A program made the translations under genes and the position numbers. The notes under the pieces were generated by a model that saw only the letters and a program-made list of their open reading frames with translations, was not told the DNA's origin and ran no database searches. A stretch of 64,000 nt of DNA from a virus: the IMG/VR virus record IMGVR_UViG_3300032285_003287, positions 17,718 to 81,717 of that record; one strand, 5' to 3'. Below, piece by piece: positions 1-64,000 of the stretch; positions within the stretch are counted from its first letter, which is position 1, and each line of letters starts with the position of its first letter.

Positions 1-442
1 AAATACATTTAGATACTTCCTTGAGACATTTTTCCCAATTCATCTTTAATAAAAAGCTTAGATTCATTGGCGTCTCCTTTTTAGATGGGTCTAAATGATG
101 AAAATCTAATGCCGCCAAATTTTTATTGTAATCACATTTGCTACATTTTCCACCCAACTGATTAACGAGATCTTTCTTTCTCTGTATAGCACGATCTTTT
201 TGTTGTTTATACCATCTACCGGCTTTTTTCATGGTACATGATCTAGAACAATAAATAGTTTGATTGCCTTCTAATTTTTTTGAACAGATTACGCAGTTTT
301 TTCTTTTACCTATGCTTCGTGTATTGTGATGTCCCCAAGGGGAGCATTCTAAACAAAACTTTCTTGCACCCAAATTCTTTTTTACTCCATCTATTTTACA
401 ACAAGATGAAAAACTCCTTTGACAGTTAGCGCAAATCTTCAT
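1..442 (-). CDS. HNH endonuclease with N-terminal Cys-rich zinc-binding region (3' end runs off window)
   Basis: Hand translation from ATG at 442: MKICANCQRSF...FCLECSPWGHHN...LGGKCSKCDYNKNLAALDFHHLDPSKKE...EVSKCI. The GGKC..C.Y...LDFHH.DP..K pattern is typical of phage HNH proteins. Not in the ORF track because it is open at the edge. Confidence 0.8.
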   Translation of the reverse strand, partial: MKICANCQRSFSSCCKIDGVKKNLGARKFCLECSPWGHHNTRSIGKRKNCVICSKKLEGNQTIYCSRSCTMKKAGRWYKQQKDRAIQRKKDLVNQLGGKCSKCDYNKNLAALDFHHLDPSKKETPMNLSFLLKMNWEKCLKEVSKCI

Positions 443-494
443 ATAATGATATTACACTTGAATTAACCATTCATCCAAAAAACTAATTAAAATT

Positions 495-686
495 ATGCAC
501 TATTGGCAAAACCCATCTATCACTAAAACTCAAACCTCACTACCCAAGTTTAGGGCAAAGCGTCCTAAGGGACTAACGGACGAGGAATGGGATGCGATTG
601 TCGCAGAGGCGCGACTGAACAAGCAGTTGGTTCTGGATTGCGTCCCCAAGATCTCTAAAAAAGAGTTTGCGCCCAAGGACAAGTAG
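495..686 (+). CDS. hypothetical protein, 63 aa
   Basis: ATG ORF between the HNH gene and the tRNA cluster; no recognisable motif. Confidence 0.45.
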   Translation: MHYWQNPSITKTQTSLPKFRAKRPKGLTDEEWDAIVAEARLNKQLVLDCVPKISKKEFAPKDK

Positions 687-703
687 TTGTAGTATGATAC
701 TAT

Positions 704-779
704 GGCTGTGTAGTCCAACGGCAGAGACAAGCGACTTAAAATCGCTCCAGTATCGGTTCGAATCCGATCACAGCTACCA
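704..779 (+). tRNA. tRNA-Leu(TAA), short variable loop
   Basis: Acceptor GGCTGTG/CACAGCT, discriminator A, encoded CCA; anticodon arm AGCGA-CTTAAAA-TCGCT; T-loop GGTTCGAATCC. Confidence 0.9.
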
Positions 780-791
780 AATATAAATTTC

Positions 792-864
792 GCCCTTGTA
801 GCTCAATGGTCAGAGCAGTCGGCTCATAACTGATTGGTTGGGGGTTCAAATCCCTCCGGGGGCA
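792..864 (+). tRNA. tRNA with CAT anticodon, most likely Ile2 (lysidine) rather than Met
   Basis: Acceptor GCCCTTG/CGGGGGC; anticodon arm GTCGG-CTCATAA-CTGAT; GGTTCAAATCC; resembles bacterial ileX-type tRNA; no encoded CCA. Confidence 0.85.
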
Positions 865-868
865 CTAT

Positions 869-944
869 GCGTCGGTAGCTCAGTGGATAGAGCAGGAGTT
901 TTCTAAACTCTTGGTCGCAGGTTCGATCCCTGCCCGATGCGCCA
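869..944 (+). tRNA. tRNA-Arg(TCT)
   Basis: Acceptor GCGTCGG/CCGATGC, G73, CCA; anticodon arm GGAGT-TTTCTAA-ACTCT; D-loop GGATA carries the A20 Arg determinant. Confidence 0.9.
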
Positions 945-949
945 CTCTT

Positions 950-1025
950 GGAACCATAACTCAGCTGGTAGAGTATCGGACTTTTAATCCGTTAGTCGTG
1001 GGTTCGAGCCCCACTGGTTCCACCA
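950..1025 (+). tRNA. tRNA-Lys(TTT)
   Basis: Acceptor GGAACCA/TGGTTCC, A, CCA; anticodon loop CTTTTAA; GGTTCGAGCCC. Confidence 0.92.
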
Positions 1026-1026
1026 T

Positions 1027-1100
1027 GCGTCGTTAGCCAAGCGGTTAGGCGGAGGTCTGCAAAACCTCTTAGATTGGTTCGACTCCAATACGGCGCTCCA
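1027..1100 (+). tRNA. tRNA-Cys(GCA)
   Basis: Acceptor GCGTCGT/ACGGCGC, U73, CCA; anticodon arm GAGGT-CTGCAAA-ACCTC. Confidence 0.92.
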
Positions 1101-1174
1101 TTTGCTTGATAACCAACCACTTACACGACCGGGCCCCGCCGGGCGGCGTAACCCGCTCACCACAAACGAGTTAC
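1098..1174 (-). repeat. composite intergenic element copy A (27-bp box / GC hairpin / 27-bp box), inverted orientation
   Basis: Box 1098-1124 ends ...AACCACTTAC; 23-nt spacer contains CCGGGCCCCGCC; box 1148-1174 is GTAACCCGCTCACCACAAACGAGTTAC. Confidence 0.85.
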
Positions 1175-1188
1175 GCCTATTCCCAACC

Positions 1189-1944
1189 CTATTTCTCTAA
1201 CACAAAACTCCAGTAGCGGCTATCCGTGTAGCCTTGGTTGCGATCCCACCAGATGCAACGGGCAACATAGGAACTAACATTCCACATTTTGCACATTTGA
1301 ATCCAATGACGCTCCATAGCGTGATACTGCTTGCTATCCTTGGACTGATCCAACCCGAATAGCTGGAACAAGTGAGTGTCCATACAAGTAACTTCGGCAA
1401 TAGAAGGATAAACCATCTCAAGTGAGAAGCTAACCTTTGCCATACCAAGGCCAAGAACATTCTTGACCAGACGATCACGAAACTCTACCCAAGATTCGTC
1501 ATCAGCTTTCTTGTAGAAATCAAGATTAGCCCAATAGTGTTCAGCAAACGCAGTAATGAATTTAGTACGATTTTTATGGAGGCCAGCACCACTCTCTACG
1601 ATCCTACGCTCAAGCTCCTCTGGCTTATTGAGCCACTCCCACCAGTTACGGATCATTAGGTATCCGTTAATGTTGGAACGCCATGAGGTATGAACGCTCA
1701 TAAAGGCAAACAACCAACGCTGAAACACTTCGGACGCATTACGAGGAACAACGCTGTCCCAATACTCCGAATACTCCTTGATCTCGCTGTCTAAAATTGA
1801 ATTAAAAAACTTATCTACTTTCGTAGTATTAAGGCTAGGGCGGCTAGTAGGGATGATATGATAAGCATTATCCCAGAATCTTGATTGTTCTGTTGCATTG
1901 TTATTAGGAGTTGAGATTGCGTTGCCGATGAAGTCGAGTTGCAT
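1189..1944 (-). CDS. HhH-GPD superfamily DNA glycosylase-like protein (Ogg/EndoIII-like)
   Basis: HhH-like LVKNVLGLGMAKVSFSLEM followed by catalytic-Asp motif CMDTHL. Confidence 0.7.
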   Translation of the reverse strand: MQLDFIGNAISTPNNNATEQSRFWDNAYHIIPTSRPSLNTTKVDKFFNSILDSEIKEYSEYWDSVVPRNASEVFQRWLFAFMSVHTSWRSNINGYLMIRNWWEWLNKPEELERRIVESGAGLHKNRTKFITAFAEHYWANLDFYKKADDESWVEFRDRLVKNVLGLGMAKVSFSLEMVYPSIAEVTCMDTHLFQLFGLDQSKDSKQYHAMERHWIQMCKMWNVSSYVARCIWWDRNQGYTDSRYWSFVLEK

Positions 1945-2019
1945 GGTGTTGTGGTGTTGTGGGTGAGATCCTATACTCGCATTTTTTGGTCTGCACTACA
2001 AGAACTATTTTTACAATTT

Positions 2020-2096
2020 GTAACCCCTTACATATCAATGACTTATGGCGCCGGGCGGGGAGAGCCTTTGTAACCCCTTAATTAAGAATGACTTAT
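2020..2096 (+). repeat. composite intergenic element copy B (two 27-bp boxes flanking a GC box)
   Basis: GTAACCCCTTACATATCAATGACTTAT, 23 nt (GGCGCCGGGCGGGGAGAGCCTTT), GTAACCCCTTAATTAAGAATGACTTAT; same 27-23-27 geometry as copy A. Confidence 0.85.
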
Positions 2097-2320
2097 AAAA
2101 AAGAGATCCCTGCTCCCCCGTCGGGGACTATCTCTATGAGATTCGGCATTTGCAACTGCACAGGGATTTAGTTGATGTTCCCCCCACCAACCAGAGGATC
2201 TATGTTTCCCCCATAGACAGAGGTTTGCTCTCTGCTTTTTTTCCCGTTGATCGTGCGGGATACCGACTTGAGACGGTTTGAGGATTGCTCGTCGCATTTG
2301 CCCCCAAGTAGCATTACAAC
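2097..2320 (-). ncRNA. candidate multi-hairpin structured RNA, about 225 nt, ending in a U tract
   Basis: Minus-strand stems: ACTTGGGG/TCTCAAGT, TCCCG/CGGGA, GCAGAG/CTCTGT, CTATG/CATAG, GTTGGTG/CATCAAC, and ATCCCTG/CAGGGAT closing three small hairpins; then TTTTTT. Confidence 0.5.
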
Positions 2321-2323
2321 TTT

Positions 2324-2896
2324 CTATACTTTGGCATAACTTTTCCAGATGGTCAAGTCTAAATCTGCAGGAGATAGCTCCCGCTTCCAAGCTTCAGTTA
2401 AAAAGAGTTGCTCAAGAAGACCATACTTCTTTTTAGATGGTGTAGTCTTTGGAGCATCGTAACCCTGCTCACGCAACCACTTTAGAATATGCGTGTCAAG
2501 AACCGCAACCTTAGCTTCTTTCCTAGAGTGTAGAATAAAGAACCTTGCAGTCTTGGGGCCAATACCTTTAACGGACTCCAAATCTTGTACGGTTATGGTC
2601 TTGAGCTTATAAGCAAAATCAACAATACCTTGAAATGCAGTCTTTAGCCTATTGTATTGACCTAGCTTGTGCCGCTTCATTTCTGTCATTAAAGCATTAT
2701 CAATTAGTAATGCATTAATATATTCAAATGGTGAGTGATTGCTATAACCCCTGTCTATTTTTGTGGACAAAAACTCTTCTAGCTTCTGCGCTTGAGTCTT
2801 TGCGGTCTTGCCAGCAACAAGGATGGCAAACATAAGAAACTCTTCTAATTCTGATTCGGTACGATTGAAGTCGGTAATCTTTTCTGGAACGATCAT
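2324..2896 (-). CDS. HhH-GPD DNA glycosylase/AP lyase (Ogg-like)
   Basis: LESVKGIGPKTARFFILHS (HhH with catalytic Lys) plus AVLDTHILKWL; C-terminal DLDLTIW as in Ogg2-type enzymes. Confidence 0.85.
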   Translation of the reverse strand: MIVPEKITDFNRTESELEEFLMFAILVAGKTAKTQAQKLEEFLSTKIDRGYSNHSPFEYINALLIDNALMTEMKRHKLGQYNRLKTAFQGIVDFAYKLKTITVQDLESVKGIGPKTARFFILHSRKEAKVAVLDTHILKWLREQGYDAPKTTPSKKKYGLLEQLFLTEAWKRELSPADLDLTIWKSYAKV

Positions 2897-2962
2897 GGTG
2901 TAGTGTGGTTAAGGTTTATGGGCGCAGGGCATCGAGAGCTACTTCCGCTAACCCTATAAAAT

Positions 2963-3118
2963 TTATTGTTTGATAAGATACTGGTAGAATCGACCCTGAC
3001 GCTTGAGTTGCTGAAGGTAATTCTCATGCGTGACATCATGCATATGCATAAGCAACAGAGAAGGCTTGCGATACTCGAATCCGAGTAGGTTTAGGATGAT
3101 GGTGATAGGGTCTTTCAT
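2963..3118 (-). CDS. hypothetical 51-aa protein, leaderless
   Basis: Hand-translated MKDPITIILNLLGFEYRKPS...YQYLIKQ; ATG is 6 nt after the -10 of a TTGACA-17-TAAACT promoter. Confidence 0.7.
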   Translation of the reverse strand: MKDPITIILNLLGFEYRKPSLLLMHMHDVTHENYLQQLKRQGRFYQYLIKQ

Positions 3119-3124
3119 TTTTAT

Positions 3125-3153
3125 AGTTTATTCTTTTTTGCCATGCGTGTCAA
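3125..3153 (-). promoter_or_regulatory. sigma70-type promoter TTGACA-17-TAAACT (leaderless)
   Basis: -35 at 3148-3153, -10 at 3125-3130, ATG 6 nt downstream. Confidence 0.75.
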
Positions 3154-3366
3154 CTACATCACACAATTATTTTCACTGATAAGTTCCCAAAGTTTCTCTT
3201 GAGCCATTTCCATACCCTTAATAGAGTCATAGTCATCAGAGTGTTTTATATGTTGTCTCATATAATGCTCCATATTCGTTACGACTATCTTCCAATCCAG
3301 TCCCTTGCAGGACGCTTCAAATAGATCTTGTTCTTCGGGTAGGGTGAATTTTAAAATTGCTTCCAT
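3154..3366 (-). CDS. hypothetical phage protein, 70 aa (MEAILKFTLPEEQ...)
   Basis: ATG at 3366 preferred over the TTG start in the track; the N-terminus A.L.F.LPE is of a type common in phage ORFs. Confidence 0.65.
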   Translation of the reverse strand: MEAILKFTLPEEQDLFEASCKGLDWKIVVTNMEHYMRQHIKHSDDYDSIKGMEMAQEKLWELISENNCVM

Positions 3367-3563
3367 GGTCTGCCATTTATAAAACAACTTGAGCAAATAG
3401 TCAATGCGTATTTGCTACCGAGATTTTTAGTAAATAGGCTCGGGATTTACGCCCGATATCCCCCTAAATAGCAATTTCTGGGTATCCCTGTCCCCTAACA
3501 TCAGAAACTAATATCGTTTCTGTGCTACTAACTTGATGGATTGTTTGTATTTCCACTATTATT

Positions 3564-3592
3564 AGTATACTACTATTTGGGATGCTTGTCAA
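3564..3592 (-). promoter_or_regulatory. near-consensus sigma70 promoter TTGACA-17-TATACT
   Basis: -35 at 3587-3592, -10 at 3564-3569; abuts the 27-bp box of element C. Confidence 0.8.
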
Positions 3593-3597
3593 GCACT

Positions 3598-3660
3598 GTA
3601 TCTTGTTGATAATCAGGCACTTACGCGACCGGGCCCCGCCCGGCCTGCCTTGTATTACAT
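3598..3660 (-). repeat. composite intergenic element copy C, inverted orientation
   Basis: Box GTATCTTGTTGATAATCAGGCACTTAC (3598-3624), 4 nt, CCGGGCCCCGCCCGG, then TTGTATTAC. Confidence 0.85.
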
Positions 3661-3730
3661 TACCATATTCCCCGAATACAATGACAGGCGACGAGACCCA
3701 AGAACAGAAGTATTACAATGTATCGGTTCT

Positions 3731-3940
3731 TCATACAGCGTCCTCCGATCCGCCGAAGAGCTGATCCCACTCCTCGCCTGTGATGCCGGTCTTGTAGAAC
3801 TCGCGCTCGTCGGCGTTGAGGTTGGGGAACGCGTTCTGGAGAAGCGCGCCGTTGGCGTAGGCCTCGACTTGGGCCTCGGTAATGTTGAGGTCGAGGGTGC
3901 GGGTGATCTTACTGAAAGGTGAGGTACGGGTTACTTTCAT
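3731..3940 (-). CDS. conserved-type phage hypothetical protein, 69 aa, leaderless
   Basis: G.LLQNAFPNL.ADEREF..TGIT.EEW pattern recalled from phage ORFs; GC-rich codon usage; TATGAT 6 nt before ATG. Confidence 0.75.
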   Translation of the reverse strand: MKVTRTSPFSKITRTLDLNITEAQVEAYANGALLQNAFPNLNADEREFYKTGITGEEWDQLFGGSEDAV

Positions 3941-4016
3941 ATGATCATCATACTACAATTTGCCCATATCACAACAAAAATCTTCTATGAATAAAAATTT
4001 ATTTTTAATAAAAAGC

Positions 4017-4092
4017 TTGACACATCTCTTGTCTTACTATACAATACCGGGCGGGGCCCGGCGCTGTAAGTCCTTGATCTTCAACCACTTAG
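4017..4092 (+). repeat. composite intergenic element copy D with rightward TTGACA-17-TACAAT promoter
   Basis: TTGACA 4017-4022, TACAAT 4040-4045, CCGGGCGGGGCCCGG 4047-4061, box GTAAGTCCTTGATCTTCAACCACTTAG 4066-4092. Confidence 0.9.
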
Positions 4093-4134
4093 GGAGGCGG
4101 CCCAATTGCCGCCCCCCTATGTTAGTTGCCGATG

Positions 4135-4935
4135 TTAGGCAGTCACGATCACTGCCTCGGCCTCCTCCGCCTGTGCCTCGACCGCTTGCTGGGCCGCGAT
4201 GCCTGCCAGAGGATCAAGCAGGGCGTGGAGAGCGTCCGACCGACGAGGCAATGCCATTGCATTACCGCGCAGGACATTGGTGAAGGCGTTATGCAGGCCC
4301 CAGAGGTTGCGCTCGGAACCCCAAACATCGTGTTCGGGTTCGTGCCACTGGGACACCACATCGGCGAGCGCAGTCTTGGAGACCGCGCCGCAACGATAGG
4401 CCTTCACGATCAGATCGTGAGCGTCCCTGTCCGCAATCGTGCAGGACTGGTAGGCCTCGACGCGCTTGGCGTGATTGCCCCATGCGCTGGTGAGCTTACC
4501 GAACGCGCCAGCGAGGAGCATCGGAAGATCGCGCAGGATGAACTTTGTGTGACGACGAGCGATCTTGATCTCGTTGTGGAAGGCGAGGTTGTCGCAGACG
4601 AAAGGCGCGGAGCCAGCGTTGATGCCAGCAGGGAACGACTTGTCGTGCGAGTTACGCAGACCAATCACAGTTCCAACAGTCTCGGCAAGCGAGAAGTTCT
4701 TGAGGCCTCCGACCTGAAACAGGCCAAAGTACCGCTGACCATCACGAGCGAGAGCGTGACGCTCCTGCACGATTTCGAGGCCAGCAGTGTTGACGACTTC
4801 GCGCAGGCCTTCGACCAAGCGCGAGTGAGGGATCGGATGCCACGAATCAGTGGAGTTCGGGGTGATGGAGTTGGCGACCTGCTCCGTGGAGACTTCGTGA
4901 CCGCCGCAGTGTAGTGTGAGGTTCAGTGTTTTCAT
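4135..4935 (-). CDS. DUF932-family protein
   Basis: Motifs SWHPIPH, GLRNSHDKSF, FVCDNLAF, RRHT, RNLWGLHNAFT characteristic of DUF932 (plasmid/phage early genes). Confidence 0.85.
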   Translation of the reverse strand: MKTLNLTLHCGGHEVSTEQVANSITPNSTDSWHPIPHSRLVEGLREVVNTAGLEIVQERHALARDGQRYFGLFQVGGLKNFSLAETVGTVIGLRNSHDKSFPAGINAGSAPFVCDNLAFHNEIKIARRHTKFILRDLPMLLAGAFGKLTSAWGNHAKRVEAYQSCTIADRDAHDLIVKAYRCGAVSKTALADVVSQWHEPEHDVWGSERNLWGLHNAFTNVLRGNAMALPRRSDALHALLDPLAGIAAQQAVEAQAEEAEAVIVTA

Positions 4936-5018
4936 GACTCTCTGATCATCCTACTTTTTGGCGTTCGGTACAATACCTTTTTCACAATTTTTTGCGATTT
5001 CTTTTTGTGCGATTTCTG

Positions 5019-5177
5019 TTGACAGTCCGTAGAGCTAGTGTTTACGCGGCTCCATGGCGACCTTTGTCTACAGCCTACCCCCTACCTACAGAGCCAGTAT
5101 CTATGCGGGTCTACAGCGTAAGACAAACCGACCGGGCGGGGCCCGGCTGCGTAAGTCGCTGATATTCAACAACTTAT
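5019..5177 (+). repeat. composite intergenic element copy E (long form)
   Basis: TTGACA 5019; two AG(A/G)GCYAGTRT(T/C)TAYGCGG sub-repeats; GTAAGACAA 5118-5126; GC hairpin 5132-5146; box GTAAGTCGCTGATATTCAACAACTTAT 5151-5177. Confidence 0.9.
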
Positions 5178-5300
5178 GCAGATCCGGTACTGTAATGTTA
5201 AGTTATCGCATTTTCGTTTGTTTTTTTTATTTGTTTTTATTGAAGTGAATTGCAAGCGCTACTAACAAGCATATTAGTATGAAGGTCATGGCGCACGATG

Positions 5301-5984
5301 TTAAGCGGTTGCGATAACAAAGCCGGAATCGTCCTTTTTTCCTTTGCCCTTGGCAACGAGGCCGACGATCACGCCTTTCGGGTCGAGGAATCGGAGATCC
5401 GTTTCGTCACCATTCACGACAGGCTTGCCGAGATAGGTTTCGGGAAGTTTGCCAGCAAACACGGCGGCGATGTTTCCCGTTGTCTTGGCGAATAGTTCGA
5501 CAAGGTGTTGATTGTTCTCCTTGCGTGAGAAAGTCAGGTGATAGTTTTCGGGAAGCTCGCCGTTAATGAAAGCAATCATGCGCTTGGGATTTGGCGTGTA
5601 GTCATAAAAGGTGACTTCAGGAAAAGCCCTCATGTCGATCAGATTTTCCCACGGCAGATCGGAGAGGACATTCAACCGCACGGCAAGTTTCATGCTTTTC
5701 TTTTTCGCGTTCTTAATGGCAAGAGAGAGTTCCTTTTTAAGTTGGGCAAGGAAAGCGTCTTTCTGTTCTATGAAGTAACGGGATTTTTTGAATCGTGCCT
5801 CTTGAACATTAGAAAACGCGCCCATGCCCGAAGTGTTGAGACAAGCGGCGGCGCAACCTTCCGAAGCGTGAGAGCAAAAGTTTTTTCCCGAAAGATTGTA
5901 GGGAATGAGAGACAGGCCAAGCGTGAGCCAACCGAGTTTTTCGCCTTTGCGGATTTTTGTGTTGTTTGGTGATAGGAGTTTCAT
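5301..5984 (-). CDS. Gp88-like (gene product 88 family) putative Fe-S/radical-SAM-like protein
   Basis: N.K..K...C..AS.GCAAACL Cys triad, RLNVLSD, FYDYT, NYHLTFS, GD.TDLRFLD, VGL.AKG; start taken at ATG 5984. Confidence 0.8.
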   Translation of the reverse strand: MKLLSPNNTKIRKGEKLGWLTLGLSLIPYNLSGKNFCSHASEGCAAACLNTSGMGAFSNVQEARFKKSRYFIEQKDAFLAQLKKELSLAIKNAKKKSMKLAVRLNVLSDLPWENLIDMRAFPEVTFYDYTPNPKRMIAFINGELPENYHLTFSRKENNQHLVELFAKTTGNIAAVFAGKLPETYLGKPVVNGDETDLRFLDPKGVIVGLVAKGKGKKDDSGFVIATA

Positions 5985-6025
5985 GGTTCTATGATTTTGA
6001 TTATTTTTTGCCGTAGTGTCAACGA

Positions 6026-6532
6026 TCAATTTTCTGGATCCCAATCAGAGGATCCTTCACGGACAGCCATGCCAGCAGGTTCCGTATCCGTTGCCCAACC
6101 CATAAAGTTTTCGCGTGTGATTGCGTCGAGCGTGTCCTGTGCCGCTTGCAGGGCATCAGTCTTGAACTTTTCCGACTTGCCTTTGTATTGCTTGCTGATC
6201 GGAGAATCTTGCCAGAGGCGAATGTTTTCCCATGTAAGACCACGGATGATGTCGGCTTCTGTCGTGAGAAAGTATGCAAAGCTCTCTCCGATGTAGTGAA
6301 GGAACCCATCACCAAGCGTTTGTCCGTTGCTCACCCATCCTCCCTCGTCGTCAATGTTGCTTGTGACATTTGCGCCAGCGATGCCGAGATTAAAGTAGCG
6401 GTTGAAAGATCGTTCAATCTGTGCGCGAGTGCCAGAGAGTCCGAAGGCAAGGCCGTTGCCGTATGAGCTAATGACTTCAGAGGCGAAGGCGTTGGAGGCG
6501 GTGCTAGTGGTTTGGGTTGTGTTGTTTGTCAT
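6026..6532 (-). CDS. hypothetical protein, 168 aa, leaderless
   Basis: ATG 6 nt after TCGCAA-17-TAGTTT. Confidence 0.75.
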   Translation of the reverse strand: MTNNTTQTTSTASNAFASEVISSYGNGLAFGLSGTRAQIERSFNRYFNLGIAGANVTSNIDDEGGWVSNGQTLGDGFLHYIGESFAYFLTTEADIIRGLTWENIRLWQDSPISKQYKGKSEKFKTDALQAAQDTLDAITRENFMGWATDTEPAGMAVREGSSDWDPEN

Positions 6533-6610
6533 GGTTCAAAACTATCCGATGCCGTCACGAATTGCGAGAAGTTTTTTTCGTTTGGGCAAAACTTTTTTAT
6601 GAGAAACTTG

Positions 6611-6769
6611 TTGACAGCCTGCAGGCCCAGTATTTATGCGGCTCCGCGGGCTAGTTCGTCTAGAGCCGGTAGGGTAGCCGCAGAGCCAGTATTTATCAGC
6701 CTTCGACATTGTATGACAACTCGCCGGGCGGGGCCCGGTGCTGTAAGTCGTTGATTTGTAGTGACTTAG
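6611..6769 (+). repeat. composite intergenic element copy F (long form)
   Basis: TTGACA 6611; sub-repeats CAG(G/A)(C/G)CCAGTATTTAT; TTGTATGACAA 6709-6719; GC hairpin 6724-6738; box 6743-6769 contains the stop codon of the neighbouring gene. Confidence 0.9.
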
Positions 6770-7197
6770 AACGATTGAGTCTCTCGGAGGTATGTTAGGC
6801 GGTTATTTGTCATTAAGTAGACCTCTTCTAGCCTCTGAAGTGGACGATTTAATCCTAGGTCGTGAATTGATCCGTTTATGATAGCAAAAGCGTGTTTATT
6901 AGTTGCGACATAGTAGCGACCAGTTGGGTTCTCTTTAATGAACCTCTGAATCGTGATACTTTTGTAACGCTTTTTCTTGTATGTTATGCCATATTCCTTT
7001 TTAGCATATTTAAGTAATTTTTTTGGATCAAATCCATGACCATTTTTTCTACCAGCTTCGCGGCCTATCTTGTGGGCATACTCGTAAGGTATGCCAGCAC
7101 TTGTCGCCAAGGCTCGGATTGTGCAGTCTCTTTGCTCGGCAATTCCAGACTTGAACCTTCCAGAGTCGGAGCAGATTGTTCGTGATTTTAAATCCAT
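6766..7197 (-). CDS. hypothetical protein with DCxxRA...H motif (possible papain-like/C39-like fold)
   Basis: RDCTIRALA...Y...HAFAIING.IHD; Cys/His dyad-like arrangement. Confidence 0.55.
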   Translation of the reverse strand: MDLKSRTICSDSGRFKSGIAEQRDCTIRALATSAGIPYEYAHKIGREAGRKNGHGFDPKKLLKYAKKEYGITYKKKRYKSITIQRFIKENPTGRYYVATNKHAFAIINGSIHDLGLNRPLQRLEEVYLMTNNRLTYLRETQSF

Positions 7198-7344
7198 TTT
7201 TAGAAAGTTGGAGCCCTCCTGAGTGTTTTACGACTTCCTTTTAACTCAGACCTCCAGTGTAGTCGAGAGGCCAGCGGGACTTTGCTGGTTTGGCGTTGGT
7301 GCGTTCCCTATTGCGGGCTTCGTACACCTTTATCACCAAAGATT

Positions 7345-7611
7345 TTAGGCGATCAGTTCAAACCTAACGATGCGATCCAAGCGGAACCTGCGGATGTCAT
7401 CCACGGCAGGGACATAGCAGGTGATTCCCTCGCCAGCGGGATTCTTCGTGCCACGATCCTCCTTGTAGAAGAACTTGGCAAACGGACGAGACACCTGATA
7501 CTCTTTCGGCTCAAAGCGGTTAGACTCTGCCTTGTAGACGATCTTGTAGGTATTGAGAAGGCCCAGCTTGTAGGCGATTTTCGTGAAGAACAGGTTAAGG
7601 TTGGTTTTCAT
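7345..7611 (-). CDS. small WYL-like/SH3-barrel protein
   Basis: C-terminal IRRFRLDRI matches the WYL-domain R.FRLDRI signature; no HTH. Confidence 0.6.
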   Translation of the reverse strand: MKTNLNLFFTKIAYKLGLLNTYKIVYKAESNRFEPKEYQVSRPFAKFFYKEDRGTKNPAGEGITCYVPAVDDIRRFRLDRIVRFELIA

Positions 7612-7680
7612 TGTTTTTGTGTTTTGGGTTTGTTGTTGTTGTTTAGTGTGATTCTATTTTTACAATTTTTGGGCAAGATG

Positions 7681-7890
7681 TCAATAGTCGATTTTGATAT
7701 TTTTTGCCGCCCTGTATGCCGAGATCATTTCACCGATGCGGTTGCGGCTCATCTTTGTCATGCCGCTAGTGATTCCCCAGTAGCGTTTGGTTTCCTTGTG
7801 TGCTTTAATCTCTCCCTGAATGGCAAGGATCAGATAGGTGCGAATGTTGCAGACATTGGTGAAGTTCAGTGTGGTGTTCTTATTTTTCAT
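7681..7890 (-). CDS. hypothetical protein, 69 aa, leaderless
   Basis: MKNKNTTLNF...; ATG 6 nt after TTTACA-17-CATAAT. Confidence 0.7.
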   Translation of the reverse strand: MKNKNTTLNFTNVCNIRTYLILAIQGEIKAHKETKRYWGITSGMTKMSRNRIGEMISAYRAAKNIKIDY

Positions 7891-7934
7891 GGTATGATTA
7901 TGAGGGTTAAGGGTTGATTTGTAAAGCGTCAAAA

Positions 7935-8069
7935 TTACTTTTCGGTAACTTTTTTCTGTGCTTGTTTCCAAGCATTCCAGCGAGCTTTGCGGGAAGCCCA
8001 TTTTTGAGCTTCACGATTGTAACGAGCGATCTCCCACTCTTGGGAGGTTTGAGTATTCTTATTGTTCAT
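7935..8069 (-). CDS. basic Trp-rich miniprotein, 44 aa, leaderless
   Basis: Hand-translated MNNKNTQTSQEWEIARYNREAQKWASRKARWNAWKQAQKKVTEK; TACGCT 6 nt upstream. Confidence 0.65.
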   Translation of the reverse strand: MNNKNTQTSQEWEIARYNREAQKWASRKARWNAWKQAQKKVTEK

Positions 8070-8147
8070 GCTGTAAGCGTATCATGGACGCACAAAAAAA
8101 TCGAGAAAAAAATGCGGCTAGGTGAAACTTTTTTTTAACGAAAAGTG

Positions 8148-8305
8148 TTGACAGCTGCAGGGCTAGTGTTTATGCGGGTCTACGGGCTACTTCGTCTAGA
8201 GGCCACAGGGTAGCTCTAGAGGCCCATACAATGCGGATCCGCAAGGGGCGACCGACTGACCGGGCGGGGCCCGGCTCTGTAAGTCGTTGATTAGTAGGCT
8301 TTTAT
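8148..8305 (+). repeat. composite intergenic element copy G (long form)
   Basis: TTGACA 8148; sub-repeat CAGGGCTAGTGTTTATGCGGGTC; GC hairpin 8260-8274; box GTAAGTCGTTGATTAGTAGGCTTTTAT 8279-8305 overlaps the last codons of the neighbouring gene. Confidence 0.9.
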
Positions 8306-8548
8306 GAAGATTGGAGTGTATTCGCCCATGTACGCGCCCTCGATGTTAAATTCAAAGTATTCCCATGCTTCTTCTTCATTCATTCCTTGGGATATTAGCT
8401 TTTTGATTATTTTATTGACATCATATGCCAGCACACGATTGAGACCACAGCGATAGGCTGTGCCGATAATCGCCTTATCAAACCCATCAACCTTAAGTGC
8501 GTCTGGATCAACAGAGTCCAGCACTTGCTTTAAGATATCAGCTCTCAT
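8291..8548 (-). CDS. conserved-type phage hypothetical protein, 85 aa
   Basis: DGFD.AIIG...Y....I...L...GM..EEA.EYFEFNI.GAYMGE.TPIF pattern recalled from aquatic phages. Confidence 0.8.
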   Translation of the reverse strand: MRADILKQVLDSVDPDALKVDGFDKAIIGTAYRCGLNRVLAYDVNKIIKKLISQGMNEEEAWEYFEFNIEGAYMGEYTPIFIKAY

Positions 8549-8702
8549 AGTCACCTCCGATATCAAAGCGGTCTTCGTATTGCTGTTCTAGGTAGCGGTC
8601 GGGCTGGATTTCATCCATGTCCCTAGGGGTGTGACCTAGCTCATGCTCGTCGTTGTAGATTTCGGGCTGGTTTTCGTCTTCGGGGTCTGTGATGGTGAGC
8701 AT
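8538..8702 (-). CDS. highly acidic miniprotein, 54 aa
   Basis: MLTITDPEDENQPEIYNDEHEL...GGDYES; 18 D/E versus 3 R and no K. Confidence 0.65.
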   Translation of the reverse strand: MLTITDPEDENQPEIYNDEHELGHTPRDMDEIQPDRYLEQQYEDRFDIGGDYES

Positions 8703-8733
8703 AATCTGATTAAAAGATTTTTTGGTTATGGTG

Positions 8734-8958
8734 TCAAGCACCGATAGTTTCACGAAACACTTGAAAGCCACGAACGATATGCGAGATATCACCAGTAGCG
8801 TTGCAGAGTGCATCTGCGATACTGATCGCGCAGTCGCGCTCAAGCTGAAGCTGAAGCAACTTCTTCATTACCTCCCTCGGAGGCATACCGGCAGTATGCT
8901 CCTCAAGAGCGTTAAGCATCAGATCAAAGTCTGCTTTGGTGAATTGTTTCTTAATCAT
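8734..8958 (-). CDS. hypothetical protein, 74 aa
   Basis: MIKKQFTKADFDLML...; start overlaps the upstream stop (TAATG). Confidence 0.65.
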   Translation of the reverse strand: MIKKQFTKADFDLMLNALEEHTAGMPPREVMKKLLQLQLERDCAISIADALCNATGDISHIVRGFQVFRETIGA

Positions 8959-9224
8959 TATTTTACTCCTAGGGATTTGATGGTTTTGTTGAACTCCTGT
9001 TCCTGCTTGATCCGATATGCCTCTGGATCTTGAAACGGAGTCTGTGCGTAGGAGACATCGTTCCAATGAAAGGAAGGGACGCCCCATGAGTTAGCCTCGT
9101 AGGTTGCGGCACTATGCTTGACAGCAAGGTGCGCCCAGTAGAGGGAGGTTGCGAGTGAGTCGATCACACCAAAGGTGAGGGCGACGATTGCGATGATACC
9201 GATTTGCTTTGTGGTGTTGTTCAT
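8958..9224 (-). CDS. hypothetical membrane-anchored protein, 88 aa
   Basis: MNNTTKQIGIIAIVALTFGV hydrophobic N-terminus. Confidence 0.65.
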   Translation of the reverse strand: MNNTTKQIGIIAIVALTFGVIDSLATSLYWAHLAVKHSAATYEANSWGVPSFHWNDVSYAQTPFQDPEAYRIKQEQEFNKTIKSLGVK

Positions 9225-9255
9225 ATTCTTATTGAATGCGGTGTTGGTATTTTTA

Positions 9256-9513
9256 TTAGTTGTGGGGCTTGTTGGCTTCCTCACCAAAATAGTTTGCGAT
9301 GCCTTCATCCCAGTTTTCGGCAACGGAATCGCATAGCCTTTCCAAAAGCTCACGGAGCCTTGCGACCTCGTTGGTTTTCTCGGCGAGTTCGCGTTCTAGT
9401 TCTTCGGCATGGTTAGCCATGTATACATAGGCTTCATAATCGGTTCTTAAATTACAAAAGGCTTTGTTTCTTTCGACATCAGTCCTCGGCGTTGGTGTGG
9501 TTTCGGGGTTCAT
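9256..9513 (-). CDS. hypothetical coiled-coil protein, 85 aa
   Basis: TPRTD...A.ELERELA motif common in phage ORFs. Confidence 0.7.
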   Translation of the reverse strand: MNPETTPTPRTDVERNKAFCNLRTDYEAYVYMANHAEELERELAEKTNEVARLRELLERLCDSVAENWDEGIANYFGEEANKPHN

Positions 9514-9540
9514 AGAGTAATTAAAATTCTTTTTTATTGT

Positions 9541-9675
9541 TCAGTCAACCCAAATGTTCGGGTTGCCATGCTCTTGCACGATGGCTTCCAGTTCGTCGAG
9601 CCAAGCCTCGTATTCAGAGGCGTAAGCGGCGAGATCTTCAGCGGCGAATTGTTTAGGGTCGATTAGTAGTTCCAT
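9541..9675 (-). CDS. acidic miniprotein, 44 aa, leaderless
   Basis: MELLIDPKQFAAEDLAAYASEYEAWLDELEAIVQEHGNPNIWVD; 11 D/E versus 1 K; TATGCT 6 nt upstream. Confidence 0.7.
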   Translation of the reverse strand: MELLIDPKQFAAEDLAAYASEYEAWLDELEAIVQEHGNPNIWVD

Positions 9676-9750
9676 GATTAGAGCATAGCACCGGCATCGT
9701 AGATTACAACACTTTTTTTTGAATTTTTTTCGTGCCATAAAGAAAAAAGC

Positions 9751-9844
9751 TTGACAGCGCAATGGTGTGCATGGTACAATTGTGTAAGACAACCGCCGCC
9801 GGGCTGGGCCGGGCGCTGTAAGCTGTTGATCTTCAGCTACTTAT
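9751..9844 (+). repeat. composite intergenic element copy H with rightward TTGACA-18-TACAAT promoter
   Basis: TTGACA 9751, TACAAT 9775-9780, GTAAGACAA 9784-9792, degenerate GC box 9799-9813, box GTAAGCTGTTGATCTTCAGCTACTTAT 9818-9844. Confidence 0.9.
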
Positions 9845-9845
9845 G

Positions 9846-10010
9846 TTAATGCTTGTAACCCCATGTGACTGAGGCAGTTATCATTGCGGCAGAAACCCAG
9901 TAACTAACATCACCAAACTTGCCAGCAAACGCCCATCTTGTGGCGTTGATAACATAGAGGGACATAATGACATAGTTAAAGAAGCGAGGATCAGTGATGA
10001 ATTTGTACAT
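9846..10010 (-). CDS. small membrane protein, 54 aa
   Basis: MYKFITDPRFFNYVIMSLYVINATRWAF...YWVSAAMITASVTWG; two hydrophobic segments. Confidence 0.65.
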   Translation of the reverse strand: MYKFITDPRFFNYVIMSLYVINATRWAFAGKFGDVSYWVSAAMITASVTWGYKH

Positions 10011-10011
10011 A

Positions 10012-10134
10012 TTATTTTTGGTATTTTTCTTTTCGCCTGTAGATTTTTTTACTAGGAACAGCGCGTTGTACAGGTGCATACGGCTGTCTTACCTTGATAT
10101 CTTTCAGTTGTATCGCAAATCGTTCGGTTTTCAT
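10012..10134 (-). CDS. basic miniprotein, 40 aa (ArfA-like C-terminal motif)
   Basis: Hand-translated MKTERFAIQLKDIKVRQPYAPVQRAVPSKKIYRRKEKYQK; fills the gap between neighbours exactly. Confidence 0.6.
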   Translation of the reverse strand: MKTERFAIQLKDIKVRQPYAPVQRAVPSKKIYRRKEKYQK

Positions 10135-10135
10135 T

Positions 10136-10366
10136 CTATTCTGCTGGGCAGTTCTCCCAGTACCAGTCGTTGTACATTTCCTTCCATTCTGCCTTGAAGT
10201 AGTCCATCTGTGCGGCGGTGTAGCTGAACAGATAGTTCAGACGAGCGACAATGGGAGCGATGTCGTTCTCTGTGAACGATTGCTCCATCGTCTGCCAGAG
10301 GGAGTTCTCGTTCATGGAACGGAGGATGAGTTCTTGTGTGGTGTTGTTGGTGATGTCAATTTTCAT
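10136..10366 (-). CDS. hypothetical protein, 76 aa, leaderless
   Basis: ATG 6 nt after TCGACA-17-CATACT. Confidence 0.75.
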   Translation of the reverse strand: MKIDITNNTTQELILRSMNENSLWQTMEQSFTENDIAPIVARLNYLFSYTAAQMDYFKAEWKEMYNDWYWENCPAE

Positions 10367-10404
10367 GTTTAGAGTATGAGTGTTGAGGGTTGATTTGTCG
10401 AGAA

Positions 10405-10692
10405 CTATTTTTTGAGTTGCATCTCTAATTGACGGATTTTTTGCTCAAGCTCTTTCGTGTGTCTACGATAGAAAGCCAGATCCTGTTCATAGGTTCCAAC
10501 CGCAAAAATCAGATTTTCGATTTGCTGATCTTTGGTTCCCGACATGATGATCGGATCGTCGAAGCGTTCCTTGTTCATTCGCTTCTGTTCCCTGTCCATC
10601 AGATCGGACTGGATTCTTTCGTGTCTAGCTTCTGGCGTTTCACCGCCACAGACGACTTTGAAGCTACGGAGTGGGTATTTGTATGATCTCAT
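10405..10692 (-). CDS. hypothetical coiled-coil protein, 95 aa
   Basis: ATG ORF in operon context. Confidence 0.65.
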   Translation of the reverse strand: MRSYKYPLRSFKVVCGGETPEARHERIQSDLMDREQKRMNKERFDDPIIMSGTKDQQIENLIFAVGTYEQDLAFYRRHTKELEQKIRQLEMQLKK

Positions 10693-10696
10693 ATTT

Positions 10697-10831
10697 TTAT
10701 TTCCTTTCGATGTAGTTGTTTAGATTGTTGATGACTGCTTGATTCGCCTTGGTGATCTCTTCCAGCTTTTTAGCAAAGGCAAGGAGGCGAACTTCTAGGG
10801 GATTCTGTTTGGGGGCTTTTCTTCTTTTCAT
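10697..10831 (-). CDS. basic miniprotein, 44 aa, leaderless
   Basis: Hand-translated MKRRKAPKQNPLEVRLLAFAKKLEEITKANQAVINNLNNYIERK; TTGCAA-16-CAGAAT upstream. Confidence 0.6.
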   Translation of the reverse strand: MKRRKAPKQNPLEVRLLAFAKKLEEITKANQAVINNLNNYIERK

Positions 10832-10883
10832 GATTCTATTCTGTCAGGTTTTCCGATTATTGCAAGATTTATTTTTTCTTTTT

Positions 10884-11039
10884 TTATTCTTCCTCTGGTT
10901 CAAACTCTGCCCATTCTCCGCAATCCTTGCAGAGAGCGATGAAGCCATTCTGTTCTAGAACGGGTGATAGTGGGCTATTCGTTGCGCCACAGCAGTTGCT
11001 GACTAGCTTTACCTCTTTGAGTGTTTCTTTATCTTTCAT
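10884..11039 (-). CDS. zinc-ribbon miniprotein, 51 aa, leaderless
   Basis: SNCCGA...CKDCGEWAEF; ATG 6 nt after TTGTGT-17-TATGCT. Confidence 0.75.
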   Translation of the reverse strand: MKDKETLKEVKLVSNCCGATNSPLSPVLEQNGFIALCKDCGEWAEFEPEEE

Positions 11040-11116
11040 GCTATGAGCATAGCCTAGAACACTGAAAAACACAAGATCTTTTTTTCGTTTGTGTGAATTT
11101 TTTTTGACGATTGTGC

Positions 11117-11211
11117 TTGACGGCGAGGCGGCTTTCTGTTATACTACCCTGTAAGACAACCGCCGCCAGGCGGGGCCCGGCGCTGTAAGTTGTTGATACT
11201 GAGCTACTTAC
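11117..11211 (+). repeat. composite intergenic element copy I with rightward TTGACG-17-TATACT promoter
   Basis: -35 11117-11122, -10 11140-11145, GTAAGACAA 11151-11159, GC box 11166-11180, box GTAAGTTGTTGATACTGAGCTACTTAC 11185-11211. Confidence 0.9.
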
Positions 11212-11359
11212 GCATTCTGCCTTTGCCACACTCTGGCGTATATGTTATATACGCGGGTTTCGTACGCCTTATTGCTACCTAACCTGATACCGCGTCGACG
11301 TAGCGTTTCCGCTACGTGACGCTTCAGCTGTATCTGTTGGACTATTGTCATACAAGCTA

Positions 11360-11518
11360 TTAGTGATGGCGATGATTGCTAGTGCCTGCGAAGTGGCCCG
11401 ATGTGCCACGACTGCCACGACCAGAGATGCCGCTGTTGTGCGTCTTGGCCTGTGATGTAGCAGGGATGAGGATAGCGAGGGCGAGTGAGATGATTGCGAT
11501 GTGTGCTGTGCGGTTCAT
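11360..11518 (-). CDS. secreted Gly/Ser/His-rich peptide, 52 aa
   Basis: MNRTAHIAIISLALAILIPATSQA|KTHNSGISGRGSRGTSGHFAGTSNHRHH; Sec-like signal peptide. Confidence 0.6.
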   Translation of the reverse strand: MNRTAHIAIISLALAILIPATSQAKTHNSGISGRGSRGTSGHFAGTSNHRHH

Positions 11519-11543
11519 ATGGTATGTTGTGTTGGTTGTTGTA

Positions 11544-11633
11544 TTAGTGGTTGCAGATTTGGTCAGCGAAGTAGCAGATGCCGATGAAGCAAGCGATGTT
11601 GCCTAGTGCTAGGAGTGAGACAATGATCTTCAT
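11544..11633 (-). CDS. hydrophobic peptide, 29 aa
   Basis: MKIIVSLLALGNIACFIGICYFADQICNH; tightly packed between neighbours. Confidence 0.5.
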   Translation of the reverse strand: MKIIVSLLALGNIACFIGICYFADQICNH

Positions 11634-11637
11634 GTGA

Positions 11638-11751
11638 TTACTTGGAGAGAATCTCAAGAGTGATGACGATGAGACCGACAGCCGACAGCGATAGGAAGCC
11701 GAAGGCGAGGAACGATGCGATGATGAGGACTGACTCGATGTGGTGTTTCAT
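11638..11751 (-). CDS. single-TM peptide, 37 aa
   Basis: MKHHIESVLIIASFLAFGFLSLSAVGLIVITLEILSK; CA-rich leader. Confidence 0.55.
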   Translation of the reverse strand: MKHHIESVLIIASFLAFGFLSLSAVGLIVITLEILSK

Positions 11752-11769
11752 GTGTTGTTGTGTTGTGGG

Positions 11770-11916
11770 TTAGCGTGACTGAAGAAAGGTCTTTGCCTCA
11801 AGCAAGGCGTTGCTTGCGTAGTAGTAAGCCTTCATGCGAAGCGTGTTGCCTAGACGAGCGTGGCGGCATGACTGATTGTAGAAGCTCTGTGAGAGAGTGT
11901 AGATTGTGGTGATCAT
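11770..11916 (-). CDS. hypothetical protein, 48 aa, leaderless
   Basis: MITTIYTLSQSFYNQ...; ATG 6 nt after TTGACA-17-CATACT. Confidence 0.7.
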   Translation of the reverse strand: MITTIYTLSQSFYNQSCRHARLGNTLRMKAYYYASNALLEAKTFLQSR

Positions 11917-11954
11917 GGTTAGAGTATGAGTGAATGTGGTTATTGTGTCAACGA

Positions 11955-12068
11955 TTATTTCTTTGGGATCCAGAAGCCCTTGTCCCACAAGCTACGCTTG
12001 ACCTCTGCCTGCTTCTTGAGTTCGATTCTGCGAAGCTCGATGATTCGCTGTTTGGTTTCTTTGTTCAT
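11955..12068 (-). CDS. basic miniprotein, 37 aa, leaderless
   Basis: MNKETKQRIIELRRIELKKQAEVKRSLWDKGFWIPKK; ATG 6 nt after TTGACA-16-TATAAT. Confidence 0.7.
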   Translation of the reverse strand: MNKETKQRIIELRRIELKKQAEVKRSLWDKGFWIPKK

Positions 12069-12105
12069 GGTGTGATTATAGAGATTGAGGTGATTGTGTC
12101 AACGA

Positions 12106-12258
12106 TTATTTGATGCAGATTGGAAGTGCGCCGTATGGTGAAGGATTGGCGATGATGTAGGCGATCACCTTCTCGACCTGCTTCCTGTTCGCCTCAGCGA
12201 TGAGGAGATTACGAGCGACCATCTTCTGTTCTAGCGTTTGCTTGTTCTTATCTTTCAT
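12106..12258 (-). CDS. hypothetical protein, 50 aa, leaderless
   Basis: MKDKNKQTLEQKMVARNLLIAEANRKQVEKVIAYIIANPSPYGALPICIK; ATG 6 nt after TTGTGT-17-TAGGAT. Confidence 0.7.
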   Translation of the reverse strand: MKDKNKQTLEQKMVARNLLIAEANRKQVEKVIAYIIANPSPYGALPICIK

Positions 12259-12658
12259 GGATTCATCCTATCAGCATCCAAACAAAAACACAAGAACTTT
12301 TTTTATTTTTTTTCGTGTGCGCTACCGCACCACCCCGCCAAGCATTGTATGACAATCGTATGACAACGCGAATCCCCCCCCTTTTTTGAAAAAAAGTGCT
12401 TGACTTTAGCCCGGAAGCGGTCGGGTGGGTCCAATTTCCTTCTCCCCTAATAAAAATACCTATCTAATTCAGAAATCTCGCCGCTTTGAATGGTTTTAAA
12501 TAAATAAATCAGCGGCTCGAACACCGCTCGACGCCAGTGCGAGCAGTAAAACTGATCTAAATATATAAGAACCCCCCACTAATTATAAAAACCAGTATAA
12601 TAACTAATTATTAATATAATTATCAAATTAAAAATACCGGGCGCGGTGATTTAATCGA

Positions 12659-13492
12659 CTACCCCATAAACTGCCTAATAACTTCTTCAGTATTTTCTAT
12701 TTCTACGTCCTTATATGCAAGATGGTTGATACTACCATCGCTATTTTTCATACTTTCTGGTAATGGATCTGGGTATTTTTTACTTAGTACTCTAGTAAAT
12801 TTAACTCCAACCTCTTTTCCTAGCCATTCGTATAGTGGATAATCATAACCGTGTGCTCTTATCTCTAAAACATTAGTATTTGGTTGCATATACATTATAT
12901 TGCTTAAACCGGCGCCGTGAACCCCCACAACATACTTGGCACTATTAAATGCAATTATTTGTTCGCGCGCGCTCATCTTTTCCGGGTAGATAACATGAAC
13001 GTTGTCCGAATATTTTTCCATTTCTGTTTTTATACTATTAAGGCATTCTTCACTAAAATTTCTACAGGTTGTATTATTTGACTTGTCCCTTTGTATAATT
13101 AGCGCACAATTGGGTACAGGCTTTTCTCCTATTAATATATTGCGCGAAACATGACCGGCAATTTCTTTTGCCAAAGAAAAATCATGGTGCTGCATACGTA
13201 TTGGTATAATATTTTCGCTATAATTATATTCTTCTGCGGTTTTTAGCACGTGTCGCCTGTCATAAAATGGTAATTCAGATGGGCTTTTATAACTAGTAGT
13301 CAGTGGCGCATATAACTCCGCCCAGTCTTTAAACTCTCCAAAATATAATATTTTTGATTCTGGATACAATTGTATTTGCTTGTATGCGTGTGCACATAAA
13401 TTAAAAGTAAAATGAAAATAATTGCCACCTATGCCATCATGTGCGATAACAATGGTTTTACCGCTCTCGGGAAAGTGGTTATTATTTTTCAT
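12659..13492 (-). CDS. glycosyltransferase family 61 (DUF563)
   Basis: GNYFHF N-terminal motif; REQIIAFNSAKYVVGVHGAGLSNIMYMQPNTNVLEI is the GT61 signature; start taken at ATG 13492. Confidence 0.88.
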   Translation of the reverse strand: MKNNNHFPESGKTIVIAHDGIGGNYFHFTFNLCAHAYKQIQLYPESKILYFGEFKDWAELYAPLTTSYKSPSELPFYDRRHVLKTAEEYNYSENIIPIRMQHHDFSLAKEIAGHVSRNILIGEKPVPNCALIIQRDKSNNTTCRNFSEECLNSIKTEMEKYSDNVHVIYPEKMSAREQIIAFNSAKYVVGVHGAGLSNIMYMQPNTNVLEIRAHGYDYPLYEWLGKEVGVKFTRVLSKKYPDPLPESMKNSDGSINHLAYKDVEIENTEEVIRQFMG

Positions 13493-13602
13493 ATGCGTGT
13501 AATAATAAGTAAGTCTAAATATGCAAGCATATCTAAAAAGACTAGTAGCCAAATTCTTTCTATGGCTATTAGAAAAAGAATAGATTAATTAATTATTAAT
13601 TA

Positions 13603-13866
13603 TTAACTGATCTTGTTCCAGAAGAAGTTTAATATCTTCTGCCAAAAGCTGGGCTCCCTAACAATTTCTGGCGTAGGGGCCAACAGGCGCCGTTTAACGG
13701 CTTTCTTGACCGTTCCGCAGCCATTACAGCAGCGCCTCTCGTTATATTTCGGCGCGCCCGAACACTCGGACGGCGTTGGTGTGGGGTCAGGTTTCGCCAG
13801 TCCTGCCCCACGCCCTTTACGCCGACTACCGGAAATCTTTTTCTTAGTTGCATGGTTTTTAATCAT
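13603..13866 (-). CDS. hypothetical basic protein, 87 aa
   Basis: ATG ORF; amphipathic C-terminus SFWQKILNFFW. Confidence 0.6.
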   Translation of the reverse strand: MIKNHATKKKISGSRRKGRGAGLAKPDPTPTPSECSGAPKYNERRCCNGCGTVKKAVKRRLLAPTPEIVREPSFWQKILNFFWNKIS

Positions 13867-13924
13867 AATATTATTATATAGTCGGATAAACGAATATATA
13901 AATTAATTTTTATTCGCCGGGGCA

Positions 13925-14125
13925 TTATTGTTGCTCGTTCTCAAGATTTTCAGCTTCCATTTCTCTTATTGTTTCTACTATATAGTCCAAATCTTTAGTT
14001 AATTCTGGAGTTCTAGGATAGTTCTCCTTACTGGCTAATGATAAAAACTTATTTTTTAGTGCGCGTATGACAAAATCCTCTGCCTCTAATTGTCCCTTGG
14101 TCTTATTATTTTTAAACCAATTCAT
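13925..14125 (-). CDS. hypothetical protein, 66 aa
   Basis: MNWFKNNKTKGQLEAEDF... Confidence 0.55.
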   Translation of the reverse strand: MNWFKNNKTKGQLEAEDFVIRALKNKFLSLASKENYPRTPELTKDLDYIVETIREMEAENLENEQQ

Positions 14126-14136
14126 CCGGGCGCCTG

Positions 14137-14355
14137 TTAAATGCTTTCGAGCTGAACCCGTTCGCCAACGCGAACCTCTTTGGCCCAAAAGATATCAGTG
14201 CCACTATATATCTTATACTTACGGTTAAGATTATTATATTCAATAATACGTCCATAACGCCAATTCCTAACCGGCGTCTCAAGAAACTCCACGTTCTCAT
14301 TCAATTTAAAATTATTTTTATTTAATTTATTATTATTGTTAGCGCTCTTGTTCAT
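14137..14355 (-). CDS. hypothetical small SH3-like protein, 72 aa
   Basis: F...E.VEF.....WRYGRI......KYKI pattern; TTGCTT-17-TATAAT upstream. Confidence 0.55.
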   Translation of the reverse strand: MNKSANNNNKLNKNNFKLNENVEFLETPVRNWRYGRIIEYNNLNRKYKIYSGTDIFWAKEVRVGERVQLESI

Positions 14356-14483
14356 AAGTTTATTTATTTTGTTTTAATATTAATATACGACGTTTTTTGT
14401 CGTATATATGTTATTATAGTATTATAATATATTCTAGCCCAAAAAGCAATTTTAATGTAATTATATAATAGTTAAGCATTTAT

Positions 14484-14738
14484 ATGAATAAAACCTGCGG
14501 CTTATGTAAAAAAGAACTGGATGTGTGTTCTTTTAGCGTTAACCGCCGCAGTAAAGACGGGCTTCACGCTTGGTGTAAAGCGTGTTGCCGCCGGGCTGAA
14601 AAAATTAGGTATAATATAGTTAAAGAAGAGCGCGTCAAGCAGGTGCGCGAATGGCAGAAGAATAATTTAGATAAGGTTAGTAGTTATAAAAAAAATTGGC
14701 GAGCCAAACAAGAGTCTGACCCGCCAACCGAAGGTTAA
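14484..14738 (+). CDS. zinc-finger protein (HNH/EndoVII-type N-terminal Zn ribbon without nuclease domain)
   Basis: KTCGLCKKE....F....SKDGL..WCKAC. Confidence 0.7.
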   Translation: MNKTCGLCKKELDVCSFSVNRRSKDGLHAWCKACCRRAEKIRYNIVKEERVKQVREWQKNNLDKVSSYKKNWRAKQESDPPTEG

Positions 14739-14747
14739 ATATAAAAA

Positions 14748-15254
14748 TTACTTAACCGTCTGCACCTTTATTTTTTTCGTCTTTGCGGCGGCGAGTTTTG
14801 AAATAGAGATATATAGTACTCCATGGTCTAGTTTCGCATCTACTGTTTCTACATCTGCGTTCTTTGGTAGTGTAACGCTGTCATAATACTTCAGGCTGTC
14901 CTGCTCTGCCTTGATATGTAGCAAGCCGTTTTCGGTTGATACGTCCAAGCTAGAAGCGCGGAATCTGGGTAATTCTGTTTCATAAGTATATTTTTCACCC
15001 TCTTCCTTCCACGGGTTGAGTTTGGCAATACTGAACTTCGGGCTAGTTATCGCATCAAACTGATTGAATAGATCGGGCCATCTTTGCGCCCACCTATCAA
15101 TCGGCCAGAACGCGTCTAAGTGCGTATTGCCTACGGTTAGACTATCTCCTGTATTGGCTGGATAATTATCCCCAAACCAAGAGGCAGAAGGTAATCCATT
15201 TTTAGGTACTAGTGAAATGCTCATTAAAGAGCTAGCTGTGTTTGGTATTTTCAT
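14748..15254 (-). CDS. Hsp20/alpha-crystallin small heat shock protein
   Basis: ELP.F....LDVS.ENGLLHI.AE...SVTLP.NADVETVDAKLDHGVLYISI.K....K.KKIKV. Confidence 0.9.
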   Translation of the reverse strand: MKIPNTASSLMSISLVPKNGLPSASWFGDNYPANTGDSLTVGNTHLDAFWPIDRWAQRWPDLFNQFDAITSPKFSIAKLNPWKEEGEKYTYETELPRFRASSLDVSTENGLLHIKAEQDSLKYYDSVTLPKNADVETVDAKLDHGVLYISISKLAAAKTKKIKVQTVK

Positions 15255-15320
15255 AAATGTTACAATATTGAGACACAACTTTTGTTGGAATGTTCAAAAT
15301 ATTTTTGTAATATATATATA

Positions 15321-16001
15321 GTGAAAGAATACGAGTATCTTATTGTCAGTGATCTTCATCTTACTAGTCTAGTTGCTCAGACCGAAAAGTTTGAAAATGT
15401 CATAAAAAAATATAAGGCAAAAAATATTATATTAAATGGTGATATAATAGATGTGAACCATACTCATAAATTAAAAAAACAAGACTGGAAAATACTCAGC
15501 ACACTGAGTAAATTAACTAAACATAGTAACTGTTATTGGAATGCCGGGAATCACGATATAGAAGTTTCCGGTTTACTGTCTGAGTTTATAGGTTTTAAGC
15601 ATGGGCTTGAGCGTGTTTTTAAAATAGGCGCCCAAACAATATGCGTAACTCATGGAGACAAGTTTGATTCGTTTATTGGAGACCACCCTTTAATAACAAA
15701 TATCGCAACTGGATTATATTACTGGCTACAGGCTGTAGACCCAAAAGAACAGCGCATTCCTAGGTTCTTTAAGAAAAGAAGTAAGAACTGGATCAAAGCG
15801 GCCGAGCGTGTCAAGAAGAATGCATTAACTTACGCGGAAAATAATGGATATTCCGCGATAATATGCTCACACACTCATCATGGAGAATTAACTGTGTCGG
15901 ATAAATCAATCTGCTACACAAATACAGGATGCTTTACATATAAAACTTGTAGTTTTGCTACAATCGATAAAGAAGGAAATATTGAGCTACATGAGGTGTA
16001 A
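15321..16001 (+). CDS. calcineurin-like metallophosphoesterase (LpxH/YbbF-like)
   Basis: SDLH, NGDIID, GNHD, HGD.FD, SHTH, NTG motifs; GTG start at 15321. Confidence 0.9.
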   Translation: MKEYEYLIVSDLHLTSLVAQTEKFENVIKKYKAKNIILNGDIIDVNHTHKLKKQDWKILSTLSKLTKHSNCYWNAGNHDIEVSGLLSEFIGFKHGLERVFKIGAQTICVTHGDKFDSFIGDHPLITNIATGLYYWLQAVDPKEQRIPRFFKKRSKNWIKAAERVKKNALTYAENNGYSAIICSHTHHGELTVSDKSICYTNTGCFTYKTCSFATIDKEGNIELHEV

Positions 16002-16133
16002 TAATATATAGTTCGTGAAAAAGTTGGTCATAAAGCACACAGAGTTTACTGCCTACCAACAGAACCGTTGTCCCTTCGTCATATTCTCTCTGGAGAATTT
16101 TAATTCCAGAAAATAATACAATTTTATAAACTT

Positions 16134-16892
16134 ATGAGTCACAAGAAAAAAACTCCACCGAAATCTGCAGATCAACCTAAAGATACTTCTCCGTATGTAG
16201 ATAAAAAACGTACTAAAACTACTATACAATTAACATTAAGAGAATTGCCTTGGACAGATAAGCAGAAAGAATTCTTTAAGGTAGCCCTAGATAAAAATAC
16301 TAAAGTAATGATTGTCAAGGGAGTCGCTGGTACAGCTAAGACATTACTTGCTGTTTACTGCGCCCTAAAGAAAATTAGCGAAAAGAAATCTGCTGAAATA
16401 TATTATAGCCGCGTTCCTGTTGAAAGTTCTATTCATGGAATAGGTTACATTAAAGGAACTACAGATGAGAAGATGTCTCCATATATACAACCCCTTGTGG
16501 ATAAACTTCACGAACTGCTTCCAGAACCACAAGTTAGGGCTTTAATGGCAGATGACCGAATCAAAGGGTTACCACTAGGGTTTCTTCGCGGATTAAACAT
16601 TTCTAATGCCTCGTTTATCATGGACGAAGCGCAGAACTGCAGAGTAGAAGACTTTCTATTAGTGATGAGTCGTATGGCTAATTTTTCTAACCTATTTGTG
16701 ATCGGTGACGAACAGCAGTCCGATATTAAACAAAGCGGTTTTAACCGTGTTTATAACTCATTTAATACTGATATTGCAAAACAGCATGGTATTCATACTT
16801 TCGAGTTTACAAAGGAAGACATTGTGCGTTCTGAGATCTTGTCCTATATTATCGAGACGTTCGAGAATATGAGGCTTAAGATTGTGAGTTAG
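16134..16892 (+). CDS. phoH: PhoH family ATPase
   Basis: G.AGTAKT, IGYIKG...EKM.PY, LGFLRG, IMDEAQN, GD.QQSD, F..EDIVRS. Confidence 0.93.
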   Translation: MSHKKKTPPKSADQPKDTSPYVDKKRTKTTIQLTLRELPWTDKQKEFFKVALDKNTKVMIVKGVAGTAKTLLAVYCALKKISEKKSAEIYYSRVPVESSIHGIGYIKGTTDEKMSPYIQPLVDKLHELLPEPQVRALMADDRIKGLPLGFLRGLNISNASFIMDEAQNCRVEDFLLVMSRMANFSNLFVIGDEQQSDIKQSGFNRVYNSFNTDIAKQHGIHTFEFTKEDIVRSEILSYIIETFENMRLKIVS

Positions 16893-17475
16893 TATATATA
16901 TCGTACAAGTCTAGAGGGGTATTCAGGTAACTTAAATGAGACCTGAGTATCCTATCTGGGCATAGCGTCCAGCATTCTGGTAACTCTTTATTATTTTTTG
17001 GCCAATAGCCATCAGTATATAGAAAACCATATTTAAATAATACTGCATTTGCTTCTTGAGCATATTCTTTTACAGAAAAAAGACGGTATTTTTTTATTAA
17101 TTTAATAACACGTCTTTCACAGTCTGCCTCTAGCTTCATAAGTAGTAAAAGCTCTTTCTTATGCTTTTTGGGGCTATTGATTATATCGTCTATACTAAAA
17201 TTAGACTCCTCAAACTGCTTCCATATTTTAGTATTATCTCTCCATTGTAAAAAATGGCAATACTCATGAATAAGTATACCAAACCAATGTTCATTAGATT
17301 TATTACCTACCGCGATCTTTAAGACTGGCTGCTCTTTACTATTAAAGTCAAACATGCCGTAGCATCTATCGTTTCCGCCGCAATACTCTCCTTTGTATAG
17401 GATTATCTTACCGTCGTACTCTTTTAGATCCTTTTTTATTATTTTATAAAGAGGCGACTGTTTTACTGATCGCAT
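16876..17475 (-). CDS. zincin-like HExxH metalloprotein
   Basis: ILIHEYCHFLQW followed by E.DCERR. Confidence 0.7.
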   Translation of the reverse strand: MRSVKQSPLYKIIKKDLKEYDGKIILYKGEYCGGNDRCYGMFDFNSKEQPVLKIAVGNKSNEHWFGILIHEYCHFLQWRDNTKIWKQFEESNFSIDDIINSPKKHKKELLLLMKLEADCERRVIKLIKKYRLFSVKEYAQEANAVLFKYGFLYTDGYWPKNNKELPECWTLCPDRILRSHLSYLNTPLDLYDIYTNSQS

Positions 17476-17575
17476 ACTAGGATTAATTACACTCTTGCAT
17501 ATCTATAATAATACCCTAAAGAGAAATTAGAATTTTCTGTGTAATTAACTGATAATAAGTGTATCAATAAAATTT

Positions 17576-18115
17576 ATGAAACATTTTTGTGCCAAATGTG
17601 GTAAGCCCACTATATACGCTTTAGCACTACCTAAGTTTTGTTCCCAGTGCGGGAGCGAGTTTAGTTTGGTGACCAAGCAAAAAGATAAGTCACCACATGA
17701 TCAGGCTATAGAGAAAAATAAAGAAAAGTCTACGCCAAATGCTCCTAGTTTTGTACCAGTCACAAAAGCTGAGCCAAAATTACAACCAAATCCAGCTAGA
17801 GCATCGCTAAAATATAAGTTATTACAAGACAATGATAGCGATTACGAGTCTGATCCGATAGAGACAGACGAGTACGAAGAGGAGCGTTATGATATTAGTG
17901 CTTTTGCTAAAATAAAACCTAAATTTAAACTACAAGCAACGAGAAATACATCCGAGTCTTTTGAGAGCATAGTGACTCAATCGTATGCAAGCAATTATAA
18001 ACCCATAGATGCTAGTAGTATTAATAACGATTTTCCAAATACGCCACAAAGAAGTGTCGATTCTATTTTAGAGGAATTTAAAAGAGAAGCGGGTAGCTCA
18101 AGGCAACAGGACTAA
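17576..18115 (+). CDS. zinc-ribbon protein
   Basis: FCAKCG...PKFCSQCG at the N-terminus, followed by a disordered acidic tail. Confidence 0.75.
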   Translation: MKHFCAKCGKPTIYALALPKFCSQCGSEFSLVTKQKDKSPHDQAIEKNKEKSTPNAPSFVPVTKAEPKLQPNPARASLKYKLLQDNDSDYESDPIETDEYEEERYDISAFAKIKPKFKLQATRNTSESFESIVTQSYASNYKPIDASSINNDFPNTPQRSVDSILEEFKREAGSSRQQD

Positions 18116-18120
18116 ACTGC

Positions 18121-18819
18121 GTGACAAATCAGACAAGACCAAGTTTTGAGCAGTCTATTGATATAATAGATGAAGAAATTAATAAAAGAAAATCGCGTTG
18201 GCATTTAACTGCTATTTCTTGGATGGATTTTCAAGACGTATCACAAAGACTAAGAATACATATACATAAAAAATGGGATAAGTGGGACAATATTAGACCT
18301 TTAAGGCCATGGTTAAATCAGGTTATAAACCACCAGATTACCAACATGTTGCGTAATCATTATTCGAATTTTTCCAGACCGTGTTTGAAATGTAAATTTA
18401 ATACTGGAGAATATGGGTGTTCTTTATATGGAACACAAAACGGAAGCTGTTCAACATATGCAAAATGGGAAAAAACAAAAAAATCTGCTTATGATATTAA
18501 GTTTCCGGTTAGTATAAATAGCCCAAATGCACAGAACCCCGAAACCACTCTAGAGTCAGTACTACAATCTAAAGAAATAGATATTAATATAGAAGAAATT
18601 ATACCAGCTTTTAATGAACTAATGAAAAAGAACTTATCGTTAATAGAATGGAGAGTTTATGAGTATATGTTCTTACAAAATTTTGACGAAGCCGAGATTG
18701 CAAAGAAAATGGGATATAAGCTTAGCTATAAAGATGGGCGTCCAGCATACAGACAGATCAGTAAGATAAAATCTAAAATTTTACAGAAAGCAAGAATATT
18801 AGCTAAGGAGGTAACATGA
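18121..18819 (+). CDS. phage sigma70/ECF-like RNA polymerase sigma factor with Cys-rich insert
   Basis: Region-2-like DFQDVSQ.LRIHI.KKW..WD..RPL.PWLN.VIN.QI.N.LRN; insert PCLKC...C...C; region-4-like LS..EWRVY......DEAEIAKKMGY...ISKIK..I..KA. Confidence 0.75.
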   Translation: MTNQTRPSFEQSIDIIDEEINKRKSRWHLTAISWMDFQDVSQRLRIHIHKKWDKWDNIRPLRPWLNQVINHQITNMLRNHYSNFSRPCLKCKFNTGEYGCSLYGTQNGSCSTYAKWEKTKKSAYDIKFPVSINSPNAQNPETTLESVLQSKEIDINIEEIIPAFNELMKKNLSLIEWRVYEYMFLQNFDEAEIAKKMGYKLSYKDGRPAYRQISKIKSKILQKARILAKEVT

Positions 18820-19955
18820 GTAATGAAATAGAAAAAACAGCGGCAGTGCTTTATGAGGAGCAACAGCAACGAATTAAAGATTGCCTCGCGCTAAATCCAG
18901 ACGCGACGCTAACCGAAATTACTTCTTACGCCTATAATGACGAAAAAATAGATAGTAGAAGTAAAGAGGGTAGACTTGTAAAGCAATTCCTTCTGGATAA
19001 TAAGATTGAATATAAGAATAAAAGCGTTACTCAACGAGAAAGGATAGTTCTTACCGATGAGCAAAAAGAGTTTATTAAAAATAACTATAAAGGGCAAAAT
19101 TATGTAGATCTTGCTAAGGCATTATTTAATAATGATAAATTGACACATGTAACGTTAGAGTGCAGAGAGGTTAATTCATATATACAAGAGCTTCAAAAGA
19201 ATGATCCCGATGCGCCCAAGGACACTTTAGATAATACTATGTACGTGCCATCTGAAAGAGGCGCCGATTCTACCTCCGGCGCATATTTTCCGCCTAGGCG
19301 ATCAGATCAGACGGTATTTAGAATTAATAAGTATCTTAATATTGGTTGGTCATCAGATTCTCTTAAGGCATCCCAGCAAAAGATGGTTGATATGTTGCAA
19401 CGCTATCTTAATACATTTAGTTTTTGCTATCAAATAAATACTTATAAGACTAATAACGATAGACAGTTATTTGAAGATTCATTTATACGGTATACGTATG
19501 ATAAGCCAGACCTAAGCCAAGAAGAGCTTGACCAGTTTATTGTTCTATGTACCGAAGTTGTTACTGCCGCTACGATTCTCCAACAAGTAGAAGACTTACG
19601 TGATATGTTGCGGAACAGTACTAGTGATGGTGAGGGGCGTAATATTAAAATGCAGTTAAACGAGGCTATAAGTAATTTACAGACCGAGTATAATCAGTGC
19701 CGAGCAAGACAGCAAAAATTGTATAAGTCGCTAGTTGATGACCGCTCAAAAAGAATAGCTCAGCGACAAGAAGAAAATGCGAGTATACTAAATTTAGTGC
19801 AAGCATGGAAGGACGAGGAGCGCCGAAAGGGCATTCTTGTTCTAGCTGAAGCCCAAAAGAAAAATCTTAACGAGGAAGCCAAGAGACTATCTTCAATGGA
19901 CGAACTTAAGGGAATTATTCGCGGCATAAACGTTGACGAAATGGTAAACGGATGA
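18816..19955 (+). CDS. hypothetical protein, 379 aa, helical/coiled-coil (possible terminase small subunit)
   Basis: ATGA-coupled in the operon upstream of the terminase; function inferred from position only. Confidence 0.5.
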   Translation: MSNEIEKTAAVLYEEQQQRIKDCLALNPDATLTEITSYAYNDEKIDSRSKEGRLVKQFLLDNKIEYKNKSVTQRERIVLTDEQKEFIKNNYKGQNYVDLAKALFNNDKLTHVTLECREVNSYIQELQKNDPDAPKDTLDNTMYVPSERGADSTSGAYFPPRRSDQTVFRINKYLNIGWSSDSLKASQQKMVDMLQRYLNTFSFCYQINTYKTNNDRQLFEDSFIRYTYDKPDLSQEELDQFIVLCTEVVTAATILQQVEDLRDMLRNSTSDGEGRNIKMQLNEAISNLQTEYNQCRARQQKLYKSLVDDRSKRIAQRQEENASILNLVQAWKDEERRKGILVLAEAQKKNLNEEAKRLSSMDELKGIIRGINVDEMVNG

Positions 19956-20899
19956 TAAAAGATTACGATAAATATTTAAGATGTAAAATTTGTGGCTCGC
20001 AATATAATTCGCAGCAACAGATTCTCAGTCATATAAAATCTCACCAGCAAACGGCAGAGAAATATTTTCCATTAAACTTTAATAAAAAAGATCTTCATAC
20101 TGGAGAGCTAATAAAGTACAAGTCATTTGAGCAATACTTTCTTGTTGACTTTATAGATAAAAGAAATATGAAACAATGGCTACAGTCGGTTGACAAGCGG
20201 GTAGCATGTGACTATTTAAAAAGTAAACTGGAAACATATTGCAGGATAAAGCAATTAACTAAGGCCCCAACACAGTCAGAACTAAAGACTATCTCTTGCT
20301 TGCCTAAGGCGGATACTTTTATGTATGTTTGTGAGCAGGAGTTCTCGGAAATATGCCGATCATTAGGATTAAAAAATAATTTTAATTATTCTGTTAAACA
20401 TACTCAACAAGATTTTACTAAATATACCGGTGACGAGATTGTTGTAGATACCAGAGAGCAGCAACCCCTAAAATTCAAGGGGTTAAATATAATAAACTCC
20501 AAACTAGAATGTGGTGACTATGCTAAATCAACTGAAAGTAAAGTCGTAGTGGAAAGAAAGAGCTTGGGTGATTTTTATTCTACATTGAGCGGTGGGTTTG
20601 AGCGTTTTAAACGAGAAATGGCCCGTGCCGCCGAAATGGGTATTTATATAGTTGTTGTAACCGAGTGTCAATTAAAAACAGTACTATATGCCAAGAGAAG
20701 ATTTGGGGCTTGCTCTGGAGATTATATAATGCATCATATGAGACAGCTTTGTAGGGAGTTTGATAATATACAATTTGTATTTGCAGATGGAAAAGCCGAG
20801 GCATCAAAAAAAACTCTTTTTATACTAGAGATGAACGAGCTTGTAAGAAACATAGATATAGAATACTGGTTTGAACAGGAGGGGTTCTCATGGCTTTAA
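19952..20899 (+). CDS. ERCC4/XPF-family nuclease with N-terminal C2H2 zinc finger
   Basis: CKIC...H...H; IVVDTREQ.P, GDY, VVVERKS..D....L....ERF..E..RA. Confidence 0.88.
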   Translation: MIKDYDKYLRCKICGSQYNSQQQILSHIKSHQQTAEKYFPLNFNKKDLHTGELIKYKSFEQYFLVDFIDKRNMKQWLQSVDKRVACDYLKSKLETYCRIKQLTKAPTQSELKTISCLPKADTFMYVCEQEFSEICRSLGLKNNFNYSVKHTQQDFTKYTGDEIVVDTREQQPLKFKGLNIINSKLECGDYAKSTESKVVVERKSLGDFYSTLSGGFERFKREMARAAEMGIYIVVVTECQLKTVLYAKRRFGACSGDYIMHHMRQLCREFDNIQFVFADGKAEASKKTLFILEMNELVRNIDIEYWFEQEGFSWL

Positions 20900-22791
20900 T
20901 AACTGGAAATCAGAATAGTAAAATTATTACAGATGTTAATAAGGAGCTATTAGAGATTAAGGGAGAACTTTCCGATGCAGAGGCGAGAGTTACGCTTGCC
21001 AAGTTTCTAAGAAATAATATAGGCTTTACTACGGAGCTTGGACTAGGGGTTACATTAGAAGCATATCAGGAATTAACTATTAAATCTTTTTTTAACCGTA
21101 ACTACTGCATGTTAGTATGGGGCCGTGGTTGTGCCAAGAGTTTTTGTGCGGCAATTTATTGCATTCTTAAATGTATATTCGAGCCGGGTACTAAAATACT
21201 TATTGCGTCTATTAACTTTCGTACTGCTAGAAGAATGTTTAATGAAATTGAAAAGTTTCTTGCTTCGCCTGAGGCCTCTTTGTTTAGGCAATGCTTTGGT
21301 GATAAAATGAAGCGTAATGATCAATACGAGTGGCTAATCAATGGTGGTAGTATTACGGCTATTCCTTTAACTGGAGAAAAAATTCGTGGTATACGTGCCA
21401 ACGTTCTTATTCTTGATGAGTTCTTACTACTACCCCCAGATATTATTGATAACGTTCTCATGCCATTCTTGAGTTCGCCTCGTGATGTTAGTGACCGTAT
21501 TAGAACCAGAAGACTTGAGGAAGAACTTATAAAAAAAGGTATGTTACATCCTGATGATAGGCAGATATTTGAGAATACTTCTCAGATGTTAGCATTGAGT
21601 TCTGCAAGCTATACATTTGAACACTTATTTCAAGTTCATCAGCAATGGGCGCATTTAATCGAGCACCCAGAAGACCAAGAATCGAAAGAAGGAGAGCTGC
21701 CCGGAACGTATTTTATTTCACAGTTGAGTTATGAGGCACTACCTAATCACATGGTAGATCAGGCGGCAATTCAGCTAGCTAAAAACGGCGGCAGTTCACA
21801 TAATTCGTTCCTTCGAGAGTATGCGGCAAGATTTATTGATGGTGGAGACAGTTATTTTTCTCCAAAAAAGATGCACTTATGTACAATTCCAGATGGAGAG
21901 TATCCTACAACTAAAATAGTAGGAGAGGAGGGTAAGAAATACGTTTTAGCTGTTGACCCTAACTTTTCATCTTCTCGTAGCGCTGACTATTTTGCAATGA
22001 GCGTTATAGAGCTTGACGAGGAAAAGAAACAGGGCGTATTAGTTCATGGGTATCAAGTTGCTGGAGCGTCATTGCAAGATCATATTAAGTATATGTACTA
22101 TATATTCAAGAATTTTAATATTACATTTATGATTATTGATCATGCTGGTGCTGATACATTTATAGATGCAGTTAATAATTCCGAGTTCTTCAAGGGAATG
22201 AATAAAAAGATTGGCTTTATAGACTTTGACTCTGATAAGGAGAATGAGGACTATATGAATATGTTAAAAGATTGTGCCAAACAATATAATACTGATTTGG
22301 GCACTATTTGCATTAAGCAGTATTTTACTTCTGCATTTTTAGGTAGAGCTAACTCGTATTTACAGACATGTATTGATCATAAAAAGATATGGTTTGCTTC
22401 TAGAGCGAGTAACCATCCAGATATACTTGAAAATATGTTTACTATGAATCTTCCTATGGATTACGTTTATCCGAGAGGAATAGGTGATAGGGCTGATAAT
22501 GAATATGAGACCAAGAAGCTTACTGTTCGTGATTTTATAGAACAGCAGGATTTTATTATTAAAGATACTAAAGACCAGTGCGCTAACGTAGAGGTAAGTA
22601 GTACTTCCAGAGGAACACAGAGCTTTGACCTGCCATCGCATCTTAGAAAGTCTACCAGCGTAAACCGTGCAAGAAAGGATAACTATACCACTTTAATGCT
22701 TGGAAATTGGGCGGTAAAATGTTATTTTGATATAATGGCGCCAGATAATTTTAAGAAAAAAAATACAGAATTCGTAGCCGTACTGATTTAA
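20890..22791 (+). CDS. terL: terminase large subunit
   Basis: Q motif LEAYQ, Walker A GRGCAKSF, IRGIRAN, Walker B VLILDEF, motif III LSSA, RNase H-like LAVDP...D, C-terminal RKD. Confidence 0.9.
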   Translation: MALITGNQNSKIITDVNKELLEIKGELSDAEARVTLAKFLRNNIGFTTELGLGVTLEAYQELTIKSFFNRNYCMLVWGRGCAKSFCAAIYCILKCIFEPGTKILIASINFRTARRMFNEIEKFLASPEASLFRQCFGDKMKRNDQYEWLINGGSITAIPLTGEKIRGIRANVLILDEFLLLPPDIIDNVLMPFLSSPRDVSDRIRTRRLEEELIKKGMLHPDDRQIFENTSQMLALSSASYTFEHLFQVHQQWAHLIEHPEDQESKEGELPGTYFISQLSYEALPNHMVDQAAIQLAKNGGSSHNSFLREYAARFIDGGDSYFSPKKMHLCTIPDGEYPTTKIVGEEGKKYVLAVDPNFSSSRSADYFAMSVIELDEEKKQGVLVHGYQVAGASLQDHIKYMYYIFKNFNITFMIIDHAGADTFIDAVNNSEFFKGMNKKIGFIDFDSDKENEDYMNMLKDCAKQYNTDLGTICIKQYFTSAFLGRANSYLQTCIDHKKIWFASRASNHPDILENMFTMNLPMDYVYPRGIGDRADNEYETKKLTVRDFIEQQDFIIKDTKDQCANVEVSSTSRGTQSFDLPSHLRKSTSVNRARKDNYTTLMLGNWAVKCYFDIMAPDNFKKKNTEFVAVLI

Positions 22792-22833
22792 AATAAGATT
22801 TAAGTGTAATAAACGGTTATAATATATTGCTGT

Positions 22834-24873
22834 ATGACTAAAAAAGGTAAAAGTTCGGGCAGTTCGGAAATAAAGGCATCTACAACAACGGAAAGTAAGA
22901 AGAAGAATGTTTCTTTTGTTCAACCGGGATTGATAGAAGGATCTGTGAAGCTAGATTCTCAGTCTGAGGTCAGCGCTTCTATCGACTATTATGATGACGA
23001 GACGACAAATTATAATAATGGCCCTGCGTCTGCCAGAAGAAACCGCGCCGCAACGATAACTAGAGCCGAAAGGTACTCCAATATTGAGGGTGGTGTTGTT
23101 CCATTTATATATAGCGCATCTAGAGGAAAATATACTTCTAACGTATCTATTAGAGATGCAATTATTCTCTGTCAAAAAGCGTATTATAACTTTTCTGTAT
23201 TCCGTAATACTATAGATTTAATGACCGAGTTTAGTTGCTCGCCTATTTACTTTACCGGTGGCAACGCACAATCAAAGAAGTTCTTTGAGGCATGGGCAAA
23301 TAGGGTAAACCTATGGAGACTGCAGGATGATTTTTATCGTGAATACTATCGTAGTGGAAACGTATTTTTATATAAGTTAAATGCCGTATTTAATAGAGAA
23401 GATATGGCTGCAATTACAGATGTATTAACAGCCGCGAAAGAGAAAGAGGTTCCTATTAAATATATTATATTAAACCCTGCAGATATTCAGTCTATTGGTT
23501 CAGCTTCGTTTATTTCCCCTAGATACGTTAAGGTGCTAAATGATTTTGAAATGCAGGTCTTAACTAATCCAAAGACAGACGAAGAGAAGAAGATCGCAGA
23601 AAAAATTCAAGAGTTTGGACAGCTACAGGAGACAGTAAAAACAGCGCAATCTCAAACTTATTTAGTTTTCTATTTAGACCCAGATCGTGTCAAAGCGGTC
23701 TTTTATAAAAAGCAACCATACGAGCCATTTGGCGTACCGATGGGCTTTCCAGTGCTTCAGGATATTAACTGGAAGCAGGAGCTAAAAAACATTGATATGG
23801 CAATTAGCCGTACGATTCAGCAGTCTATCCTTCTGGTAACAATGGGCAATGATGAGATGGGTATGCCGACTGCAAAGCAGATTAATAATTTAAAAGCAAT
23901 CTTCCAAAATGAGAGTGTTGGGCGTATTTTAGTTACCGATTATACTACAAACGCAAAGTTTGTAATCCCAGAAGTAGATAAGCTATTAGATCCCAAGAAA
24001 TATCAAATTGTTAACGAAGATATTAAGAACGGTTTAAATAATATTTTAGTTGGAGACGAGAAATATGCAAATTCTTCTACGAAGGTAGAGATGTTCTTAG
24101 CTAGACTAAAGCATGCTAGAGAAGTTTTTCTTAACGAGTTCTTGCTACCAGAAATAAAATTTATTGGTGAGCAGCTTGGCTTTAAGTCTATACCAACTCC
24201 ACGATTCAAGGATGCGGACTTTAGAGATGATCCAAATCTTGCCAGAATTTACTCAAGAATGATGGAAATTGGTGTACTAACTCCAGAAGAGGGTATTACG
24301 GCCCTAGAGACGGGAAGGCTACCGCTTCCAGAGGAGAGTTTGCAGAGCCAGAAGAAACTTCACGAGTATCATGAAGAGGGACTGTACCAGCCACTGCTTA
24401 ATAATCCTAACTTAATTGTCCCACAAACCGGAAAAGTTGAGTTGGGTCAGCAACCCCAGACAACGCAACAAAAAACTGGTGGAGCTGGGGGTATGGCAGG
24501 TAGGCCACCGGGTGGCGGAACTAAAAAATCAGTAAATAATGTTGGTAGAATTGGGAAGAAAATTAGCGCACAAGATGTAGCCAATAACCTTGCTAGGTTT
24601 GATTTGCTAGAGGGTAGCATTGAAAACTATTTAAAAGAAAAATTTAATAAGAAAAAACTAGCTAAAGAGCAAAAGGAGATTGTTAAAGAAATCGCTGAAA
24701 CTATTGCAATAAATGAATCTCCAGAAAATTGGATAGAGAGTATTGCTACATATATTAATCAGCCAGTACAAGTTAACGATAATTTAGCAGAGGTACAAGA
24801 AATCTCCGAGCGCCATGGGGTTGACGTAAAAACTGCAATTCTATTAATGCATAGCCAAATAAACGAGGAATAA
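22834..24873 (+). CDS. portal protein
   Basis: 679 aa directly after terL; AYY....RNTIDLM.EF, EYYRSGNVF, EPFGVP patterns resemble large-phage portals. Confidence 0.75.
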   Translation: MTKKGKSSGSSEIKASTTTESKKKNVSFVQPGLIEGSVKLDSQSEVSASIDYYDDETTNYNNGPASARRNRAATITRAERYSNIEGGVVPFIYSASRGKYTSNVSIRDAIILCQKAYYNFSVFRNTIDLMTEFSCSPIYFTGGNAQSKKFFEAWANRVNLWRLQDDFYREYYRSGNVFLYKLNAVFNREDMAAITDVLTAAKEKEVPIKYIILNPADIQSIGSASFISPRYVKVLNDFEMQVLTNPKTDEEKKIAEKIQEFGQLQETVKTAQSQTYLVFYLDPDRVKAVFYKKQPYEPFGVPMGFPVLQDINWKQELKNIDMAISRTIQQSILLVTMGNDEMGMPTAKQINNLKAIFQNESVGRILVTDYTTNAKFVIPEVDKLLDPKKYQIVNEDIKNGLNNILVGDEKYANSSTKVEMFLARLKHAREVFLNEFLLPEIKFIGEQLGFKSIPTPRFKDADFRDDPNLARIYSRMMEIGVLTPEEGITALETGRLPLPEESLQSQKKLHEYHEEGLYQPLLNNPNLIVPQTGKVELGQQPQTTQQKTGGAGGMAGRPPGGGTKKSVNNVGRIGKKISAQDVANNLARFDLLEGSIENYLKEKFNKKKLAKEQKEIVKEIAETIAINESPENWIESIATYINQPVQVNDNLAEVQEISERHGVDVKTAILLMHSQINEE

Positions 24874-24877
24874 TAAA

Positions 24878-27800
24878 ATGCCAATTAGCTTAATCAAAAA
24901 AAACCAATTAGACCCAAACGTTGCCGACTTGGTTGGTCAGTACGGCAGCGGATTCTTTCTTCCTGTATCAGTAAGTGGAGATCTTACGGGTTTTATAGGT
25001 AAAGCCCTAACTAACATAACTGGAATAAAAACATTAAATAGTTTACAGGGTATTGTTAGTATAATAGGCAATAGTGGAGTTAATATCTCAATTGATACAG
25101 GAAATAATTATATAGTTATCGCGTATACCGGAACGCCAGTTCCGCCTAATTTAGTTTTTACTACAGGAGATCAGGTTGTCGATGGAATTAAAAATTTTGT
25201 AGGTAATATACAGTTTAGTGGAAACCAGTTAAGTACCGGATATGACCAGTCGCTCAATACGACGGATAATGTGACGTTCAGTGGGGTTGGATTGGGCGTT
25301 GATCCGCTTTATGTGCAACACCCAACTGCTTTCGGTGTAATTTCTGCGTTGGCTAACGATGGTTCAGCGGTATTTGCAAATGGTTATGCATCGATTGACA
25401 GCCTTGGGGGCGCTGTTTTTGCAAACTACTCGACCACGATTGGTCAAGATGGCTTGGTATCGTTTGCCTACGGAGCAGCGCAGGTTCATACCGACGGCAC
25501 ATTCTGGAGCAACGGTGGACAATTAATAACAGGCGTTGATTTAACGCCCTATGCGCTAAATGCGAATACTGGACAGTTCGTAACTGTCGATCAAACGGAT
25601 GCTTTTTACGGCGTAAATAACCCTAGTGGTTATATTACTGGATATAACCAATCTCTCAATACGACTGACAACCCGACGTTTTTTGGGTTGACAACTAACG
25701 GGGCGCAGGGAGTTACTATCGGCAAATTTGCGGTTTATCAATCTGATTTGAACGGAGATTTAGAATTTTACAACGGATTGAATTCCATCGCGGGAATCTC
25801 TACTTCACGATTAAGTGCAGGGGTCTCAAAAATTAACCCCGACGGCTCCGCATCTTTTGCAAATGGAGCGGCATCCATCGATTCCTTGGGCTCGGCATCA
25901 TTTGCCAGTGGAGCGGCCCAAATCCACGCCGATGGCACCTTCTGGAGCAACGGTGGACAATTAATAACTGGCTTTGATTTAACGCCCTATGCGCTAAATG
26001 CGAATACTGGGTCGTTCGTAACCGTCGATCAAACTGGAGCGTTCTACGCAGCTACAAATCCGAGCGGTTATATTACGGGCGTTGATTTAACGCCATATGC
26101 TTTAAATGCAGACCTTACTGGTATTTACGCGACCTATGCGCAGCTTACCGGATTGAGTGGGTATGAGGCGAGTGTCACTAATCTTCTAGCTACTTATGCT
26201 CAATTAACTGGATATAGCGGTTTTGAAGCAACCGTAGATGCTGCGTTTGCTACGTATTCGCAACTAACTGGTCTAAGCGGCTATGCGGCGGCAGTTACTA
26301 ATTTAGCGACTACCGGACAAACACTTTCGTCTAGGATTTCTTCTTTAAGTGGAACATTGACAGGCAATTACGTACTAAAGGCGCAGACTGGACAGTTCAT
26401 GCCAATCACACAATACGGCAATTTCTACCTAAAAACTAACCCGAGCGGGTTTGTAACAACCGCACAAACTGGCTTATTAACTGGATCCTTTTACCCTAAC
26501 AATAACCCAAGTGGTTTTATCACGGCGGATCAATCATTAAATACTAGCGATAATGTAGCATTTAATTTGTTAAATTGGGGACCTACTATATGGAATAGCA
26601 AAATGGGACGCCTGCAAAGTGATGGGTCATTAGCTATAGGTTCGGGCGACTGGACTGTCATTGGTACATCAGGAACAGTTTATGTAAATAGTTTAAAATT
26701 AACTCCCGGAGATTACTGGTCTTATTACAATGGGCCGTTTACTGATACGGGAAGTGCTCTATATACTCCTGACGGTACATCATTATATTGGAATGGGGTG
26801 CCAGTAATGACTGGTTCAGCTGGAGACAGCCAGTCAAATATTACAGGCTCTCCCACTTTTAAGACTATCTACCTTAATTCTGATAACTATGATCCAACTG
26901 GCACTGCATATATTGGCTCTTTTGGGGGGGAGCTTGCTCTAACGGCTTTTCGTATTGGCAAAGATGGGGTTGGGCCACTATTCTATAGCACTGACGGTGC
27001 TAATCAATTGGGCATAGACTCTTTACAGGGTATTGAGTTTGGTATGGGTGACAAATATGGACCTAATCCAAACTATAGTAGAATACTATTTTTAACTGGT
27101 GGTGGCGCATCTTTTAATGATGGTGCCGCTCTTATTAACTCGAATGGCTCGGCTTCATTTGCGAACGGAACGACACAAATACATACAGACGGATCAGTAT
27201 GGGTAAGTGGCAACCAATTAATAACCGGAGTAGATAAACTGCAAGGCAATCCCGTTAGTGCACAATCACCACAGAATGGTCAGACGTTACAATGGAATGG
27301 GTCAGCTTGGGTGCCGGGTGCGGTTGCCGCTGGCGGTAATGGTGGTGGAGGTAAGGTTTATTATTTTGATTTTATAAACCAATCTGGAATTTTACCAACT
27401 GGCGGACTATCAAGTAGCGGAAATTTTAAAAATAGTTTATTAGGAGTAGATTACTCTATTGGTAGCGGTAGTGGTCAGAGCGCTGATTTGGTTCCGCGAA
27501 ATTCTGATGTATTAGTAATGGGATTTGTAACTCCTAGCGGAAATCCCGGTATTACTAATATTCCTCCGGGGCTTTGGGACTTTAATATATGGGCAAACAC
27601 TAATAGCAATAATGCAACAGAAACAGCCATTAAGGCGGTAGTTAATATTTATAATCCTGATACTTCTACTTATAGATATTTGGCTAGTTCTGATTATGTT
27701 TATCTTTATGACGGAACAACCATATCGCAATATTTATTGAATGTAACTGTTCCGCAAACTGGAATAGCAATTAATGAGCGTATTTATATACAACTTTTTG

Positions 27801-28348
27801 GGAAAAAAAATGTAACCTCAACAAGAACAGTAACTTTATATTTTGACAGTTATCGCCCATCACATGTTCATACTACCATTCCCTCGGTGGCTGGAAATGG
27901 TATCGTTAAAGTAATTAATGGTATTTACCAAACTCCGGCAACTGGTATATTTGATAGTGATGTTGATGCAAATGCCGGTATACAGCAAAGTAAAATACTT
28001 GGGCTAACTGACTCATTATCATTACTTTCCAACTCGATTACCTCATTAAGTGGTACATTAACTGGTAACCTCGCTACGACTGGTTCTACGTTAGCTGGTA
28101 ATATCACCACGTTAACAAGTAACCTCGCTACGACTGGTTCTACGTTAGCTGGTAATATCACCACGTTAACAAGTAATCTAGCTACGACTGGTTCTACGTT
28201 AGCATCTTCGATTACTTCATTAAGTGGCACACTAACAGGAAACTATATTAGTGGAAATAATACTATAAATGGAATAATGACTATATCACAAACTGAATAT
28301 AATGCTATTACTCCAAATCCAAACGTTCTTTATATTATAACCTCATAA
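24878..28348 (+). CDS. repetitive virion fibre-like structural protein, 1156 aa
   Basis: Internal repeats (DQSLNTTDN x3; DGSASFANG; ITGVDLTPYALNA x3; NPSGYITG; NLATTGSTL); LQGNPVSAQSPQNGQTLQWNGSAWVP fibre motif; C-terminal EYNAITP.PN.LYII. Confidence 0.75.
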   Translation: MPISLIKKNQLDPNVADLVGQYGSGFFLPVSVSGDLTGFIGKALTNITGIKTLNSLQGIVSIIGNSGVNISIDTGNNYIVIAYTGTPVPPNLVFTTGDQVVDGIKNFVGNIQFSGNQLSTGYDQSLNTTDNVTFSGVGLGVDPLYVQHPTAFGVISALANDGSAVFANGYASIDSLGGAVFANYSTTIGQDGLVSFAYGAAQVHTDGTFWSNGGQLITGVDLTPYALNANTGQFVTVDQTDAFYGVNNPSGYITGYNQSLNTTDNPTFFGLTTNGAQGVTIGKFAVYQSDLNGDLEFYNGLNSIAGISTSRLSAGVSKINPDGSASFANGAASIDSLGSASFASGAAQIHADGTFWSNGGQLITGFDLTPYALNANTGSFVTVDQTGAFYAATNPSGYITGVDLTPYALNADLTGIYATYAQLTGLSGYEASVTNLLATYAQLTGYSGFEATVDAAFATYSQLTGLSGYAAAVTNLATTGQTLSSRISSLSGTLTGNYVLKAQTGQFMPITQYGNFYLKTNPSGFVTTAQTGLLTGSFYPNNNPSGFITADQSLNTSDNVAFNLLNWGPTIWNSKMGRLQSDGSLAIGSGDWTVIGTSGTVYVNSLKLTPGDYWSYYNGPFTDTGSALYTPDGTSLYWNGVPVMTGSAGDSQSNITGSPTFKTIYLNSDNYDPTGTAYIGSFGGELALTAFRIGKDGVGPLFYSTDGANQLGIDSLQGIEFGMGDKYGPNPNYSRILFLTGGGASFNDGAALINSNGSASFANGTTQIHTDGSVWVSGNQLITGVDKLQGNPVSAQSPQNGQTLQWNGSAWVPGAVAAGGNGGGGKVYYFDFINQSGILPTGGLSSSGNFKNSLLGVDYSIGSGSGQSADLVPRNSDVLVMGFVTPSGNPGITNIPPGLWDFNIWANTNSNNATETAIKAVVNIYNPDTSTYRYLASSDYVYLYDGTTISQYLLNVTVPQTGIAINERIYIQLFGKKNVTSTRTVTLYFDSYRPSHVHTTIPSVAGNGIVKVINGIYQTPATGIFDSDVDANAGIQQSKILGLTDSLSLLSNSITSLSGTLTGNLATTGSTLAGNITTLTSNLATTGSTLAGNITTLTSNLATTGSTLASSITSLSGTLTGNYISGNNTINGIMTISQTEYNAITPNPNVLYIITS
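28067..28203 (+). repeat. 54-bp tandem repeat, about 2.5 copies (NLATTGSTLAGNITTLTS)
   Basis: Units at 28067-28120 and 28121-28174 are identical; partial third copy. Confidence 0.9.
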
Positions 28349-29430
28349 TGAATTTAAATCGTGCAACTCGTTTGTATGTTGGATCTAAACTTTCATCTGC
28401 AATAGTTGAAACAGATTCGGTATCAAATTTTTATGCACATACTCCATTATTAATATCTAAAATAATTACTGGGAATAGGAGTTTAAATAAATATGGTGCC
28501 GACACATTAACAATAAGCAGCAATAATACATATACTGGCAAATCTTATATAAATAGCGGAACTTTAATATTGGCGTCTGATAGTAATACGTTAGGAAGTG
28601 GGCCTGTATATTTTTCTAGTGGTACAACTTTAAAAACAGCGACTGCAACTTCATTAAATAATAATATATATTTATATTCAGGATCTTTAACTTTGGAAGT
28701 AACTAGTGGTAATCTTGGGATATATGGCAATCTATATGGATCTGGAATAATAACACAATCTTCAGCGTTAAGTGCTCCGGTTAGAAACGTAATATTTTCT
28801 GGAGATAATAGTAATTTTAGTGGAACATTTTTTGAGGACAATAATACGCAAAACCGTACGTCTTTTAATTCCCCTACCGCTGGAAGTGATAGCGCTATAT
28901 GGCGATTTGATCGTAATATAGCCGGAGGTGCAGCAATTAATTTATTAAATGGTGGTATTATAAATTTTGGACAAATAACTGGTGGCGGTAGAACTAACGG
29001 TGGAGGACTAAGAATAAATACTACTGGAACAACAATAAAAATTGGAGCTTTAAATACCAACTCTACATTTGCCGGAGTTATTCAGCAGGGGAATATTAAT
29101 ACATCTGGCTCTATAATTAAAACTGGAAATGGTACTTTTACGTTGTCGAATTTAAATACGTATAATGGCAAGACAACAATAACTGGTGGAGCGCTGTATA
29201 TTGTAAATACGGGAAGTTTTCCTATCAATCCTTCTAATAAGTTATCTTCTGCGCTTTTGACATCAACAGATTCCATAACTTTCACTTTCGGTACCGCACC
29301 GATAATTGGAGAATCATATAGAATACTTAGTGGAATTACGACAAATACTTATACGAATATAACATTTGTAAATGGCGGCGGAAGAACTGGTTCTTATAAT
29401 TCATTAAACTCAACTTTAACTATTGCATAA
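28348..29430 (+). CDS. protein with autotransporter-associated beta-strand repeats (PATR)
   Basis: LNKYGADTLTISSNNTYTGKSYINSGTL and IIKTGNGTFTLSNLNTYNGKTTITGGAL match the K.G.GTL.L...NTY.G.T.I..G.L consensus. Confidence 0.85.
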   Translation: MNLNRATRLYVGSKLSSAIVETDSVSNFYAHTPLLISKIITGNRSLNKYGADTLTISSNNTYTGKSYINSGTLILASDSNTLGSGPVYFSSGTTLKTATATSLNNNIYLYSGSLTLEVTSGNLGIYGNLYGSGIITQSSALSAPVRNVIFSGDNSNFSGTFFEDNNTQNRTSFNSPTAGSDSAIWRFDRNIAGGAAINLLNGGIINFGQITGGGRTNGGGLRINTTGTTIKIGALNTNSTFAGVIQQGNINTSGSIIKTGNGTFTLSNLNTYNGKTTITGGALYIVNTGSFPINPSNKLSSALLTSTDSITFTFGTAPIIGESYRILSGITTNTYTNITFVNGGGRTGSYNSLNSTLTIA

Positions 29431-29432
29431 AT

Positions 29433-29693
29433 ATGATTATTACACCTAATGACAACGGATGGAGTATAAGTGAACAGCCCGCTATAGGAGAGTGGCATTT
29501 AGTATTTGACGATAAAAATATAATTTCTTTTTTTCAAGCGGAAGGAATAACGTCTACACAATTAAATCTATTTGTGGGAAAAAAAACCGAATGCGATGAT
29601 TTTATATCTATAAATAATTTACAGATAAAATTTGAATTACCAGTAGATAATCTAGAACCGTCTATCATACTTGAGGATGATGGTACTAATTAA
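29433..29693 (+). CDS. hypothetical protein, 86 aa (possible fibre chaperone)
   Basis: ATG ORF right after the fibre-like genes. Confidence 0.6.
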   Translation: MIITPNDNGWSISEQPAIGEWHLVFDDKNIISFFQAEGITSTQLNLFVGKKTECDDFISINNLQIKFELPVDNLEPSIILEDDGTN

Positions 29694-29728
29694 TAATTTA
29701 TATCTCTGTAGAGATTTATGCGTTGGTG

Positions 29729-29742
29729 GTGTAATATAAAAT
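29729..29742 (+). promoter_or_regulatory. late-promoter-like motif GTGTAA plus AT-rich run (representative copy)
   Basis: Same motif at 13497, 15996, 17539, 22804, 31501, 33304, 35553, 39207, 41344, 58392, 63371 (+) and 452-457, 17487-17492 (-), each shortly upstream of a gene start. Confidence 0.65.
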
Positions 29743-30321
29743 ATGAAGATATTTAGACTGGCGCTTTTTTCTCTATTAATGAGCGGATGTACCATTTATA
29801 CGGAAAAGCAGTCCGAAGCGGTGAGCGAAAATGTTTATGCGGCAAACGAATCTATTGCAAAAGCAAGAGTGGATTTGGCGCAGTTCTATTCAAATGAGAC
29901 CACAAAGTTCATTAAACCCCCAAAACATCCTATTAAAATAAATTCTATATATCAGGCTGGAGAAGTGGTTAAAAATTCCAAACAGGCAGAGAAAACACGG
30001 GTTGTGATAGTTCCTGATGAATATAAAAACGATAAACTAGTGGTAGTTGGGTCTACTGAGTATGATAATCTTCTAAAAGATAGTGCTATTAAAAAACAGT
30101 TAGAAGAAGACAATAAAAATAAAGCCAGTCAGTTAAAAACTAATGATATAGAGCTACAAAAACAAAGAGATATGTCAGATAAAATGATAATAGATCTAAA
30201 CAATTTACAGAAAAAAGTAATAACTAAAGATTTGGTTATATTAAGATTATGGACTGCCTTAGTTAGTACTTGGATAATTTTTGCTGGCGCAGTTTATTTA
30301 AGAATTAAAGGAGTATTATAA
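29743..30321 (+). CDS. lipoprotein with C-terminal TM helix, probable unimolecular spanin
   Basis: Lipobox-like LMSG|C at residue 16, coiled-coil middle, hydrophobic C-terminus LWTALVSTWIIFAGAVYL; lies in the lysis cassette. Confidence 0.6.
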   Translation: MKIFRLALFSLLMSGCTIYTEKQSEAVSENVYAANESIAKARVDLAQFYSNETTKFIKPPKHPIKINSIYQAGEVVKNSKQAEKTRVVIVPDEYKNDKLVVVGSTEYDNLLKDSAIKKQLEEDNKNKASQLKTNDIELQKQRDMSDKMIIDLNNLQKKVITKDLVILRLWTALVSTWIIFAGAVYLRIKGVL

Positions 30322-30322
30322 T

Positions 30323-30442
30323 ATGAATAAATTAAAAGAAATATCTGGTATAATTGTGCAGTGGGCTAAAGATAATCCTAAGCAGGCTTTAGTTATTGGT
30401 ATATTTATAGCTGGATTTATCCTAGGGGCTATTATATTCTAA
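30323..30442 (+). CDS. 39-aa tail-anchored membrane peptide
   Basis: Hand-translated MNKLKEISGIIVQWAKDNPKQALVIGIFIAGFILGAIIF; stop overlaps the next ATG. Confidence 0.65.
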   Translation: MNKLKEISGIIVQWAKDNPKQALVIGIFIAGFILGAIIF

Positions 30443-30900
30443 TGTTTGATAGTATAGTCAATATAGCGCAAACGGCAGTAGCCTTTTTAACAAACGGTAA
30501 GGCGCCGCCAAATACTCCTCCAGAGCTAGAGAAGAAAATGGAGGATACTAATCATCTTGCATCTAAGAAGTTTTTTATTATAATGACTTCTTTATTGATT
30601 ATTGTTAGTATGTTTTTTATTGCTGTTGCTATACTGTTTTTTATACCTAAAGATCATGATATAGTTATTACTACATATGCCACAATATTTACTAAAATAA
30701 TGGAGCAAATAGCTCTAGTTATATCTGTTTATATTGGCGCGCAAGGACTTGTTGATTTGAGGTTTAATAGTTCTTCTAGCGCTTCAGTCGAAGGTAATGC
30801 AGAGTCGTCTACTGAAAATAAAAATGTAAATTTAAACCAAAACATTTTAACTAATAACGGCAAGGAAGAAGACTATAATATATCAGAAGTAGACGTATGA
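30442..30900 (+). CDS. holin-like membrane protein (2 TM)
   Basis: SKKF + TM1 and TM2 ending YIGAQGLVD; coupled to the endolysin. Confidence 0.65.
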   Translation: MFDSIVNIAQTAVAFLTNGKAPPNTPPELEKKMEDTNHLASKKFFIIMTSLLIIVSMFFIAVAILFFIPKDHDIVITTYATIFTKIMEQIALVISVYIGAQGLVDLRFNSSSSASVEGNAESSTENKNVNLNQNILTNNGKEEDYNISEVDV

Positions 30901-31511
30901 AAAATCCTTCCGCAAAAGCCCTTTCTTTAGTTTTGGAATATGAGGTTGGCGGTAGCGAATCTTATTATGAAAAATACTTAACTGGACCAACTTGGCCCGG
31001 CGGTGCAAGTGGCATGACATTAGCTATTGGTATAGATTGTGGATACTATACACCTAATGAACTACAGCAGATTTTTAACTTCTTACCTAGCGATCAGCTT
31101 AAGGCGGTGCAGGGCGCTAGCGGTAAAACCGGTCAAAGTGGCAAAGAATATACGCAATCTGTGGCAGGTTTAGGTATTAAAATAACATGGAAACAAGCTA
31201 TTGAAATCTTTGATAAATATACTTGGCCAAAATTTGCAAGACTTGCTGAAAGAACCTTTCCCGGATTGGATCAGCTATGCGATAACGCATATGGTGCTAT
31301 TGTTTCACTGGTATTTAATCGTGGGACTAGTTTGGTGGGCGATAGTCGCAGAGAAATGAGAGAAATAAAAGATCTAGTAGCAAAAAAAGATTATCGCAGT
31401 ATAGCAATAGAATTACAGAAGATGAAAAGGGTTTGGAAAGGTAAGGGGTTGGATGGGCTTTTAGCAAGAAGAGATGCTGAGGCAGCACTAGTTCTTTCGT
31501 GTGTAAATTAA
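30897..31511 (+). CDS. endolysin, lysozyme-like muramidase (pesticin C-terminal/GH24-like)
   Basis: E.GG...WPGGASG.T..IG.D.G, AIVSLVFNRG, GLLARR.AEA.L. Confidence 0.88.
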   Translation: MKNPSAKALSLVLEYEVGGSESYYEKYLTGPTWPGGASGMTLAIGIDCGYYTPNELQQIFNFLPSDQLKAVQGASGKTGQSGKEYTQSVAGLGIKITWKQAIEIFDKYTWPKFARLAERTFPGLDQLCDNAYGAIVSLVFNRGTSLVGDSRREMREIKDLVAKKDYRSIAIELQKMKRVWKGKGLDGLLARRDAEAALVLSCVN

Positions 31512-31547
31512 TTTGTTTTCTGTGTATAATATTATTATTATATACAT

Positions 31548-33323
31548 ATGATTATTGTTGATAACTCTAACGCACCCGGATTTGATCTTAATAACCTAGA
31601 ATACAGTCCCGGAAAGCAAGTTAATATATGCGCATTTGAGTTATTAAAAAACCAAGACAATAAGATTATAGTCAATAGAGAGTTAAAAAATATTGCTCCC
31701 GTTTCTAATAGCAGTGTAAATTTAAACATGGATAAATTCAAGTATTATGCCCGTTTTGATGGCATCGTTGTTCAAGCTAGAGTAAATGTTGATGAGGATA
31801 AATATCTAGCTGTTGCCTCTATAGACCAATTAAAGAATTATCTACCAAATAGCGTAGATCTAGATGTTAATAAGGATCTAATGGGCGTTGCTTTTGATGC
31901 CTTTGTCGTAAATCGTGGCAACAAGAATGGGCATATGATTGGAACCCAGAATGCACTAGCAATGGTTTCTAACTTTGTAAATAAACCGTTTAATATAGAG
32001 CATAATCGTAAGACGGTAATTGGTTTTTGTACCGGATATGGATTCAGTGAGTTTGGTACAAGTAATCCACTAACATTAGAGCAGGTCTCTGCAATGACCG
32101 AGCCATTTAACGTAGTTCTTTCTGGATATGTATGGAAGATTACAAACCCTGAGTTTGCAGAGGAGCTTGTTGAGAGTAGTGACCCAAGTTCTGATAAATA
32201 CCTATCTGTTAGCGCTAGCTGGGAGCTAGGCTTCAATGAATTTAACATTGCTGAGGGAAGCAAGAATCTAAATGAAGCAACAATAATCGAAGATGAGGAA
32301 GAGATACTAAAGCATAAAGATGACCTAAAAGTTTTCGGCGGAAGCGGTATCTCTACAATCTCTGGAAAGCAAATTTTCTTAAATTTACAAGGTAATATAT
32401 TACCATTGGGAATTGGTTTTACCAATAATCCTGCTGCTGAAGTCAAGGGCGTAGTTATATCCTATGACAAACCAGAGGACACTAAAAACGAAAAAGAAGA
32501 CAATGAAATTAATAAAAAAAGTGTCTCCTCCGAAATTAAAGATGTAAAAAAGATTATGCAAATCAATCAGATTGAAGATATCACAGAAGACACAATGAAG
32601 GAAGCTTCTGCTAGTGCAGTTCGCGAGTTCATTTCCAACAAGATCACAGAACTAGCTAAAGACTGGACCGCAAAGGTTGAAGAGAAAGAGAATTCTCTAA
32701 AGGCCGCGCAGGAAGAACTAGCTGCTCTAAAAACTGACTTAGAGGCAATCAAGGCCGAGAGTGAGAAGGTAAGAGCTGAGTTTTCCGAGGTACAGGAGAA
32801 CATCAGGAAGCAAGAGATTGAAGCAACGTTCCAGCGCCGTATGGCCCTAATCGATGAAGAGTTCGACCTAACTGATGCTGATCGCACTATTGTTGCCGAA
32901 GACCTTCAGGCTATCAATGACGAAGAGTCTTTCGACAAGTGGTATAATAAATTTGCAACCTTAGCCGAAGCCAAGAAGAAGAGTGCCAAAAAGGACTCCG
33001 AGCAGAAGACAGAGACTAAGGACGATACTGGTACATCCGAGACTTCTTATAGCAAGAAGCAGGACAATAAGGACGAAGAAAAGTCCGAGAAGAAAGACGA
33101 CAAAAAAGAAGAGAAGGATGAAGAGGTAGAGGCCGATGAAGATGCAATGGCCGACAAGAAAGACAAAAAGGCCAACGCTTCTGAGAAGACAGTTGAAGAG
33201 GTTGTCAATAGTGTCGAGATCGAAGCAGCTCTAATTCCTAATGCTGCTGCACCTAATGAGCTTTCCCTAATGGAAAAAATTAGTGCCGCTTTCAATAAAT
33301 CCAGTGTAAAGATAAAAAGATAA
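31548..33323 (+). CDS. prohead protease/scaffold fusion
   Basis: N.NG...NIEH...SASWE N-terminal domain followed by a long acidic coiled coil; sits upstream of the capsid genes. Confidence 0.65.
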   Translation: MIIVDNSNAPGFDLNNLEYSPGKQVNICAFELLKNQDNKIIVNRELKNIAPVSNSSVNLNMDKFKYYARFDGIVVQARVNVDEDKYLAVASIDQLKNYLPNSVDLDVNKDLMGVAFDAFVVNRGNKNGHMIGTQNALAMVSNFVNKPFNIEHNRKTVIGFCTGYGFSEFGTSNPLTLEQVSAMTEPFNVVLSGYVWKITNPEFAEELVESSDPSSDKYLSVSASWELGFNEFNIAEGSKNLNEATIIEDEEEILKHKDDLKVFGGSGISTISGKQIFLNLQGNILPLGIGFTNNPAAEVKGVVISYDKPEDTKNEKEDNEINKKSVSSEIKDVKKIMQINQIEDITEDTMKEASASAVREFISNKITELAKDWTAKVEEKENSLKAAQEELAALKTDLEAIKAESEKVRAEFSEVQENIRKQEIEATFQRRMALIDEEFDLTDADRTIVAEDLQAINDEESFDKWYNKFATLAEAKKKSAKKDSEQKTETKDDTGTSETSYSKKQDNKDEEKSEKKDDKKEEKDEEVEADEDAMADKKDKKANASEKTVEEVVNSVEIEAALIPNAAAPNELSLMEKISAAFNKSSVKIKR

Positions 33324-33355
33324 TTATATCTAAAACAATTTAACTAAACAAACTT

Positions 33356-33892
33356 ATGCCTACATTAAGACCATACAATGACCATAGCGAACATGAGGTT
33401 ATCAATCTGTTCACTGTCACTGGCGATCTTCCTCGCGGAACTTTCGTCACGGCAGCTGATCAGGGAGTAAACCTTTCTGACGCTAACACAATCGGACAGC
33501 TTTCCCCATTCGGGAATACTGTTTCTGCCGTATTCAACGTTCCTTGGAACGCAGTTGCTGCTCCTTCGGGCACAGCAAAGGCTTCTGTTATCGGAGCAAC
33601 TCTAAAGGATTTCCGCACATACGACGAGAATGGCGAGAAGCTACTTTTCCACCCACGCAAAGCGGCCGAAATGGACGTTATCATTAGTGGGCAAGCAGTT
33701 CCTGTTCTAACACGTGGTATCGTTCTATACAGTGGTATCGTTGGTACTCCTGGTTATGGAAGTGGAGCAGCCGTTTCCGACGCCGGAGATGGCAGTATTA
33801 AGGTTGTGGCTTATAACCCAGCAACTTCAATCGGTAAGTTCTTAGGACCTAAGAACGCCGCTGGACACGCCCTTCTAAAGATCGAGCTATAA
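33356..33892 (+). CDS. head decoration/cement protein
   Basis: 178 aa immediately before the MCP; highly expressed codon style; GQAVPVLTRG motif. Confidence 0.6.
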   Translation: MPTLRPYNDHSEHEVINLFTVTGDLPRGTFVTAADQGVNLSDANTIGQLSPFGNTVSAVFNVPWNAVAAPSGTAKASVIGATLKDFRTYDENGEKLLFHPRKAAEMDVIISGQAVPVLTRGIVLYSGIVGTPGYGSGAAVSDAGDGSIKVVAYNPATSIGKFLGPKNAAGHALLKIEL

Positions 33893-33916
33893 TCCTAACT
33901 AACACATTTTAAACAC

Positions 33917-35053
33917 ATGAAAATTCAATTCGAAAAAAACCCAGAGCAGATCGAGCTAATCAAGGCCCTTGCATCGGAAAACAAAACCGTTGCAGTACAG
34001 GCCCAAGAGGCATTCGCTGCATTCATTAGTGACGTAGTATTACAGGTTCTACTACAGGCTTCCACAGCCGGTTTAGTATACCGTGATATCGAGTTTGATG
34101 AGGACGATCAGCCCTCCATCCCGCTTGACCTATACTATGGACAGACAGAGGGAACAATTTCCGTCTGGAGTCAGACAGTCGGTGGTGGGCTACCAAGTAG
34201 TTTCGTTCAGGGAATGAACGAGATGAAGGTTAACACCTATCGTCTAGACAGTGCTATCTCCATGGAGAAGCGCTATGTTCGCCGCGCACGTCTTGACGTT
34301 GTCGCCGCTGGACTAGAGCGTATGGCAAACGAGCTTCTTGTAAAGCAAGAGCGTAACGCATGGGCAGTTGTTCTAAAGGCGCTAGCCGAAGCACAGACAT
34401 TTGGTAAGGATCACGTTCAGCGTGTTCAGACAAATGGCGTGTTCCAGTTAGACGACATGAACAAGCTATGGACTCTAATCCGTAGAATCAATGCTGCTTA
34501 CACAGGCGGTACTCCAAGTAACCTACAGTTCCGTGGTCTAACTGACATCTTCGTCAGTCCTGAGATCAAGGAGCAGATCCGTGGGTTTGCTTATCAGCCA
34601 ATGAACACACGTGCTGGTTCCCTAAATGGAACAAGTAGTGCTGGTTATGCCGCAACATCCGTTGCTCTTCCTGACAGTGTTCGCGAGGAAATCTATCGCG
34701 GGGCAGGTACACAGGAGATCTTCGGTGTGACAATTCACGAGCTACTAGAACTAGGTGCTGGACGTAAGTACAATGACCTATTCGGAGCTTTCAGTAGTAA
34801 GTCGTATGCCGATTACGCTGGTGGACAGAGTGCAACTTTCACAAGTGCAACTGACGACCTAATCATCGGTGTTGACTCCACACGTAACGCTTTCCTACGC
34901 CCAGTCGCCATCCAGAGCGAGAGCCGCGGACAGGTCAAGGTTCTTCCTGATGACCAGTTCCTAGCTCGTAGCCAGAAGGTCGGTTTCTACAGTTATGTAG
35001 AAGAGGGCCGCGTAGTAACTGACGCTCGTGCGGTTGTTGGACTACTAGTCTAA
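33917..35053 (+). CDS. major capsid protein
   Basis: 378 aa; strongly biased codon usage; position after scaffold/decoration genes; followed by a strong terminator. Confidence 0.8.
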   Translation: MKIQFEKNPEQIELIKALASENKTVAVQAQEAFAAFISDVVLQVLLQASTAGLVYRDIEFDEDDQPSIPLDLYYGQTEGTISVWSQTVGGGLPSSFVQGMNEMKVNTYRLDSAISMEKRYVRRARLDVVAAGLERMANELLVKQERNAWAVVLKALAEAQTFGKDHVQRVQTNGVFQLDDMNKLWTLIRRINAAYTGGTPSNLQFRGLTDIFVSPEIKEQIRGFAYQPMNTRAGSLNGTSSAGYAATSVALPDSVREEIYRGAGTQEIFGVTIHELLELGAGRKYNDLFGAFSSKSYADYAGGQSATFTSATDDLIIGVDSTRNAFLRPVAIQSESRGQVKVLPDDQFLARSQKVGFYSYVEEGRVVTDARAVVGLLV

Positions 35054-35075
35054 TACTGACAAAAAGTTAATCAAG

Positions 35076-35108
35076 AAACCCCTCTGGAAACAGAGGGGTT
35101 TTTCTTTT
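35076..35108 (+). terminator. Rho-independent terminator
   Basis: AAACCCCTCTG-GAAA-CAGAGGGGTTT followed by TTCTTTT. Confidence 0.92.
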
Positions 35109-35161
35109 GTATATTTAATTAAATAAATTTTAATTATACAGCACCTACGTTTATAATAAGT

Positions 35162-35539
35162 ATGGCAACTAAAAAGAAGAAAAATGTAACTTTAAACGCG
35201 TCTGTTCAGGTTGACGGCAAGGCCCAGTCTGGTAATGTTCCAGAGAGTTTATATGGGTCGCTGGATCAGATTCTAGGAGAAAACATCTCGGTATACAAAG
35301 CCGGTACGGTAGATGAATATCGCGCCCAAATTGCTGAAATGAATCAAACTGACTTACAAACACATGCCCTAAAGATTGGCCTGATTCCAATTGAGGACAG
35401 AAGAATTTTGGTTGGCAGACTAGTGCAGGAGTTTGAGCGCTGGCATTCAAAGATGCAGCCGCAGGGCAATGTTCGCGGCGCAAAGAAGATAGAAGATATT
35501 GACGAAAAAGCCAGAAAGATATTAAGAGAAGGCGCGTAA
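35162..35539 (+). CDS. hypothetical protein, 125 aa
   Basis: ATG ORF in the head-neck region. Confidence 0.7.
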   Translation: MATKKKKNVTLNASVQVDGKAQSGNVPESLYGSLDQILGENISVYKAGTVDEYRAQIAEMNQTDLQTHALKIGLIPIEDRRILVGRLVQEFERWHSKMQPQGNVRGAKKIEDIDEKARKILREGA

Positions 35540-35566
35540 TACCACATAATCTGTGTAAATTATTAT

Positions 35567-36109
35567 GTGAGCGACTTCAATAATTTCGTAAATAATATCT
35601 ATAACGAACTAGACCAGCCATCAGATTATTCTCCAGCGAGAATAAGTGGCTGGTTTTTAGATTCTTCTAATGTTGGAAACCTTAATAACCTAATCGGCAC
35701 ATCGTTTGTTCCGAGCGGTTTTTATAACGATTCTGGCGCTCTTACGGGCTATGGTATAGTGCCAGCTATAAGCGGAAACGAGCTTGGTATATTTAAATTG
35801 CTTTTTGAATATAATTATTATTATAGATTATCAAGATATACAGCAACCAGTATAATGACAGTAGGTCAGGACTGGATAAATCTTCAAGAAGGTGACAGCA
35901 AAATTACTAGAATTAACTACAATGAAGTTAGTAAAAATTTACGTGGGCTAGCCAAGGACGCAAAAGAAACGCTAGATAAGGCCGTTAAGATGTATCTAAA
36001 ATACGGCGCAATACCACAACAGGTAGTAGGTGACGATACTATAGGTATTAGTAACTATATTTCAACAAGCGAGGATAGGGGTACAATTAAAGATGACTTC
36101 TTATACTAA
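35567..36109 (+). CDS. putative head-tail adaptor
   Basis: Size and position after the MCP; EGDSKITR motif. Confidence 0.5.
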   Translation: MSDFNNFVNNIYNELDQPSDYSPARISGWFLDSSNVGNLNNLIGTSFVPSGFYNDSGALTGYGIVPAISGNELGIFKLLFEYNYYYRLSRYTATSIMTVGQDWINLQEGDSKITRINYNEVSKNLRGLAKDAKETLDKAVKMYLKYGAIPQQVVGDDTIGISNYISTSEDRGTIKDDFLY

Positions 36110-36543
36110 TGAACTATTTTAATAATGCGCAAAAGTCTGCCTATAGTAAACCATTCTATGATTTACATGATACGTTTTCGCGTAAAATAATAGTATATAA
36201 ACACCCTAATGCAACATTAATATCTAGTCAACCAGATTATAATTTTCTATACTCTCAGCAAACTGAGGCGCAAGTCGAATATACTCCTGTAAGCGGTGTT
36301 TTTCCAGCAACAATTAAATGGGAGCATGCATATAAAATCAATGATGCAAGAGATATTCGTCCAACAATTTTTGGTAATTATTGCCGTTTAAAGGTAAAGG
36401 CCGATGCGCTTGCTTTTATAAGTGGAGCGCGTGGACAAAGAATAGAAGTAGATGGACGTACTGTTAACTGGATAGGTAGTAGCGAAGTTCACGGACTGTT
36501 TACTGGAGACTTTTATCACATATACCTAAGGGAGGGAGAATAA
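36109..36543 (+). CDS. putative head closure protein
   Basis: Position; beta-rich 144 aa with IEVDG. Confidence 0.45.
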   Translation: MNYFNNAQKSAYSKPFYDLHDTFSRKIIVYKHPNATLISSQPDYNFLYSQQTEAQVEYTPVSGVFPATIKWEHAYKINDARDIRPTIFGNYCRLKVKADALAFISGARGQRIEVDGRTVNWIGSSEVHGLFTGDFYHIYLREGE

Positions 36544-36544
36544 T

Positions 36545-37120
36545 ATGGGAATGAGTATGGAGAAAATTAGGCTTGAAATATTAAATAATCCGGGTCTAGA
36601 AGCAGAAGCAAGAAAGCTGGCTAAACAGATACTGCAAGAAAATAAACAGGAACTAATTAACGAGTTTAATGCTCATCCTGTTACTATGGAAATTGAAGCC
36701 GGACCTAGTGCCTCTAATAGGTCAGGGACTCTAGGTAGCAAGGGTAATCTATTTTCTTTTATTGGTTTTAGCGAAGGAGACTCTCCGCTAGAGCCAGTTA
36801 GGGCACTTCTTGATAAGATACAGCTCGCTAGTACTAGAGCCATAAAGTCTGGGGCAGTTGTAGAATTTAAAGTTAACCTTCCCAGTAAGAGTGAGTTTGA
36901 AAGTGCTAGTAAAATGCCTTGGGAGAGCGGTCGTAGTTGGCTATATGATATAGAGCGCGCAATATCTGGACTTGGCAACTATTTATATGGTAGATTCCAG
37001 AACTCTAGATCTGGAACTGGAGTTCAGTTAGAGAAAAGTGTTACCAGTCAAACATTTACTCCTGTTAAATATTTTGGCACTATGCTAGATAAATTCGTTA
37101 ATAAATTAAAAGGAATATAA
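36545..37120 (+). CDS. putative neck/tail completion protein
   Basis: Position; basic 191 aa. Confidence 0.4.
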   Translation: MGMSMEKIRLEILNNPGLEAEARKLAKQILQENKQELINEFNAHPVTMEIEAGPSASNRSGTLGSKGNLFSFIGFSEGDSPLEPVRALLDKIQLASTRAIKSGAVVEFKVNLPSKSEFESASKMPWESGRSWLYDIERAISGLGNYLYGRFQNSRSGTGVQLEKSVTSQTFTPVKYFGTMLDKFVNKLKGI

Positions 37121-37121
37121 T

Positions 37122-37976
37122 ATGAAACCATCTTACATGACAAATTTGATGTCTAGTTTTTATTTATGGCTAGACCATGAGCTTGCTAGCGTTGGGCAGG
37201 CTTTTACTGTAACTAGCGGCAAGCTATATAAATCAGAAGATAGAAATTATGGGCAGCATAACGTTTATAGCTCGCCTTTTAGACAGTGGGTTTCTGATAG
37301 CAGTATAAGCGGAGCTTTTATTCCTAGTGAGATATATATAAATGGAATAAGTGTTGATAGGTCTAGTGGCATAACTATTAATTATAATAAGGGAGAGGTA
37401 TTACTGGATAAAGTACTTGGAGAGCCCAATAGTGTTACTGCCAGATATACTAAAAAAGATTTTAATATATATTATACAGACGAAAGGGAGGAGAACTTAT
37501 TATTTGAAAGCGCCCATACATTGACGCCCAAGTTCAATCAGGTTTCTGGGGGCCTAAATGGCGATGATCAACCATTTCCTTGTATTTTTATAAAGAATAC
37601 TTCCTATGAGAATAAGCCATACGCAATAGGTGGGCAAGATAAAACGTTAACTACTATAAGGTGTATTATTCTTTCTGATAATATGTATTTATTAGATGGG
37701 GCAATTGCTGTTATGGCCGATACTGCAAGAAAGGTATTTCCCGTAGTTCCTCCGTCTGAGTTGCCATATGATTATTATGGCGACATTAAGTCTGGGCAGG
37801 AATATAGATATTCACAATTAACTACCCAGCAAAATACAAATCTAGTATACATAGATAGGGTAACTGTATCAAGATTAGATGAAATAAGAAATAAACATAT
37901 CAATCTTAAGGTTGTGGCTGCTTTAGTGGATTTTGAGCTATGGCAAGCCAGAAACCCAAGAGCATATGCTGTATAA
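37122..37976 (+). CDS. putative tail terminator protein
   Basis: Position before the tail tube; FPCIFI...N.PY.IGG motif. Confidence 0.45.
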   Translation: MKPSYMTNLMSSFYLWLDHELASVGQAFTVTSGKLYKSEDRNYGQHNVYSSPFRQWVSDSSISGAFIPSEIYINGISVDRSSGITINYNKGEVLLDKVLGEPNSVTARYTKKDFNIYYTDEREENLLFESAHTLTPKFNQVSGGLNGDDQPFPCIFIKNTSYENKPYAIGGQDKTLTTIRCIILSDNMYLLDGAIAVMADTARKVFPVVPPSELPYDYYGDIKSGQEYRYSQLTTQQNTNLVYIDRVTVSRLDEIRNKHINLKVVAALVDFELWQARNPRAYAV

Positions 37977-38053
37977 TATATTTCCCAAAAATTCTCTTTT
38001 AAAGTGTCTTGAGGGAGCGCGTTAATGTAATTAAATAGAGAACTCCTAAAATT

Positions 38054-39145
38054 ATGTCTAGAAATCGTATCATTTATAATGTTTTAGCACTGTACGCCGG
38101 AAAGAATAACGCCATTAGTGGTAGTCATTCCAATGCTGGCGATATCAAGCAATTAACTCGCGTTCAGTCCTTTGACGAGGATTTCGCTAGAAATTTAACT
38201 AACGTTAACCAGTATGGAAACCTAGCTGCTATCGATCGTATCGAGATTACAGCTCCTACAGTTAAATCTAGTTTCTCTTACTATATTACAGATGGAGGTA
38301 ATGAAAACTTTGTTGGATTGAATGTTGCTACCGGATCTCAGTCGCTAGTATCGTGCGTTTCTGGGTATCTAACCAAAGCAACTGATCAGAAAAACTATTT
38401 CCTGCTAATTTCCGATGAGGGCCATGATGCCGCTGGATATACAAACGCCAGAACTGGAGTTATTGGAATTGGGAATGGTTTCTTAACGTCGTATGATGTT
38501 GAGGCGGCAGTTGGACAGATTCCTAAGGCGACCGTACAGCTGGAAGCCCTAAATGTTAGAGTTTACTCGAATGCAGACGGCACAAATGATGTTCCTGCAG
38601 TTAACCCAATTAACGGTCTACCTGTTACTGGAGTTCCATTCTTAATCCCAGCTGGACATACAAATGACAGTAATACACAGATTTCCGCGTTACAGCCCGG
38701 AGATATTACTCTAGATATCAATGGTCTAATTGGAGTTAATAAGGATGACTTAAAGATACAGAACTTTAAGCTAAATATCCCATTAGCCCGTCAGCCTATC
38801 ATGCGCCTTGGCAACAAGTTTGCATTCACACGTGAAATTCAGTGGCCAGTTAAAACAACCTTCTCGATCGATGCCGAGCTTGGAGATATTCAAGATGGCA
38901 ATCTAGCAGACGTTCTTTGCCAGACTGGAACATATGACATTAATGTAGGCTTCCGTAAGCCAGACTGTTCTGGACATGGACAGCAGGCATTAGTATATAA
39001 CTTCCGTGGTGCTAAGCTTCTGAATCAGAAGGTTAATACAAGCCTAGGACAGAACGCTAAGTTTACAGCAGAATTCGAGGCCCAGATTGGTGCGCCTGAA
39101 GATCTTGCTCACGGAGTATTTATCTCTGGAACATACGCAGCTTAA
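38054..39145 (+). CDS. major tail (tube) protein
   Basis: MSRNRIIY..., RVQS, LGNKF.F.R...P; highly expressed codon style; followed by a terminator, chaperones and tape measure. Confidence 0.7.
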   Translation: MSRNRIIYNVLALYAGKNNAISGSHSNAGDIKQLTRVQSFDEDFARNLTNVNQYGNLAAIDRIEITAPTVKSSFSYYITDGGNENFVGLNVATGSQSLVSCVSGYLTKATDQKNYFLLISDEGHDAAGYTNARTGVIGIGNGFLTSYDVEAAVGQIPKATVQLEALNVRVYSNADGTNDVPAVNPINGLPVTGVPFLIPAGHTNDSNTQISALQPGDITLDINGLIGVNKDDLKIQNFKLNIPLARQPIMRLGNKFAFTREIQWPVKTTFSIDAELGDIQDGNLADVLCQTGTYDINVGFRKPDCSGHGQQALVYNFRGAKLLNQKVNTSLGQNAKFTAEFEAQIGAPEDLAHGVFISGTYAA

Positions 39146-39169
39146 TTAAATATTAATTAATAAATAAAG

Positions 39170-39200
39170 AAAACGGGTGCCTAACGGTGCCCGTTTTTTT
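39170..39200 (+). terminator. Rho-independent terminator
   Basis: AAAACGGGTGCC-TAAC-GGTGCCCGTTTT followed by a T tract. Confidence 0.85.
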
Positions 39201-39252
39201 GTATAAGTGTAATAGTGTATGGTATAATAAGGTAAGCAAAGGAACAAGGTTA

Positions 39253-39486
39253 ATGAAAATAGAAATTAATAATTTCGTTGTTGGCGCCGTGTCAAACGAA
39301 GTAAAAAAACTTTATCTGTCTGTGCTATATTCCGCTGAGGACCTAGCTAGACAGGGAAAAATTAGTGATGAGGATTTTCAGTTCTTGCGTAAGCGCATTT
39401 TAGACCATGGCAATAATGCTATAAGAAATCTTGAGTTACAATTAGATAATTTTGATTTTGCTTTTAAAAATACACAAAATAAATAA
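39253..39486 (+). CDS. hypothetical protein, 77 aa
   Basis: ATG at 39253; RKRILD.GN..IR motif. Confidence 0.7.
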   Translation: MKIEINNFVVGAVSNEVKKLYLSVLYSAEDLARQGKISDEDFQFLRKRILDHGNNAIRNLELQLDNFDFAFKNTQNK

Positions 39487-39491
39487 TATAT

Positions 39492-40301
39492 ATGACGACC
39501 ACCAATAACGCAACAAAGAAATGGTATTACGAATTTAGCTCTACGGACAAGGAGACTAGTAAGGAGAGCAAATATGCTATATTGAAGCCAAACCGCAGAA
39601 TCCGCGAGGATGGAGAGCTTTTCTTTGCTAGTGAGACATCAAGATTTGCAAAAGCGGGAGTTCTGCCCAAGGCCGCATGGAATACAATTCTATCTAATGG
39701 TGGCGGCAGTATTAGTGAGAGCGAGCGCGAAAGTTATGGCAAGCTCCTATTGAATTATAGAGATAGAAGCTTTGAGTTACAGGCTATACTTGTAAAGAGC
39801 GAGGGTAATAGAACCGAACAAGAGAACAAGAGGCTTGACGAGATCATTATTGAACTTGAGGCGATTAAAAAAGATATTCAGAGTTTTGAGGCAGAGCAAA
39901 TCAATATTTTTGAAAATACTGCGGAAGCAAAGTCCAGAAATCGTACGATTTTATGGTGGGTTCTACAGTTAGCATATAAGCATGAGGACGATAAGTACGT
40001 ACCATTTTTTGATGGTGAAACTTTTAACGAGAAGTTGGATAACTATGATATAATTGAGGAGACAGGTAACGTAGAGTTGTCAGATGTTATCAAGCGTTTT
40101 ACGTATCTAACTACGCTATGGTTCTTGGGTAGGATTGAGACTACCGAAGACTTTGAAGCTTTTGATAAAGACTATTTAAAGCCAACTGATTCCGCGAAAG
40201 AGTCGGTAGAGGAGTCGGTAAAAACTGACGTTACTATTACTAGTCCAGAGGTAAAAGATGAGCCAAAGGACGAGCCAAAACAGGAACCGAAAGCTGAATA
40301 G
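39492..40301 (+). CDS. putative tail assembly chaperone
   Basis: Lies between tail tube and tape measure; helical, acidic. Confidence 0.5.
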   Translation: MTTTNNATKKWYYEFSSTDKETSKESKYAILKPNRRIREDGELFFASETSRFAKAGVLPKAAWNTILSNGGGSISESERESYGKLLLNYRDRSFELQAILVKSEGNRTEQENKRLDEIIIELEAIKKDIQSFEAEQINIFENTAEAKSRNRTILWWVLQLAYKHEDDKYVPFFDGETFNEKLDNYDIIEETGNVELSDVIKRFTYLTTLWFLGRIETTEDFEAFDKDYLKPTDSAKESVEESVKTDVTITSPEVKDEPKDEPKQEPKAE

Positions 40302-40307
40302 TAATGT

Positions 40308-41342
40308 GTGGAAAATAACCCGGCACAATATGGCGGAATATATAGCGATATAGCTAGGGGGTTTTCTGAAAAAATAATTGCTGGAAGGGAGTATTTTTTT
40401 AAGCACCCAACCCAAGCGGAGCATTTCGAGGTATTTAGCCGTTATAATTTCATTTTAAATGATGCAAAAAAACGTGGTCTACCTACCGAAGACGAGAAGA
40501 TAAAAGATGCTATAAAAAATGGTTGGTGGCTAGCTGACAAGGAGAACCGTTTCCTGCAGCTACGCGAGTCTATAAAAAATTTAAAAAAAACAAAAGATAA
40601 TCTATTGCTACCCTCGCAAAAAGACCAAATACAGTCACAAATAGATAGAAATAATTTTATATTAGTAACATTTATTAAAGAGCGCAATGAGGTTGTTGGA
40701 TATACTGCAGAAAAGTATGCCAACGAGCGCCTATACGACGAAACACTGCTGTCTTTAACCTTTAAAAATAGGGAGATGACCGAAAGGGTGTTCAGTGACC
40801 CAGATGAGTATTATTATTTATCTGATGACGCCGTGGAAAAGGTAAGAGATGCTTTCCATGGTAATGCCGACCTGTTCGCTGGTAATATGATTAAATATGT
40901 TGCTGCATCGACATTTTTTCAGAATATGTTGTATGTAACTCAAGAATGTGACGCGTTTCATTTTTGGGGGACGCCAGCAAGCAAATGTACTAAATATCAG
41001 ATTGATCTTTTGATTAATGGTAAGATGTATAAACAGGCAGTTAAAAGCGAGGCAGAAAGGGGTAAGAGTATTCCAGATGAGGTAATGTCTGATCCTGTTA
41101 AATTTGTTACTTGGTATGAGGCCAGAAGCGCAAATCTGGAAATGGAAAGCTCGTCTTCCGGTTCAAGCGTGGGGAGTTCTTCTACTGCCGTATCTAGTTT
41201 TGTTGGGGCAACATCCGAAGACTTAAAAAAAATGGGCGTTAAGGTTCAAAAAATAAAAGGGAAGAGCCTATTGGAAATGGCCGAGGAGAGCGGCGGTGTA
41301 CTTGAAAAACACCAATATCTCAATGCAAGAGATGGTAATTAA
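40308..41342 (+). CDS. putative tail assembly chaperone 2
   Basis: Immediately upstream of the tape measure. Confidence 0.45.
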   Translation: MENNPAQYGGIYSDIARGFSEKIIAGREYFFKHPTQAEHFEVFSRYNFILNDAKKRGLPTEDEKIKDAIKNGWWLADKENRFLQLRESIKNLKKTKDNLLLPSQKDQIQSQIDRNNFILVTFIKERNEVVGYTAEKYANERLYDETLLSLTFKNREMTERVFSDPDEYYYLSDDAVEKVRDAFHGNADLFAGNMIKYVAASTFFQNMLYVTQECDAFHFWGTPASKCTKYQIDLLINGKMYKQAVKSEAERGKSIPDEVMSDPVKFVTWYEARSANLEMESSSSGSSVGSSSTAVSSFVGATSEDLKKMGVKVQKIKGKSLLEMAEESGGVLEKHQYLNARDGN

Positions 41343-41383
41343 TGTGTAAATATCATAGAGCCTAATAAGCTCGGCAAAAGGAT

Positions 41384-44300
41384 ATGGCACTAGATACCAC
41401 ACTAAAAATTTCATTAGATTCTAGACAAGCTGAACAGCAAATAGATAGGCTTACTAGTAAAAACTATGGAATAAAGCTAAATATTGATTCGCAGCCACTC
41501 GGTCGTATAACTGGGCAGCTTAGTGAGTTTAATAAGTCTCTGGATGCTGCAAATGCGCGTGTAGTGGCTTTCGGTGCAAGTGCTGGGGCGATAGCGATTC
41601 TAGAGAAATCTTTTCGTGCGCTTATAGATTCCGCAATAGAGGTACAAAAATCACTAAAGGACATTCAGGTTGTCATGGATTCCTCAGATGCGGCTATTAA
41701 TAAGTTTGGTAAAAGCCTATTTGATGTAGCTAAGAATACCGGTCAAAGTTTTGCGGTTGTCGCAGAGGCAGCAACCGAGTTATCTCGTCAGGGATTAACA
41801 ATGGAAGAAACCCTCAAGAGAACTAATGAGGCTCTAATATTATCTAGATTAAGCGGACTAGGCGCAGCAGAGAGCGTTAGGACGTTAACTGCAACTGTTA
41901 ACTCTTTTTCCGCGCAAGCCGTAACTGCAAGCGAGGTTATTAATAAGTTTGCAAATGTTGATGCAGCGTTTGCGGTAAGTTCAAAAGATTTGGCCGAGGG
42001 TATAAGCAGAGTTGGCGCTAGTGCCGCGCAGTCTGGTGTTTCTATTGATGAGCTTATAGCATTGATAACTTCTGCGCAACAGGTGACCGCGAGAGGCGGC
42101 GCCGTAATAGGAAACTCTTTTAAGACAATATTTACGCGCTTGGAGCGTGGAAAAACTCAAGACCTATTAGAAAGCCTAGGAGTGAGCACGAAAGATTCCG
42201 AAGGAAAACTGAAGACCAGTATAGAAATGCTGAAAGACTTGGCTAGAGTATATGGAACATTAAATTCTGGAAAGCAGGCTGAAGTTGCGGAAAAAGTGGG
42301 CGGAGTATTCCAAATTAACATTTTAAAAGCTGCATTGGGAGACTTGGGTAAGCAATATTCTATATATGATAATGCATTAAAAATTTCTGCAAGTTCTACC
42401 GATGAGGCTATACAGCGTAATGAGAAATTAAATGAAACTTATGCTGCGCAAATAAATAGATTACAGCAGAGCGCCACGCAGTTAGCTGCTTCGGCTGGCA
42501 AGCAAGTTTTTGGCCCAAGCATGGATAGAATACTGGGCGCTGGAAATGGTATTTTAGATAGTTTAAATAATGTTGATAGTTCTAGTATTGGAGCAAAACT
42601 TGGAAAGGGAATTCTAGATGGTATCGGTCAAATACTTGCTGGACCGGGACTAGTAATGATTGGAGGGGTCGTAATTAAGTTGCTTGGGGATTTCTCCAAG
42701 TTCGCAAGTGGTAGTGTTAAGGAACTTTTGGGGTTGAATGGGGCAAGTAAGGAACAGGCTGCTATTCAAGCTAGTATTACAAAACTTTTAGAAAAAAATC
42801 CTAGTTTATTAGCGCAAATAAATAGCGAAGCAAAAACACAAAATGACCAAGCTAAAATACTTCTAGATTTTTATACAAAGCAGACGGCCCAGATGGAGTT
42901 GCAGTCCAAACTAACTTCGCAAATTGCGGCTCAGCTTTATACCGGCGGCGTTCGTATGGGGTCAGAAGGAGTACCAGTAAAGAAAAAAGCAGAAGGATAC
43001 ATTCCCGAGTTCGCAAGTGAAGAGGCGCAAGCAAAAATGCTTGGTGCAAAAAGCCCACGCGCAATGTGGAGTAGCGGAACTATTGGTGGACAAAAATTTA
43101 TTAAGAATAGCGAAGAAGATGAGATCGTTGGATATGGTCGCAATGGCGATTCGGCAGTTATACCTAGATATAGTGCTGGATATATACCTAATTTTGCTGG
43201 ACTAGCTTTAACTAGTGCTGGGCCAGGTTTGTTTACGGTAAATGGGCCAAAACAAGGGGGACGTGGTAATTTTACTACTTCTCCAATGGGTGCTGGTGCT
43301 ATATTAAAATCTTATAGAAAAGATTTATCTGCAGATCAAAAAAGTATTTTGGAGTCAGAAATTACTAGAAAAGAAATTCAAACCTCTTCTGCTGATGATT
43401 TATTAACTATCGGGAAAGGTGCAAATAAAAAAGTTGATTTAAATAATCTAGATTTATCTAGTGTGGATCCCAGTATTAGTAGTAAATTTGGAATATTTTT
43501 CCCCAATTCTGGTGGGTCGGAACTACCCATAAGACAGAGAGCTAGCGAGATTACCGCTTTGAATGGTTTGCCGGTTAAGGGTGCCGTAGTAACAAAATTA
43601 AAAACTGCGCCTATATTCCCTTTAAATGAAAAAGAAAGTGATTTTGATAATATTTTAGAGAAGCAATTTTTGCCCCCATTTAAATATTTATCCGAACAAA
43701 TACTTAATACATTTAAACCTGGATCTAAGCTTTCAGCTGAGCCTGATGTAAATAGCGCGTTCACATCTTCTGTAAGGGGTAGTATTTTTGAGAAGGCCGT
43801 GGGCGCAGCAACAGCTAAAACTACAGAGATATTTAAAGAGTCAAACGAATCAGACCAAGACCCTTTTGATTATGCACCTTTAAGCAATTATAAATTTTTA
43901 GCCTCAAAGCTGGGGGTTTCTACCGCAGCTGAAGCGAAGCTTTCGGTTAGCGCCGCGCATAACTTGCCAGCTAAAATTTTAGCTTATGATTCAGGCGCTT
44001 TATCTAAATTAAAAGATAAAATTTATCAAAAAATTAATAGTGAAAAAAATATCCGTACAGCCGCTTCTGGTTATATTCCAAACTTTGCCGATGCGCTACA
44101 TGAATCGATAGCCCGTGAAATTGGTGCCGGTGCGCCAGCGGATGAAATTTATGTTAAAAAATATGGACAACTAGCAAGCGAAAATAATCCAGATGGTTAT
44201 GGAGTATTTAACAAGCGCGACGAAGGTAGCGTGTCTAGAGAAATGCGCGCAATGCGTAAAAGGGGATATGCTCGTGGTTATATACCTAATTTTGCAGAGG

Positions 44301-47300
44301 ATAGTTCTGGAACCGGATCTGGGGGCGTAGTATCTGGCGGCGCAACGGCACTAGTAGATCTAGCGTTTGCAATGTCTATATTTAAAAATAGTTCAAATGA
44401 GGCAAGACAAGCAACTCTAGAAAAATCAATAGCATTAAAAGAAGAAAAAATAGCTCAAATTCAGTCACAAGAAGCAATAATAAAAACAAGACAGGCATTT
44501 ATAGATGCAAATAAAGATATTCTAAATATGTCTAACGCGGTAATGAATGCAAGTAGAGATATTGGCTTTGCAAATCAGAAAATACAGGAGCTTAGTAAAA
44601 GATCGTTCAGTGAAAAATTTACAGATACAAAAATATCCGTAGAAAATAGCCGGGCCTATCAAGGTGCAAGTAAGTTCTTATCCGGTAAGGGTGGTACCGC
44701 GTTAACTTTCGCGCCAATCGTCGCAGGACAAATTTCAGAATTAATACCACAGAATTCGCAAGGCGGCAGGGGCGCGGCGCAAGCTGTTTCGTCTATTGGC
44801 AATATTGCATCGTATGCGGGGGCAGGTGGAATGTTGGGCGGACCAGTTGGAGCAGGGGTTGGTTTGGCTGCTGGAGCGATATTGGAAGTGCCTAAAGTAA
44901 TAGAGGCATTTACCACTAAGCTTCCGGAGCTACAGGAAAAATCAGATAAAGATAGAAATAAATACAATGAATTAGACGCTAGGTCAAAAAATTATTTAAA
45001 TGCATCTTCTGCTTATGACGAAGCATTAAAGAGTGGTAACTCTAACCAACAAGAGTTGAAAAAACTATCTCAAGCGAAGCAGGCGTCTTTTCAGCAGTAT
45101 TCCCCTGAGGAACAAATGAGGTTATTAAAAGCTAGAAAACAGGGCGGTAGTGAGGCTGAATATGAAGAGGTGGGCAACATGACTAGAGAGAGTGCAGAAC
45201 AGGTATCTTCTTCTGATAGGGCATTGAAGCAAAGAACATTTCTAGAAAAAGACAAAAGAGAAATTACATTTGGATCTGAAGCGGCAAAAGATACTGCTGG
45301 GGCATTAATTTCCCAAATTACATCTGGAAAAACAGGCGCTCAGGGACTGGAAGCTTTAAAAAATATTAATATAAAAGATTTAATTAGCAGCGAAGATAAA
45401 AATGAAAACCAGTATGCTAGAGCAGAGAGATTTGGTGGAGTTCTAACTAAAGCCATGGGCGGAGAAAATATTTCGGAACAGGATAGCGAGTTTGTAAAAA
45501 ATATAACAAATAAACTGGCTACTGGAAATCCGGAAGCGGCAGCTGCAACCATGCAGCAATTAGCGGAAAAAATATTAAAACTAAGGGAAGCTGCGTTTGA
45601 AGGCGCGAAGGCAGATGAGGAAGCTGCAGCGCTAGCTACTCAGGCAGCAGAAAAAAGAAAGCAGGAGATGGAGGCTATACGTCAGAATGCTAGTGCAATA
45701 GAAAAACAAATTGGATTAATACAACAGGCGACAGCGGCGTACGAGCAGAAGGCCGAGTTTAACATGGAACGCGGGCAAAATAAAAGAAACTTTTCCACTG
45801 AAATGACACAAACACGCAGGTCTAATATGGAAGAAATAGTTTCAAGTATAACTGGAAATACCATGTTGGGCGCGCGCGAACAGGGTGCAAATAAAATTTC
45901 TACTATAAACGAAAACGCTGCAAATAAAGAGGCAGATATTATTGATAAGATGAAGCTTGATGTCGCTAAAGGCGTGAGCAAGCAGTATATGAATGTTTAC
46001 GATGTAGATAAAAAGAAGTCTTCTGGTGCCCCAACGGACATTCAGTCACAGGGTGATAATATCAAACCATTAATGAAGAATTCCTTTAGTGGCATAGAAA
46101 GCTATACGGACGCGCCTAGAGATGTTAGGCAGGGTTATATAGAATCTGTTGGTGCAAATGAAATTAATAGACAATCAAAAACAATTGCCGGAGTTCAGGG
46201 TGCTTATGAACAATATGTTAAAAGTGACGGAAAGCAGGGCGATCAAGATAAGTTCAGGGCTGCACTAGCGGAGCACTTCGGCAAAATGATAGATTCTTCT
46301 CAGGCTGACAGTCAAGAGTTAAGAAATCTTATTGCCGAGAATGTACAAAAAGCAGAAGCCTCTAGGCAGGAAATTGTTAAAGTGAGAGAATCTGCAAAAC
46401 AAGAGCAAGATAAGGCAAATGCAGAGCTACAAAAACTGACCGTTTTAATGGGCTTGCAGGCTTCTGCAAAAACTTTTGGTGGCGGAATGAAGGCTTTAGA
46501 GAGTAATAAAACAACCTCTACTCCAGAAATTGAGGCACTAATAACAACAGGAACTGCGGCGCAGAAAAATAAGGTAGATAAGCAAAGACTAGTTAATAGT
46601 GGTCTTGCCTTGGCATCTACAGACGTAGGCGATAAAAATATAGCACAAAATTATTTGAAGTTTAGCAGGGTAATGAGGGAAAAATATCAAGGAGGGCTGG
46701 CGACCGGAGAAAATATTGGCTCTGACGGCCCACAGGGAGCAGAGGGGCTAATGGTACAAGAAATACAGAAAGCAATGACTAAAGATTTGGAAGCAACTAG
46801 GAAATCCGTAAGTAAAGGACCGGAAGAGTATAAGGTAATGAACATGAAGTCTGAAAATGCAATGATTGCTAACGCGACTGGTAGAAAATCTGAAGATGTT
46901 GCTAAATTATCTGGAAAAGATAGAGATGCTGCTATGACTGAGGCTTTAAATAATATAGCAAAAGTAAAAGTTGCGCAAGAAACTGGAGATAGAAGTATAC
47001 TCAAAAACGATAAAACGGGAGTACTGCAGCAAATGTTTGAAAAAACTCCCGAACACCAAGAGGACCTGAATAAATACTATAGAGATGAGGGTAATAAAGC
47101 AGAGCAGGAGGCCGCATCCTTATTAAAACAAATTTACGATCAATTATCTGCCGGACAAAAGACCTCAGATGCCGCAAAAATAGATACAAAAGCAGAAAGC
47201 ATAAAAAACAGTTTGGCTACTCCGGTTGATTACTCCAAATATGGCGACGACACGGAATGGAGGAAGGGTCAAGAGGCAAAAGAAAGAGAAGATGAAAGAC

Positions 47301-47743
47301 AGCGCAGAATTAAAAATGTTACACAAAGCATGCAGGTTAGTGGCGGACAGGGACTAACAGGCCAAGAAAAAGAAATGCTACCTCATTTAAAATCTGGGTA
47401 TGCAGGACTAGCTACTGCGCGAGTTGATAAGCAAATGGCCAAGGAAGACGCAGAGAAAAATAAAAAACAAGAACAAGAATCTAAAAATACAGAAAAATCT
47501 TCTGGCGGCGCGGGTAATGTTTCTGTTAGTGCGCCAATTAATGTAAGTATAAATGTTAATTCTAATTCAGCTACAGGAAAAGACACTACAGATTTACAGG
47601 CACAGATTCAATCTAAACTTCCAGAATTTCAAAAACAGGTAAATGAATTAGCACAAAAAACTTTAGGCATACAGGCTCAAGTGGATCGTCTAGCAATGAG
47701 TAATCAAGCCGGTAAGCCAATTCCTGTAAAATACGCAACTTAA
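41384..47743 (+). CDS. tail tape measure protein (TP901-type core)
   Basis: 2119 aa, Ala/Gly/Lys-rich and helical; AKNTGQSF..VAEAATELSRQG...DAAFAVSSKDLAEGISR.G......G..IDELIALIT......RGG.VIGNSFKTIFTR. Confidence 0.93.
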   Translation: MALDTTLKISLDSRQAEQQIDRLTSKNYGIKLNIDSQPLGRITGQLSEFNKSLDAANARVVAFGASAGAIAILEKSFRALIDSAIEVQKSLKDIQVVMDSSDAAINKFGKSLFDVAKNTGQSFAVVAEAATELSRQGLTMEETLKRTNEALILSRLSGLGAAESVRTLTATVNSFSAQAVTASEVINKFANVDAAFAVSSKDLAEGISRVGASAAQSGVSIDELIALITSAQQVTARGGAVIGNSFKTIFTRLERGKTQDLLESLGVSTKDSEGKLKTSIEMLKDLARVYGTLNSGKQAEVAEKVGGVFQINILKAALGDLGKQYSIYDNALKISASSTDEAIQRNEKLNETYAAQINRLQQSATQLAASAGKQVFGPSMDRILGAGNGILDSLNNVDSSSIGAKLGKGILDGIGQILAGPGLVMIGGVVIKLLGDFSKFASGSVKELLGLNGASKEQAAIQASITKLLEKNPSLLAQINSEAKTQNDQAKILLDFYTKQTAQMELQSKLTSQIAAQLYTGGVRMGSEGVPVKKKAEGYIPEFASEEAQAKMLGAKSPRAMWSSGTIGGQKFIKNSEEDEIVGYGRNGDSAVIPRYSAGYIPNFAGLALTSAGPGLFTVNGPKQGGRGNFTTSPMGAGAILKSYRKDLSADQKSILESEITRKEIQTSSADDLLTIGKGANKKVDLNNLDLSSVDPSISSKFGIFFPNSGGSELPIRQRASEITALNGLPVKGAVVTKLKTAPIFPLNEKESDFDNILEKQFLPPFKYLSEQILNTFKPGSKLSAEPDVNSAFTSSVRGSIFEKAVGAATAKTTEIFKESNESDQDPFDYAPLSNYKFLASKLGVSTAAEAKLSVSAAHNLPAKILAYDSGALSKLKDKIYQKINSEKNIRTAASGYIPNFADALHESIAREIGAGAPADEIYVKKYGQLASENNPDGYGVFNKRDEGSVSREMRAMRKRGYARGYIPNFAEDSSGTGSGGVVSGGATALVDLAFAMSIFKNSSNEARQATLEKSIALKEEKIAQIQSQEAIIKTRQAFIDANKDILNMSNAVMNASRDIGFANQKIQELSKRSFSEKFTDTKISVENSRAYQGASKFLSGKGGTALTFAPIVAGQISELIPQNSQGGRGAAQAVSSIGNIASYAGAGGMLGGPVGAGVGLAAGAILEVPKVIEAFTTKLPELQEKSDKDRNKYNELDARSKNYLNASSAYDEALKSGNSNQQELKKLSQAKQASFQQYSPEEQMRLLKARKQGGSEAEYEEVGNMTRESAEQVSSSDRALKQRTFLEKDKREITFGSEAAKDTAGALISQITSGKTGAQGLEALKNINIKDLISSEDKNENQYARAERFGGVLTKAMGGENISEQDSEFVKNITNKLATGNPEAAAATMQQLAEKILKLREAAFEGAKADEEAAALATQAAEKRKQEMEAIRQNASAIEKQIGLIQQATAAYEQKAEFNMERGQNKRNFSTEMTQTRRSNMEEIVSSITGNTMLGAREQGANKISTINENAANKEADIIDKMKLDVAKGVSKQYMNVYDVDKKKSSGAPTDIQSQGDNIKPLMKNSFSGIESYTDAPRDVRQGYIESVGANEINRQSKTIAGVQGAYEQYVKSDGKQGDQDKFRAALAEHFGKMIDSSQADSQELRNLIAENVQKAEASRQEIVKVRESAKQEQDKANAELQKLTVLMGLQASAKTFGGGMKALESNKTTSTPEIEALITTGTAAQKNKVDKQRLVNSGLALASTDVGDKNIAQNYLKFSRVMREKYQGGLATGENIGSDGPQGAEGLMVQEIQKAMTKDLEATRKSVSKGPEEYKVMNMKSENAMIANATGRKSEDVAKLSGKDRDAAMTEALNNIAKVKVAQETGDRSILKNDKTGVLQQMFEKTPEHQEDLNKYYRDEGNKAEQEAASLLKQIYDQLSAGQKTSDAAKIDTKAESIKNSLATPVDYSKYGDDTEWRKGQEAKEREDERQRRIKNVTQSMQVSGGQGLTGQEKEMLPHLKSGYAGLATARVDKQMAKEDAEKNKKQEQESKNTEKSSGGAGNVSVSAPINVSINVNSNSATGKDTTDLQAQIQSKLPEFQKQVNELAQKTLGIQAQVDRLAMSNQAGKPIPVKYAT

Positions 47744-47750
47744 TAAATAA

Positions 47751-49283
47751 ATGGATATCACAGATGCAATAGTACTATCTAGAAAAAAGTCCACTAAATT
47801 CTTGGGCGAAGTTTTTGCGTATCAATCTAATGAGGAGGTTGTTGTAGAGGGTATAGTTAGTAGTTTAAATTTTAGTCCTAGCAGTAACCCTACAGAGGAA
47901 TCAATTACTGTTAATGGTCAGGATCTTGGAACTGGAATAGTTAAAAGCATTTCTATGAGTGCTAAAAATCAAGCAGGTTTAGATATGCGAAAGAGAGTTA
48001 CTTTTGAGGTTTTTAAACAGGGCTCAACTGCTAGTCTAGGCGCAGAATATCCATCTATTCCTGCTGCTAATTTTAAATATATTAAAAGTTTTTCAGAAAG
48101 CAGTAGTTGTGATGTTAGTCAGGATGTTCAATCATATACTCATAGCGTTAATGTAAAGCTTACAATTTATAACGGCACGGGACTATCAACTGCTAAAAGT
48201 ATCGCCGCAACATTTTTAGACTCGAACGCCCTTGTCACATCTACGAGCGTTAACGCTAATAAATATAATACTCCGCCAGGCAAGTCTTTTTTTGATGAGA
48301 CTTACGACGAAGTAAATAGTGAGTGTAGCTTTAGTAAAAAATACGAAATAGCTACAAATGCAGATTCTACCACTGGTTATATTTTATTTAGATCGAGTTC
48401 TATAAACTATGACTCTAATGGTGTTGCAACTGCAACTGAGAATGCTGATTATCAGGATATATCTGGGAATGGACCACCAACTACTGCGGCAAATACAGAT
48501 ATAACCGGAGCGCTTGATAGATGCAGTGGACTGCTGAGTACTTTAACATCAGCATCTTCTAATGTTGGTACTATGTCTTTAATAACTACTCCAATTAGTA
48601 AAGGAATGACGGTTGACAAGGACTCTAGAAAGGTTACTTATCATGTTACTTTTTCTACTAATTTAAAAATAGATAGTACTAAAAAAATATATAGTGAGTA
48701 TACTACCACAATTGAGACAACAAATGCAGGAATTAAGTATGAGACTATAGAGGGAAATATTGTGGGAATGGGGGAAATAGACACAGCAGAAGACGAGTCT
48801 TCAAAGTATAAAAATGCACAAATTGAATGGAAAAATATAGCTAATGGTACATTTCCTAATGGTGTAACATTGAATGGAAAGCCTTTTTCTTTTTCAACTA
48901 ACCATGACCAATTAAAGGGTACGATAAGTTATACTATTAAATATAGTGATTGCGCATCTATTATATACCCAGAACAAGGAAAAGTCAGAAGAGTAATACA
49001 TAAAAATTCAACTGAGCCTGTAAATAGAAACTTAGCGCAAGTATTTAAAGTAATAAATCATGATGAAATTTTACAACAAGCTAGGCATGGTAATCTTTTG
49101 CAAAAAATGAGAACAGAGTCTACATCTATAAATGGAAACTCAATTGCTCAAATGAAAGACTTAGTTCCTAGTATAATTAACGCGTCTCCTCAAGGTAGTA
49201 ATTATGGACAGTCCGCCACTTTGAGTTTTAATTCTTCATCTAGACAGTTGACTGCGACTATAAACATAATAGAAATACCATAA
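47751..49283 (+). CDS. tail tip structural protein, 510 aa
   Basis: Follows the tape measure; Ser/Thr-rich beta protein. Confidence 0.55.
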   Translation: MDITDAIVLSRKKSTKFLGEVFAYQSNEEVVVEGIVSSLNFSPSSNPTEESITVNGQDLGTGIVKSISMSAKNQAGLDMRKRVTFEVFKQGSTASLGAEYPSIPAANFKYIKSFSESSSCDVSQDVQSYTHSVNVKLTIYNGTGLSTAKSIAATFLDSNALVTSTSVNANKYNTPPGKSFFDETYDEVNSECSFSKKYEIATNADSTTGYILFRSSSINYDSNGVATATENADYQDISGNGPPTTAANTDITGALDRCSGLLSTLTSASSNVGTMSLITTPISKGMTVDKDSRKVTYHVTFSTNLKIDSTKKIYSEYTTTIETTNAGIKYETIEGNIVGMGEIDTAEDESSKYKNAQIEWKNIANGTFPNGVTLNGKPFSFSTNHDQLKGTISYTIKYSDCASIIYPEQGKVRRVIHKNSTEPVNRNLAQVFKVINHDEILQQARHGNLLQKMRTESTSINGNSIAQMKDLVPSIINASPQGSNYGQSATLSFNSSSRQLTATINIIEIP

Positions 49284-49287
49284 CACC

Positions 49288-50919
49288 ATGAGTATTGTAA
49301 TTAAATATAATGACATAGAATTAAAGTATCCGGCTACGGTATCGGTTACTACTGATTATATTGATTACGGAAGTAGGTGGGGCGCGATTCAAAAAATTTC
49401 TATACAGGGAAATATAGTTAATACTTCTTGCAATAACGATTTAACATCTCAATATTCTAATTTGATATCTGCGCAGACTACTCTGTTTTCGTTATTTCAA
49501 AATGATTTTAAAAGTTTAAAGGTAGACTCAGAAGAAATTAAAAATTGTAAACTTGATTCTATTGATTTTCAAGAGTCTAATTATTATGGCGCAATAGGAT
49601 TTACGGTTAACTTGACCGCTTATCCAGATACATATTTTACAACGAACAGCGTAACTGACCCAGTAAATACTATAACTTACTCGGAGCAGAGAAATAATTC
49701 TTTACAAGTTACGCATAAAATAAGTGCAAAGGGAATAAATACGTCTACATCTGGTGCATCTAACGCATTAGAAAATGCTAGAAATTATATAAATGCGAGA
49801 GTAGGGGAATCGTCTTTTCCGTCGGTAAGCAAGATAACTGGTGGTACATACTCTTCTTTAACAACTATTAAGCCTAAAAAAATTGTTGAAACTATAGACC
49901 GAATGAATGCAAGCATTTCGGTTGAAAAAGTATACTTAATTAAGTCGGGCCAAACTGGCGACTCTACTTTATTTTATACAGTAGATAGTAATTATGATGA
50001 TGAAAAAGGTGTGATCACTGGTACTATAAAAGGGAATATCAGCGGGCCGATATCTACATCAATGGACAGTTTACGTTCTTCTTTAAAGAATATAAATTTT
50101 TTCTCTTTATTAAATACCTATTTTCAGGCTATAGGCGTTAAAACTGCATTAGTTAATCAGCCTGACTCTATGTCTATTAACGAAAACTCTAAAGAAAAAA
50201 CTATAGACTTTTCTTATGCTTGTAGCAGTATTCCTAGTTCTGTAAAGACTTTCTCCAAAACATTCAGCATGTCAAATGACTATATTACGGATAAAGTTAC
50301 AATTAATTTTACTGGAAAAGTAGAATTTAGAGGTGGACAAAAGCAAAGACAGACGGCCGCTTCAAACTTTCAGTTTACCGCTGATGCCGCACAGGCCCTG
50401 TGTTCGGCCTTTTACACTGAAAACTCTGTAGATAAATTTGGTAAAAAAGCAACTATTAATGCCGTGCCTACAACATTTGAAATAAAAAGAGATTTAATAA
50501 ATGGAGTGGTAACTATAACTGCAGCATGTGATAATCGGCCAAATCCACCAGATGCGCGCTTTACTTCGTTTGATTATACTTTATCGGCAAATGCTAGTGC
50601 ACATTATTTTACAACTGCTTATTTTCTAGATGGCGGCACTTCTGGACTTGACTATAGAATTAAAACAAGAGGAGAGATTAGTATACAAGGTAATGCAACT
50701 GCAAAAATTTCAGGTCTAGAGTCTGCATGTATTTCTATGGCACAAAATTTATTAACTCAGGCTAGAGATGCGGTTGGAGGGTTAACTGATGAATTATTAG
50801 TCGAGGCTAAGGTAGAGTCTACCGATAAACCAGATGATAGCGGGTACATTTATACTGTAACTGTAACAAAGACGGGATTAACAACAAAAACTACAAAAGA
50901 TTGGGGGGCATCAAACTAA
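49288..50919 (+). CDS. tail tip structural protein, 543 aa (likely paralogue of the previous gene)
   Basis: Similar size and composition, with shared TH.(V/I) and I.GNI patterns. Confidence 0.55.
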   Translation: MSIVIKYNDIELKYPATVSVTTDYIDYGSRWGAIQKISIQGNIVNTSCNNDLTSQYSNLISAQTTLFSLFQNDFKSLKVDSEEIKNCKLDSIDFQESNYYGAIGFTVNLTAYPDTYFTTNSVTDPVNTITYSEQRNNSLQVTHKISAKGINTSTSGASNALENARNYINARVGESSFPSVSKITGGTYSSLTTIKPKKIVETIDRMNASISVEKVYLIKSGQTGDSTLFYTVDSNYDDEKGVITGTIKGNISGPISTSMDSLRSSLKNINFFSLLNTYFQAIGVKTALVNQPDSMSINENSKEKTIDFSYACSSIPSSVKTFSKTFSMSNDYITDKVTINFTGKVEFRGGQKQRQTAASNFQFTADAAQALCSAFYTENSVDKFGKKATINAVPTTFEIKRDLINGVVTITAACDNRPNPPDARFTSFDYTLSANASAHYFTTAYFLDGGTSGLDYRIKTRGEISIQGNATAKISGLESACISMAQNLLTQARDAVGGLTDELLVEAKVESTDKPDDSGYIYTVTVTKTGLTTKTTKDWGASN

Positions 50920-50922
50920 AAT

Positions 50923-52722
50923 ATGGAAAATTCAATCACATATTTACTTAGAAACTACTATACTATTTCTAGCCAAAATTATAGATTATTTTATGATTTT
51001 AATAGTACTGGATTGCCAGTAGTTCAAAATGTTACTGGGGACTTATCTATTTCTGGATATATAACAGGAAATAATACTGAAAATTTTTATTTAAATTCTG
51101 GTGTAGTAAATTTTTCTGGTAATTCGGTATTTATAGATAATTCATCTGCAAGTATAAATACTAAAGATTGTACATATTTTATTACATATGAGAATAAGAG
51201 CTTGGGCGACTTTGTGTTGCTAAACTGTATTGAAACTGGATCTTATAATAACTCTATTTACTATAAGGGGTATGAATTTGGCGTAACTGCTAATAATTAT
51301 TTATATTTTAATTATTATAATAGTGGCGGATCTCAGGTTTTTGTATCCAGTCAAAACATGCCAGATAAATCTAACGTGTTTTTGACGCTTGCAAATAATG
51401 CGGTACAATTTGGTAGCTATGATTTTATTTACCAAAAACTAAATGTAGATTTATTTCCGTTAGATACGAATTATATATTTAATCCAACTGGAATATGGAT
51501 TTCCTCTAATTTAAATTATACTGGGCTTTACAGTAGAAATATGCCATTTAGGGGCAATATGGAAAAATTCTTATGTTTTTCTCCTTCAATACCTATTTCG
51601 GATATTAGGTTAATAAATAGCGGCACTGTTAGTAATTATATATCTGGTGGTAATATTATACAAAACATTGTGTCTACTGGAATTACGGGTTATGCTACTG
51701 GTATGCTGCCATATTTTACTGGAATTACCGGTACAACATATGGAATAACAGGGGTAATAACTGACGAGTTCGGTGAAACATATAGTGGATATGGGCAAAT
51801 TGATTTAACTGGAGTTTTGTATACTCAACAGATATTACCGCAATATGGAATAGTATATACACCAGAAACTGTTTATATTAATGAGTCTTGCTCTATAGAC
51901 CCCAACCTAATATTAAAATATGGAAAATCTAATTTAAATTTGTTATTTAATTCTAATCTGCAAGATAATATTAATTATATTTACAATACAGGATCTAGCC
52001 AGATATCTAATATAGATAATCTAAAATCTAAAAAAGCAAACGGTTTTAAATATTTTAACTGGGTTACTAATACTAATCATTTTTATGAGGTATGGTGTGA
52101 TGGGTTATATCAGTATTCTGGCACGGTAACTTCGTCTGGAGATATATATAATATAACTCAAATTTTATCTGGAGATTATATCCTAGATGAGAATGGTAAT
52201 ATTATATTTAATAATAATTTTGATTTAAATGACAACGTAAAGATAGATGCAATAATACCAAATGCATATAATACTTTATATATAGATAATTTTAATCTAT
52301 CTAATATTGCACTGCTTTATTCTGGCGAGGGTTATTATTTAAATTGGCCAACAAACTCACAGATTTTTTTAAATGGTCAAAAATTAGTATCTGGAAACAC
52401 TGGAGATATAGGAATATCTGCAGACTACGGCATACATAATCAAAAGATTTTTATAAAAAATGCTGGGGTATTTTATAATTTATCAAACAGTATACTTTCC
52501 GCCATAGTTGAGAGTGGTGTTTATGATAGCATTTCTAGCTCTAGTGTAATATCTTGTGGTCATAAATTTCTGCCGGGCTCATCTAAGGCTTATAGGAATG
52601 GTGTAAGATTAGACTTAAATTATGATTATATAGAGCTAGCTAATTTTGACACTAATCTTGGAACGGGTATTTTTGATATAAATACAGATATTATATATAA
52701 TGGAAATGGAGGTTTTAACTAA
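50923..52722 (+). CDS. virion structural protein with possible LamG/ConA-like N-terminal domain
   Basis: YDFN...F.GN.EKF..FS; IFLNGQKL and YRNGVRL..DY.E repeats; [S/T]G-rich. Confidence 0.5.
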   Translation: MENSITYLLRNYYTISSQNYRLFYDFNSTGLPVVQNVTGDLSISGYITGNNTENFYLNSGVVNFSGNSVFIDNSSASINTKDCTYFITYENKSLGDFVLLNCIETGSYNNSIYYKGYEFGVTANNYLYFNYYNSGGSQVFVSSQNMPDKSNVFLTLANNAVQFGSYDFIYQKLNVDLFPLDTNYIFNPTGIWISSNLNYTGLYSRNMPFRGNMEKFLCFSPSIPISDIRLINSGTVSNYISGGNIIQNIVSTGITGYATGMLPYFTGITGTTYGITGVITDEFGETYSGYGQIDLTGVLYTQQILPQYGIVYTPETVYINESCSIDPNLILKYGKSNLNLLFNSNLQDNINYIYNTGSSQISNIDNLKSKKANGFKYFNWVTNTNHFYEVWCDGLYQYSGTVTSSGDIYNITQILSGDYILDENGNIIFNNNFDLNDNVKIDAIIPNAYNTLYIDNFNLSNIALLYSGEGYYLNWPTNSQIFLNGQKLVSGNTGDIGISADYGIHNQKIFIKNAGVFYNLSNSILSAIVESGVYDSISSSSVISCGHKFLPGSSKAYRNGVRLDLNYDYIELANFDTNLGTGIFDINTDIIYNGNGGFN

Positions 52723-55523
52723 TGCCCGGAAGCGAACCAAAAATAATAACGATTGACCAAATCAATGGAAATTTTCATGGTGGATTTCCTTTCGTAGCTA
52801 ACTGGAATTTTAATGATGGAAGTACGCCTTCTACTCTTACTGTTAGCGTGGTTAATAGCCAGGGTAATTATAATATTAGTGACACAGATATTGGTTATAC
52901 TACTACTACCTCGGTTAGTCTTGGTTCTTTCAATTTTAATGGTTATTTAGTGGGTTATGACATAGAAGAGTCTGCGCAACAGTGTATTTTAACTTTAGAG
53001 TATATAGACCAGAGCGTAAAATTAGAAATGTGGAGTGTTGGTTTAGATTGCAGGCATGGAAATAAAAAAAGTACGGATAACCCCAGTCGTATTATTTTAG
53101 TTGGCAAAGAATATAACCCATGCGATAAAAATTTGGACTCAACTCTCAATTTTTCTGTTGCCGATTCGTCTCCATCCGATCCATGTGATCCGTGCCCAAA
53201 TTTTCCAGCAAAGGGTTATGAGAAAACTTGTGAGCCAGAACATAAGGACTTAAAAATATTTCCAGTATACTATACTTTTAATGATCTTTTGGATAAAGTG
53301 CATCTATGTGGGTTAACTGTTGTAAAGCCTAGTGATATTAAAGATTCTTTTACAAATCATAGGGCGCAGCATGTTGGTAGCTTAAAGTCAGTTTTGTCTA
53401 CATGGTGTTCTGAGCTTGGCTTATCATATTACTATGACCCTATTAAACAAGAGCTTAGATTTTTAGACAGAAGCACTCCTTTAACAATACCCGACAAGGG
53501 AACATTAGAAACTGCAGGTAATGTTATTAGTTTAAAATATGGGGCAACTAAATCTAAAACATTTTCTAGAGGGTTTATTGGGTATCTTGGTACGCAGGGA
53601 GAGATTAAAAAGTATACATGTGAAAGAGAGGATTCTGCCACTTTATTTCCGCTAACAGTTGCTGATTTACTTGCGGAAGATTCGTCCAGTAGTAATAATA
53701 AGCCAACCGGTACCTTTGACGTTCAAGATGGACGGGGATACGATTCACAATATCCAACCTACTCGCCACCTGAAAGTAATAGCTCAAATAACGCCCCCAG
53801 ACAAGTAGACCCAATAACTTCTACTTACTATAGTACTGCATTAGCATACTACCCCCCACCAGTTAGATTGGCGTTTATATGGTTTTATATTTTACAAATA
53901 TTAGATGATACGGACGCACAAGACTGGATAATCCCACCAAAACAGCCGCAGCCAAACGGTTCGCCTAGCCAATCTAGTGGTTCAAATAATGGAACTATAT
54001 TTGAGCTTGGCAATATGAATATAAGAAAAATATACTCATATACTCAGAATAAGAGCATATTTGAAGAGCTTAAGGGCATTTTGCCTCAAGAATATATAGA
54101 TTATGTTACAAATGAGGACAAGAATAATAAAAGAAATACCGACACTCTGGGGCCATCTTATTATTTTATATTAGCGCAATGTAGCATAAGCCTTCTAAAT
54201 AAGCAAGAGGAAAGGGATGTTTCTAGAGCAAAAAGATTTTTGGGTAGATATTATTATAGAAGTTTTGACAAGCTGGCCGTTGCGGGTGGAGATAATAGCA
54301 ATTCTCAATTAAATATTGACGCAGCAGGTGCGAGTTGTTCATATCATCCAAGAGGAGAATATATTCAACAGTTACCAATCTTTTCTTTTGGTCATGACTC
54401 AAGTTCTAGGGTTGGTACAATTGTAACTAATTTGGCCTCAGACGAGTCACAAAATATTACTGATATCGCCACTCCAACAGATAGCACTGACCCAAAAAAG
54501 AAATACAGAAGCCTAAAAAGTTTTCTATTATTAGATAGGGGAGATGCGGCAAAATTTAGTCCAGATGAGTCAGAGTTTGATAATTGGACTGACACTTGGA
54601 AATGGTATGAAAATTGTGCACCAAAAATAATAGGCAATGATGGCAGACCGGAAATTATAACTAATCTAGATGGGGATGCTGCAAGCGATAGTACTTTAAA
54701 ACTGTTCTTAGTGCGATCATTGCCATCTTTTGATGTTGCCGCCAATCAAGGAAAAAACAATCCTTGGGAATCTACAGTAAAAAAGACAAGAACGCGGAGC
54801 TATGAAAACGTTCAAAATGGTGAAAGTGACAACGGATCTATGGACCATCCGGCTGGAAATGATACTGACGCTTCGTATGGTCTAATGAGTCCAAGAACTA
54901 CAGAAATAGTCATGCCAGCAGGACTTACTATTTATCCTCCAGCGCAGTCGATGCCCTTTTCTCAAGACCAGCTCGGATTTAGAGTATTTATTCAGTCTAG
55001 CTCCAAGTATAAAAAAATAATACCTAAATTTCAAAAAACTGTTTTTAAAGACGTGGAAAATGCAGATAACGTGTCAAAAGTTGATTACATATATAAAGAA
55101 TTGAGCAGTGAAGATATGCATGTTATCGGCGAACAAACTCGTTGTATGCCAACGGAACAAACGGTTAAAACTTATGTGGATAAGTTTGCGAGATATATGT
55201 CGGTATCTAATAAAAATGTTTCTCATACTGCAAATTTGAAACTATTGGGTGTTATGCCAAAGAGATATACAGTAGAGCAGGGGCTATGTTCGGTACAGAT
55301 AACCGTCGGAGATAATGGGGTATATACCGACTATACTTTTGAAGATAAGGTTATCATACCCCCTGCTGATGACGTAATAGCCGAACAGGTTATAAGACAA
55401 AATAGAATTGCGCCTATAATGGGAAGCTCTTTACAAAAATTAACAAAACAAGAGTTTACTGACGTGCAAACTGCAGTGAATAATGTAGCTTCTTTTAATA
55501 CTTCAAGTCTAAAATTATCATGA
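52722..55523 (+). CDS. putative baseplate hub/tail tip protein, 933 aa
   Basis: GSL.SVL..WC.ELG..YYYD hub-like motif; position. Confidence 0.5.
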   Translation: MPGSEPKIITIDQINGNFHGGFPFVANWNFNDGSTPSTLTVSVVNSQGNYNISDTDIGYTTTTSVSLGSFNFNGYLVGYDIEESAQQCILTLEYIDQSVKLEMWSVGLDCRHGNKKSTDNPSRIILVGKEYNPCDKNLDSTLNFSVADSSPSDPCDPCPNFPAKGYEKTCEPEHKDLKIFPVYYTFNDLLDKVHLCGLTVVKPSDIKDSFTNHRAQHVGSLKSVLSTWCSELGLSYYYDPIKQELRFLDRSTPLTIPDKGTLETAGNVISLKYGATKSKTFSRGFIGYLGTQGEIKKYTCEREDSATLFPLTVADLLAEDSSSSNNKPTGTFDVQDGRGYDSQYPTYSPPESNSSNNAPRQVDPITSTYYSTALAYYPPPVRLAFIWFYILQILDDTDAQDWIIPPKQPQPNGSPSQSSGSNNGTIFELGNMNIRKIYSYTQNKSIFEELKGILPQEYIDYVTNEDKNNKRNTDTLGPSYYFILAQCSISLLNKQEERDVSRAKRFLGRYYYRSFDKLAVAGGDNSNSQLNIDAAGASCSYHPRGEYIQQLPIFSFGHDSSSRVGTIVTNLASDESQNITDIATPTDSTDPKKKYRSLKSFLLLDRGDAAKFSPDESEFDNWTDTWKWYENCAPKIIGNDGRPEIITNLDGDAASDSTLKLFLVRSLPSFDVAANQGKNNPWESTVKKTRTRSYENVQNGESDNGSMDHPAGNDTDASYGLMSPRTTEIVMPAGLTIYPPAQSMPFSQDQLGFRVFIQSSSKYKKIIPKFQKTVFKDVENADNVSKVDYIYKELSSEDMHVIGEQTRCMPTEQTVKTYVDKFARYMSVSNKNVSHTANLKLLGVMPKRYTVEQGLCSVQITVGDNGVYTDYTFEDKVIIPPADDVIAEQVIRQNRIAPIMGSSLQKLTKQEFTDVQTAVNNVASFNTSSLKLS

Positions 55524-58312
55524 TAATAGGCGGCACAATACAACGATCAATATATCCGCAGCAGTCATTAAACTGGGCGATAAACCTTGTGCCCCAAAAT
55601 AATACTGGATATTTTGATTTTATATTTTCTGGAGATGGCGGAAATGAAACAATATTTTCCTTAAAAAATGGGCAAATATTGTCTTATGATAATCAGCTTA
55701 TTGGTGGGTATTTTTCATCTGAAAATTTAAATTTTAGTGGAAATTTTGGTGCAAATACAATTGATCTTTATCAGGACTCGTCGCCATTATTCTTGGGTAA
55801 GTCGCGCGAAACTTTTGGAGATATATATGGTATAGCCTTAAGATCATCTAATGATTCGGGGGTTGATTTTAAAAATCTAACAATAATTGGAAGTGCGCCG
55901 CAAGTTAATGGCCCTATAAACCCATTTTTAATATTATACCCTAACGAAAATATTCCTTTTGATATATATAATAGTGGTTTATATGATTTTACAATATTAT
56001 CCGGAACAACTAGTAATCCCAATTTTACCATATCGGGTGAAAGGGGGCTTGTGGTTCCGTCTTATGGTGACTCGGTTTTTTATTTGGTATATGGCGGATC
56101 TACGGTAATACCTTCATATCAAAACGTTTTTATAACTTTATATACAGATCATGGAGTTCAAAAATTTAATACGACTATTTCTGGCTCTCCAGCTGTAAAT
56201 AAAACTTATTCTTTATATTTAAATGCATCTGATGGATATGTATTAAGCGCCAGATCTAAAACTTTTAATTTAACAGTTAGAAATAGCGATGGTGCAAAAA
56301 TAGGTATAGGCTATAAATATGTTAGTGGAGCAACTGGAGATTATTATTCTGATGTTATAAATTATCAAAATGTATACAATGTTCCAGTTTCTGGATACAT
56401 AACTGGAAGTGGATATTTATATGGGCAAATCACTGGAGATATTTCAGTATTTAATACTGGAAGCTCTGAATATGAAACTTCTAGTGGTAGTGGTTTTTTC
56501 TCTCGTTTTTACGTAGCTAAAGATGGACCAATAACGGGGAAATACTCTGTTACTGGATATGGCATAGGTAGTACTATATTACTAAGCGATGTTACTGGAT
56601 ATGCTTTAGCGCAAGATGTTCCATATTCTGGAGTAATTGGTATTAGGGGCGGGTATGTAACTGGAAATATAACGCAATACGTAAGTGGTACCGGAGTGCT
56701 AGCCGGGAAAGATGTTTCTGGTATTTTAAATTACCCACAATCTATCCAATTTATTCCGTTTACAGGTAAGCTAACTGGTGATTTTAATAGCAATGAATAT
56801 ACACAAGTTAGCCTAGTTTCTCCAACGGTATTTGTTACTGGAAATTTTTCCAAGAAATTCTGGATGACTGGGTATGCCTTTGCCACCGGAGAAATGAAAA
56901 GTGGGGTTTTAGGCGGTGATTTTGGGTATGTATATGATCCTGGTATATATACTTTTTATACGTACTATTCTGGAGATGCGCCTGTTGTGGGTAGTTCTTA
57001 TAATAATTTTAATCCGGTACGCTCCGTGATTACTCCTAACGGGGTTTCTGGTAAGTTAATTACTAATGTTGTAACGGTTGTAGATCAACAAGATAGCTGT
57101 ACTGTTGACTTTAGTAGTATTAGCGTTGTACCAACTGGATATATTTCGGGTAATTTGTATACTTCAGATGGAAAAACTGGAGTAATAGAGTTTAAGCAGG
57201 GTATTAAATTTAATTTACTACCAATAGACTCTGGAGAATTTATTTTTGAAAATTCTGATACAGGAATTTTAAATACCGGATACCCATACCTATTACCGAG
57301 AACTGATATTTCTAGACATGGAAAAACTGCAAGCGGAACAGGGTTTTTTAACAATGTTTTTCAAAAGCCATTTTTTAACCCATTGGGTGAACGTGGAGAC
57401 GTGTTTTCTGGATATAAAACAGGAGAGTTTATAGGCTGGAAGGAATCACTAGAACCTATTATCACAGATTTAGAGTATACTGGAGCTGAGCCAATAATAG
57501 ATTATATTTCTGGTAATTTTGATTTACCAGAATTTTTAATTTCAGATCATAGAAAATTAACGCCAGATTATGCAGAAATAAGTTTTAGTATAACTGGAAC
57601 TGGTGGGTATTTTCCATTAAATTTTACACTAGAATCAAAACAGCAAAGAGAGCTATTGTTTGTAGATATGTATAGGGGACCTTTTGTTTCTGGAATTACT
57701 GGAATAAATTCAAGTGGTGAGACAGGAATTATTTCTTATACTGGAATAAATAAGGATACACTAGTTTATAAGACTAGCGGTAATTATTTTTATTTAGACA
57801 ATTGTTCCAGCATGTGTGGACAAAAGCAGCTGGGCTTTAGTTACGCATACCAAACTGGAGATTATAAAATATTCATATCTGGAAAAACAATTAAACCTTC
57901 TATAAAAGACTGGTTTGTGTCTTTTTCTTCCGATAGTTTTACTGGCTACAAACAAAATGGAAGATTAAATTTTAATATAATCAGAAGTGGATATTTAAAT
58001 TTCCCTTTATCTGGGAAAGTAACTGCCGCAATAAATTCAAGTTATCGTCCATATGGAATCAGTACTGATAAAGTTTATAGTGGATTGAGTTGGGGAGTTG
58101 TTTTCCCTGCAAATCAATCGAGTTTAACTTTAGGATTTGATATTTATCCCGATGCAGCCTTACAGAGAAAATGGGGTGGTAATCTAGCATTTGAGCTATA
58201 TCCAATTGGATGCTTTTGTGGAGATTTGTTTTCTCTTCCGGGAAAAAGGATAGAGACTAATGCTATTTTAAGTTCAAATTTTTATATTATTGATACTACC
58301 GGAATAGGGTAA
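55520..58312 (+). CDS. [S/T]G-rich virion structural protein, 930 aa
   Basis: About 60 SG/TG dipeptides by hand count; Calx-beta-like C-terminal segment. Confidence 0.55.
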   Translation: MIIGGTIQRSIYPQQSLNWAINLVPQNNTGYFDFIFSGDGGNETIFSLKNGQILSYDNQLIGGYFSSENLNFSGNFGANTIDLYQDSSPLFLGKSRETFGDIYGIALRSSNDSGVDFKNLTIIGSAPQVNGPINPFLILYPNENIPFDIYNSGLYDFTILSGTTSNPNFTISGERGLVVPSYGDSVFYLVYGGSTVIPSYQNVFITLYTDHGVQKFNTTISGSPAVNKTYSLYLNASDGYVLSARSKTFNLTVRNSDGAKIGIGYKYVSGATGDYYSDVINYQNVYNVPVSGYITGSGYLYGQITGDISVFNTGSSEYETSSGSGFFSRFYVAKDGPITGKYSVTGYGIGSTILLSDVTGYALAQDVPYSGVIGIRGGYVTGNITQYVSGTGVLAGKDVSGILNYPQSIQFIPFTGKLTGDFNSNEYTQVSLVSPTVFVTGNFSKKFWMTGYAFATGEMKSGVLGGDFGYVYDPGIYTFYTYYSGDAPVVGSSYNNFNPVRSVITPNGVSGKLITNVVTVVDQQDSCTVDFSSISVVPTGYISGNLYTSDGKTGVIEFKQGIKFNLLPIDSGEFIFENSDTGILNTGYPYLLPRTDISRHGKTASGTGFFNNVFQKPFFNPLGERGDVFSGYKTGEFIGWKESLEPIITDLEYTGAEPIIDYISGNFDLPEFLISDHRKLTPDYAEISFSITGTGGYFPLNFTLESKQQRELLFVDMYRGPFVSGITGINSSGETGIISYTGINKDTLVYKTSGNYFYLDNCSSMCGQKQLGFSYAYQTGDYKIFISGKTIKPSIKDWFVSFSSDSFTGYKQNGRLNFNIIRSGYLNFPLSGKVTAAINSSYRPYGISTDKVYSGLSWGVVFPANQSSLTLGFDIYPDAALQRKWGGNLAFELYPIGCFCGDLFSLPGKRIETNAILSSNFYIIDTTGIG

Positions 58313-58426
58313 TGGAGATTGTTGAATAACAGTGATTATAACATAACCGAGGTTTTATTTATATAGAAAATAATTATAAAAGTTTAAAATAGTGTAATAG
58401 ATAACAAGGAAAAAGGTAAAGTAAGA

Positions 58427-59536
58427 ATGTCTAATATAAACTGTATCCCAGTTCAGATAGTGGTTAGTGGGTTTAGTAATTTGTATACTAATAACCCAAA
58501 CCCTATAGGCGTGTTTACTTATCCAGATGCGAATGTTCCTTTGAATATTACCTATAATGGTAAGTCAGATATTCCCAGTAATATAGGTAGCTATGTTGTT
58601 AATATAACCATAGCAGATAATAATTACTGTTATCAGCAGATTACTGGGATATATTATATATCCGGAAATGCAAAATGGCAAAGTGCTGCTTTGGGTTGGG
58701 GTAGAGATGTATCTACTGCGGGACCATCCACGCAATATGGCAACCCTACAACGGGGCTAATTGGGGTGCAAAAAATTGTGGGTGGAAAGGATTTTTCATT
58801 AGCATTAATGAATGATAATAAAATTATCACGTGGGGAAGCGGAAATCAATATAAACAGCAAGATATTCCAAATATTAATAATTATATTAAAGACATTGCT
58901 GCATCTAACAATACTACGTTTATTATAGACTGGGATGATAATCTAACTGGATGTGGCTATTTATTTAATAGTTTGGGAAATAGCATAAGCGGAATTAGTG
59001 GTATTGTTGCTCCTAACACTACATATTTAACGGGCATATTAGGCGTATCTGCTGCGGATAATTACGCAATAATCTGGAAAAAAGATAAAAAATCAAAAAT
59101 ATATGGATGGGGAAATCCAGAAAAAGCTTTGTTTAATTTTTCTGGTTTATTTGATAGTACTGGAATTGATCAGGTTTGCGCAACAAATTATGGTTATGTA
59201 TTATTATCGGGCGGCACAGCCGTTGCGTATGGGTCTGGTGTCTATGGCCAGTTTGACTGGCCGATGGGCTCAAATCAAAATATAAAAAAAATAAGTTGCT
59301 CGGATTCAACAACGGTATTTTTATATGAGAATAAAACTATAACAGGGTTTGGTAAGTATATAAATAGCAGTGGAGATGTGACTGGCTTTTTTATACCAGA
59401 CCAGTCTGTTCAAGGTAAAATTTTAGACATTAGCGCTGGAAAAACACAAACGCTTTTAATATTAGATTCTTTTGTTGCTCCGTATATAACACCGCATAAC
59501 CCTCCAGAATGTTATGGTATAAATTATTCAAATTAA
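58427..59536 (+). CDS. MBG-like domain plus RCC1/BLIP-II repeat protein
   Basis: ITYNG....P.N.GSY.V..TI.D.NY; I.GG.DFSLAL......I.TWG and ISAG...TL repeats. Confidence 0.75.
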   Translation: MSNINCIPVQIVVSGFSNLYTNNPNPIGVFTYPDANVPLNITYNGKSDIPSNIGSYVVNITIADNNYCYQQITGIYYISGNAKWQSAALGWGRDVSTAGPSTQYGNPTTGLIGVQKIVGGKDFSLALMNDNKIITWGSGNQYKQQDIPNINNYIKDIAASNNTTFIIDWDDNLTGCGYLFNSLGNSISGISGIVAPNTTYLTGILGVSAADNYAIIWKKDKKSKIYGWGNPEKALFNFSGLFDSTGIDQVCATNYGYVLLSGGTAVAYGSGVYGQFDWPMGSNQNIKKISCSDSTTVFLYENKTITGFGKYINSSGDVTGFFIPDQSVQGKILDISAGKTQTLLILDSFVAPYITPHNPPECYGINYSN

Positions 59537-59537
59537 T

Positions 59538-62500
59538 ATGAGCTGCGTTCCTAATTTAATATTTTTTGGTTTAGATTGGAAGTATATACCAGGTACTAAT
59601 AATAATTGCGCGGTATATGCTAGTGGAAGTGGCATTCCGGGTCATACTATAAGCATACAGTCTAAATATTTAAATACAACAGTAACTGTAGATAGCGATG
59701 GAAATTGGAGTGGTCTGGCTTCTGGACAATGTCCAGTTGCAAGATTTTTTTCTTCTCCTGCGCAGTTTGCCTCTAATCTCTGCTCGAACTATGACTGGAT
59801 TCCTATATATATAGAAGATACAACATTAGGACGTATTACTGGGGGCTATATAAATATTACTGGATTTTGTGATAAAAATTATAGTCCTCCATATAGTGGA
59901 AATATATGCCAAAAAAATATTCAGTATATAAATCCTTATGCGCAAATACCTGATAAACTTCCTACTGTTACTGGATTTACTTTAAACTCTCCAACTGCTA
60001 GTTCTAATTTGCCGGTTGGTCTTTCTATTTTATCGGGTGCGGCCAGTATAGCAGCAGGTCAGCCTGGTGGCAGGTACATAATTAAGTTAAGCGGAGAAAC
60101 TGGCGTAGTTAGGCTTTCTGCACAACAATCTGGAAATAGTGATTACTATCCTGCTAGTGCGGAAATTGATTTTTATGTAAAAAAAATACAGCAGCAAATA
60201 TATGATTTTTCTGAAATTCCAGACCAATTGCCCAGTACGAGAAGTATTAAAATTATACCACCGTTATCTTCAAGTATGGTTCCTGTTTCGGTATCTATTG
60301 ATAGTGGAGAATTAAATGTAACCGATGCTTCTTCTCATAGTAGTTTAAGTGGGGATACTTTGTTGTTGCCAACCGGAAATGGTTATGATAATAATAGTTA
60401 TAGCTATACTGGCAAAATAACTTTGGTAGCCAATCAGTCTGGAGATTTAAATTTTTACCCTGCTGATCCGGTATATACCAGTTTTAATCTTACCCCATTA
60501 AAGCAAACTTTATCTTCTTTTATTTTTCCAGCTTCTTCTGTAGCCCCTTACACGACCCCTTTTCAGATTGGATTACCAACTGCATCGAGTAATTTGCCCG
60601 TTAATGTATCGGTTGCTTATGGCCCAGCAACAATTAGCGGCGATATGGTTACACTGGATGGTACAACTGGGGTTGTCACTTTTTACGCAAACCAATCTGG
60701 AAATTGTGATTATTTTCAAAAATCGTTTTATCAAGAACTAATTGTAGAAAAATTAACACAGGAATTAATTATTTCTGATATACCAGATCAATTACCCTCG
60801 GCTAGAAATATACCGATAAATATTATTTCTTTTGGACAAAGCAATAATCCAGTTGTTTTTTCTATTTCTGGCTGTGCTTCTCTTGGGGATCAAAATAATA
60901 TAGTTTTAAATGGTCAAACTGGACTAGTTGTGCTAACCGCTAATCAGTATGGTAATAATATATATTATGATGCACCAGAGGTTGCAAAAAGTTTTAATGT
61001 AAGATATTTATCTCAATCCATTTCGAGCTTTGAAAAGATTTTTGACTATTATACTGATAGTGCCCCGTTTTCAATACGACGCCCTTCCGCATCGAGTAAT
61101 TTACCAGTAGAAATATCTGTTACTGGACCAGCGAGTATTCAGAATGATTTGATAGTTTTATCTAGGGAGACGGGAGTCGTAACTTTATTTGCATCTCAAT
61201 CTGGAAATATAGACTACTCTCCTGCGGATACGGTTAGCACAAGTTTTAATGTTTTAAAGCATTATCAATTTATATCTCCATTTGATCAGATTTCTGGAAA
61301 AAAACCTACAGACGCCCCTTTTGAAATAGCAATTCCTTCTGCTTCTAGTAATCTGCCGGTAGATATTCGTATTGATAGCGGACCAGCATCTTTAAGCGGA
61401 AATGTTATAACATTAAGTACTCAAACTGGTGTTGTTGTTTTAACGGCAAGACAAACAGGAAGTTGGAATTATTATCCTGCGCATGAAATATCGGTAAATT
61501 TTAACGTATCAAGGTCTCAACAATTTATTTCTAATTTTAATATACCAGATCAATTGGTGGCTACTGGTATTAGAAGTTTTTCTATACTACCGCCGACATC
61601 CTCTAGTAATCTACCGGTATCTTTAAGCATAAAAAGTGGTAATGCTATAATAGATAATAACGGACTAGTGACTTATGGCAGTGGTTACGAAGGAGGTGTT
61701 ATCGTAGCTGCAAATCAGAGTGGTAATATAGACTATTATCCGGCGCAGGAAATAACTTCAACGTTTTATATAGTTAAATCTGGTTTTAATATTGATCTTG
61801 TTGCTAATCAGTTTTTTTATAAAAACTTAAATTTAAATACTACTGGGCAATTGATAGTCAGGGGTCTGCCTAGTGGTATATCTTATAGTGGAACCTCTAT
61901 TATTGGCGCGCCGGTTTATACAGGAAATTTTAATTCTACAATTGCTTATAGCGGAAGCGATAATCCAATTGTCTTTATTAATTTTAATATATACCCGCCT
62001 CAAAATACTGGATATATTTATTCTTTTGGGCCAGATACGGACTTATATTATGAAAATAATGTTCCAGTTAGTTTTTGGCAGTTTAATAAAGTAAGTCAAA
62101 TATATGCAGCAAATGAATATAATCTAGGAATATATAATACTGTTTATTTTGAGCCGCCGCCATCTGGCAATACCGATGTAATCGTATTGCCTAATAGGCC
62201 TTATTATAAAAATAATTCTCCGTTTTCTTTTGTATTAACTAATTTGACCACAACTGATTGTATAGATGATTTTATTTTATTGTCTACTATTACGGGTAAT
62301 TTTAGTGGCGATCTAGAAAATCAATTCATGTTTTCACTAAAAGGTGGAACATTGGGAGCTACCTCTGTAATGTCAATAATTTGCTCTGGAGAGGATTTAA
62401 GCTTCTCTGGTTACCTATACCCACCAAATGATCATTGTGTTGTACAGTTAAGTGCTGGAAGTAATTTTGGAATTGCTCTGTTAGCAAATGGAATGATTGC

Positions 62501-63332
62501 TGGATGGGGAGATAACTCTCTGGGGCAAGCTCTTGGCGGCATAGATATTTTCGGACAATGTCCAAAAAATATTAGCTGTATAAGACAGATTGATGCTGGA
62601 AGATCATTTGGATTAGCTTTGATGTCTAATGGTACCGTGAGTGGATGGGGAAATAATATATATAACCAAGCTAACGGAGGTAATAACTTATCTGGAAAAT
62701 GCGCTATAAATATACCACCAATAGTAACATTAACACCAACGCCGACAGCTACGCCAACGCCGACAGCTACGCCAACGCCGACAGCTACGCCAACGCCGAC
62801 AGCTACGCCAACGCCGACAGCTACGCCTACTGCAACACCAGTTCTTAGCTGTCAACAGGTACATGAAGGAGATTATATACCTAGGGCTTATGATTTATAT
62901 GCAGTAGTCGCGAGCGAGACTTCTGCGCCGTTATTGTGGACCGGAGAGATAGTAAAAATAATTACTGGATATATAGAAACTACTACGGTGTATACTCAGC
63001 CTATGGGTGGCCAAGCTGGGTTTATATATGGAGATAAGGCATTAGACGTTAATATTACAGGAAGGGTTTTTACATTAGGGTTTAATAATTATGGACCATA
63101 TCAGATACTTGTTCATGGATATCCTCCAGTAGCTGGCGGTCTATCTCCAAGTTATGGAGATGGAATATATGTAATGTATGACAGCAGTGGAGTTATAAGG
63201 GCAGCAACAAACTATAATGTATGTCCTCTTAGTGTTCCGTTCTTATTAACTGGCAATCAACAGTATTGTCCATCGTCTACTGGTCTAGAAAGTATTCTTC
63301 CATCAGCCTTAAGTGTATATGCGGCATTTTAA
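59538..63332 (+). CDS. adhesin-like virion protein: about 6 Ig-like repeats, RCC1 repeats, Pro-Thr linker
   Basis: Repeats Q.I..F..IPD....P.ASSNLPV......GPA........L...TG.V.L.A.QSGN.DY.PA; LSAG.NFGIALL.NG...GWG.N..GQ; (TPTPTA)n. Confidence 0.8.
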   Translation: MSCVPNLIFFGLDWKYIPGTNNNCAVYASGSGIPGHTISIQSKYLNTTVTVDSDGNWSGLASGQCPVARFFSSPAQFASNLCSNYDWIPIYIEDTTLGRITGGYINITGFCDKNYSPPYSGNICQKNIQYINPYAQIPDKLPTVTGFTLNSPTASSNLPVGLSILSGAASIAAGQPGGRYIIKLSGETGVVRLSAQQSGNSDYYPASAEIDFYVKKIQQQIYDFSEIPDQLPSTRSIKIIPPLSSSMVPVSVSIDSGELNVTDASSHSSLSGDTLLLPTGNGYDNNSYSYTGKITLVANQSGDLNFYPADPVYTSFNLTPLKQTLSSFIFPASSVAPYTTPFQIGLPTASSNLPVNVSVAYGPATISGDMVTLDGTTGVVTFYANQSGNCDYFQKSFYQELIVEKLTQELIISDIPDQLPSARNIPINIISFGQSNNPVVFSISGCASLGDQNNIVLNGQTGLVVLTANQYGNNIYYDAPEVAKSFNVRYLSQSISSFEKIFDYYTDSAPFSIRRPSASSNLPVEISVTGPASIQNDLIVLSRETGVVTLFASQSGNIDYSPADTVSTSFNVLKHYQFISPFDQISGKKPTDAPFEIAIPSASSNLPVDIRIDSGPASLSGNVITLSTQTGVVVLTARQTGSWNYYPAHEISVNFNVSRSQQFISNFNIPDQLVATGIRSFSILPPTSSSNLPVSLSIKSGNAIIDNNGLVTYGSGYEGGVIVAANQSGNIDYYPAQEITSTFYIVKSGFNIDLVANQFFYKNLNLNTTGQLIVRGLPSGISYSGTSIIGAPVYTGNFNSTIAYSGSDNPIVFINFNIYPPQNTGYIYSFGPDTDLYYENNVPVSFWQFNKVSQIYAANEYNLGIYNTVYFEPPPSGNTDVIVLPNRPYYKNNSPFSFVLTNLTTTDCIDDFILLSTITGNFSGDLENQFMFSLKGGTLGATSVMSIICSGEDLSFSGYLYPPNDHCVVQLSAGSNFGIALLANGMIAGWGDNSLGQALGGIDIFGQCPKNISCIRQIDAGRSFGLALMSNGTVSGWGNNIYNQANGGNNLSGKCAINIPPIVTLTPTPTATPTPTATPTPTATPTPTATPTPTATPTATPVLSCQQVHEGDYIPRAYDLYAVVASETSAPLLWTGEIVKIITGYIETTTVYTQPMGGQAGFIYGDKALDVNITGRVFTLGFNNYGPYQILVHGYPPVAGGLSPSYGDGIYVMYDSSGVIRAATNYNVCPLSVPFLLTGNQQYCPSSTGLESILPSALSVYAAF
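62733..62822 (+). repeat. 18-bp tandem repeat x5 (ACGCCAACGCCGACAGCT, TPTPTA)
   Basis: Direct inspection. Confidence 0.95.
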
Positions 63333-63401
63333 TATGATGGATCATACTATAAGTATAAATATTTGTTTCAGTGTAATAAATAAATAACAAAGAAAAGGAT
63401 T

Positions 63402-64000
63402 ATGCCTCCGACGCCAACGCCCACGCCGACTATTAATCGCTCATGTCACGTTTACGATATAAGCATAGGTGACTTTCACTCTTTAGCTCTATTTTCAAAT
63501 GGCGCAATAACCGGTTGGGGTAGGGATGATTACGGGCAAGTATCTAACGGACTTTATATTACTGGGGTTATATGCGTAGCTGCTGGAACTTTTCATTCTT
63601 TAGCCGTTTTTAAAAATGGCACTATAACCGGATGGGGTAATAACTCCTATAATGCAATAACTGACGGATTAGGTTTAACTAACGTGAAGAGCGTATATGC
63701 TGGAGAGGCATATTCTTTAGCCACATTAAATAATGGGCAGATAACCGGATGGGGCGATAACAGGGACGGTCAGGCGCATGGGGCGGACGGCTTTACTGCG
63801 TGTGAAAAAGTTATCTTCATACCTATGCAAATAGTAACGTCAACGCCCACGCCGACTGCTACGCCGACTGCTACACCGACTGCTACACCGACTGCTACAC
63901 CGACTGCTACACCGACTGCTACGCCGACTGCTACGCCGACTGCTACGCCGACTGCTACGCCGACTGCTACGCCGACTGCTACGCCGACTGCTACGCCGAC
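63402..64000 (+). CDS. RCC1/BLIP-II repeat protein with Pro-Thr linker (3' end runs off window)
   Basis: Hand-translated MPPTPTPTPTINRSC...ISIGDFHSLALFSNGAITGWGRDDYGQ...VAAGTFHSLAV...GWGNN...(TPTA)n. Confidence 0.85.
   Translation, partial: MPPTPTPTPTINRSCHVYDISIGDFHSLALFSNGAITGWGRDDYGQVSNGLYITGVICVAAGTFHSLAVFKNGTITGWGNNSYNAITDGLGLTNVKSVYAGEAYSLATLNNGQITGWGDNRDGQAHGADGFTACEKVIFIPMQIVTSTPTPTATPTATPTATPTATPTATPTATPTATPTATPTATPTATPTATPTATP
63849..64000 (+). repeat. 12-bp tandem repeat, at least 12 copies (ACRCCGACTGCT, TPTA)
   Basis: Direct inspection; continues past the window end. Confidence 0.95.

Follow-up and report, generated by a model that had tools for sequence, protein, structure and literature searches.

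A 46-bp dyad-and-box element bordering early transcription units of a large uncultured phage

Introduction

PeSL elements of T4-type phages combine a short, conserved, near-consensus sigma70 promoter with a GC stem-loop, are repeated between small early genes of these virulent phages and are concentrated in a plastic region (PMC2839356, PMC4122927). Insertions, deletions and replacements between relatives are joined at PeSLs, and no dedicated recombinase is involved (PMC2839356, PMC4122927). The stem-loops terminate transcription effectively (PMC2839356). Stoperators of Cluster A mycobacteriophages (e.g. L5) are 13-bp asymmetric sites bound by the known monomeric immunity repressor of temperate phages (PMC9283540). 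REPs are elements of host chromosomes that number in the hundreds and have a GTAG head; RAYT Y1 transposases are associated with them (PMC3333891, PMC2817692).

Here, we describe a 46-bp composite of a GC-rich dyad and an IHF-consensus-type box, about a dozen copies of which lie at the edges of early transcription units of an uncultured large phage. The window analysed is a 64,000-nt stretch that comprises bases 17718-81717 of an 81.7-kb contig.

Results

The window holds eight clean copies of the element and one decayed copy (B), at all nine positions listed in an earlier sequence-only reading (Table 1). A pattern of 23 specified bases (dyad, GTAA and TTGA) gave 8 matches with up to three mismatches, compared with 0.00 expected from 100 dinucleotide shuffles, and copy B was recovered with a profile despite its decay (nhmmer E = 1.3e-7). 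Three further copies are located upstream of the window, at contig positions 12600, 15020 and 16661. All 12 copies of the contig are confined to 16.4 kb, and pattern and profile scans of the other ~65 kb, including the rest of the window, found none, as the same reading had reported for the window. The geometry that it described is also retained, with a 4-nt spacer, a 27-bp box with conserved TAA/TTA ends, a 27-23-27 arrangement in copies A and B, inverted copies A and C, and stop codons within boxes F and G and 1 nt beyond box H. Copy B departs from this description in one respect: its boxes are direct repeats rather than inverted, and its orientation is ambiguous.

Table 1. Copies of the element and the early gene array (window coordinates)
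Feature	Class	Coordinates	Strand	Components	Surroundings
Copy A	double-box	1098..1174	-	box 1098-1124, spacer, dyad 1129-1143, spacer, second box 1148-1174	flanked by tRNA-Cys (+) and a 251-aa gene (-, 3' end)
Copy B	decayed	2020..2096	ambiguous	box 2020-2046, degenerate dyad 2051-2065, direct-repeat box 2070-2096	followed on the minus strand by the promoter of the 251-aa gene
Copy C	co-directional	3598..3643	-	dyad 3629-3643, box 3598-3624	69-aa gene (3731-3940, -) before; minus-strand promoter TTGACA-N17-TATACT (3592-3564) after
Copy D	P type	4017..4092	+	promoter TTGACA-N17-TACAAT 4017-4045, one base, dyad 4047-4061, box 4066-4092	antisense to DUF932 gene 4135-4935 (-)
Copy E	Q type	5019..5177	+	TTGACA 5019, Q motifs 5029-5054 and 5088-5113, dyad 5132-5146, box 5151-5177	Q motifs belong to repeat families D3 and D4
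Copy F	Q type	6611..6769	+	TTGACA 6611, dyad 6724-6738, box 6743-6769	terminal TTA of box is the stop codon (6766-6768) of gene 6766-7197 (-)
Copy G	Q type	8148..8305	+	TTGACA 8148, dyad 8260-8274, box 8279-8305	stop codon 8291-8293 of a minus-strand gene in box
Copy H		9751..9844	+	promoter TTGACA-N18-TACAAT 9751-9780, then TGTAAGACAA, dyad 9799-9813, box 9818-9844	minus-strand stop codon 9846-9848, one base beyond box
Copy I		11117..11211	+	promoter TTGACG-N17-TATACT 11117-11145, then TGTAAGACAA, dyad 11166-11180 (CCAGG variant), box 11185-11211	
Early gene array		1189..12258	-		divided into units by elements

Five related IMG/VR contigs have as many as 14 copies apiece, and the copies of the three larger records among them occupy a single 16-20 kb region; G001, for example, has 13 copies, all at 2.1-18.6 kb of 138 kb. 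The element was not found in 185,579 prokaryote genomes and has no match in Rfam. It is probably lineage-specific, and the phage host probably belongs to Verrucomicrobiota. The phage is of the long-tape-measure type and looks virulent, given that it has rIIA and rIIB and that no integrase was found.

The orientation of the element follows transcription for every copy with a readable orientation in the four larger records, and this rule persists through a block inversion. Two classes are observed. Co-directional copies follow genes, including rIIA and rIIB, and precede the next promoter; each is succeeded by a sigma70-type promoter, with the exception of copy A at a convergent junction. Promoter-linked copies have their own sigma70-type promoter, which is predicted to fire into the element and antisense to the early genes. 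Six window copies belong to this class, and the sequence-only reading had missed both the orientation rule and these promoters. In at least six P-type copies, a single nucleotide separates the end of the -10 hexamer from the dyad, and the Q modules contain two direct repeats located 59 bp apart. Each genome is predicted to contain 6-9 strong antisense promoters. Many genes of the minus-strand array also have their own sigma70-type, near-leaderless promoter.

Across 56 copies, 13 of the 15 dyad positions and the TAA, TTGA and TTA positions of the box are near-invariant, although orthologous proteins of these phages are only 52-92% identical. Purifying selection appears to act on the sequence of the element and not on its fold. 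The box has the symmetric form TAA-N4-TTGAT-W-ATCAR-N4-TTA and lies exactly 4 bp from the dyad. Its invariant positions TAA-N4-TTGAT equal the IHF consensus, and the left half-site is the reverse complement of WATCAANNNNTTR (strict in 29 of 56 copies, relaxed in 37). Each half had been described as an approximate IHF match; the left half fits exactly, better than claimed. The earlier suggestion that the box is a protein-binding site is strengthened by this very good consensus and by a conservation pattern like that of a protein site.

The fold of the element is not conserved. At its variable mirror positions, the box pairs as often as shuffling predicts (z -3.4 to +1.7), without covariation across the 56 copies, and box folding averages -3.7 kcal/mol, with one-third of the copies weaker than -2 kcal/mol. 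At stem pair 3/13 of the dyad, G-C occurs in 26 copies, C-C in 16 and G-G in 13, and neither the compensated C-G nor a G-U pair is observed. Because half of the copies carry this uncompensated C/G change in the GC stem, the dyad reads CCSGG-N5-CCSGG, with the two pentamers one helical turn apart. The perfect dyad is stable as an RNA hairpin (-10.3 kcal/mol), and stems with a C-C or G-G mismatch reach -4.6 and -7.1 kcal/mol. In contrast, compensatory changes are present in the gene-specific hairpin that adjoins an element at the rIIA 3' end. The view of hairpin and palindrome as conserved folds is therefore not upheld, and the box lacks an attC-like fold. The dyad and the box are both predicted to be double-stranded protein-binding sites. 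G-U-compatible mismatches in the box number 96 on the transcribed-sense strand and 52 on the other (~2:1), a weak hint of RNA-level pairing.

The proposal that the element partitions the early region into units agrees with a comparison of four related phage genomes, in which gene gain, loss, inversion and translocation are joined within the 15-bp dyad. Between G000 and G002, the homology partner switches at 18822/18846 and around 12600. Copy A is the inversion/translocation junction relative to G002, and the boxes flanking the dyad swap partners (X with Y in G002; X with Z and W with Y in G000). In G003, a single dyad with both boxes takes the place of the 69-aa cassette that lies between the inverted copies C and D, and homology ends at 21361 and restarts at 21764. 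Of 223 homology-block ends, 16 fall no more than 5 bp from a dyad, versus 3.2 expected; this enrichment is partly trivial, since diverged spacers adjoin a conserved island. Many cassette differences between relatives break away from the elements.

Domain searches of the whole contig and three relatives (one 89% complete) identified no Phage_integrase, Resolvase or Y1_Tnp domain, which extends to these records the earlier remark that no recombinase is visible in the window. No phage HU/IHF gene was found either. Pfam gave no recognisable DNA-binding domain for 44 small proteins encoded in the region. A search for a giant or T7-type RNA polymerase domain gave no match, although its control also gave no response. 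No replication initiator or topoisomerase is linked to the element sites.

Discussion

We tentatively favour a PeSL-like interpretation in which the element is a composite cis-regulatory site of duplex DNA that bounds early units transcribed by host RNA polymerase and doubles as a recombination joint. Proteins would read the conserved core, a CCSGG pair plus an IHF-type bending site, as duplex DNA, and the bound complex may form a polar barrier to RNA polymerase coming from the dyad side. At co-directional copies, the barrier would end the upstream message just ahead of the next promoter. At promoter-linked copies, the element would cover roughly positions +1 to +46 relative to a strong sigma70 promoter placed back-to-back with an early-gene promoter, and the barrier may act there as an operator or immediate block; the antisense promoter would therefore not run into the neighbouring early gene. 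The genome comparison shows recombination joining cassettes at the dyad, which is the longest near-identical stretch of all copies and is alike on both strands. On this interpretation, the shuffling would result, as with PeSLs, from general or microhomology-based recombination without a dedicated recombinase. The purpose of the 6-9 antisense promoters is not really explained by this interpretation.

Two alternatives place the function in RNA. It is rather unlikely that the element is a strict PeSL-type terminator, with a box-aided GC hairpin as an intrinsic or factor-assisted terminator or RNA-stabilising end and with copies homogenised by recombination. Its position ahead of the next promoter is the classic one for a terminator, all copies would be transcribed in one sense through upstream read-through or their own promoter, and both the stable perfect dyad and the G-U excess on the sense strand are consistent with an RNA hairpin. 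However, the hairpin lacks a downstream U-tract in both orientations, whereas the phage does have a canonical terminator hairpin with a T-run elsewhere (14729-14694). The uncompensated mid-stem mismatches, the lack of box covariation and a sequence invariant beside diverged proteins also argue against a terminator. Moreover, P-type RNA cannot form the hairpin because transcription should start inside it. These mismatches and the untranscribed P-type hairpin also weigh against a nut/put-like antitermination site, at which a nascent-RNA hairpin with CGCT-GTAAG would load a factor that makes RNA polymerase termination-resistant. The location near promoters or directly after a first gene resembles that of nutL and nutR, a 15-nt hairpin followed by a CGCT-starting motif recalls boxB/boxA, and one protein binding all copies would predict a uniform sequence. 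Such a site is nevertheless highly improbable, as a fresh promoter directly after co-directional copies makes read-through pointless and antisense copies would drive a processive polymerase against the early genes.

The two alternatives that act on DNA are both improbable. In dedicated site-specific cassette exchange, an unrecognised phage or host recombinase would cut and join the DNA at the dyad, the box would have an architectural role, and promoter-bearing gene cassettes would be inserted and excised. A specific site beside an IHF site, as in the element, is typical of recombination and transposition complexes. Junctions lie within a dyad that is short, at 15 bp, for ordinary homologous recombination; the flanking boxes swap partners, and the 69-aa cassette is found between two dyads or is absent with a single dyad, like one-site circle integration. 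However, no recombinase domain was found in the four records, one of them 89% complete, a pure recombination site needs neither transcription-following orientation nor the promoter linkage of most copies, many cassette differences break elsewhere, and T4 PeSLs reach the same outcome without a recombinase (PMC2839356). Of the integron-like cassette system first suggested, the partition into units is supported, and an integron-like machinery is not visible in the records searched. Alternatively, promoter-linked copies could prime R-loops or origins, or the element could be a topological insulator of the gyrase/IHF type, comparable to REP-BIME or the strong gyrase site of Mu, and take up supercoils at convergent transcription. 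The E. coli RIP/RIB type of BIME is likewise built from a GC palindrome next to an IHF site (PMC3333891). Early-gene and antisense transcription would converge precisely at the promoter-linked copies, the dyad is G-rich on its RNA-like strand, and the direct repeats of the Q modules resemble iterons. The element-sense strand has G>C and T>A in the region in 4/4 genomes, with the genes on the other strand, but this skew may merely mirror amino-acid usage. Co-directional copies lack their own promoter, 6-9 origins in 8-10 kb would be unusual, and no topoisomerase or initiator is linked to the sites, the neighbouring GHKL-like protein of 739 aa being homologous to rIIA.

Comparison with known systems

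In the hairpin promoters of N4 virion RNA polymerase, a stem of 5-7 bp carries a purine loop of 3 nt, and a conserved sequence follows downstream at a constant distance. The element shares this layout, but its neighbouring promoters are all of the sigma70 type and its stem mismatch is uncompensated. Integron attC sites are active when folded as single-stranded DNA, conserve their structure while their sequence varies, and need the IntI tyrosine recombinase. Like the element, they are imperfect palindromes at cassette 3' ends that may overlap stop codons, and their cassettes vary among relatives; the element instead conserves its sequence but not its structure, and the searches found no integrase. 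REP/BIME sequences, especially the IHF-binding RIP/RIB, similarly combine GC-rich extragenic palindromes with an IHF consensus, lie at 3' ends of and between convergent transcription units and are rearrangement hot spots (PMC3333891, PMC2817692), whereas the element is absent from the prokaryote genomes searched and no Y1 transposase was found with it.

Stoperators resemble the element in being sequence-specific duplex sites at promoters and in short intergenic gaps across a region, with an orientation that strictly tracks transcription and a proposed block of both initiation and elongation (PMC9283540). They differ from it in that the element is a 46-bp composite, it has no known repressor and its phage looks virulent. 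Unlike in PeSLs, the dyad of the element keeps its sequence invariant but not its stem, an IHF-type box is attached at rigid spacing, and half of the copies face against the genes, with the promoter firing into the element. Crossovers at the element map in the dyad, compared with between the -10 and the ATG for PeSLs, and it belongs to another phage lineage. With its promoters, GC dyad, repetition between small early genes in a plastic region and recombinase-free joining of relatives, the closest known parallel of the element is nonetheless the T4-like promoter/stem-loop, an analogy that the sequence-only reading had mentioned in passing.

Distribution of the element

The element is a 46-bp repeat built from a 15-bp GC dyad, a 4-bp spacer and a 27-bp box. 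The nine copies listed by the sequence-only reading (copies A–I) are all present in the window, between positions 1098 and 11211. A search with a dyad + GTAA + TTGA pattern, allowing up to three mismatches, returned eight matches versus 0.00 expected, and the decayed copy B was still picked up by the profile. The source is a single 81.7-kb IMG/VR virus contig (53% complete by the CheckV estimate), and a whole-contig scan located three extra copies directly upstream of the window. The proposed confinement to the early region is borne out by profile and mismatch scans of the whole contig, with no additional copy in the remaining ∼65 kb by mismatch search or nhmmer. The observation also extends to relatives, as an exact-pattern scan of IMG/VR identified the element in six other contigs. 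Three larger relative records contain 13–14 copies each, all within one 16–20 kb stretch, and the copies in the related record G001 (138 kb, 89% complete) span 2.1–18.6 kb. A megablast search of the region against 50,697 phage records returned no match.

Genes occupy the minus strand from window position 1189 to about 13550 and the plus strand in the part of the contig preceding the window and again beyond about 15280. The minus-strand array includes homologs of DUF932, GP88 and Ogg-like proteins (PHROG and Pfam matches). Every copy is intergenic, although in some the box extends over the final codons of a gene or the tRNA-Cys 3′ end. Early-gene 3′ ends reach or enter the right arm of the box, with stops at 6766, 8291 and 9846. 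The tRNA genes and tRNA-like sequences of the region are listed in the table.

The contig probably derives from a virulent, long-tailed phage of Verrucomicrobiota, the host being a lead only. This reading is based on the rIIA and rIIB homologs, the length of the tape-measure protein (2119 aa), an integrase search with no match, a low use of Shine-Dalgarno sequences with many starts that look leaderless, and a pilin-like ORF. This ORF is nearest to Verrucomicrobiota clusters, and its host search against genome_contigs matched the prepilin signal peptide only. In the whole contig, CCAGG occurs five times and CCTGG four times versus Markov expectations of about 48 and 44; CCWGG is thus strongly avoided but CCSGG is not, which suggests that a host restriction system of the EcoRII/Dcm type exerts pressure. 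A 12-nt tandem repeat at the contig end probably explains why the assembly stops there.

Orientation classes and associated promoters

The copies fall into a co-directional class, located after genes, and a promoter-linked class, antisense to early genes. Co-directional copies are often preceded by ..CTAACAT, and within 30–110 bp downstream of them come an A/T-rich UP-like tract (AAATTGTAAAAAT) and the sigma70-type promoter of the next gene. Copy A, at a convergent junction, is the exception and has no following promoter. The rIIA and rIIB homologs are each bracketed by co-directional copies in all four related genomes (G000, the contig under study, and its relatives G001–G003). These two proteins were identified through PHROGs, and PDB sequence searches with them gave no match.

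In copies D, H and I, as in the relatives, the promoters next to the dyad conform to TTGACA-N17/18-TAYAMT. The promoter-linked promoters lie back-to-back with near-leaderless early-gene promoters, about 40–45 bp apart, and amount to six to nine strong predicted antisense promoters per genome. All copies of readable orientation in the four larger records are placed such that transcription would enter from the dyad side. This rule holds even though the rIIA-rIIB block of G000 is inverted relative to G001–G003. Because the inverted block carries its own elements, orientation tracks genes and not map position; an orientation set by a fixed map landmark (for example, an origin or a terminus) is rejected, as the elements move with the block.

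A second conserved motif, YAGAGCCAGTRTTTATGCGGSTCYRC, in the long modules could be a regulator site or an iteron-like repeat. The 9–10-mer TGTAAGACAA has CTGTAAG in common with the dyad-proximal edge of the box and, judged from this resemblance, may be a third half-site. The strand antisense to early genes (element-sense) at 4047–11200, and its equivalents in G001–G003, is richer in G than in C and in T than in A in each of the four genomes (GC skew +0.04 to +0.08; AT skew −0.09 to −0.17); replication direction, antisense transcription or amino-acid usage could be the cause.

Coordinates of element copies and neighboring features (window positions unless the contig or L001, the handle for contig coordinates, is named)
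Feature	Location	Description
Co-directional copies	contig 12600, 15020, 16661; window A, C	positioned after a gene
Copy B	window	same location class as co-directional copies, but decayed and of ambiguous orientation
Promoter-linked copies	window D–I	pointing against early genes; own sigma70-type promoter and UP-like tract before each, on the strand of the copy
P type		TTGACA-N6-TTGTCTTACAG-TATACT, one base, dyad
H and I form		-10 hexamer, TGTAAGACAA, dyad after a further 6 nt
Q type (E, F, G)		TTGACA and about 110 nt holding two CCAGTGTTTATGCGG copies 59 bp apart
9–10-mer TGTAAGACAA (or complement TTGTCTTACA)	4029–4038, 9783–9792, 11152–11161; also in relatives	within P-type promoter spacer, or just past -10 hexamer in H, I and Q types
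Motif YAGAGCCAGTRTTTATGCGGSTCYRC	5029–5054, 5088–5113, 6621–6646, 6680–6705, 8157–8182	twice per long module, 59 bp apart; first copy at fixed distance from TTGACA
rIIA homolog	L001:12725–14944, upstream of window	739 aa; PHROG 612, 5e-112
rIIB homolog	L001:15092–15997, upstream of window	301 aa; PHROG 609, 3e-72
HNH/tRNA insertion	L001:16060–16660	free-standing HNH endonuclease gene (16178–16657) and tRNA
tRNA genes	704–1100	five
tRNA-Cys	1027–1100	encoded CCA end overlapped by box A (1098–1100)
tRNA-like sequences	L001 about 16070–16140 and 17575–17660	two more, upstream
Gene-specific GC hairpins	4093–4118; L001:14962–14990	directly at DUF932 and rIIA 3′ ends, beside the element
Intrinsic terminator	14694–14729 (−)	textbook form, 16-bp stem then TTTTTTT, after Hsp20-like gene
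12-nt tandem repeat (ACGCCGACTGCT and variants)	∼63880–64000	contig end, inside open reading frame

Conservation of the dyad and box as proposed duplex DNA sites

The consensus of 56 copies is g-CCSGGCGGGGCCSGG-Cgcy-G-TAA-gtcg-TTGAT-ww-tcAR-nnac-TTA-y. None of the 56 copies departs from the consensus at TAA, at the second T of the TTGAT pair TT or at the TT of the closing TTA; the GA, A22 and the final A are near-identical, and the four-base stretch separating TAA from TTGAT is freely variable. Orthologous proteins are 52–92% identical, yet the element core is conserved, and the 46-bp site as a whole is conserved far more strongly than the surrounding genes.

The IHF consensus is WATCAANNNNTTR. 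On the other strand, the left half of the box reads WATCAA-N4-TTA and corresponds to this consensus, with 29 strict and 37 relaxed matches among the 56 left half-sites. Little or no variation is seen in TAA-N4-TTGAT-W outside the N4 positions, which are free. The right half mirrors the left more weakly and has four strict matches. The box is a candidate IHF-type site, and the conservation pattern of the 46-bp site points to an IHF-type bender and a second factor as readers of duplex DNA. No PF00216 (HU/IHF) gene was found in the four phage records (G000–G003), and the 44 small proteins of the region contain no recognisable DNA-binding domain.

We read the dyad and the box as sequence-specific duplex-DNA sites with a constant 4-bp gap between them. 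Watson-Crick pairing across the variable mirror positions of the box is at the level of partner shuffles (z −3.4 to +1.7), so the palindrome is attributed to two inverted half-site consensuses and not to selection for pairing. Box folding averages only −3.7 kcal/mol, with values weaker than −2 kcal/mol in one-third of the copies. Pair 3/13 of the GC stem is G-C 26 times, C-C 16 times and G-G 13 times, with neither the compensated C-G form nor a G-U pair there in any copy. The perfect form of the dyad folds with −10.3 kcal/mol, compared with −4.6 and −7.1 kcal/mol for the two variant forms. The changes are limited to central C-to-G or G-to-C exchanges, as expected were each arm recognised as a CCSGG pentamer, the two pentamers lying 10 bp apart. 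In contrast to the dyad, which exhibits no compensatory changes, the gene-specific hairpin after rIIA, beside the element, differs between genomes in a compensated manner (GGTGGAGC/GCTCCAC to GGTGAGGC/GCCTCACC).

Rearrangements joined at the dyad

Gene-family maps and blastn comparisons of G000 with G001–G003 place the junctions of both large and small rearrangements at or in the dyad (contig 12600, 16661, 18846 and 21361/21764), in agreement with the synteny map. In G002, family 06 is followed by a dyad and a 251-aa gene; in G000, family 06 is followed by a dyad and rIIA, and the 251-aa gene is joined through a dyad to the tRNAs. The homology partner switches at 18822|18846 and around 12600, and the flanking boxes swap accordingly. 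A cassette with a 69-aa gene is located between the inverted copies C and D in G000–G002. In G003, it is replaced by a single dyad between box D and box C, and homology stops at 21361 and resumes at 21764. An insertion in G000 relative to G002 contains the HNH endonuclease gene and a tRNA, and homology restarts precisely with the first base of the dyad at 16661, at its 5′ edge. Small cassettes of families 62, 71, 73, 75, 76, 100, 102, 109 and 111 are placed differently between elements in the four genomes. Among homology blocks of at least 300 bp, 16 of 223 ends lie within 5 bp of a dyad versus 3.2 expected, a 5-fold enrichment that is partly trivial in that a conserved island borders diverged spacers.

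Proposed mechanism and alternatives

The element may be a protein-bound polar boundary or operator whose dyad doubles as a crossover point. This is the mechanism that we prefer, tentatively; both its roadblock step and its proteins are putative. An RNA-level terminator or stabiliser is a less probable role. G-U-compatible mismatches in the box are about twofold more frequent on the transcribed-sense strand (96) than on the other strand (52), a weak counter-signal to the duplex-site reading. RNAalifold gave no convincing consensus structure for the 110-nt Q modules, and an Rfam scan of window 1–13000 with E values up to 1 returned tRNAs only, with no curated covariance model matching the element. 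A canonical intrinsic terminator is rejected, as no U-tract follows the dyad in either orientation and a consensus terminator scan yields only marginal tails at E and I. The terminator after the Hsp20-like gene indicates that the phage uses canonical terminators, unlike the element.

Dedicated site-specific cassette exchange, with the GC dyad as the crossover site of an unrecognised phage- or host-encoded machinery, is unlikely. It would accommodate an IHF-type architectural site beside the dyad and cassettes with promoters that are inserted, excised and inverted in a virulent phage, and it would amount to an integron-like system that lacks tyrosine, serine and HUH recombinases. Phage_integrase (PF00589), Resolvase (PF00239) and Y1_Tnp (PF01797) domains were all absent from G000–G003, which are 35–89% complete. 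The cassette boundaries and the protein site of the sequence-only reading are retained, but its integron-like machinery is not; an attC-like folded site is likewise rejected, since sequence is conserved, pairing equals the shuffle expectation and there is no covariation. A topological or replication element is about as improbable as dedicated exchange, and nut-like antitermination has very little probability.

The element offers a defined, testable handle on the insulation and reshuffling of early transcription units in an uncultured large-phage lineage, and it is linked to a group of strong predicted antisense promoters that is itself unusual. Should a protein that binds it or a dedicated recombination activity come to light, the element could be used as a compact polar insulator or for cassette exchange.

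Comparison with known systems

The element shows the opposite pattern to attC, in which a fold of paired arms and extrahelical bases is conserved and the sequence is variable, and no IntI-type tyrosine recombinase was found (PF00589 absent from G000–G003, 35–89% complete). An N4-type hairpin promoter is rejected: every neighboring promoter is of sigma70 type, and neither a virion polymerase nor one of T7 type turned up, in a T7-type search whose control did not respond and which is therefore uninformative. RIP/RIB-type REP-BIMEs (PMC3333891) resemble the element in that an IHF site accompanies a GC palindrome. REP/BIMEs are repeats of host chromosomes, present in high copy number and linked to a RAYT (Y1) transposase. 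Exact-pattern scanning of 185,579 prokaryote genomes (genome_contigs) returned no match, which rules out a REP taken from a host; a REP/RAYT element is rejected on this absence and on that of a Y1 transposase. The operators and stoperators of L5-like mycobacteriophages (PMC9283540) are similar in that one site occurs at promoters and in intergenic gaps, oriented with transcription; there, a cognate sequence-specific repressor is proposed to stop both initiation and elongation. The element has the same placement, and its link between orientation and transcription survives the rIIA-rIIB inversion in G000.

The promoter-early stem-loop (PeSL) cassettes of T4-type phages, described as "mobile regulatory cassettes" (PMC2839356, PMC4122927), share with the element a conserved promoter with a GC dyad, an intergenic location in a plastic early region, a virulent phage background and junctions at the element with no recombinase found. 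Both combine a sigma70-like early promoter with a stem-loop repeated in intergenic gaps, and the indels and replacements of relatives are joined at these sites. Unlike a PeSL, the element has a core that behaves like a protein site in duplex DNA and bears an IHF-type box, and half of its copies are antisense, with a promoter directed into them. The PeSL stem-loop is an effective terminator that runs with the genes, a role that the element may share; no U-tract or covariation is seen in it, its stem mismatch is uncompensated and half of its copies are antisense to the genes. The element extends the PeSL idea of regulatory cassettes as recombination joints beyond T4-type phages, with the junctions at a 15-bp dyad.
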